A stretch of 64,000 bases of DNA from an uncultured Gammaproteobacteria bacterium. GTDB lineage: Bacteria > Patescibacteriota > Microgenomatia > Levybacterales > UBA12049. Both the position numbers and the translations under genes were made by a program. Location: NCBI GenBank assembly GCA_964497535.1, contig CAZCCG010000002.1, positions 169,297 through 233,296 on the forward strand, in the 5' to 3' direction. Position 1 is the first letter of the stretch. The number at the start of each line of letters is the position of its first letter. Below, piece by piece: positions 1 to 64,000 of this stretch. The notes under the pieces are model-generated. The model was not told the origin of the DNA. It made no database searches and saw only the letters and a program-made list of their open reading frames with translations.

Positions 1-354
1 ATGAGTCTGAGGCATCGGTCCTTCTTTGGCATCAATAAGAAGCAGGGCTCCATCTGCCATTTTCAATACCCGTTCTACTTCTCCACCAAAATCAGCATGA
101 CCTGGAGTATCAATAATATTGATTTTGATTCCTTCAGGATCTGCTCCGGTGAGAACAGGATCGTGCCAGATAACTGAGGCATTTTTGGAAAAAATAGTAA
201 TTCCACGCTCCTGCTCCAGCTCATTACTATCCATAATAAGAGTCTCGGATACATCTTTTTTGAGCTTAGTTTTGGATTGTTTTAACAACGCATCCACCAA
301 CGTAGTTTTTCCGTGGTCAACGTGAGCAATAATAGCCACATTCCTTATCTTCAT
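1..354 (-). CDS. typA: Translational GTPase TypA/BipA, N-terminal part (gene continues upstream of the window; start codon at 354)
   Basis: Reverse-strand translation begins [24 protein letters not shown]...[13 protein letters not shown]...[17 protein letters not shown], matching the G1–G3 motifs and overall N-terminus of BipA/TypA. Confidence 0.85.
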
Positions 355-509
355 AATATATAAACACCCTCCCAGGTTTCCTTTTGGCACCTCGTGGGTG
401 ACTCAAGGCGTTTTTGGAGGGTTATAAATCTCCTTCATTATACCAAATTTCCCTTCAAACAAGCAAATAACAGCCTCTAGGTATTTTTAACCTTTCCGGT
501 ACAATTGAT

Positions 510-1181
510 ATGGTATTATTAACGATATCTTTTATTACCATGAAAAGTACTCTCTTATTCTTTGCTGCTATTATTGTTGCCGCAGTACTAGTTATCGCCA
601 TATTCAATAGGCCTACTGCTCAAAAACAAGAACCACTCATCAGTCCTATTGCAACCTCGGGTGGATTTTCTCTGGAGCAGGCTCCCAGTAAATCTTTGAA
701 AGGGACTATTTCTTTTACCGGATCTTTAGAGTGGCAATCACGAATAGCTACTATGCCGGCTCTCCTTACCCAACCGGTATCATTACAACAAGGTGAGATA
801 ATAATTACAAAAGATACCGGAAGAGCTACGATAGAATTTCCAAATGCCGTAAGCATCTCTGCTTCTCCCAATACTGAGATTGAATTTATTCAGACGTTAC
901 CCGATAATTTCGTCGTCCTACAACGACAAGGCAAAGCAGATTATAAAAAGTCAGGAACAACACCGCTTTCTCTTCGAATCCTGGGAATGATTCTCAAACA
1001 AAATGAGGGGGAAATTTCTGCGTCAATTGACGACACCGGCTCACTGCTTACTATTTCTGTAATAAAAGGATCAATAACAGCAGCCTACAACGATGTAGAT
1101 TATCTGAGTAATGTCCTTACTGTTTCAGAAGGAGAAACCCTCACGTTTGATAACGAAACCAAAACAGCCACTATCAATTAG
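510..1181 (+). CDS. Hypothetical membrane-anchored protein (N-terminal TM helix, extracytoplasmic domain)
   Basis: 223-aa ORF with a hydrophobic N-terminus (LLFFAAIIVAAVLVIAIF); no recognisable family. Confidence 0.5.
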   Translation: MVLLTISFITMKSTLLFFAAIIVAAVLVIAIFNRPTAQKQEPLISPIATSGGFSLEQAPSKSLKGTISFTGSLEWQSRIATMPALLTQPVSLQQGEIIITKDTGRATIEFPNAVSISASPNTEIEFIQTLPDNFVVLQRQGKADYKKSGTTPLSLRILGMILKQNEGEISASIDDTGSLLTISVIKGSITAAYNDVDYLSNVLTVSEGETLTFDNETKTATIN

Positions 1182-1236
1182 CAGTTAGCAGTTAGCAGTT
1201 AGCAGTTAGCAGTTAGCAGTTAGCAGTTAGCAGTTA
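1179..1236. repeat. Heptanucleotide tandem repeat (CAGTTAG)x~8 immediately 3' of the stop codon, followed by an AT-rich inverted-repeat region (1260–1390)
   Basis: Direct reading of tagcagttagcagttag...; the flanking AT-rich segment carries aattttcaatttta / taaattgaaaatt inverted copies between convergent genes. Confidence 0.9.
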
Positions 1237-1402
1237 ATTATCCCAACATTTGTATATAGCTATGGCACAAGGCAATTTTCAATTTTAAGTTTTCAATTTT
1301 AAATGAAATCTTAATTTGAAATATTTAAAACTTTAAACATTTACTATTCAATGAAAATTTATAATTTTAAATTGAAAATTACTTACCCTTGATACCCTTT
1401 AA

Positions 1403-2569
1403 CTATTTATACCCCTTGAGTGGATCTAAAATTGTGCTGCTTTCATATCCCAGTGCCCAGAGAGCCAAACCGCCTAATTTATTGTTCCGAGTAAAATCGA
1501 TTTTTGCCTGAGTCGACTGTGCTGTTGGATAAAACAACTGGTGAAAGGTACCCGTATCCGTATCCTGATACGTAATATATGATTCCTGGGCATCCTGATC
1601 GAAATGTGCACTACATGTTGTACAGTATGATGCAAGCTCTTGCGCCCGACTACTACTGGCAGTTAATCCGCTACCGGGCAAAACAACTGAGTGAGGATTT
1701 GAATCAATTGTTTCCCATTCATACCCGTAGAGAGGAACACCCAAAATGAGTTTGCGGGAGTCAATTACTTCCAATGCTTTTTGCATAGCCGTCTGGGTAT
1801 CATACTCTGCTGTTATACCTGCACCACCCAGAGGAGCAACAGGGCCAGTAACATATGAACCAATATAATGAAAGTCATAAGCCATAACCACAACAGAGTC
1901 GGCAATCTCACCGGTAATTTTCGGATCAATTAATGTTTTTTTAATAAGATCCTGCCCGCTTACTTCAACAGTCAGTGTCCCCAGCTTTCTGGCATCTACC
2001 TCTTCTTTAACTGTTTGTAAAAACTGTCTGAAATGCATTCTGGCTTCATCGGATGCTTGCTGGGTACTTTCAATATCTAAATTAAGATCGGTAAAACCAT
2101 ATTTTTTCATAATTGGCTCGGCATCTCTTACCAAACGTTTTGCGTGAGGTATGGGATCACTTACTAATTGGTCTATTGAATCACTATCGCCGTTGAAAAT
2201 AAGAAGGGATAAAGAAACATTATTTTTTTTCGCAGAGGATAAATAAGGATCTAAATTGCCTGAGAAAAGCGCATGCCACCCCGGTTCTTCTTCCTGCTCA
2301 TTTGCCAGTTTTAAAATACTTCCGTCACTCCCAAGATTGAGCCCAAAATAAGTAAGCGTGGTTATATATGATGAATAGTCAGTTTTTGCTTTTCCAACGA
2401 GCCAATACGGTAAAAATCCAATCACCTGCTTTTTCGCAATAATATCCTGGAAATCAAATGAGTTATTCTTAAAAGGTGTATAAAAAGTGATAAAAATCCC
2501 AAGAATGATACCGATGACAATTCCACAAAATAAAACAATACTTTTTTGAAGCATACACCATTTTATCAC
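1403..2569 (-). CDS. Glycoside hydrolase family 18-like protein (chitinase/YaaH-like), N-terminal membrane anchor
   Basis: N-terminal TM; GH18-like core around FTDLNLDIE resembling the DxxDxDxE catalytic motif with N replacing the middle Asp; TIM-barrel-like length. Confidence 0.55.
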   Translation of the reverse strand: MIKWCMLQKSIVLFCGIVIGIILGIFITFYTPFKNNSFDFQDIIAKKQVIGFLPYWLVGKAKTDYSSYITTLTYFGLNLGSDGSILKLANEQEEEPGWHALFSGNLDPYLSSAKKNNVSLSLLIFNGDSDSIDQLVSDPIPHAKRLVRDAEPIMKKYGFTDLNLDIESTQQASDEARMHFRQFLQTVKEEVDARKLGTLTVEVSGQDLIKKTLIDPKITGEIADSVVVMAYDFHYIGSYVTGPVAPLGGAGITAEYDTQTAMQKALEVIDSRKLILGVPLYGYEWETIDSNPHSVVLPGSGLTASSSRAQELASYCTTCSAHFDQDAQESYITYQDTDTGTFHQLFYPTAQSTQAKIDFTRNNKLGGLALWALGYESSTILDPLKGYK

Positions 2570-2601
2570 CTTTCCTTTTAAGTAACGTTATATAAAAACT
2601 T

Positions 2602-3291
2602 TTATCGAAGTACTTCCCTAACTGTGGCTTGTGCAAGTATTTCCATTGTATCGTAGATCTGTATCTCTTCATGTTTTGGAACAATAAGTTGTAGATCTGT
2701 ACAAGCAAGAATTATCGTCTTGAGTCCTTGAGAAGAAAAACTTTCAATTATTTGCAATAGTTCTTCTTTATCTTTTTGAGTATGTTTGCTATGAACAAGA
2801 TGATTGATAATAGCAGTTACTCTTGACTGATCTTCTTCACCTGGAGTCTGGATGGTAATACCTTTTTCCGCAAGTCTTTGGTCATACAACTGTTTACGAA
2901 TGGTTGCTGAAGTTGCTAATATTCCAACGTCTGTTATTCTTTTCTCTTCCAAAAACCGTACTGTTTCATCAATTATACTTAAAACTGGGATTTTAACAGC
3001 CTTTATTATATCTTTAATAAAAATATGGACAGAATTACAGGGTATTACAATAAAATCTGCTCCCCCATCTTCTAGGCGTTTGGCTGCATCCAAAAGATAA
3101 GGAAGATATTTTTCTTCACCCTCAGCTTTTGCAATGAAGTCTTCTTCTATTTTATAAGGAAGCGGAACATTCCAAATAAGCATAGGCGGTCTTGTTTCTT
3201 TATTTTTCTCAAAAGTTGAAAATACTACTTCCAGGTAAAAGTTAGCAGTGGTCTGCGGACCGAGTCCTCCAATAACACCAACAGTTTTCAT
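2602..3291 (-). CDS. Aspartate/glutamate racemase family protein (aspartate racemase-like)
   Basis: N-terminus MKTVGVIGGLGPQTTANFY typical of Asp/Glu racemases; ~230 aa. Confidence 0.8.
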   Translation of the reverse strand: MKTVGVIGGLGPQTTANFYLEVVFSTFEKNKETRPPMLIWNVPLPYKIEEDFIAKAEGEEKYLPYLLDAAKRLEDGGADFIVIPCNSVHIFIKDIIKAVKIPVLSIIDETVRFLEEKRITDVGILATSATIRKQLYDQRLAEKGITIQTPGEEDQSRVTAIINHLVHSKHTQKDKEELLQIIESFSSQGLKTIILACTDLQLIVPKHEEIQIYDTMEILAQATVREVLR

Positions 3292-3341
3292 AAAACGATT
3301 ATAGCAGAGTTGACCCTTGGGATTCGGATTGAGAAGAATAG

Positions 3342-4460
3342 TTATTGTGCGGAGAGATTGTGGGTGATGGTTTCCAGAATGGCTGGGATTCCTTCCCCTG
3401 ATTTGACAGAGACAAACAAAGGGGAATACATACGGTATTGTTCCAGTAATTCTTTGGTATCCAAATCCGGTACCCGATCTGTTTTATTAAAAATATAGAT
3501 AACATTATCGGTATTTCTTCCCATTTCTTTGAGAATATCATTGACTACCTGGATTTTTATATCCCGCTCTGGATCTGATACATCAATAACATGAAGCAAA
3601 ACATCTGCATGGAGCGATTCCATCAGGGTGGACTTGAATGCTTGAATAAGACGAGGCGGCAAATCACGAATAAACCCTATGGTATCTGTAATAAGGATCT
3701 CACTTTTTAACTGAGGAAGATATATCTTGCCAACAGCACTATCCAGTGTCGCAAAAAGCGCGTTCTCAGTCAGATTATGTTTCCCACTGAGTTTGTTAAA
3801 CAGAGAACTTTTCCCTGCATTGGTATATCCGATGATTGAGACAGTTTTGAATCCGGCTCGTTTTCTTCGTTCCAATTGCTGCTCCCGGGTTTTGCCCAGC
3901 TTTGCAAGCTGCTCTGTAATCTTTTTTATCTCATCCCGCCAATGACGTTTCATCAGCTCTGTATTGGTCTCTCCAACTCCCACTGTACCGATACCGCCGC
4001 CTTGTCGTGACATGACAAAGCCCATTCCGTAAATTCGTGGTCCCATATACCTCATGCGGGCGAGTTCTATTTGCAATTTTGCTTCAGTAGTTGTGGCATG
4101 TTTATCAAAAATATGCAGTATTAAATCTACCCGATCCCATACATCAATCTGAGGATTTTCTTTTTGTAATATACCTTTCAGATTATGGATCTGCCCCGGC
4201 TTGGCCATGGCATTTAAAACTACTACATCAACCTGTTTTTGTTTTACTATTTCTGCAACTTCTGCTGCTTTTCCTTTTCCAATATACGTTGCATGATCAG
4301 GCCGATCCATTCTCTGTACCACCCGCTGTACAATCGTTGCCCCCAGCGTTGTAATCAAAGACTCCAATTCTTCTCCAATATGAATCGCGTGTTCTTTTTC
4401 AAGACGCGGATCAATAACATGAATCGGAATTATTTGAAGTGTTTTATTTGTTTCAATCAT
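3342..4460 (-). CDS. hflX: GTPase HflX
   Basis: HflX N-domain followed by a GTPase domain with P-loop IGYTNAGKSSLFNKL, TLD and NKTD motifs. Confidence 0.85.
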   Translation of the reverse strand: MIETNKTLQIIPIHVIDPRLEKEHAIHIGEELESLITTLGATIVQRVVQRMDRPDHATYIGKGKAAEVAEIVKQKQVDVVVLNAMAKPGQIHNLKGILQKENPQIDVWDRVDLILHIFDKHATTTEAKLQIELARMRYMGPRIYGMGFVMSRQGGGIGTVGVGETNTELMKRHWRDEIKKITEQLAKLGKTREQQLERRKRAGFKTVSIIGYTNAGKSSLFNKLSGKHNLTENALFATLDSAVGKIYLPQLKSEILITDTIGFIRDLPPRLIQAFKSTLMESLHADVLLHVIDVSDPERDIKIQVVNDILKEMGRNTDNVIYIFNKTDRVPDLDTKELLEQYRMYSPLFVSVKSGEGIPAILETITHNLSAQ

Positions 4461-4562
4461 AGCACAAGGATTATACCTTATTTACACACATCCGGTGTGT
4501 GCTAGGTAGACACATCGGGATTTCAATGGTCCAGCACTCAAAAAAAGTGTTATACTTACTCC

Positions 4563-4901
4563 ATGGAAGAAAAAGAACAAGAGCTAAAAATTGAAGATCT
4601 CAAGGAGGGTACTGGCCCGGCAGTAAAAGATGGAGATACTGTTGTGATGCACTATACGGGCTGGCTTGAAGATGGGACCAAATTTGATTCATCACATGAC
4701 CGCAATCAACCATTTGAGACAAAAATAGGAGTTGGGTATGTTATCAAGGGATGGGATATGGGAGTACCAGGTATGAAAGTAGGAGGAAAAAGAAAACTGA
4801 CTATTCCCTATCAATTAGGATATGGAAAATACGGAGCGGGAGATGCAATCCCAGGTTTTGCAACCCTTATTTTTGAAGTCGAACTCCTCAAAATTAAATA
4901 A
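4563..4901 (+). CDS. FKBP-type peptidyl-prolyl cis-trans isomerase
   Basis: [18 protein letters not shown]...[30 protein letters not shown]...[12 protein letters not shown] is a canonical FKBP domain. Confidence 0.9.
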
Positions 4902-4960
4902 AGTGCCTCATTTTTTTTGATCTCTTGCATACTATGCTTTCTTCATTTATACTGCTTCTA

Positions 4961-5080
4961 ACATCAAGAGTGATAGATGAAATGCTATCCGGCAACCGAA
5001 GTATTTACGGTGCCAGTTCCAAATAATTGGAGATGCGGCGAGAGCAAAATACCAAAACCTCTCGCATGAGAGGTTTTTTT
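4961..5080 (+). promoter_or_regulatory. SAM-I clan (S-box-like) riboswitch leader of metK with terminator/SD-sequestering expression platform
   Basis: Conserved S-box strings ATCAAGAG (P1 5'), GATGAAA…CCGGCAACC, GGTGCCAgTTCC and AGATG (P1 3', pairs with CATC). It is followed by hairpin CCTCTC-gcat-GAGAGG (5058–5073) plus T7 (5074–5080) abutting the metK ATG. An upstream CGAGAG could form an antiterminator. Confidence 0.7.
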
Positions 5081-6184
5081 ATGAGAAATTATTTTACTTC
5101 AGAGTCCGTATGCGCAGGACATCCTGACAAAGTATGTGACCAAATAAGTGACGCAATTGTTGATGATGTTCTCTCCCAAGATAAAAACGGTAAAGTCGCA
5201 ATAGAAACACTTGTTACCCAAAACCAAATCACAATAGCCGGAGAAATAAAGGCTCATGCCAAACCTAATTTTAAAAAAATAGCCCGACGAGAAATAAAAA
5301 GACTCGGTTATACACTCCCAAAATTAAAATTTACTTCAAACTCTCCCATTTCTTTGTTTGTCCATGCACAGTCACCCGAAATCGCAGTTGGTGTTGAAAA
5401 AAAAGGAGCCGGGGATCAGGGAATGATGTTTGGGTATGCCTGTAAAGAAACCAAAGAATACATGCCGCTTCCGATTATGCTTGCCCATGCCCTCTGCCGC
5501 CAAATTGATACCCTGAGAGAGTCAAAAAAACTGCCATATTTGCTACCGGATGGCAAAAGCCAGGTAACAGTTCGCTATCAAAAAGGCAAACCCGTTGCAG
5601 TAGATCGGGTAATACTGGCTGTTCCCCATAGTGATATGGTACAACTCCAGCAAGTAAAGCACGACATTTACAAACAGGTTGTTATACCGATACTGCAAGA
5701 ATACGGATACAATACACATGAAAAAGATGTCCTGGTAAATGGGACGGGTGTCTGGCATTTCTCCGGTCCCGCAGCTGATACAGGAGTAACAGGCAGAAAG
5801 ATTGTTGTGGATACCTATGGAGGGTATGCCAGAGTTGGGGGAGGAGCCTTTTCAGGAAAAGACCCAACCAAAGTTGATCGCTCAGGAGCATATGCTGCCA
5901 GGTATTTAGCAAAAAATATTGTTGCTCATGGATTGGCGCAGCAGGCAGAGGTACGACTGGCATATGTTATTGGTAGAGCAGAACCGCTCATGCAAGAAGT
6001 TGAAACATTTGATACCAATACCGTTTCACAAAAAGCACTCATAGAATTTATGAAAAAACTCCTCGATTGTTCGGTAGAAGGCATTCTCAAGGGTCTTGCG
6101 TTACAACAACCTCTTTACCTACCTTGCGCAGCATACGGACATTTTGGAAGGTCACAGTTCCCCTGGGAAAAAATCGTGAAATAA
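5081..6184 (+). CDS. metK: S-adenosylmethionine synthetase
   Basis: MRNYFTSESVCAGHPDKVCDQISDAIVD matches the MetK N-terminus; the GAGDQG motif is present; the ATG at 5081 is preferred over the ORF-track TTG at 5027, which would read through the riboswitch. Confidence 0.9.
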   Translation: MRNYFTSESVCAGHPDKVCDQISDAIVDDVLSQDKNGKVAIETLVTQNQITIAGEIKAHAKPNFKKIARREIKRLGYTLPKLKFTSNSPISLFVHAQSPEIAVGVEKKGAGDQGMMFGYACKETKEYMPLPIMLAHALCRQIDTLRESKKLPYLLPDGKSQVTVRYQKGKPVAVDRVILAVPHSDMVQLQQVKHDIYKQVVIPILQEYGYNTHEKDVLVNGTGVWHFSGPAADTGVTGRKIVVDTYGGYARVGGGAFSGKDPTKVDRSGAYAARYLAKNIVAHGLAQQAEVRLAYVIGRAEPLMQEVETFDTNTVSQKALIEFMKKLLDCSVEGILKGLALQQPLYLPCAAYGHFGRSQFPWEKIVK

Positions 6185-6264
6185 GTCCTAGATATCAGTA
6201 TGTAGAGCACAAAAACCGCCTTTCTTACAGCCTCTAGCAATTTACAGCAAGATGTGTTATACTG

Positions 6265-6642
6265 TTGCCACAAAAGAAACCTATGAGAAAAATATTACTT
6301 TCAATCGTCCTTGCAGTCCTTATTACAGTTGGTGTCGGAAATCAACCAGCCTTTGCCCAGGTTTATCCGGGACCTCAGGCTCCTTATAATCAACCCATTG
6401 GTCTTCCTAACCCATTTCCGGGTCCTCAGCCATACGCAAATGACTACTATAGACAATATTATGCATATTTGGCCGCATATCAAAAATATATCATGGATTT
6501 TTATCGTTCTTATCAACAACCCTGTGCCGCCCCCTTGCCTTGCGGAGGTCAACCAGGTCCCTATCAACAACCATACCAGACCCCGGCAAATTATTATCCT
6601 CAACAACCAGGATTTTCTAACCCCTATCTCCAAATGTATTAA
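6265..6642 (+). CDS. Small secreted Pro/Gln/Tyr-rich low-complexity protein
   Basis: Signal peptide (MRKILLSIVLAVLITVGVGNQPAFA) followed by PGPQ/YQQP/YY low-complexity sequence; composition-based call only. Confidence 0.45.
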   Translation: MPQKKPMRKILLSIVLAVLITVGVGNQPAFAQVYPGPQAPYNQPIGLPNPFPGPQPYANDYYRQYYAYLAAYQKYIMDFYRSYQQPCAAPLPCGGQPGPYQQPYQTPANYYPQQPGFSNPYLQMY

Positions 6643-6669
6643 TCTTCTGGATCCTATAGAAGGTCACTT

Positions 6670-6939
6670 TTAGCATCTCCCCCGACAATATCTACTTACT
6701 GGATAGGTGTATGAGTAGGAATAATAATAAGGATAGTAGGTATACGTAACAGGGTAATACCAATAGGTCGGATAGTAATAATAGCTTACCGGATAATAAT
6801 ACGTTGGATATGAATACCATGCATGTGCAGACTTTACACTTCCTAATCCCGCAGATATCGCTATGACTACACTCAAAAGTATCATCAGAATAATTCTCAT
6901 AATACCTTTTACCTTACTATCCAAGAATATATTTTTCAA
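6670..6939 (-). CDS. Small secreted tyrosine-rich repeat protein (YYP/YTY repeats); probable true start at internal Met (~6900)
   Basis: Signal peptide MRIILMILLSVVIAISAGLGSVKSAHA followed by WYSYPTYYYPVSYYYYPTYWYYPVTYTYYPYYYSYSYTYP. Confidence 0.45.
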   Translation of the reverse strand: MKNIFLDSKVKGIMRIILMILLSVVIAISAGLGSVKSAHAWYSYPTYYYPVSYYYYPTYWYYPVTYTYYPYYYSYSYTYPVSRYCRGRC

Positions 6940-6981
6940 TCAAAATTCATTTAAAAATTTGTAAGAAAAAGAGGAAGGAAA

Positions 6982-7440
6982 CTAAAAAGATACGGCGATC
7001 GTACCGGATTTTGACATACCGGTAGTTGTGGTAGCATCATAATGGATCGTTGCCTGACGGGTATCCTGATCCAAAATGCCCTTAAATACAACATTTCCAT
7101 CTACAGTCAGTATTCCCAGCGGGCATGATATCGCACCTGTACCTGTAAAATCCTTCTGTGACGGGCCGGCATAATTTCCTGTGATTGTTCCATTACAGTC
7201 CCCGCTTATTTTCCCGGTGAGGGGTCCGCCGTTTTTAGGAGTAGTCATATCAATAGTTATATTCATACCCATAGCAGTAATAGTTTTTTTGATAGCTATA
7301 GTCTCTTGGGGAGACACAGTTACATGCTCTTGAGTAACGACCGGTTGGATTTGGGTATGTGAGGCAAATGGCAAAAGTGAGGTTATACCCAAAGCAAAGG
7401 TAGTAATTCCTTTTGATAATCCTTCAAAAAAGTATTCCAT
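6982..7440 (-). CDS. Hypothetical secreted protein
   Basis: 152-aa ORF, hydrophobic N-terminus, Gly/Thr-rich; no family recognised. Confidence 0.45.
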   Translation of the reverse strand: MEYFFEGLSKGITTFALGITSLLPFASHTQIQPVVTQEHVTVSPQETIAIKKTITAMGMNITIDMTTPKNGGPLTGKISGDCNGTITGNYAGPSQKDFTGTGAISCPLGILTVDGNVVFKGILDQDTRQATIHYDATTTTGMSKSGTIAVSF

Positions 7441-7516
7441 ACTATTATTATAACAGATCCCTGAATCGGTAATGTGGACTACAGATTGTCTACCCTTCTC
7501 GCTTTAGAATAATTAT

Positions 7517-7744
7517 GTGGCAGAAAAATATCAAGGATCTAACTATTTTGCAGAGCTAGCAAAAGAATCGGTTAAACGACTAGCGGCAAGACAACAAAGA
7601 GAAAGAAGACCAGATGCAGCCTTGACCCCTGAAGGTTTTGATCTATACCCACGAGCAGCATATTCAATAGATCAACTCCGTCATCAAATGAAACATGGGA
7701 TTGAAGAACCAATCTTCCCGGAATTTCAAGATTTGGAGGAATAG
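7517..7744 (+). CDS. Small hypothetical protein (75 aa)
   Basis: Only ORF in this intergenic gap; charged, no homology recognised. Confidence 0.25.
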   Translation: MAEKYQGSNYFAELAKESVKRLAARQQRERRPDAALTPEGFDLYPRAAYSIDQLRHQMKHGIEEPIFPEFQDLEE

Positions 7745-7755
7745 ATAGATAATTC

Positions 7756-9027
7756 TTAGCGTATAATCAACGCTTCACGCTTGGGACCCGTGGAGATATA
7801 CTTAACCGATACTCCGGTTAGTTTTTCCAGTTTTGCGATATACATCTTTGCATTTTTCGGTAAATCTTTGTAATTGGTTATCCCCTGTGTTGATTGTTTC
7901 CAGCCCTTCATTGTTTTGTAGACAGGTTTTACCTGTGATAAAAAGACATCATCACCATCATAGTAGCTCACTTTTTTCCCATTGTAGGTATAGCCTATAC
8001 AAATTTTAATCGTTGGAAAACTATCCAATATATCTAATTTGGTTAAAGCAAGCGAGGTAAATCCCGACAACTCTGCGGCAAATCGTACCAGCGCGGCATC
8101 AAACCAACCACAGCGGCGAGGTCGTCCGGTTGTCGTCCCATATTCCTGACCAATCTCACGCAGTTTTTCTCCATCTTTATCAAATAATTCTGTCGGAAAA
8201 GGACCTGCGCCTACTCGTGTTGTATAGGCTTTGGTTACCCCAATCGTTTCTGTAATCTCACGAGGCGCGATACCCGCTGCAGCATTAATTCCTCCCGGTA
8301 CTATTGTTGATGCAGTGACAAATGGATACGTGCCCCAATCATTATCCAAAAATACCGCTTGTGCTCCTTCCAAAAGAAATGTTTTCTTCGTTTTCAAATC
8401 TGTGTGAAGCCGGGAGAAAAGTTCTTTGACAAAAGGCGCAATAATTTTTCTTAAAGGAGCATACTGTTTCTCTATTTCTTTTTGATTGAGCGGTTTTTGG
8501 GAAAAAGCTTTTAGAATTTTGTTTTTCACACGCAATTGTATCTCAAGTTTTTGTGCAAATCTCTTTTTGTCTAAAAAGTCAGATATACGAATACCGTTGT
8601 AACTTACTTTATCCGCGTATACAGGACCGATTCCCCGTCCTGTGGTACCAGTTTTTGCTTTTCCTTTGGCCTCTTCAAAAAGTTTGTCAAAAAGCTTATG
8701 GTAAGGGAGAATCAGATGACAACGGGGAGAAATAAAGAATCGATTATCAAGCTGTATACCTGCTTCTTTCAATAACTTGATTTCATCAACCAAAACTTGT
8801 GCATCGATTACGACACCGTTACTGATATATGACGTTGCCTTTTTGGAAAAAACTCCTGAAGGGATAAGATGAAGGGGAAATTTACCGTATTCGTTAATTA
8901 CCGTATGGCCTGCGTTGTTGCCTCCGTTAAAACGGATTACATAATCAAGGGTTGGGGATAACGCGTCTATGACTTTTCCTTTCCCTTCGTCTCCCCACTG
9001 AGAACCAAGAACTACAATAACTGCCAT
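7756..9027 (-). CDS. purA: Adenylosuccinate synthetase
   Basis: N-terminus MAVIVVLGSQWGDEGKGKVID is the PurA P-loop signature; 423 aa. Confidence 0.92.
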   Translation of the reverse strand: MAVIVVLGSQWGDEGKGKVIDALSPTLDYVIRFNGGNNAGHTVINEYGKFPLHLIPSGVFSKKATSYISNGVVIDAQVLVDEIKLLKEAGIQLDNRFFISPRCHLILPYHKLFDKLFEEAKGKAKTGTTGRGIGPVYADKVSYNGIRISDFLDKKRFAQKLEIQLRVKNKILKAFSQKPLNQKEIEKQYAPLRKIIAPFVKELFSRLHTDLKTKKTFLLEGAQAVFLDNDWGTYPFVTASTIVPGGINAAAGIAPREITETIGVTKAYTTRVGAGPFPTELFDKDGEKLREIGQEYGTTTGRPRRCGWFDAALVRFAAELSGFTSLALTKLDILDSFPTIKICIGYTYNGKKVSYYDGDDVFLSQVKPVYKTMKGWKQSTQGITNYKDLPKNAKMYIAKLEKLTGVSVKYISTGPKREALIIR

Positions 9028-9085
9028 GCAACCTTACGATTGTATCATGAAGAATTCTAATTGCAAGAGATTAACTCAGGCAAAA

Positions 9086-10519
9086 TCAAGGAGTTATTTT
9101 TGTAGGGGATTTGCTCACTGTTGGTTTTTGTACATAATTTTTACCAATAACAATGAGAAGATCATAGGGAGAATTAGAATTCTTCTGACCCATAGCTACC
9201 TCTGCGTTAAATTCTGTCTGTAATGACTGTATGACCTTTTTATCTACATTAGAAATAGTATAGATTTTTGTTCTGGTGAGTGACTGATCATCAAAAGTAC
9301 CGGGAGGTAATACTGAATACTTTTTTGTTTTCAATTCATTGACAGCTAACAGTGCAAGACCGGGAGTTTTCGTCCCATTATCAACTTGGATAACCGGATC
9401 AGTAATAATACTGTTGGGATTTAACGAAAAGGCAATCCATTTATGAATTGAGTCCCATTGTCCGATACCGCTTCTGGGCATCAGGATGGATTGTTTGTCA
9501 TCAGAAAATCCATCGGTGAGATAATTCTGGTCTGTCAATGCTAAATTTTTGATCGTATAGTTTTTAAAGACATTTGATTGCTTGAGAAAAAATTCTACAT
9601 CCTGTAAGGACATATCCGTACGAAAATCTTCACCTAAGGATGTCATAAAAGGTATGATTTTTGTAATAAATCCAATATCAAATACGCGCTGTTTTACCGC
9701 AACCAAAAGATTTCTCTGGCGCTTTGCCCTACCAAAATCAGTACCATCCTGAAGAGAATGGCGAGACCTCGTATATTTGAGTGCCTGTGTTCCATCCATA
9801 TGTTGCAGTCCTTTGTCAAAATGTAAATGTTCATACCGGCAGGGGAAAATCTCCGATTCATCCATGGTAGCACTGCCTGTCGCAAGTTCTGCTGAAAATG
9901 ACGCTATCTCAGTATCACTATGTCCACATGGCTCTGTCTCTTTTCCTTCAATGGGATATGAATAATCATCAAAAGCTGTCTCAACATTAATATTTACACC
10001 CTCCAATGAATCAATCGTATGCTTGAATCCGTCAAAATCAATCGCGACAAAGTTATCAATCGGCATCCCGACTACCTGTTCTACCGTCTTTTTTGCCAGG
10101 TCTCCTGCCCCAGCTTCACCTTTATACTGATCAGGTTTATTGGGATAATTACGATCGTCCATACCAATCTGATAAGCCGTATTGATCTTTTGATTTGATA
10201 ACCCTTCAATAGGAAGTTTTACCCATAAATCCCGGGGAATTGAGATAAGCGTTACTATCTTATTTTGGGAATCAACATGAGCAACTATAATAGAATCTGT
10301 TAGATAGGTGCCATCATGGTTTCCTCCTCCATAGCCGAGCATCAAAATGTTAAAGGGTTTTTTATTGGTAAATTTTTCCTGAAGATTATCCAGTTTTGGG
10401 GCAGAAGCTGAAGTATTTTTAACAAAGATCTTGTTGGAGACGTCTTTTGTTTTAAAATAGAGATACACCCCGCCTCCCATGAATAAAAGAAGCAGTATTA
10501 TGGCTACAATTTTTTTCAT
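9086..10519 (-). CDS. LytR-CpsA-Psr (LCP) family cell-envelope polymer transferase
   Basis: N-terminal TM, then FNILMLGYGGGNHDGTYLTDSIIVAHVD...LISIPRDLWV, the LCP domain core. Confidence 0.8.
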   Translation of the reverse strand: MKKIVAIILLLLFMGGGVYLYFKTKDVSNKIFVKNTSASAPKLDNLQEKFTNKKPFNILMLGYGGGNHDGTYLTDSIIVAHVDSQNKIVTLISIPRDLWVKLPIEGLSNQKINTAYQIGMDDRNYPNKPDQYKGEAGAGDLAKKTVEQVVGMPIDNFVAIDFDGFKHTIDSLEGVNINVETAFDDYSYPIEGKETEPCGHSDTEIASFSAELATGSATMDESEIFPCRYEHLHFDKGLQHMDGTQALKYTRSRHSLQDGTDFGRAKRQRNLLVAVKQRVFDIGFITKIIPFMTSLGEDFRTDMSLQDVEFFLKQSNVFKNYTIKNLALTDQNYLTDGFSDDKQSILMPRSGIGQWDSIHKWIAFSLNPNSIITDPVIQVDNGTKTPGLALLAVNELKTKKYSVLPPGTFDDQSLTRTKIYTISNVDKKVIQSLQTEFNAEVAMGQKNSNSPYDLLIVIGKNYVQKPTVSKSPTKITP

Positions 10520-10669
10520 AGAACCATATCATACCAAAAACAACCTGAAAAAATCCTGAGGAAAATGGAATACAATTTGGGATATCAAATATAAACTTAC
10601 ACACAAAGATTATAAGAAAAAATTAAAGGGGTGCTTCTTTTGAAACACCCCAAGAGGTTGTGTTAGGCT

Positions 10670-10870
10670 TTACAACGGATGCCCGAAGAAACAATGGGTA
10701 ACTTGCCAATGGTCTTGTTTACGGTACTTAGTACCACAATTGTTACACTGCAAGTACTGGAACGAGCATGAGGCATCGCCTGCACCAAGCGTTCCATGGC
10801 ACGTAATACCATATCCATCAACAAGTCCTTTGCACTTCTCGCATTGGTACGCCAGTACCGAAAGAGACAT
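10670..10870 (-). CDS. Small Cys-rich (zinc-ribbon-like) hypothetical protein inside the GC-rich islet; alternative overlapping frame 10663..10941
   Basis: CEKCKG...CNNCG paired Cys motifs; local GC elevated; weak call. Confidence 0.25.
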   Translation of the reverse strand: MSLSVLAYQCEKCKGLVDGYGITCHGTLGAGDASCSFQYLQCNNCGTKYRKQDHWQVTHCFFGHPL

Positions 10871-10913
10871 ATGCTGATGCTCCTTTCCCCAAACATCTGT
10901 TCATCAATCTCGC

Positions 10914-11096
10914 TTACCGAAGATAAATCTGAAACCTCCATGATACTAACATCCCCACAACTGGAGACGCTGCAAATACGAATGCTCCTGCTTGATGACC
11001 ATAGAATTGACCAACAAGAAGGGATGACGCCATAGCCAGGGAAACCGCTATCATCAGGAGCATAACTTTCCTTTGAGACCGTTTTTGTTCAGTCAT
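10914..11096 (-). CDS. Small hydrophobic hypothetical protein (60 aa)
   Basis: One or two predicted TM segments; in the GC-rich islet; weak call. Confidence 0.25.
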   Translation of the reverse strand: MTEQKRSQRKVMLLMIAVSLAMASSLLVGQFYGHQAGAFVFAASPVVGMLVSWRFQIYLR

Positions 11097-11250
11097 CGTC
11101 CTTCTCCCTTCAGTTCTTCGACAAACCGAGATACCCTATCAACGTACAAATCGAATTATACGAAAGCCATACAGATAATACAAATTGAGGAATTTTGTAG
11201 AATTACTTTAGCTCTATATGCCTTTATATTTCTAAGAAGACAAAAAATAG

Positions 11251-11290
11251 GGGTGGTCGAGTCCGCCAGCTGGCGGAGACTCGACCACCC
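11251..11290 (-). terminator. Intrinsic terminator-like hairpin (13-bp perfect stem GGGTGGTCGAGTC/GACTCGACCACCC with palindromic loop CGCCAGCTGGCG), U-run on minus strand
   Basis: Read directly; lies 22 nt downstream of minus-strand ORF 11312..11605 and is followed on the minus strand by CTATTTTTTG. Confidence 0.6.
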
Positions 11291-11311
11291 ACAGTGAAAG
11301 AAACTGAGAAG

Positions 11312-11605
11312 TCAATCACGAGGAGCTGCTGCAGCAAGCTCTGAGAGGCTCACTGCATACGCTGTACGACGCGCATTATGGTATGAGACGTATTTGTCGT
11401 TGATCTCCCTCTCGAACTCGAGAAACGACTGGATGACAGACTGTCCTCCAGATGAGCTATGAGGTACTTCTACCTTTACCAGAAGCAACTCACCAGTATC
11501 AAGCTGCTCCGCAAGATAGAAGTAATCCCCCCAATCCAAAGGACGAGTTCCTGGCAACCTTCCCGGGTCAAGCTCACGCCGTACCCATTGGCACGTTTTG
11601 GACAC
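11312..11605 (-). CDS. Hypothetical protein (97 aa), GC-rich islet
   Basis: ORF with higher GC than the host background and a downstream terminator; no homology recognised. Confidence 0.4.
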   Translation of the reverse strand: MSKTCQWVRRELDPGRLPGTRPLDWGDYFYLAEQLDTGELLLVKVEVPHSSSGGQSVIQSFLEFEREINDKYVSYHNARRTAYAVSLSELAAAAPRD

Positions 11606-11760
11606 AACTACTCTCCTTCCTCTTCTTGACAGAAAATCCTATCAGATTCTCTCAACCGGAGGCATTGTACTAAAAAAAGAAGATAAAAACAAATTGAAGA
11701 TTATTTATAAGAAAAGGGGGGTACAAGTCTGCACCCCCCGAAAAACGGAATAGGATACTT

Positions 11761-12225
11761 CTAATTAAGTTGTATCGAGTACTCCTCAAGCAGTGCATCC
11801 CCATCGAGGACATAGCGGGTATCAGCCCATGTGTCTCTTGTTTCAAGAGGACATGAGAGTGTTCGGCCTTCTCCTGCAAGGACCAGACTACACTTCTCAA
11901 GCCGGTTACGTCCCACATACACGAAGTGATCGAAGCATACCTGCAAGACAACCCCGTTTTCTGGCGCGTTCTGGTCGATGCTTGCGATGTACCCTACGCC
12001 ATAACGAGTCAGTAATCTCTCTTGCCATGGTTCCATCAATAGCTCGTGGGGGTAGAACCGGTATCCCCGCAATGCCCGATTGATAAGCCACACTGGTGCT
12101 ATTTGCTGGACAAGGATTACTCCCAACCAGTATGGAACAAAGCCAAAGACTTTGAGCACGTTCACGCTGCCTCCTCTTGAGTGATATACCAACGCTACCG
12201 CCATTTTATAAAAATTACTGTGCAA
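11761..12225 (-). CDS. Hypothetical protein (154 aa), GC-rich islet
   Basis: Local GC ~50% versus ~35% background; no homology recognised. Confidence 0.4.
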   Translation of the reverse strand: MHSNFYKMAVALVYHSRGGSVNVLKVFGFVPYWLGVILVQQIAPVWLINRALRGYRFYPHELLMEPWQERLLTRYGVGYIASIDQNAPENGVVLQVCFDHFVYVGRNRLEKCSLVLAGEGRTLSCPLETRDTWADTRYVLDGDALLEEYSIQLN

Positions 12226-12263
12226 TTACAAATAAAGGAAATTATACAAAGGATTGAAGAGAG

Positions 12264-13463
12264 TTAATTTTTTTGCCGGAGAAAGGCGGGGATATCCCAT
12301 ACATCTTCGTCTTCTTTAATATTCGTATCTTCCTGAGAGAAGTTTGCAGGACTTGGAGGAGTCTGCTGTGGTTGCTGCGTCTGTTGCGGCTCAGGTTGCT
12401 GATGAGTTATCGGAGTCACCGGCGGCTGGTATCTATGTTGTTCTTCCTGATGTTCTTCTTTCATCTCAGGACCACGGGGAATAGACATAAATTGCTGAAG
12501 TTTTTGTTTGTTCTGGTCAAATCCTGTGGCAACCACGGTAATTTTGAGCTGGTCATGCATTGCCTCGTTAATTGTTGCTCCAAAAATAATATTTGCATCA
12601 GGATCAGCACTTGCTGAAATAATTTTGGCTGCTTCATCAACTTCATTCATCGTCAAATCCGGCCCTCCAATAATATTAAAGAGTACTCCGCGTGCTCCGG
12701 TCATTGATATTTCCAGAAGCGGAGAAGAAATAGCTGACCGGGCTGCTGCTTGTGCACGATTTTCGCCAAATCCGGTACCAATTCCCATCAATGCCGAACC
12801 TGCATCAGTCATAATAGTTCGTACATCGGCAAAATCGACGTTGATCAGTCCCGGCATGGTGATCAAATCTGAAATTCCCTGTACACCCTGGGTCAACACG
12901 GAATCCGCTACTTTGAATGCTTCAAGAAGCGACATTTTTTTATCTACAACATCCAGAATTCTTTGGTTGGGAATAACAATCAGGGTATCTACTTTATCTT
13001 TGAGGTTTTCAATCCCATCTTCCGCCTGGACAAAACGGCGAGTTCCTTCAAAAGAAAAAGGCTTGGTAACAACCGCTACGGTAAGCGCTCCAACTTCTTT
13101 TGCAATTCGTGCTACAACTGGAGTAGCCCCTGTACCGGTGCCGCCACCCATTCCTGCTGTCAAAAAGACCATATCTGATCCCTCAAGCATGTCTTTAATT
13201 TTCTCTTCTGATTCTTCAGCAGCTTGGCGTCCCATTTCAGGATTGCCCCCGGATCCAAGTCCTTTGGTTAATTGATCACCAATTTGAAGTTTGCCATCTG
13301 CGGGACATCCCAGAAGTGCTTGAGCATCAGTATTGACTGCTACGAAATCAACGCCATTAATACTTGCCGAGGAAATCATTGAAGCGAGAGCATTGTTGCC
13401 ACCTCCACCAATACCCACAACCCTGATTTTTGCAAAATTTGAAGTAGTTGGTTTGATCAGCAT
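12264..13463 (-). CDS. ftsZ: Cell division protein FtsZ
   Basis: [22 protein letters not shown] tubulin signature, C-terminal DIPAFLR tail. Confidence 0.95.
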
Positions 13464-13518
13464 AGGAGTGATAGCATCCTAGCAGATACAACTGGAGATT
13501 GCAAGTATACTTCATAGC

Positions 13519-14385
13519 TTAGGTATATAGTATTCGTGCATTGTTATCTGCGGATAATGACATTGTAAGATGTTCTAATGACATCCATATAATTCCTCTT
13601 TCTGAGTCAATTACCTGGATATCCATTTCACCATTTGTCTGTACCTGATATCCTGCAACACAAACTGAATGTCTCCCAACTACATCTTTATCCAAATAAA
13701 TATGATTCGACATAACAGCTAAAAGAACTGCTTGGGTATCTAAGATATTTTTTATGAGTTTTGCATTCGCACCAATCTTAGACTCATTTATTTCACTTGT
13801 TGATCCGATATAGCTTATCGTTGTGGCAAACTCTCCGTGTGATGAAACATATTCTTTCCCTACTATTCGTATGGGTTGCGTAGTTTTGTGAAGCCCAGGT
13901 AAAGAACTAATTTGAACTTCTTCATACCTTTGCCTGGCACTCATTTCTTCTAATTCTTCATATGTCATCCCTCCTCTTTTTGATTTTTCTATGTCAATTG
14001 CAAAGTTAAGCAAATCCATAGTAAATTGTGTTTTTGGACGGATTCCTAAAGCCTTCATACCGCTGGCAAATGACCAGGGTAAGCAAGTTGGTTCTATTCC
14101 CTGGTAATACCATCCCCCGGTATAAACGTGGGATGAGGCAGGACAGGCTGTAAGAGTACGGTTAGAATCAGCCAGACTTCGTTCAAAAACAGCTAGATCC
14201 TGTGCAGATGCTTTTAATTCCAGAGGGGGCAATGGATGATCAAGAAGTCGACTTACTGTCTGCCTATCATAATCAAATCCATACCCTGTCCCAATAAGAT
14301 CAGATCCAAACAAACGGATATTTGGTTTTTCTTGGGCACCAACCTCAAAAAAGTAGGATATATCTGCTTCCCGAGCAATAGCCAT
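13519..14385 (-). CDS. Hypothetical protein between ftsA and ftsZ; possible papain-fold cysteine peptidase
   Basis: 288 aa; Cys context PTCLPWSFASG and His context GRHSVCVAGYQ resemble C1/C39-like catalytic dyad motifs; speculative. Confidence 0.4.
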   Translation of the reverse strand: MAIAREADISYFFEVGAQEKPNIRLFGSDLIGTGYGFDYDRQTVSRLLDHPLPPLELKASAQDLAVFERSLADSNRTLTACPASSHVYTGGWYYQGIEPTCLPWSFASGMKALGIRPKTQFTMDLLNFAIDIEKSKRGGMTYEELEEMSARQRYEEVQISSLPGLHKTTQPIRIVGKEYVSSHGEFATTISYIGSTSEINESKIGANAKLIKNILDTQAVLLAVMSNHIYLDKDVVGRHSVCVAGYQVQTNGEMDIQVIDSERGIIWMSLEHLTMSLSADNNARILYT

Positions 14386-14418
14386 AAAACGAGGTATTAT
14401 ACCATGGAAATTCTATCG

Positions 14419-15738
14419 TTAGGGGATGAAGGATTTCAGAAGATTAACAACTTTTTTAACCATCTTTCCGCTTGGCATACCTCCAAGTCGTGGCATAGAA
14501 AATCCGAGAGGAAGTGACTTACCACCGCCGGTATCTTGTTTTGCCCCGTAAATCAAAAGCCCGACTCCTGCTGAAAAAGCAGGGCTATTGATCTCATCAA
14601 TCAAACCCTTTAGACCGGTTGGCATACCGACTCGTACCGGCATCGCAAGCATTCGCTTGGCAGATTCTGAAATTCCTACTGTCAATGATCCCCCACCTGT
14701 TATTACTAACCCTGCAGGAGTTTGACCTCCATATCCGCTCTTTTTAATCTCAAGTCCAATCATTGTGAATATTTCATTTAGTCGTGGGCGTATAATACCG
14801 TCAACCAATGTTTTTCGGGAAACCTTGTGTAATTCTTCAGGAAGTTCCAATACACCCAAATCTACTTCATCACTGATGGATGCCAAATCAGCCCGCTTCA
14901 CGGTACGACCCATCATCGTTTCTTCTGTATCTTCCGGCATGACAATTTTTTTCTGTGGCTCAGACAAAAATAATTTGATTTTCTCAGCACTTTCCAGAGA
15001 AAGCCGTAAACCGATTGCCAAATCATTGGTAATATGACGAGCACCAATAGGCAGAACTGAAGAATATGCAATTGCTCCATCAACATAAATAGAGATATCG
15101 GTAGTTCCCGCTCCCATATCTACCAAAACTACCCCTAATTCCTTCTCAGTATCGGTAACCACGGCAAGACTACTGGAATATCCACTAAATACGATACTAT
15201 CCACATCTACTCCTACTTGTGACAGTGCTTTTTCAAGATTACGCAAAGCAGTACTGCTTGCTGTTATGATATGGGTATCTACCTCCAACCGTACCCCTGT
15301 CATGCCAATCGGATCTTTGATACCATCTTGCCCATCTACCGAATAGTTACGCGGCAGTACGTGGATAATTTCTCGTGTTGAAGGCAATGAAATGGCTCGA
15401 GCAGCATCTATAACGCGTTCAACATCGTTACTGATAATCTCTCCATCAGGCTTGGAAACTGCTACAACTCCATGAGAATTTTGGCTTTCAATATGACCGC
15501 CACCGATAGAAGCCGTAACATGAGCCACAGAATAACCGGCCATTCGCTCCGCAGCTTCGATTGAGGAATTTATTGCAGCTACTGCTTCTTCAATATCAAC
15601 GATTTGTCCTTTTTTTATTCCTAAGGCTCGAGTCTCTGCAACTCCCAAAACATTGATTTCTTCATCAATTTTGGCAATTATCGTAACGATTTTCGAGGTC
15701 CCAATATCAACTCCAACAACTATCTTTCCATCTGTCAT
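14419..15738 (-). CDS. ftsA: Cell division protein FtsA
   Basis: Actin-fold N-terminus IVVGVDIGTSKIVTIIA; 439 aa; position upstream of ftsZ. Confidence 0.92.
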   Translation of the reverse strand: MTDGKIVVGVDIGTSKIVTIIAKIDEEINVLGVAETRALGIKKGQIVDIEEAVAAINSSIEAAERMAGYSVAHVTASIGGGHIESQNSHGVVAVSKPDGEIISNDVERVIDAARAISLPSTREIIHVLPRNYSVDGQDGIKDPIGMTGVRLEVDTHIITASSTALRNLEKALSQVGVDVDSIVFSGYSSSLAVVTDTEKELGVVLVDMGAGTTDISIYVDGAIAYSSVLPIGARHITNDLAIGLRLSLESAEKIKLFLSEPQKKIVMPEDTEETMMGRTVKRADLASISDEVDLGVLELPEELHKVSRKTLVDGIIRPRLNEIFTMIGLEIKKSGYGGQTPAGLVITGGGSLTVGISESAKRMLAMPVRVGMPTGLKGLIDEINSPAFSAGVGLLIYGAKQDTGGGKSLPLGFSMPRLGGMPSGKMVKKVVNLLKSFIP

Positions 15739-15760
15739 ATGAATACTAATTTAATTTGAT

Positions 15761-16201
15761 CTATTTGCGGTACACGATCACAGGATTATCAAACCTAAAA
15801 TCCAGGCTTGAAAACCGCTTTCCCTCTATTGTAAGCCGTGACAGGACAAATTGTAAAGAGGATATTTGTTGTGCAATCGGTTTTTTGGAAGAAAAATATA
15901 TGTATTCTCCATCTTTGAACTTTATAAGATACGAGTAGTCTTCTGCAATGTAAACCCCTTCATAGTCAATATGAGCTTTCCGCAGTCCCTCTTCTATTGA
16001 AAGTGTGTTGTTAGACCGCTGAGTAATAAACTTTCCCAAAGGCAACGGGCTAATAAAGTCAGGAGCCTGGTTTAACAAAATACCCACGACTACCATTACA
16101 AAACTGAAAAGAAATATAACAGCACTTACCGAAAGAAAAAATAACCGTAGTTTACGGCGTGATCGATTCCGTACCTTCCGCGGATTATGAGCAGATTTCA
16201 T
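15761..16201 (-). CDS. ftsQ: FtsQ/DivIB-like cell division protein (short form, single TM + POTRA-like region)
   Basis: Basic N-terminus, one TM, 146 aa; call based mainly on synteny between murG and ftsA. Confidence 0.5.
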   Translation of the reverse strand: MKSAHNPRKVRNRSRRKLRLFFLSVSAVIFLFSFVMVVVGILLNQAPDFISPLPLGKFITQRSNNTLSIEEGLRKAHIDYEGVYIAEDYSYLIKFKDGEYIYFSSKKPIAQQISSLQFVLSRLTIEGKRFSSLDFRFDNPVIVYRK

Positions 16202-16202
16202 C

Positions 16203-17312
16203 TTAATGCACTACCTTCTGTACTTGCTCAAAGATTTTTAAAGCTGCGGCAGGATGAAGAAGTTGTTTCCCTTTCTGCGCTGCTTTTTCGTATTCTTCTT
16301 TCCTATTGTACATATTCTTTAGAAGTTCGTACACTCGGTCAACCGATGCATCATCTTGCAGCACTACTCGTGCAAACCCCAAAGACGCAACCATTTGGGC
16401 ATTTTTCAATTGTTCACCGCGTTGACCATAGGGTAAGGGAATAAAAAGTGCCGGTTTTCCAAAATACAAAACCTCGGTTACCGTATTAATCCCGGCTCTG
16501 CCCAAAACAATATCTGCTTGGTGAAAAACACTGCCAATCTGCCCAGGACTGATAAATTTGGTAGCAACGTAGCGCTTCGCAAGCTTTGGGGAAAGACCAT
16601 CGACCACTTTTTGTAATCGGTCATAGTCGTTATACTGATGTGAATCTCCGGTCTGATGAATAATACGAAATGTTTGGAGCAATCTTTCAAGTCCTGAAAC
16701 AATCAGCATATTGATAAAATGTGCTCCTCCGCTCCCCCCGGTTACATACAAAAGCGGCACTTTCTCCTCGGAAATTTGAAATTGAAAATTTGAAATTGAA
16801 AATTTTTTCAGAGGATTACCCGTCAACACCGTTTTGCCTTTTGGAAAAAATTCTTCAGATTCTTTCCAGGAGATACAAATAGTTTTTGCAAAACGGCTGG
16901 CAAGTTTATTGGCAGCGCCTGCCTCAAGCGTTTGTTCATGAATCACCACAGGAATACCCAAAGTCTTTGCTGCCAACGTCACTGGAACTGCTACGTATCC
17001 ACCAAAAGAAAGGATACAATCAGGTTTGTATTTGCCCAAAATCAAAAGCGCCTGGGCATACCCATAGGGAATCTTCAAAATTGAAGGAATAGTATGGATG
17101 GTTAATGATCGTTGGACTCTTCCTGTTGTTAAAGCCTGAAAATTCCACTGCTCTATTTCTGCCGTTTTATACTCCAAAGAAAGAGCTTGATCACCCTCAA
17201 AGGTATACTTTCTTCCAATAAGTAAAAAGTCAACATCTTTTGGCAGTATTTTTATGACTGCATATGCTGCTGCGAAATGTCCTCCTCCCCCTGCTGTAAT
17301 AACAATTTTCAT
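16203..17312 (-). CDS. murG: UDP-GlcNAc:MurNAc-pentapeptide-PP-undecaprenol GlcNAc transferase MurG
   Basis: MKIVITAGGGGHFAAAYA (N-domain G-loop), GGSGGAHF (C-domain); contains an in-frame low-complexity insertion FSISNFQFQISEEK in the inter-domain linker. Confidence 0.9.
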   Translation of the reverse strand: MKIVITAGGGGHFAAAYAVIKILPKDVDFLLIGRKYTFEGDQALSLEYKTAEIEQWNFQALTTGRVQRSLTIHTIPSILKIPYGYAQALLILGKYKPDCILSFGGYVAVPVTLAAKTLGIPVVIHEQTLEAGAANKLASRFAKTICISWKESEEFFPKGKTVLTGNPLKKFSISNFQFQISEEKVPLLYVTGGSGGAHFINMLIVSGLERLLQTFRIIHQTGDSHQYNDYDRLQKVVDGLSPKLAKRYVATKFISPGQIGSVFHQADIVLGRAGINTVTEVLYFGKPALFIPLPYGQRGEQLKNAQMVASLGFARVVLQDDASVDRVYELLKNMYNRKEEYEKAAQKGKQLLHPAAALKIFEQVQKVVH

Positions 17313-17315
17313 AAT

Positions 17316-18431
17316 TTATTTATGATGAGCGTGAACGCTCTGTTTTGAAATATTCAACAATATTCCAACTGCCGTTAAATCTATTATAAGCGATGATCCA
17401 CCATAGGAGATAAACGGTAATGGAACTCCGGTAAGTGGAATCAATGCCGTTTGGGCTGCCAGGTTTACAAACACCTGCATAGCAAGAAATGATGTAATAC
17501 CTGCAGCAAGAAGTTTACCAAATTGATCGGAAGCATGTATCGCAATAATAAAACCTCTCCATACTACTAATATGAATAGCAATATTACACCAGTTGCTCC
17601 TATAAATCCCATCTCTTCAGCAATAATTGCAAAAATTGAATCAGTTGTATTCTCTGGTAAATAAGCATACTTTTGTAATGAATTTCCCAACCCCACACCA
17701 CTAAATCCTCCTGACCCTAAAGCAATCAAAATTTGACGGACATGATATGATGACCCTTGTAATTCTTGTTCGGGATTTAAAAAAGTCGCAAGACGTTGCG
17801 CACGATACGGGGACAATTTAATCAATAATAATCCAGCTACTCCAAGTGCCGGAATAACAAAGATAAAATTTCGGATGCTTCCACCGGAAAGAAAATAAAG
17901 AATAAATGCTTCAGACATAATAATAATTGCCGTTCCCATGTCAGGCTCAAGCATTACCAACCCCAACACCAACCCAATCAAAAGACAAAACGCCAGAAAA
18001 CGCCCTTTTTCTTTGGTAGAAAACCATGCAGATAGATAAATAGCCAACGTAAGTTTTACAAACTCAGCCGGTTGAAGGATAAAAAAATGTAGATTAATCC
18101 ACCGATGTGCTCCTAACACTTTTACTCCAATACCGGGGATGAATACAAGCATTAGAAGTCCAATGGCCACAATTAATAGTGGCAAGGATAGATTATAAAA
18201 TCTATGATAGTCAAAATAGGAGAAAAAAAGAAGAGCAGTAATTCCTATAGCAAACCATATTGATTGTTCTTTAATATAATAATACTTATCTGCAAAATCC
18301 CGAAAAGCGATAAAAGATGACGCATCAAAAATAATCAACAGTCCAAAAAATGTTAGTAAGAGAGTTAACGCCAGGAGAAAAAAATCAAATCGTTTCATGA
18401 GCTTTTTTAATTCTAGTCTATTTGGAAGCAA
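17316..18431 (-). CDS. ftsW: SEDS-family peptidoglycan glycosyltransferase FtsW/RodA
   Basis: ~10 TM polytopic protein with SEDS hallmarks; location in dcw cluster. Confidence 0.88.
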   Translation of the reverse strand: MLPNRLELKKLMKRFDFFLLALTLLLTFFGLLIIFDASSFIAFRDFADKYYYIKEQSIWFAIGITALLFFSYFDYHRFYNLSLPLLIVAIGLLMLVFIPGIGVKVLGAHRWINLHFFILQPAEFVKLTLAIYLSAWFSTKEKGRFLAFCLLIGLVLGLVMLEPDMGTAIIIMSEAFILYFLSGGSIRNFIFVIPALGVAGLLLIKLSPYRAQRLATFLNPEQELQGSSYHVRQILIALGSGGFSGVGLGNSLQKYAYLPENTTDSIFAIIAEEMGFIGATGVILLFILVVWRGFIIAIHASDQFGKLLAAGITSFLAMQVFVNLAAQTALIPLTGVPLPFISYGGSSLIIDLTAVGILLNISKQSVHAHHK

Positions 18432-18444
18432 GGAGTAAAGGATA

Positions 18445-19473
18445 TTATCGAATAAACGCCAGATACAGACCTACAACAGCGAAGACAAAGCCCAAAAGCC
18501 ATGCCCTCATGACGATTTTTGGCTCTTCCCACCCTTTCATCTGAAGAAATAAATGAAGAGGCGCAACCGGCATAACTTTTTTCTTGAGGAATTTTTTTCC
18601 CAGTAACTGAATCAATGAAGAACCTACTTCCAAAACAAAAACTCCTCCAATAACTCCCAGAGCCGGAATCTTACCAGTCAAAAGTCCAATAACTGCTAGG
18701 CAAGCCCCCAATGCCATTGAACCAGTATCTCCCAACCATAGCCTGGCCCGATAAATATTGAAATAAAGAAATGCACCAATAGATCCCATCAGAATTGCAA
18801 TAAATATACCCAATCCCTGATCAAGTTGTGTGGAAACCTGAGAGATTGCCAGAAATGCTACCAAACAAATAAGAAAAAGTCCTGATGCAAGTCCATCAAG
18901 TCCATCTGTAATATTAAATGCGTTAGTGAATGAAACAATAATAAAGGCGGCAAAAACTGCAAAAATAAGAGGAGGAATTGGTATTGTTCCGATTCCATGA
19001 ATATACAAGAAGTTAAATCCTAATTGGGTCGCCAAAACCATTCCAATAATGCCTGCCAATATCCATTGAATGAAAAATTTGTGGCGAAATCTGAGTCCGA
19101 AAAATGCTTTGGCATGAGCGGTACCGGGCTTCACCAATTTTTTCAAATCATCGTAGAACCCTAACAGTCCAAAACCAATAAAAGAAAAAATTAATACAAA
19201 TGTCTCCCACGGTTTTACTTCTATTCCAAACAATCCATATGCCCAAAAAGTCAATAAAGAAGTTACCAACACAACGAGAATTCCTCCGCCAAAGGGAGTA
19301 CCAACTTTCCAAGAGTTAAATTTATCAAATATAGGGGTACGTTTGTCAAATATGTCTTTGGTTACCTGTTTTTGACGCTTCAATTTCACCTTATACAGGA
19401 AATCTATAAAAGGAATGAGTAGGATAAAACTGATAAAAAATGATAAGATCGAAAGCCCCAAAAGCTGAGACAT
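18445..19473 (-). CDS. mraY: Phospho-N-acetylmuramoyl-pentapeptide transferase MraY
   Basis: Polytopic protein with DDLKKL and NAFNITDGLDGLA motifs. Confidence 0.92.
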   Translation of the reverse strand: MSQLLGLSILSFFISFILLIPFIDFLYKVKLKRQKQVTKDIFDKRTPIFDKFNSWKVGTPFGGGILVVLVTSLLTFWAYGLFGIEVKPWETFVLIFSFIGFGLLGFYDDLKKLVKPGTAHAKAFFGLRFRHKFFIQWILAGIIGMVLATQLGFNFLYIHGIGTIPIPPLIFAVFAAFIIVSFTNAFNITDGLDGLASGLFLICLVAFLAISQVSTQLDQGLGIFIAILMGSIGAFLYFNIYRARLWLGDTGSMALGACLAVIGLLTGKIPALGVIGGVFVLEVGSSLIQLLGKKFLKKKVMPVAPLHLFLQMKGWEEPKIVMRAWLLGFVFAVVGLYLAFIR

Positions 19474-19554
19474 AGACTGATATTATACCTCCAATCAGTT
19501 GTGATAGCAATTCTTTTTAGGCCTATATTAAATAGGATCCCTCTGGGGAAATCC

Positions 19555-20604
19555 TCAGTAGCCTCGTTTTATACGCCAAATGGTTTCAATGGTGTAATTC
19601 TTCCAATAGAGGGGAGATGTCGGTAAATCCTGAGCATGAATTAAATTTACTCGTCTTCCGCCAAATCCTGTTTTAAATAACGTTAAACCGTGCCATGGAT
19701 GCTTTGGTTTTTCAGGCGGAACTACCCCCCAAAAATTATAGATAGTTTTCCCCTGCCTTTTTGCTTCTTTGATTGCTTCCCATTGAATTAGGTATGCCCC
19801 GGGAATATCTTTATATTCATCGGCTGAAGCACCATGATGATAGACTGCCTGATTTCCATAGTAAATGACTAAAGCACCGGCAATAATGTTAGAATTATGC
19901 CGGGCTACAAATAACTTTGCCATTTTATTGTTGACGAAAATATCAAATTCTTCTCTCAAACCCCGATGAGGAATAAAATTATGACGCTTGGAAGTCCGCT
20001 CATACAGATCCATAAACTCTTCAAAATCTTTGGCTGTCCCGGCACTGCTTATCTCAACACCCAGGTTTTGTGCACGTCTTACCAGATACCTCGTTGTTTT
20101 TCGCATTCCTGCCATAATTTCTTGCTCATCCTGACTCAGATCCAATACCCAGGCATTTTCAGCATCCATATTGTGAACTGGTGCATTTCTAAATCCTCGT
20201 TTTACAAAAAAGGGCATATCTGCATGTTCTTCTTCAATAACAGGAGATATACGAATGAATTCAATCTTTTTATGCCGACATCGATTTTTAAGGTCTTCCA
20301 AAAGTACATCAAAACTGTTTTCAAAATGGGTTAACACTGGTCCGTGACGAAGATGGAAATAATGAGCACGTTTTGCTTTTATCTCAACGAGTTGGGCAAT
20401 ACCTACCAGTGTATTTTCATTAAAGATTCCAATACGATTAACCTCATGACCTACTCTTTTTTGAACCTCTCCCCATTTCCACGACTGAAAAAAAGGAGTA
20501 TAAGCGATGTTACTCCTCAACAAAAATTGTTCCCAAATGGTTTCATTTGATATATCGCGAACTTTTAGCATATGACTGTAATAATGATACAATTTTTTTG
20601 ACAT
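19555..20604 (-). CDS. FemAB-family peptidoglycan interpeptide-bridge aminoacyltransferase (FemX-like)
   Basis: FemAB-type N-terminus (FFQSWKWGEVQK), ~350 aa, acyltransferase fold pattern. Confidence 0.7.
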   Translation of the reverse strand: MSKKLYHYYSHMLKVRDISNETIWEQFLLRSNIAYTPFFQSWKWGEVQKRVGHEVNRIGIFNENTLVGIAQLVEIKAKRAHYFHLRHGPVLTHFENSFDVLLEDLKNRCRHKKIEFIRISPVIEEEHADMPFFVKRGFRNAPVHNMDAENAWVLDLSQDEQEIMAGMRKTTRYLVRRAQNLGVEISSAGTAKDFEEFMDLYERTSKRHNFIPHRGLREEFDIFVNNKMAKLFVARHNSNIIAGALVIYYGNQAVYHHGASADEYKDIPGAYLIQWEAIKEAKRQGKTIYNFWGVVPPEKPKHPWHGLTLFKTGFGGRRVNLIHAQDLPTSPLYWKNYTIETIWRIKRGY

Positions 20605-21793
20605 CCTGTGTGGACATTCGGGGATAAGTAGGAAGATTAACGATAGTTACAGCAAGATGCCTTGCTTGAGGTGTCAAAGCCGGATAAAAATGAATTTTTT
20701 CAAATTGTACCCCTTTGGGATCAATAATATTGGCATACCACGTACCCAAATATATATTATTTTTTTTGAAAAGCTCCAATAGATCCTCCCGATGATGACA
20801 CAGGATAGGAAATCTCAAGTAAGGTATCTCTTGAGTAGATGGTAATTCAAATGAAGAACCGGCAAGTTCCTTTTGGTATTGAGTGGAGATTTGAATTCTT
20901 TTTTTATTATATTCAGCAATTTTGCGTAATTGAGACAGAGCAAGGATACACAAAGCATTCGGCATTTTTCTCACAAATAGCTCACTTCGATTTGAGCGTT
21001 TTTCACCTATAGTTACCGGCATCGAGAGCAAATGCAGACGTTGTAATACTACCAGTATTACTTTGCCCAACGATAAAACCGTATAGAAGGGTAAAATAAT
21101 GCCAAAAGCAAGTGGATGCAGAAGCTGTTGAAAAATCCAAAAAAATCCCGGGTATTCTTGTTTTTTCTGAAATTGTCGAAGCGTATTCCCCAATGTTTTA
21201 TCATTTGTAATTGCCATTCCTCCAAATACACTGGAAAAAGCCTTATCTCTCCCAAAACTAAAAAAAGCTGCATCTCCAAACGTTCCTAATTTTTTACCAT
21301 CATATGTTCCCCCTACAGTATGCGCACAATCTTCAATAATAAGCAGGTTATGTTTCTTGGCAATTTTTTTGATCTGATCCATTTGGGAGGGAATTCCAAA
21401 GGTATGCTGTACCAAAATTGCTTTTGTCTTTGATGTAATGTTTTTTTCAATAGTATCGGGATTGATTGTCCCATCAAAAAGGACATCTACATATACCGGC
21501 TTTGCGCCTGCCCAAATGATCGCATTTGGCACGGCAACACAAGTAAATGCTTGCAACAACACTTCGTCTTTCTCTCCAATTTCCATTGCTTTTAATAAAC
21601 TATAAAAAGCAGACCGACCGCTATTAAATGATATTGCATATGACATGGAGAAATAGTTACGAAACCACTGTTCAAGTTTGCCTATAGAATCACCTGAAAA
21701 ATAATTCCAGGGACGGAGAATAGCTCCGAATGTTACTGCTATATCATCAGGTTGTGTGTTGGGGGATAAACCAGGAGCTATAGGAAATGCCAT
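20543..21793 (-). CDS. DegT/DnrJ/EryC1/StrS-family PLP-dependent sugar aminotransferase
   Basis: AFTCVAVPNAIIWAGAKPVYVDV and SFGRDKAFSS (PLP-lysine region) typical of the DegT family. Confidence 0.7.
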   Translation of the reverse strand: MAFPIAPGLSPNTQPDDIAVTFGAILRPWNYFSGDSIGKLEQWFRNYFSMSYAISFNSGRSAFYSLLKAMEIGEKDEVLLQAFTCVAVPNAIIWAGAKPVYVDVLFDGTINPDTIEKNITSKTKAILVQHTFGIPSQMDQIKKIAKKHNLLIIEDCAHTVGGTYDGKKLGTFGDAAFFSFGRDKAFSSVFGGMAITNDKTLGNTLRQFQKKQEYPGFFWIFQQLLHPLAFGIILPFYTVLSLGKVILVVLQRLHLLSMPVTIGEKRSNRSELFVRKMPNALCILALSQLRKIAEYNKKRIQISTQYQKELAGSSFELPSTQEIPYLRFPILCHHREDLLELFKKNNIYLGTWYANIIDPKGVQFEKIHFYPALTPQARHLAVTIVNLPTYPRMSTQDVKKIVSLLQSYAKSSRYIK

Positions 21794-21795
21794 AG

Positions 21796-23433
21796 TTATG
21801 CTTTCCTCACTTTCGTCACAATAACGCGGGGAATACCTTTTCCCATCATCACACTAATATCACCTTTTTTTGTATTGTTTACAACAAAATCAGTAATCTC
21901 CTCTATTGTTCCCGTTTTCACTTTACATTCCCCTTTTCCATCAGTAATTCCCTGAGTAATTTCTTTGTAAAAGTTTTTATTGACGAGAAAGAGATAATCG
22001 CATATAACAGAGATTGCTTTTGCAACTCTATAGTGTTCTTCTTTTCCTTTTTTCCCAAGTTCAATCATTGGTTCCAATATGAAAATTCTCTTGCCTTTAT
22101 ATTGCTTTATATACTCAAGCGTTGCAATCACACTATCAGGATTTGCATTAAATGTATTATCTAAAATATGGGATCCGTTTGAAAGTTCACTTCGAACCAT
22201 CGTATGAGGCAGCGGCGTTAGCTTGGATACGGCTGTTTTTATTTCCATATCGGACATTCCCAAATAGTCAGCTAGATAAATAGCGGGAAGAATATTTTCA
22301 ACCATATGGAGCCCAATCAATGATGTTTTTAAATGCAGTATTTTTTTTCTCAACTGCACATCAAAGTGAGTTCCATCCTCCTGGCCAGAGATATTATAGG
22401 CAACAATGTCCCCCAATTTCCCTACATTTGTTAATACTGTCTTTTTTGCCGATGATATAACTCTCCGATAGAGGACTTTTTTCTTTGTTGTATTTTTGTA
22501 TAGTTGAAAAACACGTTCGTTATTTCCGTTAAAAAGTGCCAAACCGTTTCTAGGAAGCGATTCAATTAATTCATATTTGGTTTTTTCTATATTTTCAATA
22601 CTTCCAAACAATGATAAATGTTGGCCTGCTATTGCTGTAAGTACACCGATTTTAGGACGGGCAATTGCACACAGCTCCGCGATTTCTCCTTTTTTATACG
22701 CTCCCATTTCTGCCACAAATATCTGAGTATTATTTTTTAATCCTTTCAAAATAGTATATGCTACCCCGATTGGAGTATTATCGGAATACTTTGTTTTTAA
22801 TACCTCGAATTTATGGGAGAGAACCTGGGCAATAAATTCCTTGGTAGAACTTTTTCCATAGCTGCCGGTAACTCCAATTACTAACAACTTTTCACTTTTT
22901 AAAATTTTTTTGGTTGCCCGCTCAATCTGGTAATCCTTGTAAAGCACCGTCGGCAAGGATACCGCAAAAACAACACATCCAACAACAAAAGGCAAAAGAA
23001 TATCCAAAATCATTAACCATACAAATGGATCTGTAGTAAGAGGAATGAGAAACAATGTAGTATAAATGTAAATTACTATCCCAATTAAAAGAAGCGCTTT
23101 TGTAGTAAATTTCGGACGCCGGAATGTATGAGTTAACAGTTCGTGGATAACCGCAACTCCTTCAATGAGTAATACAAGAGTAACAACTATTTGATAGAGT
23201 ACGAGAAAAAGTGGGTTATATACTGCAAATGCAAATCCTAATATCAGAATCCATTTGAAAATCGCATAAAATGAAAAAAGAATACTCTTACCACTGTGCG
23301 TTTCTGAAAGCTCTGCAAATAGCCGATCATACCGGTATTCCCGCCGTTGCCATAAAGACACCCAAAAAAAGGTGTTGCGTACTACCCATAAGAGAAAACT
23401 GACTGCGGCAATATAATATAAAACAGTAATCAT
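21796..23433 (-). CDS. murF: Mur ligase family protein (MurF-like D-Ala-D-Ala adding enzyme) with ~170-aa N-terminal polytopic membrane domain
   Basis: C-terminal two-thirds has the Mur ligase P-loop VIGVTGSYGKSSTKEF; the N-terminal ~170 aa contain 4–5 hydrophobic helices. Confidence 0.7.
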   Translation of the reverse strand: MITVLYYIAAVSFLLWVVRNTFFWVSLWQRREYRYDRLFAELSETHSGKSILFSFYAIFKWILILGFAFAVYNPLFLVLYQIVVTLVLLIEGVAVIHELLTHTFRRPKFTTKALLLIGIVIYIYTTLFLIPLTTDPFVWLMILDILLPFVVGCVVFAVSLPTVLYKDYQIERATKKILKSEKLLVIGVTGSYGKSSTKEFIAQVLSHKFEVLKTKYSDNTPIGVAYTILKGLKNNTQIFVAEMGAYKKGEIAELCAIARPKIGVLTAIAGQHLSLFGSIENIEKTKYELIESLPRNGLALFNGNNERVFQLYKNTTKKKVLYRRVISSAKKTVLTNVGKLGDIVAYNISGQEDGTHFDVQLRKKILHLKTSLIGLHMVENILPAIYLADYLGMSDMEIKTAVSKLTPLPHTMVRSELSNGSHILDNTFNANPDSVIATLEYIKQYKGKRIFILEPMIELGKKGKEEHYRVAKAISVICDYLFLVNKNFYKEITQGITDGKGECKVKTGTIEEITDFVVNNTKKGDISVMMGKGIPRVIVTKVRKA

Positions 23434-24149
23434 TGGATAAACTTTAAAACCTCCTCGGCAAATTTTTGAGGATACTCATATGGCAACTTATGTGTCGCCT
23501 CAGGTACCACTACATAAGTCGCACCCGGAATATACTCTGCAATCTCTTTTCCTATTATCAATGGTACAAATGTATCCTGTCCTCCCCATACTACCAATGT
23601 TTTTGTATGGATAGTTGGCAAAAGTGAAAGCAAGTCCTCATGAATGACTTTTTTGAATGTTTCTTTCAGACCTCCTGCTTTATAATAATCCCACTCTCCC
23701 AACAACTGATATGTCCCTTTTTTAAAGAGATCTGAAACTTCTTTTGGAAGGATATCCACAACTTGTTTGCCTGATTTTGCAATAGAGGAGATAACTTGTT
23801 TTTTCAATGATAATTTTTTTCTGATAAGCGGTGAACCGGTCAAAATCAGAGCTTGAACCAGCTGCGGATTTTGAGCGGACAATTTAGCAGCAATCCTTCC
23901 TCCAAATGAATGACCAATTAAAATTACTTTTTTCAACTGTTTCTTTATCATAAATTCTTTGACAAAATCAACATAGTCATCTAAATCCATACCTGGTTTG
24001 GTCAAAGGTTGCTTACCAAACCCGGGCAAATCTGGAGTAAAAACCGCAAACCCTTTTTTTTCAAGAATAGATTTGAGCTCGGAATAGCGATCCCCAGTCA
24101 TTGTTGTTGCCCATCCATGCAGGATGATAATTGGATATTTTTGTTTCAT
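23430..24149 (-). CDS. Alpha/beta-hydrolase fold protein
   Basis: Nucleophile elbow GHSFGG; ~240 aa. Confidence 0.75.
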   Translation of the reverse strand: MKQKYPIIILHGWATTMTGDRYSELKSILEKKGFAVFTPDLPGFGKQPLTKPGMDLDDYVDFVKEFMIKKQLKKVILIGHSFGGRIAAKLSAQNPQLVQALILTGSPLIRKKLSLKKQVISSIAKSGKQVVDILPKEVSDLFKKGTYQLLGEWDYYKAGGLKETFKKVIHEDLLSLLPTIHTKTLVVWGGQDTFVPLIIGKEIAEYIPGATYVVVPEATHKLPYEYPQKFAEEVLKFIQ

Positions 24150-24150
24150 A

Positions 24151-25911
24151 CTATTTAACTGTTACGCTTTTTGCAAGATTACGAGGTTTATCAGGATCAA
24201 ACCCTTTCTTCAATGCAAGATAATAACCCAAAAGTTGTGCAGGAATGATTTGAGGAATGATAGTTGCCTGTCCAACATCGTGTACTTCAATCCAATAATC
24301 AAAAATAGGAGAATTTTTTGAAGAAACTCCAATAATAATACCTCCCCGTGATTTAATTTCCATTGCATTTGATAACATTGCTTCATATGTTTGATCCTGT
24401 GGCGCAAAGACAATACAAGGAGTTCCCTCGGAGATCAAAGCGAGTGTCCCATGTTTGAGTTCTCCTCCTGCCAATCCTTCCGTATGAATATAGCTCACTT
24501 CTTTTATTTTAAGTGCCGCCTCCAAAGCGGTAGGAAGTGAAATTCCTCTCCCAATGGTATATAAATGTTCTTTTTTTGAAAGTAATTCAATAATGGGTTC
24601 AAGCTTTTCAATATTTTTTTTCTCCAAAAGCCGTTCTATCTCCTCAGCAGCTTTATCCAGAAGCGTTATAGATTCATTTACTTCTCCTTTTACCGCATAG
24701 GCAAGCATAAGAAGGATAGAAAGTTTGGCAATATATGCTTTTGTTGAAGCCACTGCTTTCTCAGGTCCTGCTCCAAGAAGCAATTTATAGTCTGCAAGTC
24801 TATATATTGTTGATCCTAAAACATTGGTGATAGCCACAATTTTACTTCCCTTTACTTTTGCGTGATTAAGTGGCTCTACAACATCGATTGTTTCACCGGA
24901 TTGAGATAAAGCAATTACCAAACTTTTTTTGTTGAGAAAATCTTCTAAATAATTAAATTCGGATGCGAAAGATGTATTTACATGCTTATGAGCTAATGTA
25001 GAAAACCAATACACCCCTGCCAAACAAGCATGGTATGCAGTTCCTGCAGCAATAAAAAATGTCCCTTTTGCCTCTGTTACAATTTTCCCCAAACTCTGGA
25101 CTTGTTGTCCATACTCATGCGCTATATTACGAATTACTTTTGGTTGTTCGTAAATTTCTTTTAGCATGAAATAATCATAAGTACCTTTATCTGCATCTTC
25201 TACTTTCCACGTAATTGTTTCAAAAGTTGGTTTAATTTTTGTGCCTTGAGGCATTTGCAGCAATTGTAAATCTTTACCGAGCACTACCATTTCATTATCT
25301 TTTAAAAATAACAGTTCTCTTGTATATTTAATAATTCCTGCTGCGTCTGATGCGATAAAATATTCATCATTTGTTTTTCCAACAATCAGCGGAGAGCCAT
25401 TTTTGACTGCAACAATTTCTTTCGAGGGGGCATATGCAACAACGATCGCATTCAATCCTTTTAGTTGGTTAAATGCATCACGAACAGATGAAGTAAATCC
25501 TTCTTTTTTTAGATTTTCTTCAATGAGATGACATACTATTTCAGTATCTGTTTCTGAAATAAATGTGTGACCTTTTTTTTGAAGTTGGGTTCTGAGTTCT
25601 GCGAAATTTTCAATAATTCCGTTGTGAACTACAGCTAAATCTTTGTTACAATCTAAGTGTGGATGTGCATTCTCTGTCGTAACCCCACCATGAGTTGCCC
25701 ATCGCGTATGACCAATACCAATTTCACTGTCTGCTAAGTTAACAGTAGCATTTCCAATTTTCCCGGTATGTTTATCAACAACAAGTTTTCCGCCATCCTT
25801 AACAGTTATTCCCCAAGAATCATATCCTCTGTATTCCAGAAGTTTTAATCCCTCAAGTACAATGGCTGCCGCATTTTTTCTCGTACCGATGTATCCAAAT
25901 ATTCCACACAT
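24151..25911 (-). CDS. glmS: Glutamine--fructose-6-phosphate aminotransferase (GlcN-6-P synthase)
   Basis: MCGIFGYIG Ntn-amidotransferase start, two SIS domains, 586 aa. Confidence 0.95.
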   Translation of the reverse strand: MCGIFGYIGTRKNAAAIVLEGLKLLEYRGYDSWGITVKDGGKLVVDKHTGKIGNATVNLADSEIGIGHTRWATHGGVTTENAHPHLDCNKDLAVVHNGIIENFAELRTQLQKKGHTFISETDTEIVCHLIEENLKKEGFTSSVRDAFNQLKGLNAIVVAYAPSKEIVAVKNGSPLIVGKTNDEYFIASDAAGIIKYTRELLFLKDNEMVVLGKDLQLLQMPQGTKIKPTFETITWKVEDADKGTYDYFMLKEIYEQPKVIRNIAHEYGQQVQSLGKIVTEAKGTFFIAAGTAYHACLAGVYWFSTLAHKHVNTSFASEFNYLEDFLNKKSLVIALSQSGETIDVVEPLNHAKVKGSKIVAITNVLGSTIYRLADYKLLLGAGPEKAVASTKAYIAKLSILLMLAYAVKGEVNESITLLDKAAEEIERLLEKKNIEKLEPIIELLSKKEHLYTIGRGISLPTALEAALKIKEVSYIHTEGLAGGELKHGTLALISEGTPCIVFAPQDQTYEAMLSNAMEIKSRGGIIIGVSSKNSPIFDYWIEVHDVGQATIIPQIIPAQLLGYYLALKKGFDPDKPRNLAKSVTVK

Positions 25912-25913
25912 AG

Positions 25914-26363
25914 TTAGGTATTTCCTCCTAAATAGATACGATAATCATTTGTATCTCTTTTTTCAAAACCAAGTGATTCATATAATCTATTTGCGGCAAC
26001 TCGAGTAGGATTAGACGTGAGATCAATATGATGTATTCCCTCTTTTTTTGCCATCTCAAGAAGTTTTTTGACCAAAAGAGTCCCTACTCCTTTTGATCTG
26101 TGGTTATCATCAACAAAAACATCCTGAATCCATCCTCTTTTGCCACTTAAAGCAGGTGACATAATAAGCGTTATGGTACCTATTATCTCCTCCCCCTCCA
26201 GAGCTACAAAAAGTTTTACCGAAGGGGCTACCAACAAACCTTTGAGATAATTTTCTGTCAATTGAAGCAACTGCGGATTTAACTCTTTTATAAATCTGTT
26301 GAGAGTTTCTAAAAGATATGGTGAATAGGTATCTATTTGTTGAACATTGATATTTTTTTCCAT
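25914..26363 (-). CDS. GNAT-family N-acetyltransferase (possible GNA1-like glucosamine-phosphate N-acetyltransferase)
   Basis: GNAT motif A region RSKGVGTLLVKKLLEMAKKEG; function inferred from genomic context. Confidence 0.7.
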   Translation of the reverse strand: MEKNINVQQIDTYSPYLLETLNRFIKELNPQLLQLTENYLKGLLVAPSVKLFVALEGEEIIGTITLIMSPALSGKRGWIQDVFVDDNHRSKGVGTLLVKKLLEMAKKEGIHHIDLTSNPTRVAANRLYESLGFEKRDTNDYRIYLGGNT

Positions 26364-26364
26364 A

Positions 26365-27138
26365 TTATGCTGTCTCTGAAGAAGCAGTTGAGATATGATT
26401 TAGGCTGGTAAATAATTTCTCAGCTTCTTCCAGTTCTTCTTTTGTATTTACACCCTGCCATGAAAGCTTTCCACCCTGTACTGTTGCAATTTTTTGATTA
26501 TGTTTCATTGCCGTATCAATCAAACTGGTAAGATAATATTCTCCGGTAACGGGACTTTTTTCAACTTTCGCAAGATATTTACTGAGAAAAGTTCTACTAA
26601 ACACATAGCAAGCCGGATTAATTTCATGGATTTGTCTTTGTTCCAATGTGGCATCTTTTTCTTCAACAATTGCTGTTACTTTTCCACCAAGATCGCGTAC
26701 TACCCGTCCCAGACCTGTTGGGTCATCTTTTTCAATCGTTAGAAATGTAACCGCAGCAGATGAATTAAAATGAGTATCTATTAATTTATTTAAAATTTCT
26801 TTGCTATAAAAAGCAGAGTCATCTCCTCCTAAAACAAGTACATCTGTAATTGATGGCGGTAATTTCTTCAATCCGCAAAATACAGCATGAGCTGTTCCCA
26901 ACCGTTTTCTCTGTTCTGCAAAAAGCACCGATGTCCCTGATAATGCTTTCATTACTGATTCTTTTGCAAACCCGACAACAACAACAATGTTTTGCAGCTG
27001 TAAACTTTCCAGAAGCAAAATCGAGTGCAGGATCATCGGTTTGTCCGCAAGGGAAACGGCAACTTTATTGATATCCTTGGCTTTCATACGTTTTCCTTTA
27101 CCTGCAGCCATAATAATAGCTCCAATATGTTCTCTCAT
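26365..27138 (-). CDS. Sugar-1-phosphate nucleotidyltransferase (GlmU N-terminal uridyltransferase-like; no LbH acetyltransferase domain)
   Basis: GAIIMAAGKGKRMK signature of GlmU/RmlA-type nucleotidyltransferases; only 257 aa. Confidence 0.75.
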   Translation of the reverse strand: MREHIGAIIMAAGKGKRMKAKDINKVAVSLADKPMILHSILLLESLQLQNIVVVVGFAKESVMKALSGTSVLFAEQRKRLGTAHAVFCGLKKLPPSITDVLVLGGDDSAFYSKEILNKLIDTHFNSSAAVTFLTIEKDDPTGLGRVVRDLGGKVTAIVEEKDATLEQRQIHEINPACYVFSRTFLSKYLAKVEKSPVTGEYYLTSLIDTAMKHNQKIATVQGGKLSWQGVNTKEELEEAEKLFTSLNHISTASSETA

Positions 27139-28469
27139 AATTCATCCTCTTTCTCACGAACAATGTCAGCCCCAAGATTAGTCAGACGCTGCTCAAATCG
27201 TTCATATCCTCGGTCGAGCTTTTCAACTCCAAAAATAGTACTTGTTCCACGAGCGGCCAATGCAGCCAATACCACTGCTGCACCTGCACGAATATCAAGC
27301 GTTGTAAGAATTGCATTGTGTAGTTGAGTAGGACCGGTTATACGAACCGCGTGGAAATACTCCGGACTGTCATCTTCCAGATTGAAATTGTATAGGTGCT
27401 CCCGGTTACCAACCTCAGGGTTATATAACTCCATCTGTGCACCCATTTTTTTCAAATCTTTTACATATCCCATTTTATTCTCAAATACTGTTTCATGTAC
27501 TGTTGAAACTCCATCAGCTTGAGTCATAAGTACTGCCCATGGAGCTTGCCAATCCGTCATAAATCCCGGATAAATAGCAGTAGCTACATCAGTCGCCTTC
27601 AAGGTATTTCTAAAGAAAAATCGTATTCCTTCTCCTTTGGACTCATATTCTCCTCCCACACTTTGAAGTTTTTGTAAAAAGGCTTCCAGGTTGACATTTT
27701 TTACATTCTCAACAAAAATATCTCCTTTGGTAACCAGCGCCGCAATTGCAAATGTCACAATTTCGTTTCTATCCGGACTAATGGTAAATTCTGCACCATG
27801 AAGTTTTTGTACCCCTTTGACTGTTATTTGTCGTTTTGCAGTACGTTTTATATCTGCTCCCATCAAATTAAGCAGGGTCATTAAATCATCAATTTCCGGC
27901 TCTTGGGCTGCATTCTCAAGCACTGTAGTACCTTCTGCGCAAACGGAAGCCAGAATCAAAGTCTCGGTACCGGTATGAGTATTTTTTTCAAATGTATAGT
28001 CAATCCCCTTGAGTCCCGTGGTTTTAGCATGAAAATAACCATCATCACTCATATAGGTTATATCGGTATTCATTTTGGCTATGCCTTCTATAGTCCGATC
28101 AATTGGACGAGCACCTAACCGGCATCCACCTGGATTTGGAATAATTGCCTCATGGGTACGAACCAACAGCGGAGCAATAAACATGGCAGAAGTTCTGGCA
28201 AGTGCTGCTTTTTCCAGAGAAATCGAGGAGGTTTTGAATTGTTGCATTCTAATTTTAGCTGTATGTCCCGTCACGACAACCTGAGCTCCTAACTCTTTCA
28301 TGATATCTACCATCACAAAAAAATCAGAGATATGAGGAACATTATGGATAATAACTTCTTCATCAGTAAGGCATGCGGCAACAAGCACCTTCAAGGCTAC
28401 ATTTTTTGCTCCTGATACAGCAACTGTACCACTGAGTCTTTTACCACCTGTTACGACAAACTTTTCCAT
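27135..28469 (-). CDS. murA: UDP-N-acetylglucosamine 1-carboxyvinyltransferase
   Basis: MEKFVVTGGKRLSGTVAVSGAKNVALKVLVAACL is the canonical MurA N-terminus; 444 aa. Confidence 0.95.
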   Translation of the reverse strand: MEKFVVTGGKRLSGTVAVSGAKNVALKVLVAACLTDEEVIIHNVPHISDFFVMVDIMKELGAQVVVTGHTAKIRMQQFKTSSISLEKAALARTSAMFIAPLLVRTHEAIIPNPGGCRLGARPIDRTIEGIAKMNTDITYMSDDGYFHAKTTGLKGIDYTFEKNTHTGTETLILASVCAEGTTVLENAAQEPEIDDLMTLLNLMGADIKRTAKRQITVKGVQKLHGAEFTISPDRNEIVTFAIAALVTKGDIFVENVKNVNLEAFLQKLQSVGGEYESKGEGIRFFFRNTLKATDVATAIYPGFMTDWQAPWAVLMTQADGVSTVHETVFENKMGYVKDLKKMGAQMELYNPEVGNREHLYNFNLEDDSPEYFHAVRITGPTQLHNAILTTLDIRAGAAVVLAALAARGTSTIFGVEKLDRGYERFEQRLTNLGADIVREKEDEL

Positions 28470-28553
28470 AGCATTTCTTAATTATAGTATTGGGGCAGTC
28501 TTATTGTAATAATTTCAGGCAGGTGAAACAAGAGGAAGAAACCACAACTGTAG

Positions 28554-29543
28554 TTACATTCCTACTCCATACACATTCATCATCAAATGAACTCCGCATT
28601 TTTTTAACACTTCATTTTTTGCCAATTGAACAAGGGCAACAACATCCGTTGCGCTAGCATTCCCTAAATTTACAATAAAATTCATATAGAGACCTGAAAT
28701 AATAGCATCTCCCACTTTTATATCTTTTACGCCCGATTTTCCCATCAGATGACCCGCAGAGACAATTTTATCAGGAACTTGAATCTGAGTTGACTCTTCA
28801 ACTGAGGTATTGCGAAAGGTACATCCTGATGTTTCTTTTGGTTGTGATGCACTTCGGTGCTGCAGAGCCTGAGTTCCTCGTTCCCATAGCAATTTTTTAT
28901 CCATGGGACTAAATTTAAAAATAACAGATAATACAATTTCTTTTGTTTGCTGCAAGATACTCTTGTCATACCCAAAGTTAAAATAGGATGAGTCTACTTC
29001 TTTTACTTCTCCCTCATGGGTAAGCAGACGTACCCGATATACACAATCACCTACAAATGCGCTTGCTTTCTCCCAATTGGAATTCATACAAATCCCACCT
29101 CCGACAGTCCCGGGAAGACCCAATTGATATTCAATACCGGAAAGTCCTTGTTCTATAGTAAAACGTACCAGTTGATTCATAATTGTTCCTCCTTCGGCAT
29201 ATACGTACGCATTATTGACATCCATTTTCCATCCTTCAGCTTTATTCTGCATTTTACCAGTCATACTCATGACGTCAAATTTTCGGCAGTTATTTTTGAT
29301 TACTAACCCCTTGAAACCGCTATCTGAAACAACCACGTTGGAACCTCCCCCCAGGATAAAAACTTCAATATCGTTTTCATAACATGTTTTTACCAGCTGA
29401 ATAATTTCATCAATTTTTTCGGTATCAATATAAAACTGGGCGGGACCACCAATTTTAAGTGTGGTATGCAACTTCATGGGTTCATCCAATCTCAACCTGT
29501 TCTGTCCCACAATTTGTTCTAATGCTTTTCTTTTCTTATCCAT
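28554..29543 (-). CDS. murB: UDP-N-acetylenolpyruvoylglucosamine reductase
   Basis: FAD-binding N-terminus KLHTTLKIGGPAQFY, MurB C-terminal domain; 329 aa. Confidence 0.9.
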   Translation of the reverse strand: MDKKRKALEQIVGQNRLRLDEPMKLHTTLKIGGPAQFYIDTEKIDEIIQLVKTCYENDIEVFILGGGSNVVVSDSGFKGLVIKNNCRKFDVMSMTGKMQNKAEGWKMDVNNAYVYAEGGTIMNQLVRFTIEQGLSGIEYQLGLPGTVGGGICMNSNWEKASAFVGDCVYRVRLLTHEGEVKEVDSSYFNFGYDKSILQQTKEIVLSVIFKFSPMDKKLLWERGTQALQHRSASQPKETSGCTFRNTSVEESTQIQVPDKIVSAGHLMGKSGVKDIKVGDAIISGLYMNFIVNLGNASATDVVALVQLAKNEVLKKCGVHLMMNVYGVGM

Positions 29544-29545
29544 AA

Positions 29546-30973
29546 TTATTTTACGCTTTGCATTTTTAGTTTCTCGCTTATTTTGTATACATCTCCTGCT
29601 CCCATCGTCAGAATGATTGTATCCTTGGGATAGGCTTTTTTGTTGATATATTCTACCACAGATGAACTTGTGGGTAAAAAGGTGACATTCTTATGTACTG
29701 AGGCCATATCCTGGGCTAACTTTTGAGAAGTTATTGTAGAATCAAGCTCCTCCCTCATTGACGCATAAATAGGAAGCAAAATAACAGTGTCGGCTTTATC
29801 AAAGGCTTTTAAAAAATCCGGATATAATTCTTTTGTTCGTGAATAGGTATGGGGTTGAAAAATGCAGACGATTTTGTGTTTGGGATAACTGTTGGCAAAG
29901 GCAATAAGCGTTTTTTTGATTTCCGTAGGATGGTGGGCATAATCATCAAAAAGTTGAGCTCCACCGACCAATTCACCCCTATATTCCGCTCGCCGCTTGC
30001 TCCCAACAAAATTTGGCAATGCTTTTTTAATAGTATCGATAGAAATCCCGGATTCAAAAGCTGTAATGATAGCTGCCAATGCATTCAGTGCATTATGCTC
30101 ACCCAATACGCGGACAAAAAACTCACCCAAGGAAGTTCCATATGCATCTACCCAAAAACTTGTCCGATTTGCAGAAAGCGATATATGTTTTATGACATAA
30201 TCATTGGAAGGAGAAAATCCATAGGTAATAGACTTCCCATTGTACTGTTTTAAAAGTATTTGTACTTGAGGATCATCACCGCAGGCAATTACTAGACCAT
30301 CAGTAGGAAGATTTTGGAGAAATTCCAAGAACGCATGACGCAAATCATCAACCGTATGATAAAAATCAGTATGATCCAATTCAATATTAGTAACAACCGC
30401 GATTTTGGGATGTTGCCATAAAAATTTTGTTGTCTGATCATGTATCGGATCTGTCGCATATTCATCAGCTTCGGCAATAAAATACATTCCCTTTCCTTTA
30501 TGACCGGGTTTACCCAACGATGGAACAGAAGCGGTTCCAATAACATATGATGGTTGACGTTTGGCCTGCTCAAATAAGGTTGCAACCATAGCAGTTGTCG
30601 TTGTCTTTCCATGCGTTCCTGCCACAGAGATACCGATATATTTTTTATGAAAGATATCTCCTTTCATAAATTCTCCTACCGCTTGCCCTTGTAACCATAC
30701 CGGAATGCCTTTTTCTTTCGCTGCAATTACTTCTACATTGTCATAACCACCATGTGCTCCCGTAGTAATAACAAGCTGTGCCCCATCAATATGGGATGGA
30801 TCAAAACCCACCAATGGGATAATACCGGCTTCTTGTAAGATACTGTCTGTAATAAAAGTTTCGACAATATCCGACCCTGTCACCACAAATCCGGCTTCTT
30901 TTGCAATAATTGCCAAAGGAGTCATGCCAACCCCCTTAATTCCAACAAAATGGATATGTTTAATTCTTTTCAT
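29546..30973 (-). CDS. murC: UDP-N-acetylmuramate--L-alanine ligase
   Basis: IHFVGIKGVGMTPLAII (MurC N-domain), GTHGKTTTT P-loop; 475 aa. Confidence 0.92.
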   Translation of the reverse strand: MKRIKHIHFVGIKGVGMTPLAIIAKEAGFVVTGSDIVETFITDSILQEAGIIPLVGFDPSHIDGAQLVITTGAHGGYDNVEVIAAKEKGIPVWLQGQAVGEFMKGDIFHKKYIGISVAGTHGKTTTTAMVATLFEQAKRQPSYVIGTASVPSLGKPGHKGKGMYFIAEADEYATDPIHDQTTKFLWQHPKIAVVTNIELDHTDFYHTVDDLRHAFLEFLQNLPTDGLVIACGDDPQVQILLKQYNGKSITYGFSPSNDYVIKHISLSANRTSFWVDAYGTSLGEFFVRVLGEHNALNALAAIITAFESGISIDTIKKALPNFVGSKRRAEYRGELVGGAQLFDDYAHHPTEIKKTLIAFANSYPKHKIVCIFQPHTYSRTKELYPDFLKAFDKADTVILLPIYASMREELDSTITSQKLAQDMASVHKNVTFLPTSSSVVEYINKKAYPKDTIILTMGAGDVYKISEKLKMQSVK

Positions 30974-31698
30974 ACCATGCCGATTATTCCTGCAAATACT
31001 TTATGGTTCTTTTTAACATGTTGTTTGCGATAGGAGTAGAATATATCAGCATTATCACGAGTACATATCTCTAAATCTTCAATGTTTTCTCTCTGAATGC
31101 CCATTGATACTAATTGATGATAGATAATCGTTTGTAAACTGAGGAAATTCTGATCATTTTTTTTAAGCAGAAAATCATTTCCATACTCATGGAATTTTTT
31201 TTGAAATAATTGTGCCACATCATGGGAAACAATATAACAACATATTCGTATTGAAGGCCCAATACCAACCAAAATATCCTTGGGATCAGATCCATGTTTG
31301 ATCAAATCCAGTAGAAGATGCCGCACAACCTCATGATATGTCCCCCTCCATCCGCTATGGACAATTCCAATCATCTTTAAATGAGTATCATAAAACAAAA
31401 CCGGCACACAATCGGCAAATGTACCATACAAAAATGTTTGTGGTACATTGGACCATAAGCTATCTACCCCATCAATAATTTTTCCTTTATCAATGTTCTT
31501 AGCTTGATAAACACTATTCCCATGAATTTGTTCCATTCCAATGCTATCTTCTGTTGAAATTCCCACCAGTTCAGCCAAGGATCGAATGGAACTAACTCCT
31601 TTTCCACCAGAGGCCATATTGCCAAGAAGAATAGTCGAGAACCCATGCACTAAGCCGGGAATATTTGATAATTTTTTTACTGTATATATTGAATCCAT
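30970..31698 (-). CDS. pgeF: Peptidoglycan editing factor PgeF / YfiH (DUF152, laccase-domain) family protein
   Basis: HGNSVY, ADCVPVLFYD, HSGWRG motifs of the YfiH/PgeF family. Confidence 0.8.
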   Translation of the reverse strand: MDSIYTVKKLSNIPGLVHGFSTILLGNMASGGKGVSSIRSLAELVGISTEDSIGMEQIHGNSVYQAKNIDKGKIIDGVDSLWSNVPQTFLYGTFADCVPVLFYDTHLKMIGIVHSGWRGTYHEVVRHLLLDLIKHGSDPKDILVGIGPSIRICCYIVSHDVAQLFQKKFHEYGNDFLLKKNDQNFLSLQTIIYHQLVSMGIQRENIEDLEICTRDNADIFYSYRKQHVKKNHKVFAGIIGMV

Positions 31699-31707
31699 TT
31701 TGATTAC

Positions 31708-32919
31708 TTACTGAGAAATGTTACTCAGTGCTTCTTGTACTGCCTGGTGTTCGCTATAGGGAAGTTCTTTTCCATTATAATTCATTGACTTTTCATGCCC
31801 TTTTCCAAGGAGCAAAACAATGTCTCCTTTTTTTGCTAATTTGGTAATGATAAAGTTAATTGCTTCTGTTCTGTTTGGAATTTTAAATAATGTTTTATTC
31901 TTAATTCTTGATTCATAATTCTTAATTCCTGATTGAATCTCATTGATAATCTTCATCGGGTCCTCCCGTCTTGGATCCTCATCTGTCAAAACAATAGTGT
32001 CGGCAATCCTACCAGCAATTTCTCCCATCATAGGACGTTTCAATACATCTCTTTCTGAAGCACTTCCTAACATTACAATGATTTTTCCATCTTTTTTTAT
32101 TTGCGCTTTTGCTGCTTCTAAAATTCCTTGCACAGCATCGGGCTTATGGGCAAAATCAATAATAACTCGGAAATCTTTTCCGGTAGGGACTTCCTCAAAC
32201 CGCCCGGCAAGGTTAGTAACATTTTCAAGCGCATGTTTTATTGTTTTTTCCGGCACACCCAGAATCGTACCGACGGCGGCGGCTGCTAATGCATCCAATA
32301 AATTAAAATCTCCGGGTAGCTTTATATGGAGATTTAGTTTTTTTTGCGTAATATCACCCTCATTTAAGCCAAAGGTAATTGCCTTTTTCTGTACATCGTC
32401 AAACCCTACCGCTTCTTTCAGTTCATCCTTGATTCCCTTGAAGGGAAGGACTACTTTTTTTGCGTTATGAAGGAGAATAAATTTTGCTTTTGCGTAATTT
32501 TCAAACGTTTTATGGTAATCCAAATGTTCATGGGCAAGAGTTGTTAATACACCGATTGAAAAAGGAATAAATGCCGCCCTATTTTGATGCAATGCGTGAG
32601 ATGACACTTCCAGAACAAAATATCTATCACCCTGATCCACTGCTTGACGTAAATATTTGGGAAGTGTCTGAGGATCAGGAGTTGTTACATGAAATCCGGT
32701 ATCATAATCGATACCCCCGACAACTGCTTTGATAGACGAAAGAAGAGAAACCTTATATCCTGCAGCTTTTAGGAGTTCATATACCATATGGGTTGTAGTG
32801 GTTTTACCGCTCGTACCGGTAATTCCAATCACAGTAAGCTGTTTTCCGGGAAAACGATAGTAAAGATGAGCGAGAAAAGCAGTCGCAAGATGATATAAAT
32901 TTTTAAAGTCTTGCCACAT
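31708..32919 (-). CDS. murE: Mur ligase family protein, MurE-like (short, lacks canonical N-terminal domain); could alternatively be murD
   Basis: P-loop GITGTSGKTTTTHMV, C-terminal GKGHE motif as in MurE/MurF; contains a 21-nt in-frame tandem duplication at 31898–31939. Confidence 0.65.
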   Translation of the reverse strand: MWQDFKNLYHLATAFLAHLYYRFPGKQLTVIGITGTSGKTTTTHMVYELLKAAGYKVSLLSSIKAVVGGIDYDTGFHVTTPDPQTLPKYLRQAVDQGDRYFVLEVSSHALHQNRAAFIPFSIGVLTTLAHEHLDYHKTFENYAKAKFILLHNAKKVVLPFKGIKDELKEAVGFDDVQKKAITFGLNEGDITQKKLNLHIKLPGDFNLLDALAAAAVGTILGVPEKTIKHALENVTNLAGRFEEVPTGKDFRVIIDFAHKPDAVQGILEAAKAQIKKDGKIIVMLGSASERDVLKRPMMGEIAGRIADTIVLTDEDPRREDPMKIINEIQSGIKNYESRIKNKTLFKIPNRTEAINFIITKLAKKGDIVLLLGKGHEKSMNYNGKELPYSEHQAVQEALSNISQ

Positions 32920-33028
32920 AATGGTAATGTATCAAATTGTATTTTTTATATTATAGCTGAAATACCGACACCGTGCAGACTTGGAAAACCCTTCGTAATA
33001 CCAAAAAATCACCGTCGGAAAATAAAGC

Positions 33029-33060
33029 GGGCAAGGAACAGCCTACACTATTCCTTGCCC
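33029..33060 (-). terminator. Hairpin (10-bp stem GGGCAAGGAA/TTCCTTGCCC, 12-nt loop) downstream of island gene, weak U-run
   Basis: Read directly; lies 31 nt downstream of the minus-strand stop at 33092. Confidence 0.4.
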
Positions 33061-33091
33061 AGTGAGAAGATTGAAACCACTCAGTGGCTGA

Positions 33092-33781
33092 TCACCCCTT
33101 GACAGAATCTTTGTTGGAAGACAACAAACCTACTCTAGTCATCTCGGTATGGAACCGCATCCATCCATCATCAGTGTTAAGCCTGAGCTCTTCATACAAC
33201 TCTCTTAGCCCACCAGATATAGTTTCACGATCCAGGCTTCCTTCTCGTAGCGCTATCAACCGGTCGACACCGGTCAGAAGCTGTTGTTTGAAAATAGGGT
33301 GCGTTTCACTTCCAAGAGTTGCTTTCTTCTCAAGTATCTTGAGTAGAAAACGCTTCACCGAAGGTGAAACTCCCAATTGTCCTCCCCGTATTCGTGGCTT
33401 TCTCGGGTTAGTTCTAGTTCCCCTTTTGCGAACGTCAACGGGCTGGGGACGTGGACTGGAAATGGCCTGTTCTTGAAACGCCCGCCGGGCAGCCTGGTGT
33501 TCCTCAGGCAAAAGCTGATCGTCAAGAGCATGCAAAACCCCTGATGCCTGAATTGTTACAACTGATAATCGTACTTCTACAGAAGTGATTACTGACAAAG
33601 CCAGATATAGGGTTTCCCTTATCTCAGTATCACTAAATATCCTTTCTTTGTATCGTCTCAGCTGCATTAGTGTAGGATTTAGATTGTTGGCTACCTGAGT
33701 AAGGTGGTCAGCGTGCTCAAGCAGATCTTTTTGGAAAGCTTCAAGTTGTCTCATTGCCTCATCCACCAACGTTACAGACAT
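33092..33781 (-). CDS. Hypothetical protein (229 aa), GC-rich island
   Basis: High-GC ORF, Arg/Pro-rich central linker; no homology recognised. Confidence 0.5.
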   Translation of the reverse strand: MSVTLVDEAMRQLEAFQKDLLEHADHLTQVANNLNPTLMQLRRYKERIFSDTEIRETLYLALSVITSVEVRLSVVTIQASGVLHALDDQLLPEEHQAARRAFQEQAISSPRPQPVDVRKRGTRTNPRKPRIRGGQLGVSPSVKRFLLKILEKKATLGSETHPIFKQQLLTGVDRLIALREGSLDRETISGGLRELYEELRLNTDDGWMRFHTEMTRVGLLSSNKDSVKG

Positions 33782-34030
33782 GAGTACCTCCTTCTGTCAT
33801 ACCCTCCACGTTTTATCAGAAAGTGTGTTGGTTTTCTCCTCTCACTTGTAAATGTACCCTAAACCACAAAGCCAAAACACAAGGTTTTGGCAGCAGTTAT
33901 ATGTGAAAATCTCTCACTGGTATCAATCCGTATTGATGCCAGAATCAAGATTGTGAGAGAGGGTCTTGATAGATATCTTCCTCAAACGTCAAGCCGCATA
34001 TATGGCTTGTGTGTGGAAAGTATCTTGGGT

Positions 34031-34063
34031 GGGTTGGGGCCGAGTCTAACTCGGCCCCAACCC
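34031..34063 (-). terminator. Very stable GC hairpin (14-bp perfect stem GGGTTGGGGCCGAG/CTCGGCCCCAACCC, loop TCTAA) without U-tract
   Basis: Read directly; 16 nt downstream of the minus-strand stop at 34079; resembles U-tract-less terminators of high-GC bacteria. Confidence 0.5.
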
Positions 34064-34078
34064 GGATATGTAATGCAG

Positions 34079-34825
34079 TCAGGACGCTTTGTTCCTGCCG
34101 CTGGGCAAAACGACACCCCACTGCCTGAGCAGTTTGATGAAGTTGCCCTCGCCCATGCTGCGCACTACTTCCCGCAGAGAAGCAGCATCCCGGCTAACCG
34201 GTGCATCTGAGGTCAAGCAGACTAAGGCACTGCGTAAATCCCGGCAGATGACGCTCGCCTGCTTATCAGCGATATCGTCACCAACCACGATATCCACCAG
34301 ACCGTACTGACCTTTAACAGCCAACCGCACGATATGGGTACGCCACCCCTGACCGTACATCAGCTCCATTACCGCCTCCATGCTCTTGGGAAGCGGTTTG
34401 TTACCCCGATGCATCAGGATCTTTCGAAGGATGGAGCGAGCCAACAGCGGAATCCCCTTCGTCCGTTGCGGGATAGCAGGAGTTACTGCTGGCGCGGCCA
34501 CCGGTGGGGCAGGGGGAGCCGGCGGAGAGACAGGCGGTGTCACGGAACGACCTCCGCTCTGCCTGGCTCGGGAAACTGCATGATGAGGCGCAGACGCGGT
34601 CCCCAGATCATACTGGATCTCCGATAGTGCCCGCTGCGCTTCACTGATTGCTGCAGAAAGTTGACGTGCACTACGGCGACCCTTCTGAGGTCGCTCAACA
34701 AGTGCGAGAACCTTCTGTGCCGCCACATGGTAGCGTTGACTCTCTGCCTGAAGCTGAGCCGCGATACTACGCAGCGGCCTGAAAGTCTTCTCCTCAAACA
34801 ACGATACATCTGGCTTGGCCATCAC
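34079..34825 (-). CDS. Hypothetical protein with Pro/Ala-rich linker (PPAPPAPPVAAPAVTP) and C-terminal ~110-aa domain, GC-rich island
   Basis: High-GC ORF; no homology recognised. Confidence 0.5.
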   Translation of the reverse strand: MMAKPDVSLFEEKTFRPLRSIAAQLQAESQRYHVAAQKVLALVERPQKGRRSARQLSAAISEAQRALSEIQYDLGTASAPHHAVSRARQSGGRSVTPPVSPPAPPAPPVAAPAVTPAIPQRTKGIPLLARSILRKILMHRGNKPLPKSMEAVMELMYGQGWRTHIVRLAVKGQYGLVDIVVGDDIADKQASVICRDLRSALVCLTSDAPVSRDAASLREVVRSMGEGNFIKLLRQWGVVLPSGRNKAS

Positions 34826-34916
34826 TTCTTCCTTCCACTATTCGTAGGAGACATGGCGCGATGCCATATCTCATGGAGGTTTGGTAACACTCCCCATCCA
34901 CATCAGAGGATCCTTT

Positions 34917-36872
34917 CTAGCGCTTGCGGCCGCTCGGCCGACTGACGCGCTGCTTCGACCTCCCATACAGGAGGAAGGCATTGCGATGATGCTCAGCTGG
35001 ATCCCGGGTCGGCAAGGTGACCTCAGTCACCGCCATAGCGGCACTGAGCATAACCAGGTCCCGCTGCTGTTCGATATCTCGAGCAGCGATAGCAGCAGCC
35101 AAAGCTTCTGCTTCCTGGTTTACGATTACCCAACCCAGATCCATTTCATCGACGCTATACGGCTTGTCAGGATCATCCAAGGGGGAAATCCGAACCCGTA
35201 TAGAAGGATGTAGGTGAACCTCCTCAGGAGAAGGAGTCCTCTTGGGTAAACCTGTCTCGATGTAGAAGGTGGCTCTGTGGCCAGGATCCAGAGGAGACAG
35301 GTAGAAGGTGATACTGTTGCGGCCGCTCACCTTAAAGGGTGGCGGGACCGTAACTGAAACCACATATTTCCCATGCGGCTTCTTCCCGTAGGTGATGCGT
35401 CCTCCTTCCTGGGTTACCCTGACAGGTTCCCCTTCCAGGAAGATACGCACACCCATGACGGGTTGACCCCACTCATCAATCGCCCTGATGATCACTCGAT
35501 CTGACAGGGGATCAATTGGTGGGTCTACGATAACTCCTTTCTCTTTCCTCCGGCGAGTCTCTTTCCGAGTCTCACCGGGACCGGGGACCAGGAGGGCATC
35601 TCTAAAGATGTCCATTTCTCCCATGGCTTCGGTAATCGCATTCCCCACGTCTTCGCCGACCTTGTGGATCTGCTCGTCGTTTTGTCGGCGGCGAATCTCC
35701 TCAGAGGCCTTTTTGATCTCCGGCTCGAGCTTCTTCAGCTCATCTACCAGAAGATCAAGAATCTCAGACGGCTGGGGAGCACTCTTGCGAGAGTTCCATG
35801 GAAAGACAGTGTCAGGCAAGTCGGGCGCGCTGACAAACCCGTTCAACTCAGTCCATGGGGGACTATTGAATTGAGGCAGACTTGTCAAGTCGTTCACCCG
35901 GGACCCGGCCCGACGCAGGTCAAGCTGATGTTGCCCGCGCTTTACTTCAACCTCCAGATAGAGATCCACCTCGAAGGTAATATCAGTTCCATACAGACGA
36001 AGTGTCCGATGAGGAATGATATTCACACCCCGATACTTGGTAGCCTCTACCGGGATGATGCGTCCGGTCTTGGTCTTACGACCTTCCTCGGACACTCGAT
36101 CCACGATGACAAGCCGCAGCCGGTCAATCCGGATATCTTCGCTGAAGCGGCTGGAGAATGCGTCCCTGAGCAACCACGGCCGCAGGGCAGCTTCTACCCG
36201 ATCTTTGAACTCAACAACTTCTACTTGAGTCCCGGATCGAAGTTCTTTACCGGTTTCCGGATCCCTCAGGACTACATCCACCTCTTCAATTGTATATTTG
36301 CGGTCGTTGACTGCTAACATCTCTGCAGTTGGCGCTACGAGAAGACAGGTAGGGACCTCCCAGGGATGGAACTTCCGACCCCAGAATTCCTCTGCCATGT
36401 CAACTGTCGCCCTCGTGTACCATACAGCCCGGTTCCCTATGGAAGTGAATCCTAGGATACCCAAGCCCTTGGTTCCTCGTACCCGCTTACGCGGCTTATG
36501 CCGCTTAAATGAGTATGCGGCACTCTGCATCATCATCTTAAAGGACTTCCAGGAGAGCTCGTGCTTGATCTCATCAGCCAGACTGAGGCTGTGGGCGGAA
36601 GGGACACCTTTTTTGATGTCCTCCAGAAGCATATCGAACAGAAGGTTATCGTCAGGCATGAGCGACGGCACCAGGCCATGCCCATTGCCTACGACGATGA
36701 GCTTACCTGGTTCTGTGATCACCCAAACGCGGTCGGCACCGGCATCGATTTCATTCTCAACCAGTTCCGCCGCGGCATCAATCGGCGAATCGTACAGTGC
36801 GCCGTGATGCAACATGGAGGCGCCGGGATTGATTTCCGCCGTCCCCTCATAGCGTTGGTAGCGTTGGTTCAT
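34917..36872 (-). CDS. GHKL-superfamily ATPase (MutL/MORC-like HATPase_c at extreme N-terminus) with C-terminal carboxypeptidase-regulatory-like beta-sandwich region
   Basis: N-box AAAELVENEIDAGA (ExxxNxxDAGA, as in MutL VKELVENSLDAGA), G1 VVGNGHGL, G2-like GTKGLGILGFTS; C-terminal IFLEGEPVRVTQEGGRITYGKKPHGKYVVSV pattern. Confidence 0.65.
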   Translation of the reverse strand: MNQRYQRYEGTAEINPGASMLHHGALYDSPIDAAAELVENEIDAGADRVWVITEPGKLIVVGNGHGLVPSLMPDDNLLFDMLLEDIKKGVPSAHSLSLADEIKHELSWKSFKMMMQSAAYSFKRHKPRKRVRGTKGLGILGFTSIGNRAVWYTRATVDMAEEFWGRKFHPWEVPTCLLVAPTAEMLAVNDRKYTIEEVDVVLRDPETGKELRSGTQVEVVEFKDRVEAALRPWLLRDAFSSRFSEDIRIDRLRLVIVDRVSEEGRKTKTGRIIPVEATKYRGVNIIPHRTLRLYGTDITFEVDLYLEVEVKRGQHQLDLRRAGSRVNDLTSLPQFNSPPWTELNGFVSAPDLPDTVFPWNSRKSAPQPSEILDLLVDELKKLEPEIKKASEEIRRRQNDEQIHKVGEDVGNAITEAMGEMDIFRDALLVPGPGETRKETRRRKEKGVIVDPPIDPLSDRVIIRAIDEWGQPVMGVRIFLEGEPVRVTQEGGRITYGKKPHGKYVVSVTVPPPFKVSGRNSITFYLSPLDPGHRATFYIETGLPKRTPSPEEVHLHPSIRVRISPLDDPDKPYSVDEMDLGWVIVNQEAEALAAAIAARDIEQQRDLVMLSAAMAVTEVTLPTRDPAEHHRNAFLLYGRSKQRVSRPSGRKR

Positions 36873-38638
36873 TAAAACCCTACCTCCTTCATGACTCTGA
36901 TGCGGTCTTCTCGAACCACTCCCTGTTTTACCAGGATTTCCAGAAGCTGGATAACGCCGTTCATAGCGCTTCCATGCTCCCTTCGGAGTTGATCTCGTGT
37001 AGCAGGATCATCAGCCTCCATATACTCTCGCAAGAGTGCTTCAAGACTGCTTAACGTTACCGCAACATCGCTTCCCTCTGTATGAGCCTTCCTCCTTCTG
37101 AGGCGCTCCTCAAATGCTCTTCCTTCGAGCATCTGTTGCAGACTTGTTACCGCGTTGTGTATCTGACCCAAACGCTCTGCCTGCTCGTGCAGTAACTGCT
37201 CGCGCATCTGTGCAAGATCTTGTTGGATTTGGGCTCGAATGGCTTCGTTATCTGCTGCTCGTTTTCCTCCCATAGCTAAAACTACCACCTCTGTTAAGGT
37301 TCTTGATATCTCAGCACCAATTTGCTGAGATAGTGCATGGACGAGGTTATCGATATAACCTCCTACCAAACCCCCTACAGAAGAGGATAACGATGGTACA
37401 GATGGTTCTAGTACAACCGCCTCTTCCTCCGATGGTGGCGGGAGTCGGTCTTCAGACGGTTCTTCCTCTTCGCCACTCTCGTCTCCAAGAGACGCGGGTG
37501 CAGAATCTACGTCCTCCCCATCCTCCGGGTTCTCCGACTTTTTCTCTAGCCACTCCTGATATTCTTGCTCCGACCAGGCTCGCTTCACTTCGCGAAAACC
37601 TTTTCCGTGTGCCACCCAGATAGGGGGCAACGTACAGGGATCCGCAAGTGGTAACCGGCTCAGCCGGTGGATGTTGGCGTAGTGCTCTGTGTTGAGTACA
37701 TCTTCGCCGTGGATGATCTTGTGCCATGTCCCCAACGGTATACCAGCTTCGTGTGCAAAAACCGTCAGTGACGTACCACGATTGGCAGGAATCCACTCCC
37801 GCAAATCGTGCATCAGGTCCTGGGCAAATGTCGGTGGAGGCGGTTGCTCTTGTAAAGCCAGCCACTCCTCCAATCGTTGTTCTGTCCACGCCCGATGAAT
37901 CAGGATGTGTTTCCTGTTATCCCGAGGACCAACTTGTGAAGGTCGGCCAGGGATAATCGTCGGCCGGGATTGTGGCAACCTCGTGAGGCGGTATATACGA
38001 GCATAGTACTCGTAGTCCTCCGCTTCAACGATAGACTCGCCGTAAACAACCCGCTTGAGCACATTCCAGGGTACTTCCAGCTCAGCAGACAACCTCTTGT
38101 TATCGTATCCGTGCTCACCCATCCAGGCGAGAATCGCCGTGGAAAGAGCTGCACGGAACTGCTGCGGAGTCAGCTCTTCCGATGAAGAACCACTCCTTGC
38201 AGCTGCAACTGCGGACGCTTGGTCCATGTCCACCTCCTCTTCAGTTCCTCCCTGTTGTGTGCTTCCTAAAACAGGACCTGCAGACGCAGCTTCCTGCTTA
38301 CGATTCTTCTCTAGCCACTCCTGATATTCTTGCTCCGACCAGGCACGGACTTTCCCCGACAGTATTCCACCTCTTCGCACATGTGAATATGCAATCGGTA
38401 GCCTACTCGGGTCAGCCTCTTGTATACCAAAGTCGTGATGAAGCCTGGCATAGACATCTGTTGCATCCAGGATTGCCCCTGCGGTAAGCAGCAGCTTTCC
38501 TTCGGCTTCAGATACCCCAAGCTCCTCGAAGAAATCTGGCTCAGATCGATGCTCTTTCTCAAGCATCTCCAGTACAGCAAAGGCAACCTTTTCTGCCCAC
38601 TGCTGTTCCTCGGTGGTAAACGCCAAGTTGACGTTCAA
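36872..38638 (-). CDS. Hypothetical protein with three tandem ~120-aa repeats (each ending R-A-W-[ST]-E-Q-x-x-x-E-W-L) and C-terminal coiled coil; translationally coupled to the GHKL ATPase gene
   Basis: Protein-level repeats RAWSEQEYQEWLEK (x2) and RAWTEQRLEEWLALQ; 37-nt perfect DNA repeat at 37543–37579 and 38308–38344 (765 nt apart, in frame); its stop overlaps the downstream start at 36872. Confidence 0.55.
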   Translation of the reverse strand: MNVNLAFTTEEQQWAEKVAFAVLEMLEKEHRSEPDFFEELGVSEAEGKLLLTAGAILDATDVYARLHHDFGIQEADPSRLPIAYSHVRRGGILSGKVRAWSEQEYQEWLEKNRKQEAASAGPVLGSTQQGGTEEEVDMDQASAVAAARSGSSSEELTPQQFRAALSTAILAWMGEHGYDNKRLSAELEVPWNVLKRVVYGESIVEAEDYEYYARIYRLTRLPQSRPTIIPGRPSQVGPRDNRKHILIHRAWTEQRLEEWLALQEQPPPPTFAQDLMHDLREWIPANRGTSLTVFAHEAGIPLGTWHKIIHGEDVLNTEHYANIHRLSRLPLADPCTLPPIWVAHGKGFREVKRAWSEQEYQEWLEKKSENPEDGEDVDSAPASLGDESGEEEEPSEDRLPPPSEEEAVVLEPSVPSLSSSVGGLVGGYIDNLVHALSQQIGAEISRTLTEVVVLAMGGKRAADNEAIRAQIQQDLAQMREQLLHEQAERLGQIHNAVTSLQQMLEGRAFEERLRRRKAHTEGSDVAVTLSSLEALLREYMEADDPATRDQLRREHGSAMNGVIQLLEILVKQGVVREDRIRVMKEVGF

Positions 38639-38862
38639 CGCAACCTCCTTCTTTTCTGTTTCCAGTTATCGTATAAGGTATTACATATACCCTCTCTCAC
38701 TTTTCAATGTGCTTTTTTATTCCATGGTAAAACCATTTGGGCACTCTATGCCCGCAGGTCAAAACATGGATAAGAATTATACTATAAATTGCATCTTGTA
38801 GTAAAGTCAGCAAGAGGCTAATCGATTCCCGGGAATATTCAAGAAGAGATCTTATAATACAA

Positions 38863-40542
38863 CTATTCGCTCGGAGGTATCTGGTAATAGTCAAAAAGCT
38901 TGCGGGAGATGTCGAAAAATAACGGCGCTGCAGTCTCAGCACCATAAATAGAGGTTGTCGGCCTATCAATAACAACCAGCATGGCAAATTTTGGATTATC
39001 GGCAGGAGCATAGCCGATAAATGAGGCAATTGTTTTATTTGGATCATAATGTCCTGCGATTGGAATCTGGGCAGTCCCTGTCTTTCCAGCAATTCGATAT
39101 CCTTTCACCCTGGCAAATTGGGCTTCCCCTTTATTGACTGCATTTACCAGTATTTCAGTCATGATCTTTGCTGTTTTGGAAGATATGGGGGTACTGAGTG
39201 TTTTTGGAGGAATATCAATTGTTTCCCCATCAGGAGTTTTAATCTGAGAAACAATATGCGGCTCCATCCGGATCCCATCATTGGCAAGCGCGGAAAAAGC
39301 ACTCAGTAGTTCTATCGGCGTTAAATCAATTCCCTGCCCAAAACTCGCTGTTGCCACATCTATTGGATACCACTGATCTTTTTCTTTGAGTCCCGGCGCG
39401 ATTTCTCCCTGGATATCAACCCCGGTAAGACCACCGACGCCAAACTTTTTAAAATACTCAAGCATTTGATCGAGTCCCAATTTCCTGGATACGAAAACCA
39501 TTCCTGTATTATCCGAATGACGTATTACGTCAATCATAGTCATTCCTTGCTGATATTGATTATTCCAGGTATGAATATCATATCCTCCAACGGATACAGG
39601 ACCCGCACAAATATCACATGTTGTATCTGGTTTTACTACACCTGCATCTATGGCTGCAGCCATAATAATTGATTTGAAAGTGGATCCGGGCTCATATAAA
39701 TTGCTGACGATTGGATTCTTATAAAGATCTGATTCATATTCATAAAACCTGCGTTGATCAAAAGAAGGAAAACTCGACATTGCCAAAATAGCACCCGTAT
39801 GAGGATCCATAATCACCACAAGCCCGCTGGAGGCCCCATATTTCTCAACGCTATCCTTTAATTGATTGTCAGAAATATATTGCACAGAACGATCAATACT
39901 TAAAGTCAAGGTTCTCCCATCAATCTGTCTCGTATTATCATTTATATACGCCAGAATCGGCCTGCCAAATGCATCATGAATTTCTCTTCCAATCCCACTC
40001 TTACCACTCAATTGTCTATCATAATATCCTTCAAGACCGAAATAACCTTTATCATTGCCTTCATCATCTTTACCGACAAAACCGGTCAGTTGGGCAGCCA
40101 GAGACGCTTCAGGATAAAAACGGACAGATAATTCTTCAAACCCAATTCCCGTTAGCTTTAATTTTTCAATTTCTTCTTTTTCTTTATTGTCCACAGGAGA
40201 TGTAATGGGAACCCAAAATTTATCCATGGCTAACTTAGCACTTACCGATGCCGGATCTTGCTGGAGGACCTGAGAAAGGAGAAGTGTTGTCTGATCTTTA
40301 TTTTTTATTTCTTTGGGGTTTGCAAAAACCAGGTATGCAGTTTTATTCGCAACAATTGAATAGCCATCTGCAGTCTGAATCTCTCCACGATTCGGAATGA
40401 GTTTTATATACCGTCCATACTGAGATTGCGCCAATTCAGACAATTCTTCCGCTTTCACTACTTGCCAATAAAATAACTTACTAATTACAAGGAAAAAAAG
40501 AAAAACCAAACATATCAATGTCAAACGATAACGCCATATCAT
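38863..40542 (-). CDS. ftsI: Peptidoglycan D,D-transpeptidase FtsI (class B PBP)
   Basis: N-terminal TM, SxxK (GSTFKSI), SxN (HSDN), KTGT motifs; 559 aa. Confidence 0.9.
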   Translation of the reverse strand: MIWRYRLTLICLVFLFFLVISKLFYWQVVKAEELSELAQSQYGRYIKLIPNRGEIQTADGYSIVANKTAYLVFANPKEIKNKDQTTLLLSQVLQQDPASVSAKLAMDKFWVPITSPVDNKEKEEIEKLKLTGIGFEELSVRFYPEASLAAQLTGFVGKDDEGNDKGYFGLEGYYDRQLSGKSGIGREIHDAFGRPILAYINDNTRQIDGRTLTLSIDRSVQYISDNQLKDSVEKYGASSGLVVIMDPHTGAILAMSSFPSFDQRRFYEYESDLYKNPIVSNLYEPGSTFKSIIMAAAIDAGVVKPDTTCDICAGPVSVGGYDIHTWNNQYQQGMTMIDVIRHSDNTGMVFVSRKLGLDQMLEYFKKFGVGGLTGVDIQGEIAPGLKEKDQWYPIDVATASFGQGIDLTPIELLSAFSALANDGIRMEPHIVSQIKTPDGETIDIPPKTLSTPISSKTAKIMTEILVNAVNKGEAQFARVKGYRIAGKTGTAQIPIAGHYDPNKTIASFIGYAPADNPKFAMLVVIDRPTTSIYGAETAAPLFFDISRKLFDYYQIPPSE

Positions 40543-40838
40543 TGTTCAAATGCCACGGGCATGGTGTTATTCAAGTAGGTGATCTTCTTTTCATGGATAA
40601 ACCCAAGCTCGGCAGCAGCTGACGCAATATGAGAATAGGAAGTAAGGGTAAGCATCTGCTCCTCCAGGATTGAGTTTTCATGTTTGTAATATTTAATTTG
40701 TTCCTCAAGCTGTCCGAGTACTATTCCTTTCGTAGATAAGTTATTGGATAAAGAAATCTGAACCACAGAAAGAGAAACAATAATAAGGGTTACAAATCCT
40801 ATAAAAAGTATTGAACGTTTCATATTACCTCTTCTCAA
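40539..40838 (-). CDS. ftsL: Cell division protein FtsL-like (small bitopic protein)
   Basis: 99 aa, single TM + coiled coil, sits between rsmH and ftsI. Confidence 0.6.
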   Translation of the reverse strand: MRRGNMKRSILFIGFVTLIIVSLSVVQISLSNNLSTKGIVLGQLEEQIKYYKHENSILEEQMLTLTSYSHIASAAAELGFIHEKKITYLNNTMPVAFEQ

Positions 40839-41772
40839 AAACCCTCAGTTTTGCGCTTCTGCTTCGTGGATTATGATTTACTTCATCCAAAGAAGCTGAA
40901 ATTGCATAGTGAGTTATTACTATACCTTTCTTTGTTTTTTCTAAATCTTCAAAGACAAATTGTACAATTCGATCTTCCAAAGAATGAAAAGTAATTACAG
41001 CTATTCTTCCTCCCACTTGTAATAAGGATAAAGCTTTAGGTAATGCAACACTAATTGCATTCAACTCATCATTTACCGCAATTCGAAGTGCCTGAAATAC
41101 TCTCTTATTTATATCTGCCCTCATTTTCGGACTGATAAATCCTTTTATTCCGTATGCCTGCTGTATTACAAAGGCTAATTCTCCAGTCGTCTCAATCGGT
41201 TTTCTTTCTCGTGTTTTTACAATATGATCAGCAATCACCCGTGCTTTTCTTTCCTCTCCTAGTTTTTGAAAAAGCTCTGCAAGATCTCTTTTGTCCAACG
41301 TATTTACCAATTCCTTTGCACTTATCCCACTGCTTTGATCCATTCTCATATCCAACGCCGCATCTCTTTGAAAACTGAACCCTCGCTGGGCAGTATCAAT
41401 CTGATGACTGGAAATTCCGATATCAAACAAAATTCCGGCTACCTGCTCAAACCCGTTTTCTTTTGCAATCACATCAATATCTTTGAAATTTCCCCGCACC
41501 AGGGTGATAGTAGAATACTGAGATACTAAGATATTATGTGCTTTATCTTCAATTTCTCTTTGTATCTTAATATCTTTATCTCTTAATATCTTCCCAACAT
41601 GCGCGAGCGCTTCTTGATCAACATCAATTCCCAATACTATTCCACCCTTTTCTATAATTGCCGTAGCGTGTCCTCCCCCACCCAATGTCGCATCAATATA
41701 TCTTTCCCCAGCTCCTACTTTTAATGCATCTATTGTTTCTGATACTAAAACCGGTATATGGTATGTACTCAT
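40825..41772 (-). CDS. rsmH: 16S rRNA (cytosine1402-N4)-methyltransferase RsmH/MraW
   Basis: MSTYHIPVLVSETIDAL start typical of RsmH; SAM-binding motifs; the ORF-track start at 41856 would overlap mraZ by 88 nt, so the internal Met at 41772 is preferred (ATGA overlap with the mraZ stop). Confidence 0.85.
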   Translation of the reverse strand: MSTYHIPVLVSETIDALKVGAGERYIDATLGGGGHATAIIEKGGIVLGIDVDQEALAHVGKILRDKDIKIQREIEDKAHNILVSQYSTITLVRGNFKDIDVIAKENGFEQVAGILFDIGISSHQIDTAQRGFSFQRDAALDMRMDQSSGISAKELVNTLDKRDLAELFQKLGEERKARVIADHIVKTRERKPIETTGELAFVIQQAYGIKGFISPKMRADINKRVFQALRIAVNDELNAISVALPKALSLLQVGGRIAVITFHSLEDRIVQFVFEDLEKTKKGIVITHYAISASLDEVNHNPRSRSAKLRVFEKR

Positions 41773-42212
41773 CTCTTTTTTTCTCCTTCCTGTGTAACCA
41801 ACCGGTTTGAAATTACATGAATTGTTTTTTCCAAAATTCCACGGTACTGATACCAACGTTGTCTACTCCACAACTCAACATATCGGTTCATGCCCAAAAA
41901 TACTACTTCTTTTTCTACAGTTGCAAATTCTCGGAGATAATCAGGCAATAATAATCTCCCTTTCTTATCTATTGTTACAAAACTTGCTCCGCCGAGTAGA
42001 TATCGTTGTGTGTCTCGTATCTCCTGTTGTAAAAATGATCTTTCTTCAATTCCGCGCAGTAGTGTCTTCCACTGTTTTTGAGTAACCACAATCAACGAAC
42101 GCTCATACCCAAGCGTTACGATTAAATCCGAACCCAAATCTTTCCGTAACTTCTTAGGAAATGCTATTCTTCCTTTTTGATCAATCTTTGCGTCATACTG
42201 CCCAAGTACCAT
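41769..42212 (-). CDS. mraZ: Transcriptional regulator MraZ
   Basis: MVLGQYDAKIDQKGRIAFPKKLR duplicated MraZ/SpoVT-AbrB fold signature; 147 aa. Confidence 0.9.
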   Translation of the reverse strand: MVLGQYDAKIDQKGRIAFPKKLRKDLGSDLIVTLGYERSLIVVTQKQWKTLLRGIEERSFLQQEIRDTQRYLLGGASFVTIDKKGRLLLPDYLREFATVEKEVVFLGMNRYVELWSRQRWYQYRGILEKTIHVISNRLVTQEGEKKR

Positions 42213-42229
42213 ATAAACTCCTTATATAA

Positions 42230-42330
42230 TTACGAATGGGCAGAATAATGGGTCAGAGAGATTATTTATCCCACCTTTTCCCACTTCTTATCATTTTGTA
42301 ATATTTTTCACAGAATGTCAAGAGGTTTTC
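42230..42330 (-). promoter_or_regulatory. Putative dcw-cluster promoter with MraZ-box direct repeats
   Basis: On the minus strand: TTGACA (42317–42322 on the plus strand as TGTCAA), then GTGGGAaaagGTGGGA (42269–42286) with 10-bp spacing, plus two CCCAT repeats (42236–42252); these resemble the TGGGN-type MraZ operator repeats. Confidence 0.4.
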
Positions 42331-42410
42331 ACAGAGGGTTTTTATAGAACTAGAAACTCTTTTAATAAGATCCTTGACTTTTTATTGGTTCGCAATTATC
42401 ATACACAAAT

Positions 42411-42716
42411 ATGCCAAAGGAAATTATGTATGAAAGAGATTCCAGTTGTTGCCAGTATCAAAGGACTGAACTCATAATAAAAATAGTAGTACTCGCCTTT
42501 TTAGGAATTCTTTCAATATTCCTTTTCGTTCGTCCCCCCGTTGCCCATATATACTGTGAGAAAAAATCAGAACAACTCTATTTGGGAGAAAGCATTGCAT
42601 ACAAACAACTCCATAATATGTCAAAAGGCCAAGTTCTCAATGATGCTCAGTTAAAAGCCCTTGCAGCAATTCTTTCTTACCGCTATCAACAATGCCTTCA
42701 TCGTTGGGGAGAATAA
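42411..42716 (+). CDS. Small hypothetical membrane protein
   Basis: 101 aa, one TM; the only plus-strand ORF here. Confidence 0.4.
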   Translation: MPKEIMYERDSSCCQYQRTELIIKIVVLAFLGILSIFLFVRPPVAHIYCEKKSEQLYLGESIAYKQLHNMSKGQVLNDAQLKALAAILSYRYQQCLHRWGE

Positions 42717-42757
42717 AAAGGCGAAAGACCGTACGTGAAGAAACGAAGAGTACACCG

Positions 42758-43273
42758 CTATTCCACTGGATAGGATTGTTCTGCTTGATATACTTTTCCA
42801 TTATCTTGTGTAATCTTGAGAGTTAATTTAATATCCGACATAACCTTATCATATCTGCAATGGCCGGAAGAACACGTACCAAATTCACGATATTCTGTCT
42901 CCCATGGGTTAGAACCCTTATCATTGGGAAGTGTTCCAAAAACTGCTTGATTCACGGTACCGCTATCTCCCCCTTCTTCCGGGTTGGCCGGAATTGCATC
43001 ATAAGACATGATATATTCAATAGCTTGAATACCATCGGATTTGCCTACTACGAATTTTGCTGCTTTTTTATCATCCCGAAATGTAAATGTCACTCCCAAA
43101 TCAGACATTTTCATATTCAGGACTTGTTGAGTATCTCCACTTGAGGTTTCAGTCATCTGTTTGGTAGAGGCTGATTTCTGGGAAGAAAGAACAAATACTC
43201 CTCCACCAACCAAAAGAATAACTACGACTATTATTGCAATCAAAATCCTTTTATCTTTCACTATCTTATCCAT
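42758..43273 (-). CDS. Hypothetical membrane-anchored protein
   Basis: 171 aa with an N-terminal TM (ILIAIIVVVILLVGGGVFVL). Confidence 0.5.
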   Translation of the reverse strand: MDKIVKDKRILIAIIVVVILLVGGGVFVLSSQKSASTKQMTETSSGDTQQVLNMKMSDLGVTFTFRDDKKAAKFVVGKSDGIQAIEYIMSYDAIPANPEEGGDSGTVNQAVFGTLPNDKGSNPWETEYREFGTCSSGHCRYDKVMSDIKLTLKITQDNGKVYQAEQSYPVE

Positions 43274-43296
43274 ATAAATTATTCTACGTTAGTATT

Positions 43297-44613
43297 TTAT
43301 TTACTGTCAAGTTTTTCCTGTAAATAGGGTTGTACTGAAGCTATTGTTACGCGCTCCTGTTGCCCAGTATCGCGATCGCGTACGGTAATTTGATTATCTT
43401 CAAGCGTTTGGAAATCAACAGTAATACACCAAGGAGTACCTATTTCATCCTGAGCCGCATATCGTTTGCCAATATTTCCCCGATCATCCCAGGCAACCAT
43501 ATAGGTTTGCTTGAGACTATCGTAGATCATCCGGGCTTTTTCTACTAATTCGGGCTTATTGGCCAATAAGGGAAATATTGCTGCTTTATATGGTGCAAGC
43601 TTAGGATCAAGCTGCATAACTACTTTTCCATCTTTTTCAGTATATGCATCAATGAGTAAAAAGAGGATTGAACGATCTACACCGGCCGATGTTTCAATAT
43701 CCCAAGGAATATATTCCTCACCACTTATTGGATCTCTGTAATTCATGCTTTGATGAGAATACTCTTGATGCCGACGTAAATCCCAATCACCCCTATTATG
43801 GATACCCATAAATTCCGACCACCCCCACGGCGCGTTATATTCTATATCTGTAGCTGCACGGGCATAATGAGCTCGTTCACCCTCTTCATGGTCTCGAAAT
43901 CTCAAATTCTTCTTGTTCATCCCCAAAGATACATACCAATCCATCCTATTCTGTTTCCAATAGTCAAACCAATTCTTCCCTTCCTGCTCATCAGGTTTTA
44001 TATAAAATTGAACTTCCATCTGTTCAAATTCGCGGGAACGGAATGTAAAGTTACCCGGAGTAATTTCGTTGCGAAATGCCTTCCCAATTTGAGCAATACC
44101 AAATGGGATTTTGACCCGTGTTGAATCTAAAACATTTTTGAAGTTTACATGAACACCATTAGTAATTTCACCCCGTAAATATATTTCCGTTTGTTTCCCT
44201 TCAAGTACACCCAAATAGGCTTTAACCAGAAGATTAAACTGCTGCGGTTGTGTCCACTCAATTGTTATACCCGTATGGACATTCTCATGAGCTTTGATCT
44301 CATCAGGTTTATCAGCGCGGAATCTCTGATGGCACGTTTTACATTCTACTAACGGATCTGTAAATGCCTCTACATGACCTGAGGCTTCCCAAGCGCGGGG
44401 ATTCATCATAATTGCAGCATCCACCCCTACAATATCACTACGAAGCTGTACCAGTTCTTTCCACCATATATCTTTGAGATTCTTTTTTAGAAGTGCACCC
44501 GCAGGACCGTAATCCCACGTACCTGCCAAGCCGCCGTAGATTTCACTACCGGGGAATATAAACCCCCGCCGCTTACACAGGGATACAATTTTTTCCATAC
44601 GATCCTTATCCAT
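43297..44613 (-). CDS. glyQS: Glycine--tRNA ligase (dimeric alpha2 type)
   Basis: MDKDRMEKIVSLCKRRGFIFPGSEIYGGLAGTWDYGPAG matches the GlyRS (class II) N-terminus; 438 aa. Confidence 0.9.
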   Translation of the reverse strand: MDKDRMEKIVSLCKRRGFIFPGSEIYGGLAGTWDYGPAGALLKKNLKDIWWKELVQLRSDIVGVDAAIMMNPRAWEASGHVEAFTDPLVECKTCHQRFRADKPDEIKAHENVHTGITIEWTQPQQFNLLVKAYLGVLEGKQTEIYLRGEITNGVHVNFKNVLDSTRVKIPFGIAQIGKAFRNEITPGNFTFRSREFEQMEVQFYIKPDEQEGKNWFDYWKQNRMDWYVSLGMNKKNLRFRDHEEGERAHYARAATDIEYNAPWGWSEFMGIHNRGDWDLRRHQEYSHQSMNYRDPISGEEYIPWDIETSAGVDRSILFLLIDAYTEKDGKVVMQLDPKLAPYKAAIFPLLANKPELVEKARMIYDSLKQTYMVAWDDRGNIGKRYAAQDEIGTPWCITVDFQTLEDNQITVRDRDTGQQERVTIASVQPYLQEKLDSK

Positions 44614-44640
44614 GAGCTCATTATAGCAGATATTATATGG

Positions 44641-45186
44641 TTACTGAAGAAATCGAGGGATAAGACCTTTGCTTTTTAATTTTCGTTCCAGAAGTTGTTC
44701 AATATAGGAAGAAGTGTTGAATGTTTGCTGCTCATGATTTTGGGGCAAATATCCTAGTAAATGAAGCAAATTCCTTTCAAATTCAGAGAGTAAATCAGAA
44801 CTGCTTTGAGCTTTGTCCAATTTTGTCAGAGACTGATAGAGTAGTTCATAAATCTGGTCATGCTCTTGACCTTCCGCGCATAATCCATCGATCAACTCAC
44901 ACATATGATATGAAAATCCCACCTTGCGTAAATTTGTTTTTATATTCTCAAATGCTTCAATGGTTTGCGCTTCTGTAATGATACCGATACCATTTCCTTT
45001 ATGAATTGTTACTTCTACACTATTGAGAAGTTCTATATGAGCAGACCTACGGCTTGATATTTTTCGGACTCCGCTTGCTTTGAGATTTATTTTTCCATAA
45101 TCTTTAGCAAATAGTGTTACAAATCGATCTGCCTCTCCACTATTTCGCCGCCGAATGACAATTCCTTCTAGTTTGAATCGTTTCAC
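44641..45186 (-). CDS. recO: DNA repair protein RecO (short form)
   Basis: EGIVIRRRNSGEADRFVTLFAKDYGKINLKASGVRK is the RecO N-terminal OB-fold signature. Confidence 0.75.
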   Translation of the reverse strand: MKRFKLEGIVIRRRNSGEADRFVTLFAKDYGKINLKASGVRKISSRRSAHIELLNSVEVTIHKGNGIGIITEAQTIEAFENIKTNLRKVGFSYHMCELIDGLCAEGQEHDQIYELLYQSLTKLDKAQSSSDLLSEFERNLLHLLGYLPQNHEQQTFNTSSYIEQLLERKLKSKGLIPRFLQ

Positions 45187-45255
45187 TTTTCTATCATAAC
45201 AAGATAAAAGGGGTATTACAAATGAGCAAAACTAATAATGAGTAAACCGGGGAGT

Positions 45256-47208
45256 TTAAAGCTTAATCTTCAATTCTTTATCCATCAGCAGGGGAAAGCT
45301 ATCAACCTGTTTGCCATTTACATTAACCGTATAATCAAATCCAGTGGTACCGGGTTGTTTTTGGATAAGGTATGGCAGAATTTCACCCGATTTGACTTTA
45401 AAGGGTAATCGATATTTCAAGGTATAGACTGCTGCTCCCAATGGACGTACTGTTACAAATCCATCAAATACGGTCTTTCCCAGATCTTCATAGGTCGTTA
45501 CCTTGACTTCAGAACCCTTACTATCCAGAAGCGTGCTGCCTTTGGGCACATATACCCGAATCCAGTCTCGCAAAACTGCATTGAGACAGAGTGCTCCTCG
45601 CTCCAAATTACAATCCGATGGTGCTTGAGGATTTTTATAGTTAATAGTGATAGATTGGATAAGGGTTCCATCACTTTGAGTCTCAATATTTTGGCTTACT
45701 ACTTCTTGTACAAATAGGTTTGATTTTTGCCCACCCAAATTGGCTTCGTTAATATGGAGATAATCTCCTTCAAATGGCTTAATCTGACCGGTAACGTTGA
45801 GTGACGCAAGCCCTGATTGAGCATCGGAATCATTTATATCAAAGAGAACATGCTTTTGTCCTGCTTGAGTAATGAGATCCTGCATGAGCGGTCCCCAATA
45901 TATTTTAGGTGATGATTTCAATGCTTTTTGCATAATAGCATAGAGAAGTTGACCCAACAGTGCTTTTCTTTCGGATTTGATATACCCTACCGGACGACTA
46001 ATCTCATTTTCCAACGCATAGATTACCTGAGGACAATTACAACGCTTGTCTATATCTGTTGTAAATGTTAATCCCCCTGCTTGGATTTCGTTATCTAAAA
46101 TTTTAATTGTTGATACCAAAACATGAGTATCCAAAGCAATAATTCCATCCACCTTGGTGGCACCAGGAATGCTGTTGTACATATCTTTAAATGTTTTCAT
46201 CGATTCAATATAATCGGGGGATATATTGGTATCGCGTAAATTCCAGCTGGATTGTTGAGGCAAATACTTCACAAGTGCCGCAGGAGCTTTTGGCTTATGG
46301 GGAACTTTTGCGTCTAATTCATAAATATCTTCAGATTTCTCCACCGAAATGAGGCCTTTATCGATCTTAAATACTGCGTAGGCAGTAATAAATCCACCGG
46401 TTGGGCGTAATTCTTTATCATTTTGGAAAATAATAAGATATTTCTTTTCTTTCTGATCACCCGCCAATGCAGGCAATACCTTTATCAGAGGCCGGGCTTC
46501 GTTAACAAACGTGACTCCTTGATCGGTATATGTTTTGAGTTGAGTAAGCTGGTTTCTTATTTTTGCTCCGGGTCCAAAATCAGGGTAGTGGTTGGGGTCT
46601 ACCTGATCAATTTCTGCCCGTGCCTTTAGCATATATACGGAAATTGCATCAATGTTTGGAGTTATTTTTCCAAGGGTAGCTACTGCAGTCCGAATTCGAT
46701 CCTCTGCTGAACCCATGACAAAACTCCCTTTCCCTTTGAGGCCTAGCACATCGGTATACGGTTTTAATGAAGTTACCACCAAATTTGCCGCATCCAGAGA
46801 ATCTGCACCAGCTTTGAGCAAATGATCTGCATCATTGTAATAATTGTTTGCCAAAGGAATATATTTAATATATCCCATTGCTGCCAACTCTTTTTGGGTT
46901 TGGGCAAGCTTTACCTGGGTCTTTTTTATTTCTGTTCCGGCAAGCTCAATATTTTGTTTTTTAGCAGCATCGTAGGCAAGTTTGGCTTGGGAATACGTCG
47001 CCATTGCGGCAACATAGGTTTTTTGTGCAGGCAATACAACTCCTACCAGAATAATTACTACAAATATAGCAACAACTACTGCAGTAATAATAAGAAATCT
47101 CTTTGAAATTTTTACTTTCCCTCTTCGTGACATAGTGTTTTCCGACTGTTTTCTTTCGCCCTTTTCCGGCTCGGAAGAGACAAAATCAACCTTTTTCCAT
47201 TCAGCCAT
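45256..47208 (-). CDS. Large membrane-anchored extracytoplasmic protein of unknown function
   Basis: 650 aa with an N-terminal TM; no catalytic motif recognised. Confidence 0.5.
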   Translation of the reverse strand: MAEWKKVDFVSSEPEKGERKQSENTMSRRGKVKISKRFLIITAVVVAIFVVIILVGVVLPAQKTYVAAMATYSQAKLAYDAAKKQNIELAGTEIKKTQVKLAQTQKELAAMGYIKYIPLANNYYNDADHLLKAGADSLDAANLVVTSLKPYTDVLGLKGKGSFVMGSAEDRIRTAVATLGKITPNIDAISVYMLKARAEIDQVDPNHYPDFGPGAKIRNQLTQLKTYTDQGVTFVNEARPLIKVLPALAGDQKEKKYLIIFQNDKELRPTGGFITAYAVFKIDKGLISVEKSEDIYELDAKVPHKPKAPAALVKYLPQQSSWNLRDTNISPDYIESMKTFKDMYNSIPGATKVDGIIALDTHVLVSTIKILDNEIQAGGLTFTTDIDKRCNCPQVIYALENEISRPVGYIKSERKALLGQLLYAIMQKALKSSPKIYWGPLMQDLITQAGQKHVLFDINDSDAQSGLASLNVTGQIKPFEGDYLHINEANLGGQKSNLFVQEVVSQNIETQSDGTLIQSITINYKNPQAPSDCNLERGALCLNAVLRDWIRVYVPKGSTLLDSKGSEVKVTTYEDLGKTVFDGFVTVRPLGAAVYTLKYRLPFKVKSGEILPYLIQKQPGTTGFDYTVNVNGKQVDSFPLLMDKELKIKL

Positions 47209-47280
47209 TTCTTAATGATAACCAAAAACAGTTGAGATTGTCAAATCCTTAATCACCCACTCCTAAGGCTATCTCCTCAA

Positions 47281-47946
47281 TCATAATGCTCCTTTTCCGC
47301 TAATCATAGTCCATGGAGTTTTAAGAATGATTCCTAAGTCATAAAAAACAGACCTTTTTTGGACATACTGAGCATCCATTTTTATTCTTTTGTCAAAGTT
47401 AATGGCGCTTCGTCCGCTTACCTGCCAATATCCGGTAATGCCAGGTTTTACCGATAACACAACTTTAACCGAATCTCGAGTGTAAGGATATTTTTTTTGT
47501 TGATCCCGAAGTTCGTCAGGATAATATGCCCGAGGTCCTACCAAACTCATGTCACCCCGAAGTACATTGAAAAACTGAGGAACCTCATCAAGTGAATGTC
47601 TTCGTATAAAGTGCCCAATTCGAGTTATTCGGGGATCATCTCTCAGTTTATAACTGTCCCGTTTGTATTCTGAAAAAAGTTCTGCATAGTTAGGATTCTG
47701 TCGCAAAATATCATGAGCGTTTTGGATCATGGAACGAAATTTGAACATTTTAAAAAGTTTTCCGTTCTTTCCAACGCGCTCAGGAATATCGGCAAAAACA
47801 GGCCCCGGAGAATCTAATTTAATAGCAATACAAATAATAATAATTACTGGAAGAAAGAGGAGAATCAATGCCATGGAAAATCCGATGTCTAGCGCCCGCT
47901 TGGCCATTTCATACAGTCTACTTTTTCTAATCTCAATATATGGCAT
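47281..47946 (-). CDS. Polyprenyl-phosphate sugar phosphotransferase (bacterial sugar transferase / WbaP C-domain family)
   Basis: Hallmark PGITGYWQVSGRS and DLxxDxxY motifs; single N-terminal TM. Confidence 0.85.
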   Translation of the reverse strand: MPYIEIRKSRLYEMAKRALDIGFSMALILLFLPVIIIICIAIKLDSPGPVFADIPERVGKNGKLFKMFKFRSMIQNAHDILRQNPNYAELFSEYKRDSYKLRDDPRITRIGHFIRRHSLDEVPQFFNVLRGDMSLVGPRAYYPDELRDQQKKYPYTRDSVKVVLSVKPGITGYWQVSGRSAINFDKRIKMDAQYVQKRSVFYDLGIILKTPWTMISGKGAL

Positions 47947-47949
47947 ATA

Positions 47950-49032
47950 TTAGGTGAGATGTTCATGTTCTGTTCCTTTTAATTTTTCGACAAGTTTTTT
48001 GATTTTAGGAACAGAAGTTTTTGGACATACCAACACTACGTCTTCCGTATTAATCACAAGCATTTGATTTAAATCAATACCTACTAATAATTGCTTTGTA
48101 TAATTGAATACTAACGAATCTTGTGAATCTTCTACTAAAACATTTCCTTTTGTAACAATATCCTCATCCCTATCTGAAAGTGCTTCTTTTAACGATTCCC
48201 ATGCACCTACATCGCTCCACTCCAAATCGGCAGAAATAACCAGAATTCCCGAAGGGTTCATCTTTATTAAGATCAAATCATCAAAACTTATTTTTTCAAG
48301 TTCTGGATATTTCGACTCCAAAACATTCTCAAAACTGCTTGTTCCCCATGCGTTTCCAATCTCCGCCAGTTCTGTATGCATCTGTACTGCAAATGTTTCA
48401 AAAAGTGAAGATAAATATCGTGGTGTTGAGACAAAATATCCCAGATTCCATACAAAGTTTTTATGGTTATAAAATGTTATTGCTTCCGTTAATGTCGGGC
48501 GATAGCGAAAACTTTTAAATGAGTACATTTTTACGTCTTCTTTCTGATCAATTTCTTCTCCGACCTCTATCCATCCCATATTTTGATTCGCAAACCGGGG
48601 TTTTTGAGCAATAAATACAAATTTAGATTTTTCTGTTTTTATTGCTTCTTCCGCCAAAGAAAGTGCGTTTTTAAATGCAGCAATATTTTTAACCAAATGA
48701 TCACTCCATAAAATTGCCACAGGTTCATCAGGGAATTTTTTTTGCAACAGTGCTGCTACTAACCCAATTGCAGGACCAACATCACGCATCTGAGGTTCAA
48801 AAATGAAATTTTCTTTGGGGATGGGTAACAACTGGTCGGTTATAATAGATTCGTATCGTTTTCCCGTAGCGATATAAATATCTGAATAATCAATATCTGG
48901 AATCAAACGATTTACCGTCTCTTGAAGCGTAGATTTATCCCCTATTATTTTTTCAAACTGTTTTGGCGTATTTCTTCTCGAAAGCGGCCACAAACGGGTT
49001 CCAATTCCTCCTGCAAAAATAACTACTTTCAT
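47950..49032 (-). CDS. Mannose-1-phosphate guanylyltransferase-like nucleotidyltransferase
   Basis: MKVVIFAGGIGTRLWPLSRRNTPKQF matches the ManC/GMP N-terminus. Confidence 0.8.
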   Translation of the reverse strand: MKVVIFAGGIGTRLWPLSRRNTPKQFEKIIGDKSTLQETVNRLIPDIDYSDIYIATGKRYESIITDQLLPIPKENFIFEPQMRDVGPAIGLVAALLQKKFPDEPVAILWSDHLVKNIAAFKNALSLAEEAIKTEKSKFVFIAQKPRFANQNMGWIEVGEEIDQKEDVKMYSFKSFRYRPTLTEAITFYNHKNFVWNLGYFVSTPRYLSSLFETFAVQMHTELAEIGNAWGTSSFENVLESKYPELEKISFDDLILIKMNPSGILVISADLEWSDVGAWESLKEALSDRDEDIVTKGNVLVEDSQDSLVFNYTKQLLVGIDLNQMLVINTEDVVLVCPKTSVPKIKKLVEKLKGTEHEHLT

Positions 49033-50180
49033 AGGTTCTTTTTATATTCTTTTATATATGTTTGTAATTGAGCCATAAATGCTTTCTTAAATTGCTCTGT
49101 ACCAAATTTTCTGGCTTGTTGTATACAATCTTTTCTATCAAAATGAAATGTATCAAAGTTTTTCAGTGCCGTAATTAATGCATGAGCATTTTGTGGGTAA
49201 AAAAACGCACCGGTTTTTCCTTCTATAACTGTTTCTAACACACCTCCACTTTTTAGCGCAATTACCGGCTTACCCTGAGCCTGGACTTCCAATGCTGTCA
49301 ATCCAAAATCTTCATTAGCCGGAATAATAAGGGCTTTACAATTCCTATAATACTCTAGCAATTCTTCATCCGTCAAGGTTCCTACAAACGTTACTGTTGG
49401 GCCGGCTATCCTGCGAAGTGCTCCTTCTTCAGATCCTTTGCCCACTATTATAAGAGGTAATTTAAGCATATTACATGCTTCTATAGCAATATCCAATCTT
49501 TTATAGGGCACAAATCGAGAAACGATAAGAAAATACGATGAGCGTTCACCTGCCCTCCAGTGTGTGTCACCTAAGGCGACTTTTAGTGGAGAGTTTAGTT
49601 TTTTCTCTTCCAACGAAACACTGCGAGACGCCAGGGTAAGGGCAGGATAAACAACCGAAGAATCCTTTTGATAATAGTTTTTAATCCTTTCCTGTACAGC
49701 TTGTGATATTGCAATATAAAAATCTGGACGGTTTGAGGCAATCGTATCAAATGTTTTTAAATACGCAATAGCAGGATGAGATAAAAAACGCAGCAATGAA
49801 TTTTTAAAATAATCCTGATATCCACTCCATAAATAACGAGTCGGTGTAAGACAATAACAGATATGTAGAGTCTGGGGCTTGGTAAGAATGCTTTTAGCAT
49901 GTTCACTCGTTATGGAAATGACAACATCATAGTCATCAAAATGGAAACTTTCAAAAGCCACTGGCATAAAAAGAGCAAATTGTTCATGAGAAGAAGAGGC
50001 AAACGGAATTTTCTGAAGAAATGTTGAACGGACATCAAATGGTTTTGCCCATCGTGCAGTTTTTTTATTATATACCGAAGTATACAATGGAGCATCCGGA
50101 AATAATTCCGCAAGCGCCAACAAAACGCGTTCCGCACCTCCCCATTTATTTACTCTGTCGTAGACTAATGCTACTTTCAT
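49029..50180 (-). CDS. Glycosyltransferase family 4 (GT-B)
   Basis: GT4 architecture with an E-x7-E-like C-terminal region; 383 aa. Confidence 0.75.
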   Translation of the reverse strand: MKVALVYDRVNKWGGAERVLLALAELFPDAPLYTSVYNKKTARWAKPFDVRSTFLQKIPFASSSHEQFALFMPVAFESFHFDDYDVVISITSEHAKSILTKPQTLHICYCLTPTRYLWSGYQDYFKNSLLRFLSHPAIAYLKTFDTIASNRPDFYIAISQAVQERIKNYYQKDSSVVYPALTLASRSVSLEEKKLNSPLKVALGDTHWRAGERSSYFLIVSRFVPYKRLDIAIEACNMLKLPLIIVGKGSEEGALRRIAGPTVTFVGTLTDEELLEYYRNCKALIIPANEDFGLTALEVQAQGKPVIALKSGGVLETVIEGKTGAFFYPQNAHALITALKNFDTFHFDRKDCIQQARKFGTEQFKKAFMAQLQTYIKEYKKNL

Positions 50181-50249
50181 ATGTTATGGAATAGTTCAGC
50201 TAATTCTAACGTATCGGCAGAGGCAGAAGCAAGAATCTATAGAAGTATA

Positions 50250-51368
50250 TTATCCTTGAGCATATACTTCTTGATAAATTTTCAATGTTTTTTTAGCCAT
50301 CTGTTGCCATGCAAAGCTTTTCACATACACAGATTCTTTCCTCCCATATTCTTCTCTTTTTTTCTGAGATACATGATATGCATCAACTAATCTTTTTTCT
50401 ATATCTTTTACTTTGAATGGATCGAAATACAAACAGTTTTGTTTATATATTTCTTTATATACCACAATGTTGGATGCTAGAACCAATGCTCCATATTCCA
50501 TGGCTTCAAGACCAGGTAATCCAAATCCTTCCATCAGAGATGGACAAACAACAGCCAAACAATTTTTATAAAGCTCGGCAAGTTTTTCGTCGGATACATA
50601 TCCCATGAAGGAAACAGAATTCTCAAGTGACATCGTATGGATCAGTTTTTTAATTCTTTTGTAAAAATAATCTTGCCTTCCTACTAATTGTAGTTTTACA
50701 GTTGGATAATGATGGTGAAATTGTAAAAATGCTTCCAATAATCTCTCGAGATTTTTATGAGGATAGGCATTTCCAACATATAAAAAATATGGATTTTTTA
50801 CATCTGTACCCTGCCCCGAATTAGAGATTTTCTTATCTACTCCCTCATACGTAACTGTTACTCGATCTGGGTCTACATCAAAATGTTTTATTATCTCAGC
50901 TTTTGTCGCGTTAGACACGGTAATAATAAAGTTAGATTTTCTCGAAGCTTCCTGGATAATAAATTTATAACCGAATTGTTTCAACCAATATAATGGTGGC
51001 GGCAATGTAGAAGCCTTCCCGGTTGGATAGTGATGTAAAATCAAATCATGAATCGTAACAATAAATTTTTTATGATAAAAAATTGGAACTGAAAAATAAG
51101 GGAAATGAACCAAATCTAACTCTTCCGAAGCAATAAGAGCAGGAAATGTAATCTGTTCCCAAATTGTATGCCACCGAATATCTGCTTTTACCAATGTCCA
51201 GTTTTTCTTATTGCTAATGTGAGACGCAACTTCATCATAATCAGACGATAGAACAAAAAGGGTATAGTAATTTTTTTTGTCTATTACTCCAAGTTCTCTT
51301 ACCAAATTTCTAATATACCTTCCAACTCCTGACTCATTCCAGAGTCTGCAATCAATTCCAATTCTCAT
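50250..51368 (-). CDS. Glycosyltransferase family 4 (GT-B)
   Basis: MRIGIDCRL N-terminus and GFGLPGLEAM motif typical of GT4. Confidence 0.8.
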   Translation of the reverse strand: MRIGIDCRLWNESGVGRYIRNLVRELGVIDKKNYYTLFVLSSDYDEVASHISNKKNWTLVKADIRWHTIWEQITFPALIASEELDLVHFPYFSVPIFYHKKFIVTIHDLILHHYPTGKASTLPPPLYWLKQFGYKFIIQEASRKSNFIITVSNATKAEIIKHFDVDPDRVTVTYEGVDKKISNSGQGTDVKNPYFLYVGNAYPHKNLERLLEAFLQFHHHYPTVKLQLVGRQDYFYKRIKKLIHTMSLENSVSFMGYVSDEKLAELYKNCLAVVCPSLMEGFGLPGLEAMEYGALVLASNIVVYKEIYKQNCLYFDPFKVKDIEKRLVDAYHVSQKKREEYGRKESVYVKSFAWQQMAKKTLKIYQEVYAQG

Positions 51369-52261
51369 TGATATTTCCTCCTACTGAGAATATATAAAAG
51401 ATTAATACCATTTGTAACCATTGAAGTAACAAAACCGGGATACACATTTTTATAATGTTTTTTATAGAAAATCCTCATAGCATCAAATCGGGCATCGGTA
51501 GTACGGAGTTTTGTTTCTTTATCCGCAGATGTTACATCTTTGGAAACTTGCTTGATCCCGCCTGATACTCCTTTATAATGGAGCAGTGAAACGGTTGGAA
51601 CATAATATATCTTCCACCCTTTTTTTTTCAGCATATAACAAAAATCCAAATCTTCGCCGTAGAAGAAATAATCTTCATCCCACCAGCCGATCTGCTCCCC
51701 AGCTTCCCAGCGAACGATCATAAATGCACCTGCCAATGCATCAATTTCATGAATTTTTCCTAAATCTTTCCACCCCAAATTATACCCGTTCAAAAATAAG
51801 CTGTTTGGAAATACTTTGGAGATACCACTGAAATGGCAAAAAGAATTCCAGGGAGTAGGAAATCCGCGATGAGATGCATCATCAATTTGACCATCTGGCA
51901 ATTCTACTTTACACGTCGCAGCACCAGCATCAGCATGATTATCCATGAATCGAATCATCTCCTCAAGTGTTTTTGCTCGTAAAATCGCGTCTGAATTTAG
52001 AAAGAGCATATATCTTCCTTTTGCAACTGCAACTCCAATATTATTGGCTTTTGAAAATCCTAGATTTTCATTATTTACGATGGTGTGAACCTGAGGGAAA
52101 CTCTTTCTTACCATCTTAATAGAATCATCTTTTGAATTGTTATCAACTACAATAACCTCATAATGTAATTCCTTAGATACCCTGGTAAAAACTGCAGTCA
52201 GACATTCTTTCAGAAAATCCTGCGTATTGTATGAAACAATAATAATTGAAACATCTATCAT
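51365..52261 (-). CDS. Glycosyltransferase family 2 (GT-A)
   Basis: VSIIIVSYNTQDFLKECL, DxD region; 298 aa. Confidence 0.85.
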   Translation of the reverse strand: MIDVSIIIVSYNTQDFLKECLTAVFTRVSKELHYEVIVVDNNSKDDSIKMVRKSFPQVHTIVNNENLGFSKANNIGVAVAKGRYMLFLNSDAILRAKTLEEMIRFMDNHADAGAATCKVELPDGQIDDASHRGFPTPWNSFCHFSGISKVFPNSLFLNGYNLGWKDLGKIHEIDALAGAFMIVRWEAGEQIGWWDEDYFFYGEDLDFCYMLKKKGWKIYYVPTVSLLHYKGVSGGIKQVSKDVTSADKETKLRTTDARFDAMRIFYKKHYKNVYPGFVTSMVTNGINLLYILSRRKYQ

Positions 52262-53448
52262 GTTACTGACTTATATACTCCTTCTAATTTTTCCGTAATA
52301 CTTTTCCAATTATACTGTTTTTCAACCAGGTTGCGGGCATTTTGGGAGAGTTCTTTATACTTTTTTTTATCTCGCAAAAGATCTAGTAGCGATGATCGTA
52401 TTTCTTCTGAAGTATTACTCATTATTACTTCTTTTCCTCCATGAGAAACAAGCCCTTGCGCTCCTAAGGTACTGGTAATAACCGGTACACCGCTTGCCAT
52501 TGCTTCAATTATTTTAAAGCTTGTCCCTCCTCCAATTCGTATAGGAGTTAAAAGAATAAAAGCATTTTTAAAAATATCAGAAGTTTTATCTGAAGCGTTT
52601 TCGTCAAAAATAACTGTCTGATCTAAAACTAATTGTTGAATCGAATCAGGAATATGCTTTCCTACAATCCATAATTTTAATTCATGATTCAAAATTCCCG
52701 ATTCAGACTTTATTTTTCCCCAAACTTCCTTGAGAATAAATCGAACTGTATCCCTATTTTGTAACCATTTAAAATTGCCAATAAAGAGAATGTTTCGTTC
52801 TGTTTGTTTATACTTCTCCTCAGGCAAAATATAAGGAAATGCTTCCAAATCAACTCCATTTGGAATTACAACTACATCAGACCTCTTCATTTCCTGCTTT
52901 TCCTCCTCTGAAACTGCGATAAGTTTTGTTGCTCTCTGCCAAAATTGCTGTTCCCATTTTTTTAATTTCTTAACATCAATATGCAAAAGCGGACGTAAAA
53001 AAACAGGTGCTTTTTGTACAAAACGCTCATAAACAAAATATTCAATATTATGTTCTACCAAGACAATAGGAACCGATGTGACAGGAACATTTTGCATAAT
53101 ATATGATGTCTCAACGTGAATTATATCTATCTTTTCTTTTTGCAGAATCTGCGAGATTTTCTCTTTCATCGCAGGGTTTGTATGACCCACTATCAAAAAT
53201 GGATATGAAGAAAAACCAGTTTTAAGTATTGTACTGATAGACCATTGTCTTTTACGTGGATAGGTATATATTTCTTTACAGAATTTTCCTACAGCTTGCA
53301 CATCGACTTCAGACTGATTTGACCTTTTTTCACAAACTAAAATAATCTCGTGATGACGTGAAAGGTGCTTGAGAATGTTATACAAACGAACGTGACCTCC
53401 GGAATGAAGCGGATATGGAAGATAAGAAGAAACAACCAATATTTTCAT
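52258..53448 (-). CDS. Glycosyltransferase family 4 (GT-B)
   Basis: MKILVVSSYLPYPLHSGGHVRLYN and a C-terminal GT1/GT4 motif. Confidence 0.8.
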   Translation of the reverse strand: MKILVVSSYLPYPLHSGGHVRLYNILKHLSRHHEIILVCEKRSNQSEVDVQAVGKFCKEIYTYPRKRQWSISTILKTGFSSYPFLIVGHTNPAMKEKISQILQKEKIDIIHVETSYIMQNVPVTSVPIVLVEHNIEYFVYERFVQKAPVFLRPLLHIDVKKLKKWEQQFWQRATKLIAVSEEEKQEMKRSDVVVIPNGVDLEAFPYILPEEKYKQTERNILFIGNFKWLQNRDTVRFILKEVWGKIKSESGILNHELKLWIVGKHIPDSIQQLVLDQTVIFDENASDKTSDIFKNAFILLTPIRIGGGTSFKIIEAMASGVPVITSTLGAQGLVSHGGKEVIMSNTSEEIRSSLLDLLRDKKKYKELSQNARNLVEKQYNWKSITEKLEGVYKSVT

Positions 53449-54905
53449 GGTTTCTGTTTGAGATTCACTAATATATATTGTGGTGATGAGGCAACAATTT
53501 TGTACTTTTTTCCGATAGTCATTTCTTGCTTAGTTGGGTTTACAAATACTAAGTATGTTGCTCCCATTTTTACTAAATCCTCAGTTGAGTGCTCAAAGCT
53601 AGGCCACCCTCTGCGATTCGTCTGATAAAGAAACGATGTATCTCCATCGTAGGGAGCAATAACTTTTGCATTTTTTGGTGTGAGTTTATCTACTACATGA
53701 CCTGCCACAACAATTGAACGATTATTAATATTAAAATAGTCTTTAACATACATCCACCCAACATAGAACATACCAATAGTGACCAATACAACTGCAATCT
53801 TAACTGTCACATTCTTGCGTTCCCATAAATAGTAAGCACCAATCCCATAAAAAATAGCAAGAGACGGGCTGATGAGAATTTGATAATAGTCATGCTGTAC
53901 ATTCCCTGTAGCAAAAACTATTACGTACAATGCAGACGCGATCAGAAAAGATAGGAAAAAGAAGAAAGACTTGGATTTACGAAGCTGAAAGATCCCATAG
54001 CCTAAAAAGATAAGTCCAAAATACGCTGAGATCAGTTTTGTCAACCGTTCATAGAGTATCCAACGAAAAAAAGCAGGACGGAAACGTATCCCATTCCCAT
54101 TGAGAAGCCATGCATTAGCAGGTATTCCCTCGGCATACTGACTAATCCATTGTCTCCACAAGACCAACGGCAAAATAGTAAGAATTGCCACAAGCCACAA
54201 TTGCCATTTTTTAAATAAGCTCCATCCAAATACTTCCCATGCCAAATACCCCATCGGTAAACAGAAAAACAAAGCATATGGTTTTAATAAACAAGCAGTC
54301 GCGGTAAATAGAAGTGATATCAATAAATATAGATAGTTTTTCAATTGACTGTTTTCTTTTTCATTTTTCGCTTTTCGCTTTTCACTTTTTTTGAGCCACA
54401 GGTCAAAAAAGTATATTCCACCGAGCACTGCCATAACCATCGAGGGATCGGGAAGTATTGTCCTCCCATAATAAATATTATATGGCACGAACGCATAGAA
54501 AAATGCCGTAAATAATCCTGCTTTTTTACTCAGATGATTACTGACGATTAAGTACAAAAATAACGTCGCAAGCAAAGAAGAAAGAATTGTGACGATTCTT
54601 CCCCATTCTTCCAATGTAAACCCATGGAATATTTGATACAAACCGGCTTGTGCTATATTATAGATAGGGAATTCTACAAATCTATAACCATTGGGATTAT
54701 CAAGACCTGAAGGGACATTTGATATATCATCAAATCGAGGATGTAAAATATCATATCCATGTTGTACAAAATTGCGTGATACTGCCGACGTATCCGCCTG
54801 CCTCCAGCTGTGCCAATCAGCAATAGGATTATCAAACCGATAGAGACGCACAATACATGCCCCAAGCAAAATCAGAACAAGATATAAGAGAGCATTTTTC
54901 TGCAT
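53445..54905 (-). CDS. GT-C-type polytopic membrane glycosyltransferase (ArnT/PMT-like)
   Basis: ~12 TM protein with a periplasmic C-terminal domain; 486 aa; GT-C assignment is from architecture only. Confidence 0.5.
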   Translation of the reverse strand: MQKNALLYLVLILLGACIVRLYRFDNPIADWHSWRQADTSAVSRNFVQHGYDILHPRFDDISNVPSGLDNPNGYRFVEFPIYNIAQAGLYQIFHGFTLEEWGRIVTILSSLLATLFLYLIVSNHLSKKAGLFTAFFYAFVPYNIYYGRTILPDPSMVMAVLGGIYFFDLWLKKSEKRKAKNEKENSQLKNYLYLLISLLFTATACLLKPYALFFCLPMGYLAWEVFGWSLFKKWQLWLVAILTILPLVLWRQWISQYAEGIPANAWLLNGNGIRFRPAFFRWILYERLTKLISAYFGLIFLGYGIFQLRKSKSFFFFLSFLIASALYVIVFATGNVQHDYYQILISPSLAIFYGIGAYYLWERKNVTVKIAVVLVTIGMFYVGWMYVKDYFNINNRSIVVAGHVVDKLTPKNAKVIAPYDGDTSFLYQTNRRGWPSFEHSTEDLVKMGATYLVFVNPTKQEMTIGKKYKIVASSPQYILVNLKQKP

Positions 54906-54906
54906 G

Positions 54907-57900
54907 TTAATCTACTTCAAATATAGTGTAGTTTTTATCAAAAGTAAAAATGTAGTTATTGTAAGGAGATGCTGTCTGTGCTTCCGATTTTTTTTGTTTT
55001 GCTTGCGAGATAGTTTCAGATTGGATAATATTAAGACTCGTATCTCTATAAACAAACCATACCCCGTCTGAAAGGCCTACCGGCAAAACCCATGCTTGTC
55101 CTTGTTTAATTGGTACATTTACAAACTGTAATGTTGTATGGACAGGAAACTGAGGGTGTTCAATTCTCAAAGCAGTGAGTGTATCTTGTGTAATAATTCC
55201 GGCTTTTTCCCAATCATTTTTTTGAATATTCAACTCATACCGGTAAAACATCCCTAATAAAATAACAATCACAAAAAGGACTAAGACAAGATGTGATTGT
55301 TTTTTCAAGAATACTGTTAAAAACACATGTAACGCACCCATGACCAATAGGATATAACCAATACTTGAGAAATATGCAAGATTTGGCATAACTATCCCAA
55401 ACGCCAAATAAGGAACGAGAGCAATCAAAAATACACTCATTGCAAAAACAAAGATTCTACGAAACTCCGCATCTGTTCCCTTCCTTTTTCCAAACGTGAG
55501 TAATGCTGTTCCAAGAATAAGTATCCCTATGATAATCCCAACAAATGGCTGAACAACCACCAATAGAGCAAGATAGCTTCCTAAGGTAGGAAGGATATTT
55601 TGTAGAGTATAAGGGACTCCCAATAGTAGTGGCACTCCTGCATGCTGATGGATCAGTAAATATACGGCAATAGCTACAAAGAAAGGTATATATCCAACAC
55701 AGATACTTTTTATATTTCTTCCTTTTGAGAAGATACCATCATAAGTAATAAGCAAGAGTGGAAAAATAAGTGATGAATCATTTGAAAAAAGTGCCAGAAT
55801 CATAAAAACAAGACTGATCAAATAAGAAATCGCTGATTTGGCATCCGTATATTTTATATAGAAATACAATCCATATACGATAAAGAGTACCGATAGGTTA
55901 ACAGGTAATGTCGAAATCCAGAAAATATTCTCACCATGTAACGGTAAGAGACCAAATAAGAATGCAGCAGCAAATCCCCATACCTTACTCTTGAAGAGTT
56001 TAGCAATAAGAAGAAAAACACCAAATGTAATCAACAAGTGAGTCAGAAGTGAAAAGAGATGGTAACCTTGAGGTTGAAGCGAGAAAACTGTATAGAGTGC
56101 GAACATCACCGCTTTAGCAATAGGATTATAAAAACCTGCAGAAATACCGGTAAAATAATGAGGCACATCAGGGAAATTAGATGATGCTGCCAAACGAAGC
56201 CAGATGAAATCCTCACCTACGAAAAAGTTATTAATACTGGGCATAAATACAACCATTATTATTACCAGTAAATAAAAGAAGATCAAAATATTTGATGAAA
56301 ATATTTTTTTCAAATAGAAAATGTAATCAATTTTTTTCTTTTTAAATAGATAGACAACCCCGGCCCCAATCCCGAGTAATATCCACAAGTTTTCAGCTAC
56401 TTTTGAAGCTTCAAATACATCAATAAAAAGGGCATTTACCAAAAGACCTACTACTCCCCCACAAATACCCCATACATAAGCCTGTGGATAATCTGTTTCT
56501 GACAACTCATGCCTATATACATAGAGCAAGATTCCTAATATTAGGAATATCGAAAAAAATGTCAGTAGTCCCAAAAATCCTGACTCTCCCATAAATCTTA
56601 AGTAATCTCCATCCGTAGCCAGAGTAATTGTTGAGAATCCACTTCCCAAGGGGGGAAAACGCAGAAATGCCCTCCAGGCATTTGGCCATTCTGCTTGAAA
56701 CCGTGTTGTAAACGATATGTCATACACCAAAGCCTTTTGAATAAGAAAGCTTCCTGAAACGGTAGATATCTCAACCCCACCATATTTAAGTTTTAGTCTT
56801 TTTGCTTCTTCTGCCGCTATTTTAGACTGGATCACCGCCGATGTAGTTGAAACAGGAGCCTTTGATTGAGGAACGACTATAAAGGATGAACCGGCAGGAA
56901 GATTTTGTGTTGGTGGTGCCGAACCTACCACAACGGGATTTTTGCTTATTCTATTTTGAAGCTCTGTCGGAAGGGTTGAAATGGTTTCCCCAACTACCTG
57001 CCCCTGGTTATTCGTTACAATTGAGGTCAACCGAATGGTATCTAAAAACCTCTTGGCGGTTGATCCGCTAAACAAAAGTAACAAAGAAAAACTGATAATA
57101 AGAATCGGGGGGATAAACTTTTTCTTTTTGGCAAAAACAAGTGCTGCTATCATCCCAACAATATACGCAATAAATGATACACGGGAAGCAGTAAAGATAA
57201 GAAGCATCAGAGCTCCCATGGAAAGAACCAACATTCCCAAACGCGCATACCACTTTTTAAGCATAAGAAAGAGAAGTATCAGAACCGGAATTACGAGTAC
57301 TAAATATGCTGCTAAATCATAATGCCCTCCAAATGTCGAGGTAATTCGACCATCAGGAGGAAGACATAATGGGATTCCTTTGGCAAATTCTTCATTTCCT
57401 GTTTGGAAAGAAGGAAAACAAAATGGATATTTTTCAAAAAATTGAGGAAATTTAGCCCAAAAAAACAGGTAGCTTCTTTGCCCTATCCCGTAGATTACTA
57501 CTCCCGCGATTGCTATGCAAAACACAATAAGATACTGCTTTAAAATCTTTGTTGATGTAATTGTTGAAAAGGCTACAAAAAAGAGAATCATATACTCAAG
57601 TCTACGAAGATACTGCAGAATTGAGACATGAGGAAAAAAATTAGCAATCGTTGGACCAATTAAAATAAGGCCTACTAACAGAGATCCCAATGCACAAATC
57701 CAATAAATACCAAATGGCATGGCCAAAGCAACAGGTATGTGAACTTTTTTCCGCAGCAGCTGAATAAGCCATACTCCTACACTTGTCGCAATCAGAAAAT
57801 CTTCCAAGCGAATATACACCCAGGTTCTTTCAATATGGATACTGGGTAATTTGGGGTATAACGGAATAAAAACGAGTAATAATAGGACTAAGATTCTGAG

Positions 57901-57936
57901 TAGATTTTGGTCAAGAAAGTGTAAGAGCCTCTTCAT
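54907..57936 (-). CDS. Very large polytopic membrane protein (1009 aa); probable O-antigen ligase/polymerase-like domain fused to a GT-C/YfhO-like domain
   Basis: More than 20 hydrophobic segments in two blocks separated by a ~150-aa hydrophilic region; glycan-cluster context. Confidence 0.45.
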   Translation of the reverse strand: MKRLLHFLDQNLLRILVLLLLVFIPLYPKLPSIHIERTWVYIRLEDFLIATSVGVWLIQLLRKKVHIPVALAMPFGIYWICALGSLLVGLILIGPTIANFFPHVSILQYLRRLEYMILFFVAFSTITSTKILKQYLIVFCIAIAGVVIYGIGQRSYLFFWAKFPQFFEKYPFCFPSFQTGNEEFAKGIPLCLPPDGRITSTFGGHYDLAAYLVLVIPVLILLFLMLKKWYARLGMLVLSMGALMLLIFTASRVSFIAYIVGMIAALVFAKKKKFIPPILIISFSLLLLFSGSTAKRFLDTIRLTSIVTNNQGQVVGETISTLPTELQNRISKNPVVVGSAPPTQNLPAGSSFIVVPQSKAPVSTTSAVIQSKIAAEEAKRLKLKYGGVEISTVSGSFLIQKALVYDISFTTRFQAEWPNAWRAFLRFPPLGSGFSTITLATDGDYLRFMGESGFLGLLTFFSIFLILGILLYVYRHELSETDYPQAYVWGICGGVVGLLVNALFIDVFEASKVAENLWILLGIGAGVVYLFKKKKIDYIFYLKKIFSSNILIFFYLLVIIMVVFMPSINNFFVGEDFIWLRLAASSNFPDVPHYFTGISAGFYNPIAKAVMFALYTVFSLQPQGYHLFSLLTHLLITFGVFLLIAKLFKSKVWGFAAAFLFGLLPLHGENIFWISTLPVNLSVLFIVYGLYFYIKYTDAKSAISYLISLVFMILALFSNDSSLIFPLLLITYDGIFSKGRNIKSICVGYIPFFVAIAVYLLIHQHAGVPLLLGVPYTLQNILPTLGSYLALLVVVQPFVGIIIGILILGTALLTFGKRKGTDAEFRRIFVFAMSVFLIALVPYLAFGIVMPNLAYFSSIGYILLVMGALHVFLTVFLKKQSHLVLVLFVIVILLGMFYRYELNIQKNDWEKAGIITQDTLTALRIEHPQFPVHTTLQFVNVPIKQGQAWVLPVGLSDGVWFVYRDTSLNIIQSETISQAKQKKSEAQTASPYNNYIFTFDKNYTIFEVD

Positions 57937-58786
57937 ATGTCTTTGTAAGATATGTATTATCTAATATTTTCCCTAAAAAGATCAATACCCGAGCTTTCAT
58001 ACGCAGAGCACCACGAACTACTCTGTATTCCAGGGATGATTTATGTTTTTTATAGAAATATAACAATCCTTCGTAAATGTGTACAATGGCAAAACTTCTA
58101 TTGCTACTACCATGTTGCTTATGAATAATTGTAACAGATGGGTAATAATATGTCAGATATCCTTTTTTGAAAGCTCTATAACAGAGCTCCATATCTTCTA
58201 AATACATAAAAAAAGTTTCATCAAACCCTCCTAGTTCATCAAACATATTTTTTTGCACCATCATAGATCCCCCGCTTACCCAATCTACTTGGGAAATATG
58301 AGAAGGTGAAAAACGTGATAGTCCGAACCGCTCTGCTCCGATAAGCATCAGAAGTACAATTGATAGAGTATAAAATGTTCCTGCATATAATTGGGCTGAC
58401 CCATCTGGATTTGACAGTTTGCCTCCCAGAATTCCTACTTTTTCATTTTTTTCCAAAAATTCAACCATTCCATCTAATCCCTTATCTTCTATTTGAGTAT
58501 CTGAATTAAGAAATAACAACAGTCTTGCGGATGCATGTTTTGCACCGATATTACATCCCTTTGCAAACCCGTAATTTTTGTTGTTTTCAATAAATTTGAT
58601 ATGGGTTGCCCATTTCTGTGATTTAAGAAATGGTATTGAACCATCTGTAGAAGCATTATCAACAATAATTATTTCAAATTTTCTTTCTGATATTTCTTCC
58701 TGATATTGTTTTAGAAGGGACTGAATACAAATTGTTATTAAATCTTTGGTATTAAAACTGAGGATAATAATTGAAAGAGTTGTCAT
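57911..58786 (-). CDS. Glycosyltransferase family 2 (GT-A)
   Basis: LSIIILSFNTKDLITICIQSL, DNASTDGS; 291 aa. Confidence 0.85.
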   Translation of the reverse strand: MTTLSIIILSFNTKDLITICIQSLLKQYQEEISERKFEIIIVDNASTDGSIPFLKSQKWATHIKFIENNKNYGFAKGCNIGAKHASARLLLFLNSDTQIEDKGLDGMVEFLEKNEKVGILGGKLSNPDGSAQLYAGTFYTLSIVLLMLIGAERFGLSRFSPSHISQVDWVSGGSMMVQKNMFDELGGFDETFFMYLEDMELCYRAFKKGYLTYYYPSVTIIHKQHGSSNRSFAIVHIYEGLLYFYKKHKSSLEYRVVRGALRMKARVLIFLGKILDNTYLTKTYEEALTLS

Positions 58787-58798
58787 GCGTTTTGTCAG

Positions 58799-59392
58799 TT
58801 AGCGAAACCAGGCTGCTCTGCCAAGTTTATAATGAAGATCTTTTACGTTTCGCACTCCAATCTGTTTTGCAGGTACTCCACCAACAATCTGCATTGATGC
58901 TACATCTTTAGTCACAACCGCACCTGCTCCTACCACTGCTCCTTTTTTAATTGTCACTCCGGGCAGAATAATTGCACGAGGCCCGATAAAAACATAATCT
59001 TCAATAATAACGGGTTCTGTTTGGGCTTCAAAGCTTTCACTCTGGATATTATGTTCACCATTATAAATCATTACCTGTGAAGCAATATCAACATGGTCTC
59101 CAATTCGAATCGTATCCCGACCATCTAATATAACTTCTTCTCCTATAATCGAATCGTGTCCAATAACAATGTTTTCCGGTTTATAAAACCTGGCACCTGT
59201 GTGAATAGTTGTCCCTTTCCCAATGTGTATGCCCGCCATTCGGTAAAAAAATCTTCGAATATGATGAGCGGGAAGGTATCCAATACCGCTGAGAAGAAAA
59301 AGAACAAATTCATCCAAGACGGTATCTGCTCGTACTATTGATTTTTTGACAATTTGGGAATGAGAGAGGCTATTTCCGTACTTATCCTGCAT
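58799..59392 (-). CDS. Hexapeptide-repeat (left-handed beta-helix) acetyltransferase
   Basis: Repeated [LIV]-G-x-x-x-x hexapeptides (IGHDSIIGEEVILDGRDTIRIGDHVDIASQV); maltose/galactoside O-acetyltransferase-like. Confidence 0.85.
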   Translation of the reverse strand: MQDKYGNSLSHSQIVKKSIVRADTVLDEFVLFLLSGIGYLPAHHIRRFFYRMAGIHIGKGTTIHTGARFYKPENIVIGHDSIIGEEVILDGRDTIRIGDHVDIASQVMIYNGEHNIQSESFEAQTEPVIIEDYVFIGPRAIILPGVTIKKGAVVGAGAVVTKDVASMQIVGGVPAKQIGVRNVKDLHYKLGRAAWFR

Positions 59393-60515
59393 GATTTCCC
59401 CCTACTTCTTGTAATATTTCAAGAGTTTTTTTTGCGGTTTTTTCCCAACTGAATTTTTTTACTTGTTGATATCCTTTTTCTGTCATAGCATCTCTCAGTT
59501 TTTTATCTGCCAGAAGCTTTTCCATAGCATGGGTAATTTCATCAATATTCATCGGATCAATATAGAAAGCAGCATCTCCTCCTGCTTCAGGCAATGAAGA
59601 AACATTGCTGGTAATTACCGGACATCCCAGAGACATTGCCTCCAAAACAGGTAACCCAAATCCCTCATACAGACTGGGCAAAATAAAAAATAAAGCATGC
59701 TTATAGAGTGCATGAAGCTGGTCATCATTTACGAACTCAAGGAATTTGACATGCTCTTCAACTCCATAAAGTTTTGGTGCTGCCAAAATTTCTTCATACA
59801 ACCATCCCTTCTTCCCAACAATCAGCAACTGAGGAATCTTTTTGGGGTCTTTTAATAATTTCGAATAAGCTTCAACGAGTCTAACGATATTTTTTCGAGG
59901 CTGGAGCGTTCCCACAAACAGGATATAGTCTTTGGATATTCCATATTTTTCTTGCAGAGAATCGATATCTACTGTTTTGGTCATAGATATAGCTTTGATC
60001 CCAAGGTATGTTACGGCAACCTTATCCTGGGAAACACTGTAGAATTTGATTATATCACGTTTGGATGCTTCACTGATTGTAAGAATCTTTGTGGCATTCT
60101 TTACAGAATATGCGGTCCAATTTTGAAGCTGATACAGATCTTTTGCTGTAAATAATTGCGGATAGTGTATATAAGAAAGATCCATAATAGAAATAACTGT
60201 TGGAACAGGGCAAAAACGTGGAGCATAATGCGTCGGTGAAAAAAAGACAGAAGGCCTTGGACTATGAGTATATAAATCAAAAGGAAGCCCAAATTGCGTC
60301 CAAAGTTTAGCCGGTTTCACAATTCTATAATGCCATTTCTCACTCTCTTTTGGAAAATCGCTACCAGGCTGACGCTTTAAATATATTTGATATTTAATAT
60401 TTGGTATTTGATATTCGTTGAATTGATCCAACAACTCAAAACCATATTCACTAATACCTACCTTATTCACAACATTTGCTTCATTACCATCAATTCCTAT
60501 TATCATAACTTTCAA
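59382..60515 (-). CDS. Glycosyltransferase family 4 (GT-B)
   Basis: GT4 N- and C-domains ([19 protein letters not shown]); 377 aa. Confidence 0.8.
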
Positions 60516-60524
60516 CTTTATAAA

Positions 60525-61058
60525 CTAAATCCCCGGGTATACTACTGTTAATTTCTCAGGGGATATTTTTAGTATCTCTACAGCATCTTTTTTTGTCGCC
60601 TCAGAAATACAAATAATCGTATCGCATTCTTTCTTAACCCATTCAAGCCGCTTTTTCTGCACAGTAACAATTTTTGAATCTGTTTCTTGCGGATATTTGT
60701 ATATCACCAAATCATACAAAATAGTCACATTTTTTGCATTTGTAGGTGGCTGTGTCCAATCTGAAGAGATAAATAAATCAATATCTCCTATCAACCACTC
60801 TATTGGGATAATATGAAATCTATTCCATACTAAATTAAGTAGTATCGGAGGAAATTTGAATTCTTTAATTTTAACTTTTGAATTGGAATTTTGAATTTTT
60901 AATTTTGAGTTTTGAATTCTCTTTCTCATACTTGAGTAGAATAAAACATACTCATTTTCCCGATCTTGCTCAATAATATAGTGGACAAGATTCACAAGAT
61001 AATTTGCGACTCCGGTATCAGGATATGCAAGTTGGCTAATGTCAATTCCAATTCTCAT
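60525..61058 (-). CDS. GT4 N-terminal-domain-only protein (split or truncated glycosyltransferase) carrying a low-complexity repeat insertion
   Basis: MRIGIDISQLAYPDTGVANY resembles a GT4 N-domain start; only 177 aa; contains an NSKLKIQNSNSKVKIKEF segment encoded by the AATTTTGA-type DNA repeat. Confidence 0.5.
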   Translation of the reverse strand: MRIGIDISQLAYPDTGVANYLVNLVHYIIEQDRENEYVLFYSSMRKRIQNSKLKIQNSNSKVKIKEFKFPPILLNLVWNRFHIIPIEWLIGDIDLFISSDWTQPPTNAKNVTILYDLVIYKYPQETDSKIVTVQKKRLEWVKKECDTIICISEATKKDAVEILKISPEKLTVVYPGI

Positions 61059-61061
61059 AAG

Positions 61062-61280
61062 TTATCGTTTCTTTAGACCCACAATATATAATAGTATAGC
61101 CAATAAAAAAAATCCCGCTGCATACCATGTGAGACGCTCTGCTGTGAAAAAAATCCATTTTGCAAAAAGAGGAATGGAAAAGAGGAGACACAACAATCCA
61201 GCTGATACTAATAAATATCTCTTATGGATACCAACGAGTATGATTGCTGTAATAATAAATATTATATCCTGTATTTTCAT
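61062..61280 (-). CDS. Small membrane protein (72 aa, 2 TM)
   Basis: Hydrophobic ORF whose start overlaps the stop of the upstream gene. Confidence 0.4.
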   Translation of the reverse strand: MKIQDIIFIITAIILVGIHKRYLLVSAGLLCLLFSIPLFAKWIFFTAERLTWYAAGFFLLAILLYIVGLKKR

Positions 61281-63250
61281 GTTTTTTTCTTGTTACTCTT
61301 CAGCGCTATTATCATAATAATCCATAGTATGAAACTAATACAACTTATGAATAACCCAATATTTATTATTTGCTGAGGTTGATAATAAACTGTAGCTGTA
61401 TAATCACCATCTCTTTGGATAGTGAAGCTATTCAGCCGGTTATTATAAATCCTGGCAGGCTGGGAAATATCATTTGTTTTCATCATCCAATTTTTATCAA
61501 AATTTTGGGAAAAAACTACTTGGTCACCTTTTTTTACATTCTCAAAATGGAGGATATATTCTGTAGGATTCATTCTGGTATAGGTAATCTTTGATAAAGA
61601 TCCGGGAATCAAAAATTGAGAATAATATTGCTGGGTTTCATATATGACTATTTTCCCAATTCTCTTTTTTGCTTTTAGAGCTGGTATTTGATCAAGGCTA
61701 TGTACTGTATTTTGGTACATAGTTGGATCATATGTATTATCTCTGATAAAGATTGTCCCTAAACTGTCATAAGGAACAATAATATATCTTACTCCCAATT
61801 CTTTTAGTAAATTGTACGACCCGGGGTCGGATAATATTTTTACTACTTCACTTAATGAATTTGTCTTATAAAGTCCATAGGCATTCAAAGCCGGATGTTG
61901 AGGGGAATTATAAAAAAATTTCTGTAGTGAAGGTACCCATAATGTTCTATAAAAATCAGGATCTTTACTAATATAATTTTTTAACTGAATATATTCAGAG
62001 GGTAATTCATATGGTTTAAAAAGTCCGCTCAACTGTCCCATCCACAAAGGACGATATAAAACAACCATATAAATAACTACAAATAAGAGGAGTATTTTCT
62101 GCCATGGGATATTCTTTTTTTTCACATGATATGTAATAAATTCACTCCATAACACAATACCTAGAGGTATAAGCACTGCATATGCCAATGAAATAACGCT
62201 ATAGAACTTCATGGGATCGCGGAACATATAAAAACCGGGTATGTGGCTAAATAAAAATAAATAGAGTTCTCCAAAAGGAGGATTCGCTCCTTTTCCCAAA
62301 AAACTTCCTATCAGTGCCAGAAAAGCAAACAATAAAATGAAGAATTTTGTTTTTCGCTGTAGTAGTTTACTGCTTTCTATAAATAAGAGTACCGAAAAAG
62401 ACATAAAGGGAATAAATAAAAATTCAGGTTTCATAAAGGATACTTTGCCAAAAATATTTGTCGGCCAATTTGCTTGTAATAGCGAAAATGAATTTTCAAA
62501 TTGAGCAAAGCTAAAAAAACGCACAGCCTGTAAACTGTTATATGCCGACCCCAATTGTTCCACAGGATTTTGTCGATATACAATAAGCGGCAAAATCCAA
62601 AATAAATCAAGTACGAAAATTGAAATGAAAGGGATAACAATTCCATATATAAAAATAAGTTTTATTGATTTCATTTGGAAATCTTTCATAATCACGAACA
62701 GATAATAAAGTACAACCATCAGAAAGGTAATATATGCTATCCGTGGATCGAATATAACTTGAAGACTTGCAAGTAATCCCGCAAATAAAGAATTCCGCAG
62801 TAATATAAGGTGAGAAGATTGATTTTCCTCATATGGCAGGGTTTTTATAAACCGTGCCAAAACGAATGGGGCAAATGAATACGAGAATAAAATTCCCAAC
62901 TGTCCACCGCCAAAAGTCATTAAAAAATACGTATTAAAGATATAGATTAGTCCTGCCAAAAACGAAAGTGGAACCGTGGGGAAAAGGGCTTTATACAAAT
63001 ATCTTGCAGAAAAAAAAGTGATAATCCATGGAGGAATAAACCAGAAAATAATACTTACAATATTCCAAGGAATACCAAGACTACTTATCCAGGCAGTAAA
63101 ACCAAGATAGGTATCAATACCCAGCGTGCCAAAAGAAGGCATACCCAAACCATTATTTAAATAGGAATCCCAACCGGAAGGAAAATGAGTCAAATAAGAA
63201 ATAGCTTCTTTCCAGAAAAACGGCCAATCATTGGCAACTAAAACAATCAT
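61277..63250 (-). CDS. Large polytopic membrane protein (YfhO/GT-C-like), glycan assembly
   Basis: 657 aa, ≥12 TM, large C-terminal extracytoplasmic domain; context. Confidence 0.5.
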   Translation of the reverse strand: MIVLVANDWPFFWKEAISYLTHFPSGWDSYLNNGLGMPSFGTLGIDTYLGFTAWISSLGIPWNIVSIIFWFIPPWIITFFSARYLYKALFPTVPLSFLAGLIYIFNTYFLMTFGGGQLGILFSYSFAPFVLARFIKTLPYEENQSSHLILLRNSLFAGLLASLQVIFDPRIAYITFLMVVLYYLFVIMKDFQMKSIKLIFIYGIVIPFISIFVLDLFWILPLIVYRQNPVEQLGSAYNSLQAVRFFSFAQFENSFSLLQANWPTNIFGKVSFMKPEFLFIPFMSFSVLLFIESSKLLQRKTKFFILLFAFLALIGSFLGKGANPPFGELYLFLFSHIPGFYMFRDPMKFYSVISLAYAVLIPLGIVLWSEFITYHVKKKNIPWQKILLLFVVIYMVVLYRPLWMGQLSGLFKPYELPSEYIQLKNYISKDPDFYRTLWVPSLQKFFYNSPQHPALNAYGLYKTNSLSEVVKILSDPGSYNLLKELGVRYIIVPYDSLGTIFIRDNTYDPTMYQNTVHSLDQIPALKAKKRIGKIVIYETQQYYSQFLIPGSLSKITYTRMNPTEYILHFENVKKGDQVVFSQNFDKNWMMKTNDISQPARIYNNRLNSFTIQRDGDYTATVYYQPQQIINIGLFISCISFILWIIMIIALKSNKKKT

Positions 63251-63618
63251 AATGGAGTTTTCTGCTTTCTTATCTCTGTAAGGGATAGAATTATATACGT
63301 AGCCAATAATAAATAACTTATATCTCCGGAAATCTCAAGCGGGGCTGTAAAACCAATAATCGCAAAAATACAGGCGGGAATAAATAAACAAATTCCAACC
63401 AAAAGTACTAGTTCTTTTTGAGGTCTAAAGAGTATCAGAAATGCTACCCAGTCAACGAGATAAGGGAAAAATACAATTAATATATTTATTAGGTTCAGAT
63501 AAGGTAAATTTACTAATGATGATACACAAAAATGTAATAACAAAATAAATAAGATCTTAGCAATATTCTTTTCATACCCCAAATAGATCTTTTTAATTGA
63601 ATTAGTAATTTTTTTCAT
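63247..63618 (-). CDS. Small polytopic membrane protein (GtrA-like?)
   Basis: 123 aa, 3–4 TM, start overlaps the upstream stop; GtrA-like flippase-accessory assignment is speculative. Confidence 0.35.
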   Translation of the reverse strand: MKKITNSIKKIYLGYEKNIAKILFILLLHFCVSSLVNLPYLNLINILIVFFPYLVDWVAFLILFRPQKELVLLVGICLFIPACIFAIIGFTAPLEISGDISYLLLATYIILSLTEIRKQKTPL

Positions 63619-63649
63619 TTTGTTCTTCTCTTTATTATGACAATTAATA

Positions 63650-64000
63650 ACCCACCAATAGTTATAACCAAGGAAACAACCATTATAATGAAGCTTTTAT
63701 CAACAATATCTTGTATGGTATACGTAATAACTCCCTGCCCTCCATTATTTATCAACCAGGCATTTATATGTCCGTTGGCGGTAAAACTGTTTTGATCGTT
63801 AAATCCTGATAACTTCCAGTTAGGACTGAATGATTTATCCAGGAGAATAATATTTTGCCCATTATCTTTAATATCTACTGTATACTTAGTCTGATTAATC
63901 CTATTATAACTGTAATCTACCCCTGGCGCTGAGAAATCCCCTTTCTTATAAAAAACGATATCCGGTGTGACCGATTGCCTGATTTTAAGATTTATTACTT
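63650..64000 (-). CDS. Probable 3' end of a further minus-strand gene extending beyond the window
   Basis: No start codon in the window, so it is absent from the ORF track; gene density and minus-strand polarity suggest continuation; not verified by translation. Confidence 0.2.

Follow-up and report, generated by a model that had tools for sequence, protein, structure and literature searches.

GHKL clamps (MutL, MORC, Hsp90 and the type II topoisomerases) are central molecular machines, and the diversity of prokaryotic GHKL proteins is the presumed source of the eukaryotic MORC silencing factors. Eukaryotic MORCs neutralise transposons by ATP-dependent entrapment. Prokaryotic ATPases with GHKL and S5 domains were found mostly in restriction-modification or defence operons, and the S5 domain of the MORC type was described by the signature GhXhhpXXRhl (Iyer, Abhiman & Aravind 2008, PMC2292703). 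A fusion of GHKL and Shedu gives protection against phages (PMC12137116).

Here we describe a GHKL gene, gene B, located between two partner genes, A and C, in the window (the whole stretch of 64,000 nucleotides that was analysed). With the MORC and paraMORC proteins gene B shares an N-terminal GHKL domain, motifs I, III and IV together with an altered motif II, a lid of the HATPase_c_3 type (S-x-K, GxxGxG), a next domain that supplies a conserved basic residue, a family-specific C-terminal extension and a sporadic distribution suggesting lateral transfer. On the other hand, its partner genes code for a repeat protein with Xre-like HTH modules and for a protein with a coiled coil, its C-terminal half carries a CarboxypepD_reg/SdrD_B sandwich, and in a subset of the family that includes gene B the G1 aspartate has seemingly moved to the N-box. 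A regular-expression scan detected the MORC signature in one of 72 family members and not in gene B; none of the 72 matched the Pfam domains MORC_S5, DNA_mis_repair, MutL_C or HSP90. In the five cassette loci we observed no SFII helicase, methylase, restriction-fold/HNH endonuclease or TIR neighbours of the kind that accompany MORC and paraMORC genes. The G2 motif that the first-pass annotation called MORC-like is present (G133-TKGLG138), but membership in the MORC group found no support.

The closest resemblance in sequence was to MutL, in the N-box and G1 regions (ELVENxxDAGA ... NGxG, profile E-value 3e-8); the motif IV GT followed by VEV and a lysine after the middle domain, comparable to MutL K307, are also MutL-like. 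Still, gene B has neither DNA_mis_repair (PF01119) nor MutL_C (PF08676), is not linked to mutS, and its similarity to MutL is confined to about 50 residues. MutL models gave 17 bits against cutoffs of at least 180 (TIGR00585, 16.9 bits with a cutoff of 180; NCBIfam MutL cutoffs 180-937), and the best relatives, as found by a HMMER scan, form a separate full-length family. Gene B is thus not an orthologue of MutL, GyrB or HtpG, as had been proposed earlier, though not for the reason that it is too long: MutL proteins have similar length, and it is the other MutL domains that gene B lacks. Hsp90, HtpG and TRAP1 were the best Foldseek matches over the N-terminal and middle domains, with similar length, the same N-M-C layout and, presumably, a dimerising C-terminus; unlike them, gene B has no HSP90 (PF00183) match, a TM-score of only ~0.25, a sandwich insert and an operon shared with an HTH gene. 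It differs from topoisomerase VI B and GyrB-ParE in having no QTK loop, H2TH or gyrase domains, and no Toprim, 5Y-CAP or TP6A match was found in A, C or D.

Gene B and its family

The reading frame of gene B is real. Its ATG overlaps by one base the TAA of the upstream ORF (TAATG), and GAAGGAGG is located 10 nt upstream of this ATG; the translational coupling to an upstream repeat protein noticed in the first-pass annotation was thereby upheld. The product is a GHKL-fold protein that stands alone, lacks HisKA and is fused to the sandwich domain, as also stated at first pass. It has the Bergerat alpha/beta sandwich fold: a nucleotide-binding domain of the GyrB/Hsp90/MutL/MORC type is followed by a middle domain with an invariant Lys/Arg at its end, then by a beta-sandwich and finally by a C-terminal domain (Table 1).

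The AF2 model of gene B was mediocre overall (pLDDT 68, pTM 0.41), with the ATP lid, residues 67-138, unmodelled. The middle domain was modelled with pLDDT of 67-93, mostly 80-90, and is at most a candidate for the S5/transducer fold; helices were placed at residues 370-424, and pLDDT fell below 50 over residues 427-456. In Foldseek, the top matches of the model were full-length Hsp90, HtpG, TRAP1 and GRP94 (440-780 columns, E-value 2e-11, TM-score 0.2-0.26), and the alignments to the Hsp90 N and M domains and to MutL LN40 exceeded 400 columns. A lysine or arginine occupies position 363 in all 72/72 sequences of the alignment; K363 is a candidate gamma-phosphate sensor. The C-terminal domain, with conserved residues G580, N585 and D599 in the family alignment, is possibly a constitutive dimerisation domain. 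Basic disordered linkers or tails were found in the products of B, C and D.

Gene B alone scored 23.7 bits against Pfam HATPase_c_3 (cutoff 25, E-value 5e-5, residues 111-169), E~2e-3 against MutL N-terminal models and 0.04 against MutL in PDB. Among the 72 aligned relatives, however, 60 matched HATPase_c_3 (E<=0.01, best 2e-12) and 31 matched HATPase_c, and the family profile gave E-values of 3e-8 for the N-terminal domain of MutL and ~1e-6 for Grp94, Hsp90 and MORC4. Since the single sequence falls under the Pfam cutoff, the GHKL resemblance rises above chance only at the family level.

All relatives of gene B came from a full HMMER scan, which yielded 119 clusters among 1.84 billion representatives, sporadic and rare, with members only 21-37% identical to gene B. 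The motif counts given below refer to the 72 aligned members, and the genomic context to 5-6 of the 119 relatives. A word-indexed search of 5.8 billion proteins retrieved gene B itself only, and the same proteins queried with the family alignment returned only MutLs. Searches of 50,697 phage and 72,556 plasmid records by tblastn with the B and A proteins yielded no match; in IMG/VR a single weak match to the N-terminal GHKL part was seen, and none to the family-specific C-terminal half. A profile search of genome contigs was dominated by MutL N-box matches, with no true member among the matches listed, and a metagenome scan found only two loci already known. A Levybacteria MAG carries an annotated member of the family, and another locus originates from groundwater; both are circumstantial hints of a Patescibacteria-like host. 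A literature search found nothing on the family, on the sequencing runs or on a CPR GHKL cassette. We conclude that gene B belongs to an undescribed and very divergent GHKL family with about 100 sequence clusters, none of which has been characterised.

The predicted nucleotide-binding site of gene B

The N-box (motif I) reported at first pass is present as E36-LVEN40-EID43-AGA, with E36, N40, D43 and A44 all in place; N40 is invariant in the family and D43 is found in 70/72 members. Motifs III (G133-T-K-G136-L-G138) and IV (G214-T215) are 87-100% conserved, and G64/G66, G133/G136/G138, G214-T215 and K363 are each conserved in at least 87% of the family. The string VVGNGHGL, earlier read as G1, is there as V60-L67, but it is a non-canonical G1 because the position of the adenine-binding Asp is taken by Gly62, so that the box reads G62-N-G-H-G.

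Asp62 is kept in 62/72 relatives of gene B, and in all 62 of them the residue at position 41 is non-acidic, mostly small (A, G, S or C in 60). Glycine at position 62 was observed in nine of the 72 members, which are spread over the family tree, and 9/9 of these have Glu or Asp at position 41. This perfect covariation argues that the putative nucleotide site of gene B has a maintained function. In the alignment, the adenine-binding carboxylate seems to have been relocated from G1 to the N-box (Glu41) rather than lost. In Hsp90, the residue that follows the Mg-binding Asn (human Ser52) lines the adenine pocket beside Asp93.

At position 36, that of the catalytic base, 28/72 members have Gln; therefore, many members of the family may hydrolyse ATP poorly.

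The A-B-C cassette and its DNA elements

Gene B sits between A (HTH) and C (coiled coil) in five loci. The start and stop codons of A and B overlap in all loci and those of B and C in two; the three genes are co-conserved and translationally coupled. All cassette ORFs are intact in the five loci. This three-gene arrangement, its foreign composition, the flanking DNA element described below and the missing G1 Asp go beyond the earlier reading.

Gene A appears to code for a protein with Xre/cI-like HTH modules. Its homologues (BLAST E-values from 1e-8 to 1e-35 across loci) have one to three Xre-like HTH modules in the five loci. Unlike the Xre/lambda-cI regulators found in mobile and defence operons (C-proteins, HipB, CapH), gene A has its modules in tandem, each followed by a beta-hairpin and a 'RAWSEQEYQEWL' helix; a long helical domain forms its C-terminus, Pfam HTH_3 does not match it, and it is translationally coupled to an ATPase gene. 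Homologues of gene C lie directly downstream of the ATPase gene in 5/5 loci, but the BLAST links among them are weak (E-values from 5e-4 to 3e-8), join four of the five loci and hold the set together through L007 alone; the C of the window is linked via L007 only (E-value 5e-4), and that of L009 over 31 residues only. In the C-terminal domain of C, Y157, G158 and W161 are invariant in an alignment of five sequences only. Invariant Tyr157 can be compared with the catalytic Tyr of topoisomerases, with the same five sequences only.

Gene C had no Pfam, PADLOC or PDB sequence matches; PDB sequences searched with profiles of A and C produced no significant match, and for A, C and D no usable match came from PADLOC, NCBIfam or PHROGs. 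In PADLOC-DB v2, B, C and D had no match, and A had a marginal one to PDC-M69A (E-value 0.005, 15 bits) with no stretch passing alone. ORF D has no family matches and no counterpart in the other cassette loci; its descent as a paralogue of C or A was rejected (hhalign probability 0.2 or lower). Neither A, B, C nor D contains a detectable nuclease, methylase, helicase, TIR domain or membrane effector, so a defence mechanism, if there is one, would work without an executioner.

Table 1. Features of the cassette and its surroundings, in window coordinates
Feature	Position	Strand	Remarks
Sigma-70-like promoter candidate (TTTACT-18-TATAAT) upstream of gene A	38776..38805	-	consensus match only
Conserved ~20-nt element, upstream copy (GCACATTGAAAAGTGAGAGAGGGT)	38689..38713	-	52-76 nt (core 56-72 nt) before gene A start codon
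Gene A, 588 aa, TTG start	36872..38638	-	Xre/lambda-cI-like HTH modules, acidic linker, C-terminal helical domain
Gene A, three tandem ~110-aa Xre/lambda-cI-like HTH modules	about 38294-38638, 37829-38176, 37514-37837	-	
Gene B, 651 aa	34917-36872	-	
Gene B, GHKL (Bergerat-fold) domain, residues ~25-250	36123..36800	-	motifs, profiles, fold comparison
Gene B, key residues of the GHKL domain			E36, N40, E41, D43; G62-N-G64-H-G66; S121-x-K123; G133-x-K-G136-x-G138; G214-T215
Gene B, beta-rich middle domain, residues ~251-368, K363 at its end	35769..36122	-	alignment, model
Gene B, long helices, then basic disordered linker (RKETRRRKEKG), residues ~369-457	35502..35768	-	model
Gene B, CarboxypepD_reg / SdrD_B / CnaB-type beta-sandwich, residues ~458-540	35253..35501	-	
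Gene B, C-terminal alpha/beta domain and basic tail, residues ~555-651	34917..35210	-	model, alignment
Gene C, 248 aa	34079..34825	-	N-terminal coiled coil, Pro/Arg-rich linker, ~115-aa C-terminal domain
Perfect 15-bp stem-loop	34031..34063	-	16 nt after gene C stop codon
Inverted copy of element core (TTGTGAGAGAGGGT)	33951..33964	+	115-126 nt downstream of gene C
Third, direct element copy (ACATTTACAAGTGAGAG)	33839..33855	-	58-74 nt upstream of ORF D
ORF D, 229 aa, window-specific accessory gene	33092..33781	-	GC3 0.41, intermediate composition
Intrinsic-terminator-like hairpin, 15 pairs and T-run	33028..33061	-	at island end before murE

The cassette is compositionally foreign. Its GC content is 0.53 compared to 0.37-0.39 in the flanks, a jump of 15 points, and in 5/5 loci the cassette exceeds its flanks in GC3 (0.56 vs 0.31 in the window). 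In the window, the cassette interrupts the host dcw (cell-wall) operon between ftsI and murE, and the housekeeping genes at the insertion site differ from locus to locus (ftsI|murE, rpmE|rpsB, upstream of rpoB, others). These are clear signs of horizontal acquisition into core operons of small, low-GC genomes. We found no integrase or tRNA near the cassette and no Rfam match in the island. Assembly chimerism was rejected, as Logan contigs from SRR9179563, SRR9179560 and SRR9179562 span both cassette junctions; three of the four junction contigs are exact substrings of the window, and L002 (SRR9179562) does not match exactly along its entire length. The breaks of short-read contigs inside gene A fall in a 44-nt, 95% identical repeat.

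Upstream of gene A we observed a conserved element of ~20 nt, with the block G[CT]AC[AC]TTGACAAGTGAGAGAGG aligned in seven leaders from six loci. When 94 loci were scanned for ACAAGYGAGAGAG with at most one mismatch, it was found only in cassette loci and in one unrelated locus. TATAAT-type boxes comparable to that of the window are located 60-100 nt upstream of the element in L093, L009, L007 and L004. The element was also considered as a locally folded RNA, which was dropped (RNAalifold predicts 0 pairs).

Downstream of gene C, the inverted copy of the element core agrees with 38689-38700 at 12/12 positions; it is the best inverted match between both intergenic regions, and none of 300 shuffles was as good. 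An inverted copy was also found in L011 (14/14, 0/300 shuffles) and in L009 (13/14, p 0.017), but none was detected in the remaining two of the five loci, L004 and L007. The two copies bounding the cassette co-vary in a locus-specific manner: both read AAGCGAGAG in L011, ...GGGT in the window and ...GGGA in L009. In L009 and L011, too, gene C is followed by a hairpin similar to that of the window. An internal 17-nt inverted repeat was window-specific and was dropped as a general feature of the cassette.

What the cassette may do

Tentatively, and at somewhat less than an even chance, we favour the reading that gene B encodes the ATPase subunit of a horizontally acquired A-B-C module and acts as an ATP-gated DNA clamp recruited by A. 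B would dimerise through its C-terminal part, and its N-terminal domains would close on ATP binding to form the clamp, as in other GHL ATPases, with Glu41 supplying the adenine-binding carboxylate instead of the G1 Asp. A may bind the conserved element, which would autoregulate the operon, nucleate the complex on DNA, or both; C would be a coiled-coil adaptor, and the basic disordered segments of B and C would contact nucleic acid. The role of the module is most likely a conflict function, that is, defence against or control of foreign DNA, or self-maintenance of the module. Foldseek ranks Hsp90 chaperones first, which counts against a clamp on DNA and suits a protein client.

A rather unlikely alternative is bona fide anti-phage or anti-plasmid defence of the MORC/paraMORC kind, in which invading DNA would be sensed or compacted by B, and C, D or the C-terminal domain of B would harbour an effector activity that escaped recognition. 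The operons of known GHKL+S5 ATPases (PMC2292703), the protective GHKL-Shedu fusion (PMC12137116), the rarity of the family with its 119 scattered clusters, the foreign composition of the cassette, the divergence of the family members and the Xre-type regulator upstream, as in many defence operons, all speak for it. Against it, the MORC signature is absent, there is no clear PADLOC match, no helicase, methylase or nuclease partner occurs in the five loci, no conserved cluster of acidic residues or of His points to a nuclease, and the neighbours are housekeeping genes rather than defence islands, so the restriction-modification or defence context brought up at first pass found no support. We give less weight still, as a clearly unlikely reading, to a new autonomous GHKL-clamp module, either a mobile element that moves with no recombinase of a known class and in which A binds inverted ends and B drives synapsis or target selection with ATP, or an effector-less defence or silencing system based on ATP-dependent DNA entrapment. 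That B is an Hsp90-like protein-remodelling ATPase, with the sandwich binding a client or partner and A merely a transcriptional autoregulator of the operon, is improbable: the Foldseek ranking (full-length Hsp90, HtpG, TRAP1 and GRP94, E-value 2e-11), the protein or glycan contacts usually mediated by CarboxypepD_reg/CnaB sandwiches and the E/Q variation at the catalytic base, which suggests slow, switch-like ATPases, are offset by TM-scores of only 0.2-0.26, no Pfam HSP90 match in the 72 members, sequence profiles that reach MutL before Hsp90, a lid (S-x-K and GxxGxG) of the HATPase_c_3, MutL/MORC type, and basic disordered linkers or tails in B, C and D that, together with the HTH partner, point to nucleic acid.

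Slightly more doubtful is a small mobile element with the inverted copies as terminal repeats, A as the end-binding protein, B as a regulator or target selector (cf. MuB, TnsC, IstB) and an unrecognised catalytic activity that moves the cassette. Inverted copies with locus-specific co-variation bound the cassette in L011, the window and L009, the GC shift coincides with their boundaries, the insertion site differs in every locus with no integrase or tRNA nearby, and the tandem HTH modules of A are organised like the DNA-binding arms of transposases. Yet we detected no domain of the DDE, HUH, Ser/Tyr recombinase or Cas1-like kind, inspection by eye of the cassette boundaries in the window showed no target-site duplication, two of five loci lack the inverted copy, the promoter candidates lie outside the repeat-bounded unit, no contig has multiple copies, and the cassette is absent from the plasmid, phage and IMG/VR collections. 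A segregation or maintenance module, with A binding a centromere, the flanking elements as its sites, B as NTPase motor or clamp and C as adaptor, would fit the par-like logic, in which an autoregulated operon encodes an NTPase next to an HTH DNA-binding protein and has cis sites repeated at its ends, but we consider it very improbable: the cassettes are chromosomal, single and amid housekeeping genes, they were not found on any of the 72,556 plasmids searched, and we know of no GHKL-based partition system. Least probable of all, and largely refuted, is an artefact or relic, either an assembly chimera or a decaying ATPase without nucleotide binding (Gly62). The 15-point GC jump, the missing canonical G1 Asp and the short-read contigs that break inside gene A would agree with it; on the other hand, independent contigs cross both junctions (3/4 exact), the breaks fall in the 44-nt repeat, the ORFs are intact in five loci, and the Gly62/Glu41 covariation argues for a kept function.

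The locus adds an undescribed GHKL family whose two partners are fixed, which is accompanied by a conserved cis element and which shows clear signs of lateral transfer. It raises the question of what a trio of HTH, GHKL and coiled-coil proteins does to DNA with no recognisable effector. The 9/9 covariation raises another, whether the adenine carboxylate of the Bergerat fold can be moved from the G1 box to the N-box helix, and suggests that it can. If the module is indeed a defence or mobility system, it would represent a new mechanistic class.

Gene B as a GHKL ATPase

Taken by itself, the gene B protein gave an only borderline GHKL match. Pfam HATPase_c_3 aligned with residues 111-169 at 23.7 bits (E 5e-5, cutoff 25), the MutL N-terminal models aligned with residues 23-68 at E ~2e-3, and a PDB search returned MutL at E 0.04. 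When 5.8 billion proteins were searched with a word index, the query matched only itself. Scanning 1.84 billion cluster representatives in full with HMMER yielded 119 relatives at E<1e-3, 72 of those at E<1e-30; they are mostly full-length (620-680 aa) with 21-37% identity to the query, with one among the annotated proteins of a Candidatus Levybacteria MAG.

Domain and residue counts were taken over 72 aligned family members. HATPase_c_3 was matched by 60 of them (best 2e-12) and HATPase_c by 31, with zero matches to MutL, MORC_S5, HSP90 or gyrase domains. With the family profile, E-values were 3e-8 for the N-terminal domain of MutL and ~1e-6 for Grp94, Hsp90 and MORC4. An AlphaFold2 model built from six input sequences (pLDDT 68, pTM 0.41, domain cores 70-93, ATP lid absent from the model) placed full-length Hsp90s on top in Foldseek (E 2e-11), followed by MutL LN40 and MORC2/3. 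The sandwich, at residues ~458-540, was matched by SdrD_B (35/72), CarboxypepD_reg (21/72) and SpaA (10/72), and through it the profile reached SdrD at 2e-12. The family domain matches, profile search and Foldseek therefore confirm the GHKL fold and the sandwich, both of which the first-pass annotation had proposed; the motifs it quoted are all present. The data do not favour any single GHL subfamily. Long helices and then a basic disordered linker precede the sandwich, and another domain of ~100 aa and a basic tail follow it. Three giant proteins, P0094 (4816 aa), P0107 and P0119, matched the sandwich region alone, which recurs in them up to 17 times in tandem; the match spans residues ~456-525 and extends to 625 in P0107. 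The sandwich is therefore one of a class of domains widely repeated in surface proteins.

The nucleotide-binding motifs are conserved. In the N-box, N40 is invariant and D43 is present in 70 of the 72 members; G64 and G66 are found in 71 and 72. The ATP lid carries S121-x-K123 and G133-x-x-G136-x-G138, and motif IV is G214-T215. Position 363, Lys or Arg in all 72 members, lies after the beta-rich middle domain, which is where GHL ATPases put the gamma-phosphate sensor. The motif that the first-pass annotation called G1 lacks the adenine-binding Asp: position 62 is Gly. The same is seen in nine members, query included, and all nine have Glu or Asp at position 41, directly after the Mg-binding Asn. 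In all 62 members with Asp62, position 41 is non-acidic and mostly small (A/G/S/C in 60). Since the nine Gly62 members are dispersed across the neighbour-joining tree, the swap seems to have arisen several times. In Hsp90 structures, human Ser52, which we take to be the equivalent of position 41, lines the adenine pocket beside Asp93. We read the Gly62/acidic-41 pattern as a putative relocation of the adenine-binding carboxylate, not as decay of the site. At position 36, where the catalytic base sits, 40 members have Glu and 28 have Gln, both dispersed across the tree; hydrolysis rates may therefore differ widely, and many members may bind ATP but hydrolyze it poorly.

The A-B-C cassette and its insertion sites

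Two partners are conserved and coupled with gene B: gene A encodes an HTH protein and gene C a coiled-coil protein. The same trio was present for each of four further family members with retrievable context, in a sample that covers 5-6 of ~119 relatives. A and B overlap at start and stop in all loci, and B and C in two. In the window, the ATG of gene B and the TAA of the upstream 588-aa gene A have one base in common (…GGGTTTTAATGAAC…), with a GAAGGAGG box 10 nt upstream of the ATG.

Coordinates of features in the window
Feature	Position	Strand	Details
Gene B ORF	34917..36872	minus	651 aa
ORF D	33092-33781	minus	229 aa, GC3 0.41
44-nt repeat in gene A	37539-37582 and 38304-38347		95% identical, encodes RAWSEQEYQEWLEK
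17-nt perfect inverted repeat	37024-37040 (gene A), 35778-35794 (gene B)		AGCACTCTTGCGAGAGT, inside coding DNA
Third element copy	33839-33855		direct, upstream of ORF D
SAM-I/IV riboswitch	4956-5061	plus	44.2 bits, gathering score 41.1
S-adenosylmethionine synthetase ORF	5027-6184		
ftsA	14419-15738		downstream of dcw genes
Second Mur-ligase paralogue	21796-23433		
1009-aa ORF	54907-57936	minus	no Pfam match at E<=1e-5
657-aa ORF	61277-63250	minus	no Pfam match at E<=1e-5

Gene A homologues, upstream of the ATPase, matched one another between loci with E-values from 1e-8 to 1e-35. They carry one, two or three copies of a ~110-aa module (modelled at pLDDT 80 as four helices followed by a beta-hairpin and a fifth helix); an acidic linker connects the modules to a C-terminal domain, which is helical. 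The count of three in the window depends on assembly across the 44-nt repeat; independent short-read contigs terminate exactly in its two copies, and the module number thus rests on the long assembly. Gene C homologues, downstream of the ATPase (226-264 aa), gave weak matches (E 5e-4 to 3e-8), and the window copy was linked to the set solely via locus L007. In them a coiled coil at the N-terminus is joined by a Pro/Arg-rich linker to a ~115-aa C-terminal domain in which Tyr157, Gly158 and Trp161 are invariant. Neither A nor C had sequence relatives in the PDB. ORF D, with GC3 between host and cassette values, had no detected relatives or domains, was present in the window alone among cassette loci, and proved unrelated to A or C.

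Gene B lies within a ~5.7-kb island (~33000-38700) with GC ~0.53, compared to 0.37-0.39 for the window. The gene order is mraZ-rsmH-ftsL-ftsI-[A-B-C-D]-murE-pgeF-murC-murB-murA, so the island interrupts the dcw operon. An assembly chimera was ruled out: Logan contigs from separate runs were exact window substrings (46542→38315 and 37571→24917), breaking solely inside the 44-nt repeat. Insertion sites differ in every locus (between rpmE/prfA and rpsB-tsf, upstream of rpoB-rpoC, and others). The cassette is of foreign composition, its GC3 exceeding that of the flank in 5/5 loci: 0.56 vs 0.31 in the window, 0.55 vs 0.49 in L004, 0.39 vs 0.30 in L007, 0.45 vs 0.30 in L009 and 0.61 vs 0.47 in L011. 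In L009 the shift is confined to A-B-C, and the next genes are unaffected. Judged from composition, this pattern is a signature of lateral acquisition of the cassette.

Elsewhere in the window, nearly all genes are on the minus strand, and tRNA genes are absent from the whole 64 kb. The riboswitch stands directly 5' of the S-adenosylmethionine synthetase ORF, overlapping its listed start. The 1009-aa and 657-aa ORFs sit among glycosyltransferase and PMT-type genes.

A DNA element associated with the cassette

A conserved block of ~20 nt, G[CT]AC[AC]TTGACAAGTGAGAGAGG, precedes the gene A start codon by ~20-100 nt in 6/6 loci with that region, the L004 and L007 copies being much weaker; proteins at these loci are merely ~30% identical. 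Among 94 loci, the core with <=1 mismatch occurred at cassette loci and one unrelated locus, and nowhere else. The element is itself preceded by candidate sigma-70 promoters. RNAalifold found no local structure in the leader.

We also compared the unbiased best inverted match between upstream and downstream intergenic regions with shuffles. The best match fell at the element in the window (12/12) and L011 (14/14), with 0/300 shuffles as good in each, and in L009 (13/14, p 0.017); L004 and L007 had no significant inverted match. Paired copies carry the same locus-specific variants; in L011, for example, both ends read AAGCGAGAG. A hairpin separates gene C from the inverted copy, which is found 74-126 nt past the gene. 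The third copy in the window stands as far from the start codon of ORF D as the upstream copy does from that of gene A. The 17-nt inverted repeat (~1e-3 expected by chance in 6 kb) resembles the element core (TTGCGAGAG) and was not seen in the other four cassettes. Three readings of the element are compatible with these data: an operator for A, a terminal-repeat pair or a 5'-3' RNA pairing site.

Possible roles of the cassette

By analogy with MutL, MORC and Hsp90, gene B would be a dimeric ATP-gated clamp. Gene A would recruit it to the conserved element on the DNA and may autoregulate the operon, while gene C may bridge or regulate. A rival reading is a mobile element, for which the element copies might serve as terminal repeats; domain and tRNA searches found no integrase, transposase or tRNA near the cassette, and searches of phage, plasmid and IMG/VR collections returned no member of the gene B family. 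The sole IMG/VR match (IMGVR_UViG_2524614854_000002, 10001-10333, 28% identity to ATPase residues 26-162) is probably an unrelated GHKL gene.

A defence role, suggested in the first-pass annotation, is a hypothesis that would call for a hidden effector; no effector domain was detectable in the cassette proteins. A PADLOC search with the gene B protein gave no match, and no defence genes adjoin it. A partition-like module is another rival reading. An Hsp90-like chaperone, likewise a rival reading, would agree with the top Foldseek matches; gene B fell outside Hsp90 when membership was tested over the 72 members.

It also fell outside MutL (query models; 72 members), as the first-pass annotation had held, and, unlike Topo VIB, has no Toprim partner. 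The label "MORC-like" was not supported in the sense of MORC membership: the S5 signature, a criterion of that membership (PMC2292703), was found in 1 of the 72 members, and MORC neighbourhood partners were absent from the five loci. Literature searches gave no account of either the family or the cassette. By fold and motifs the gene B protein belongs to the GHKL superfamily, in which we regard it as representing a new family whose operon architecture is also new.
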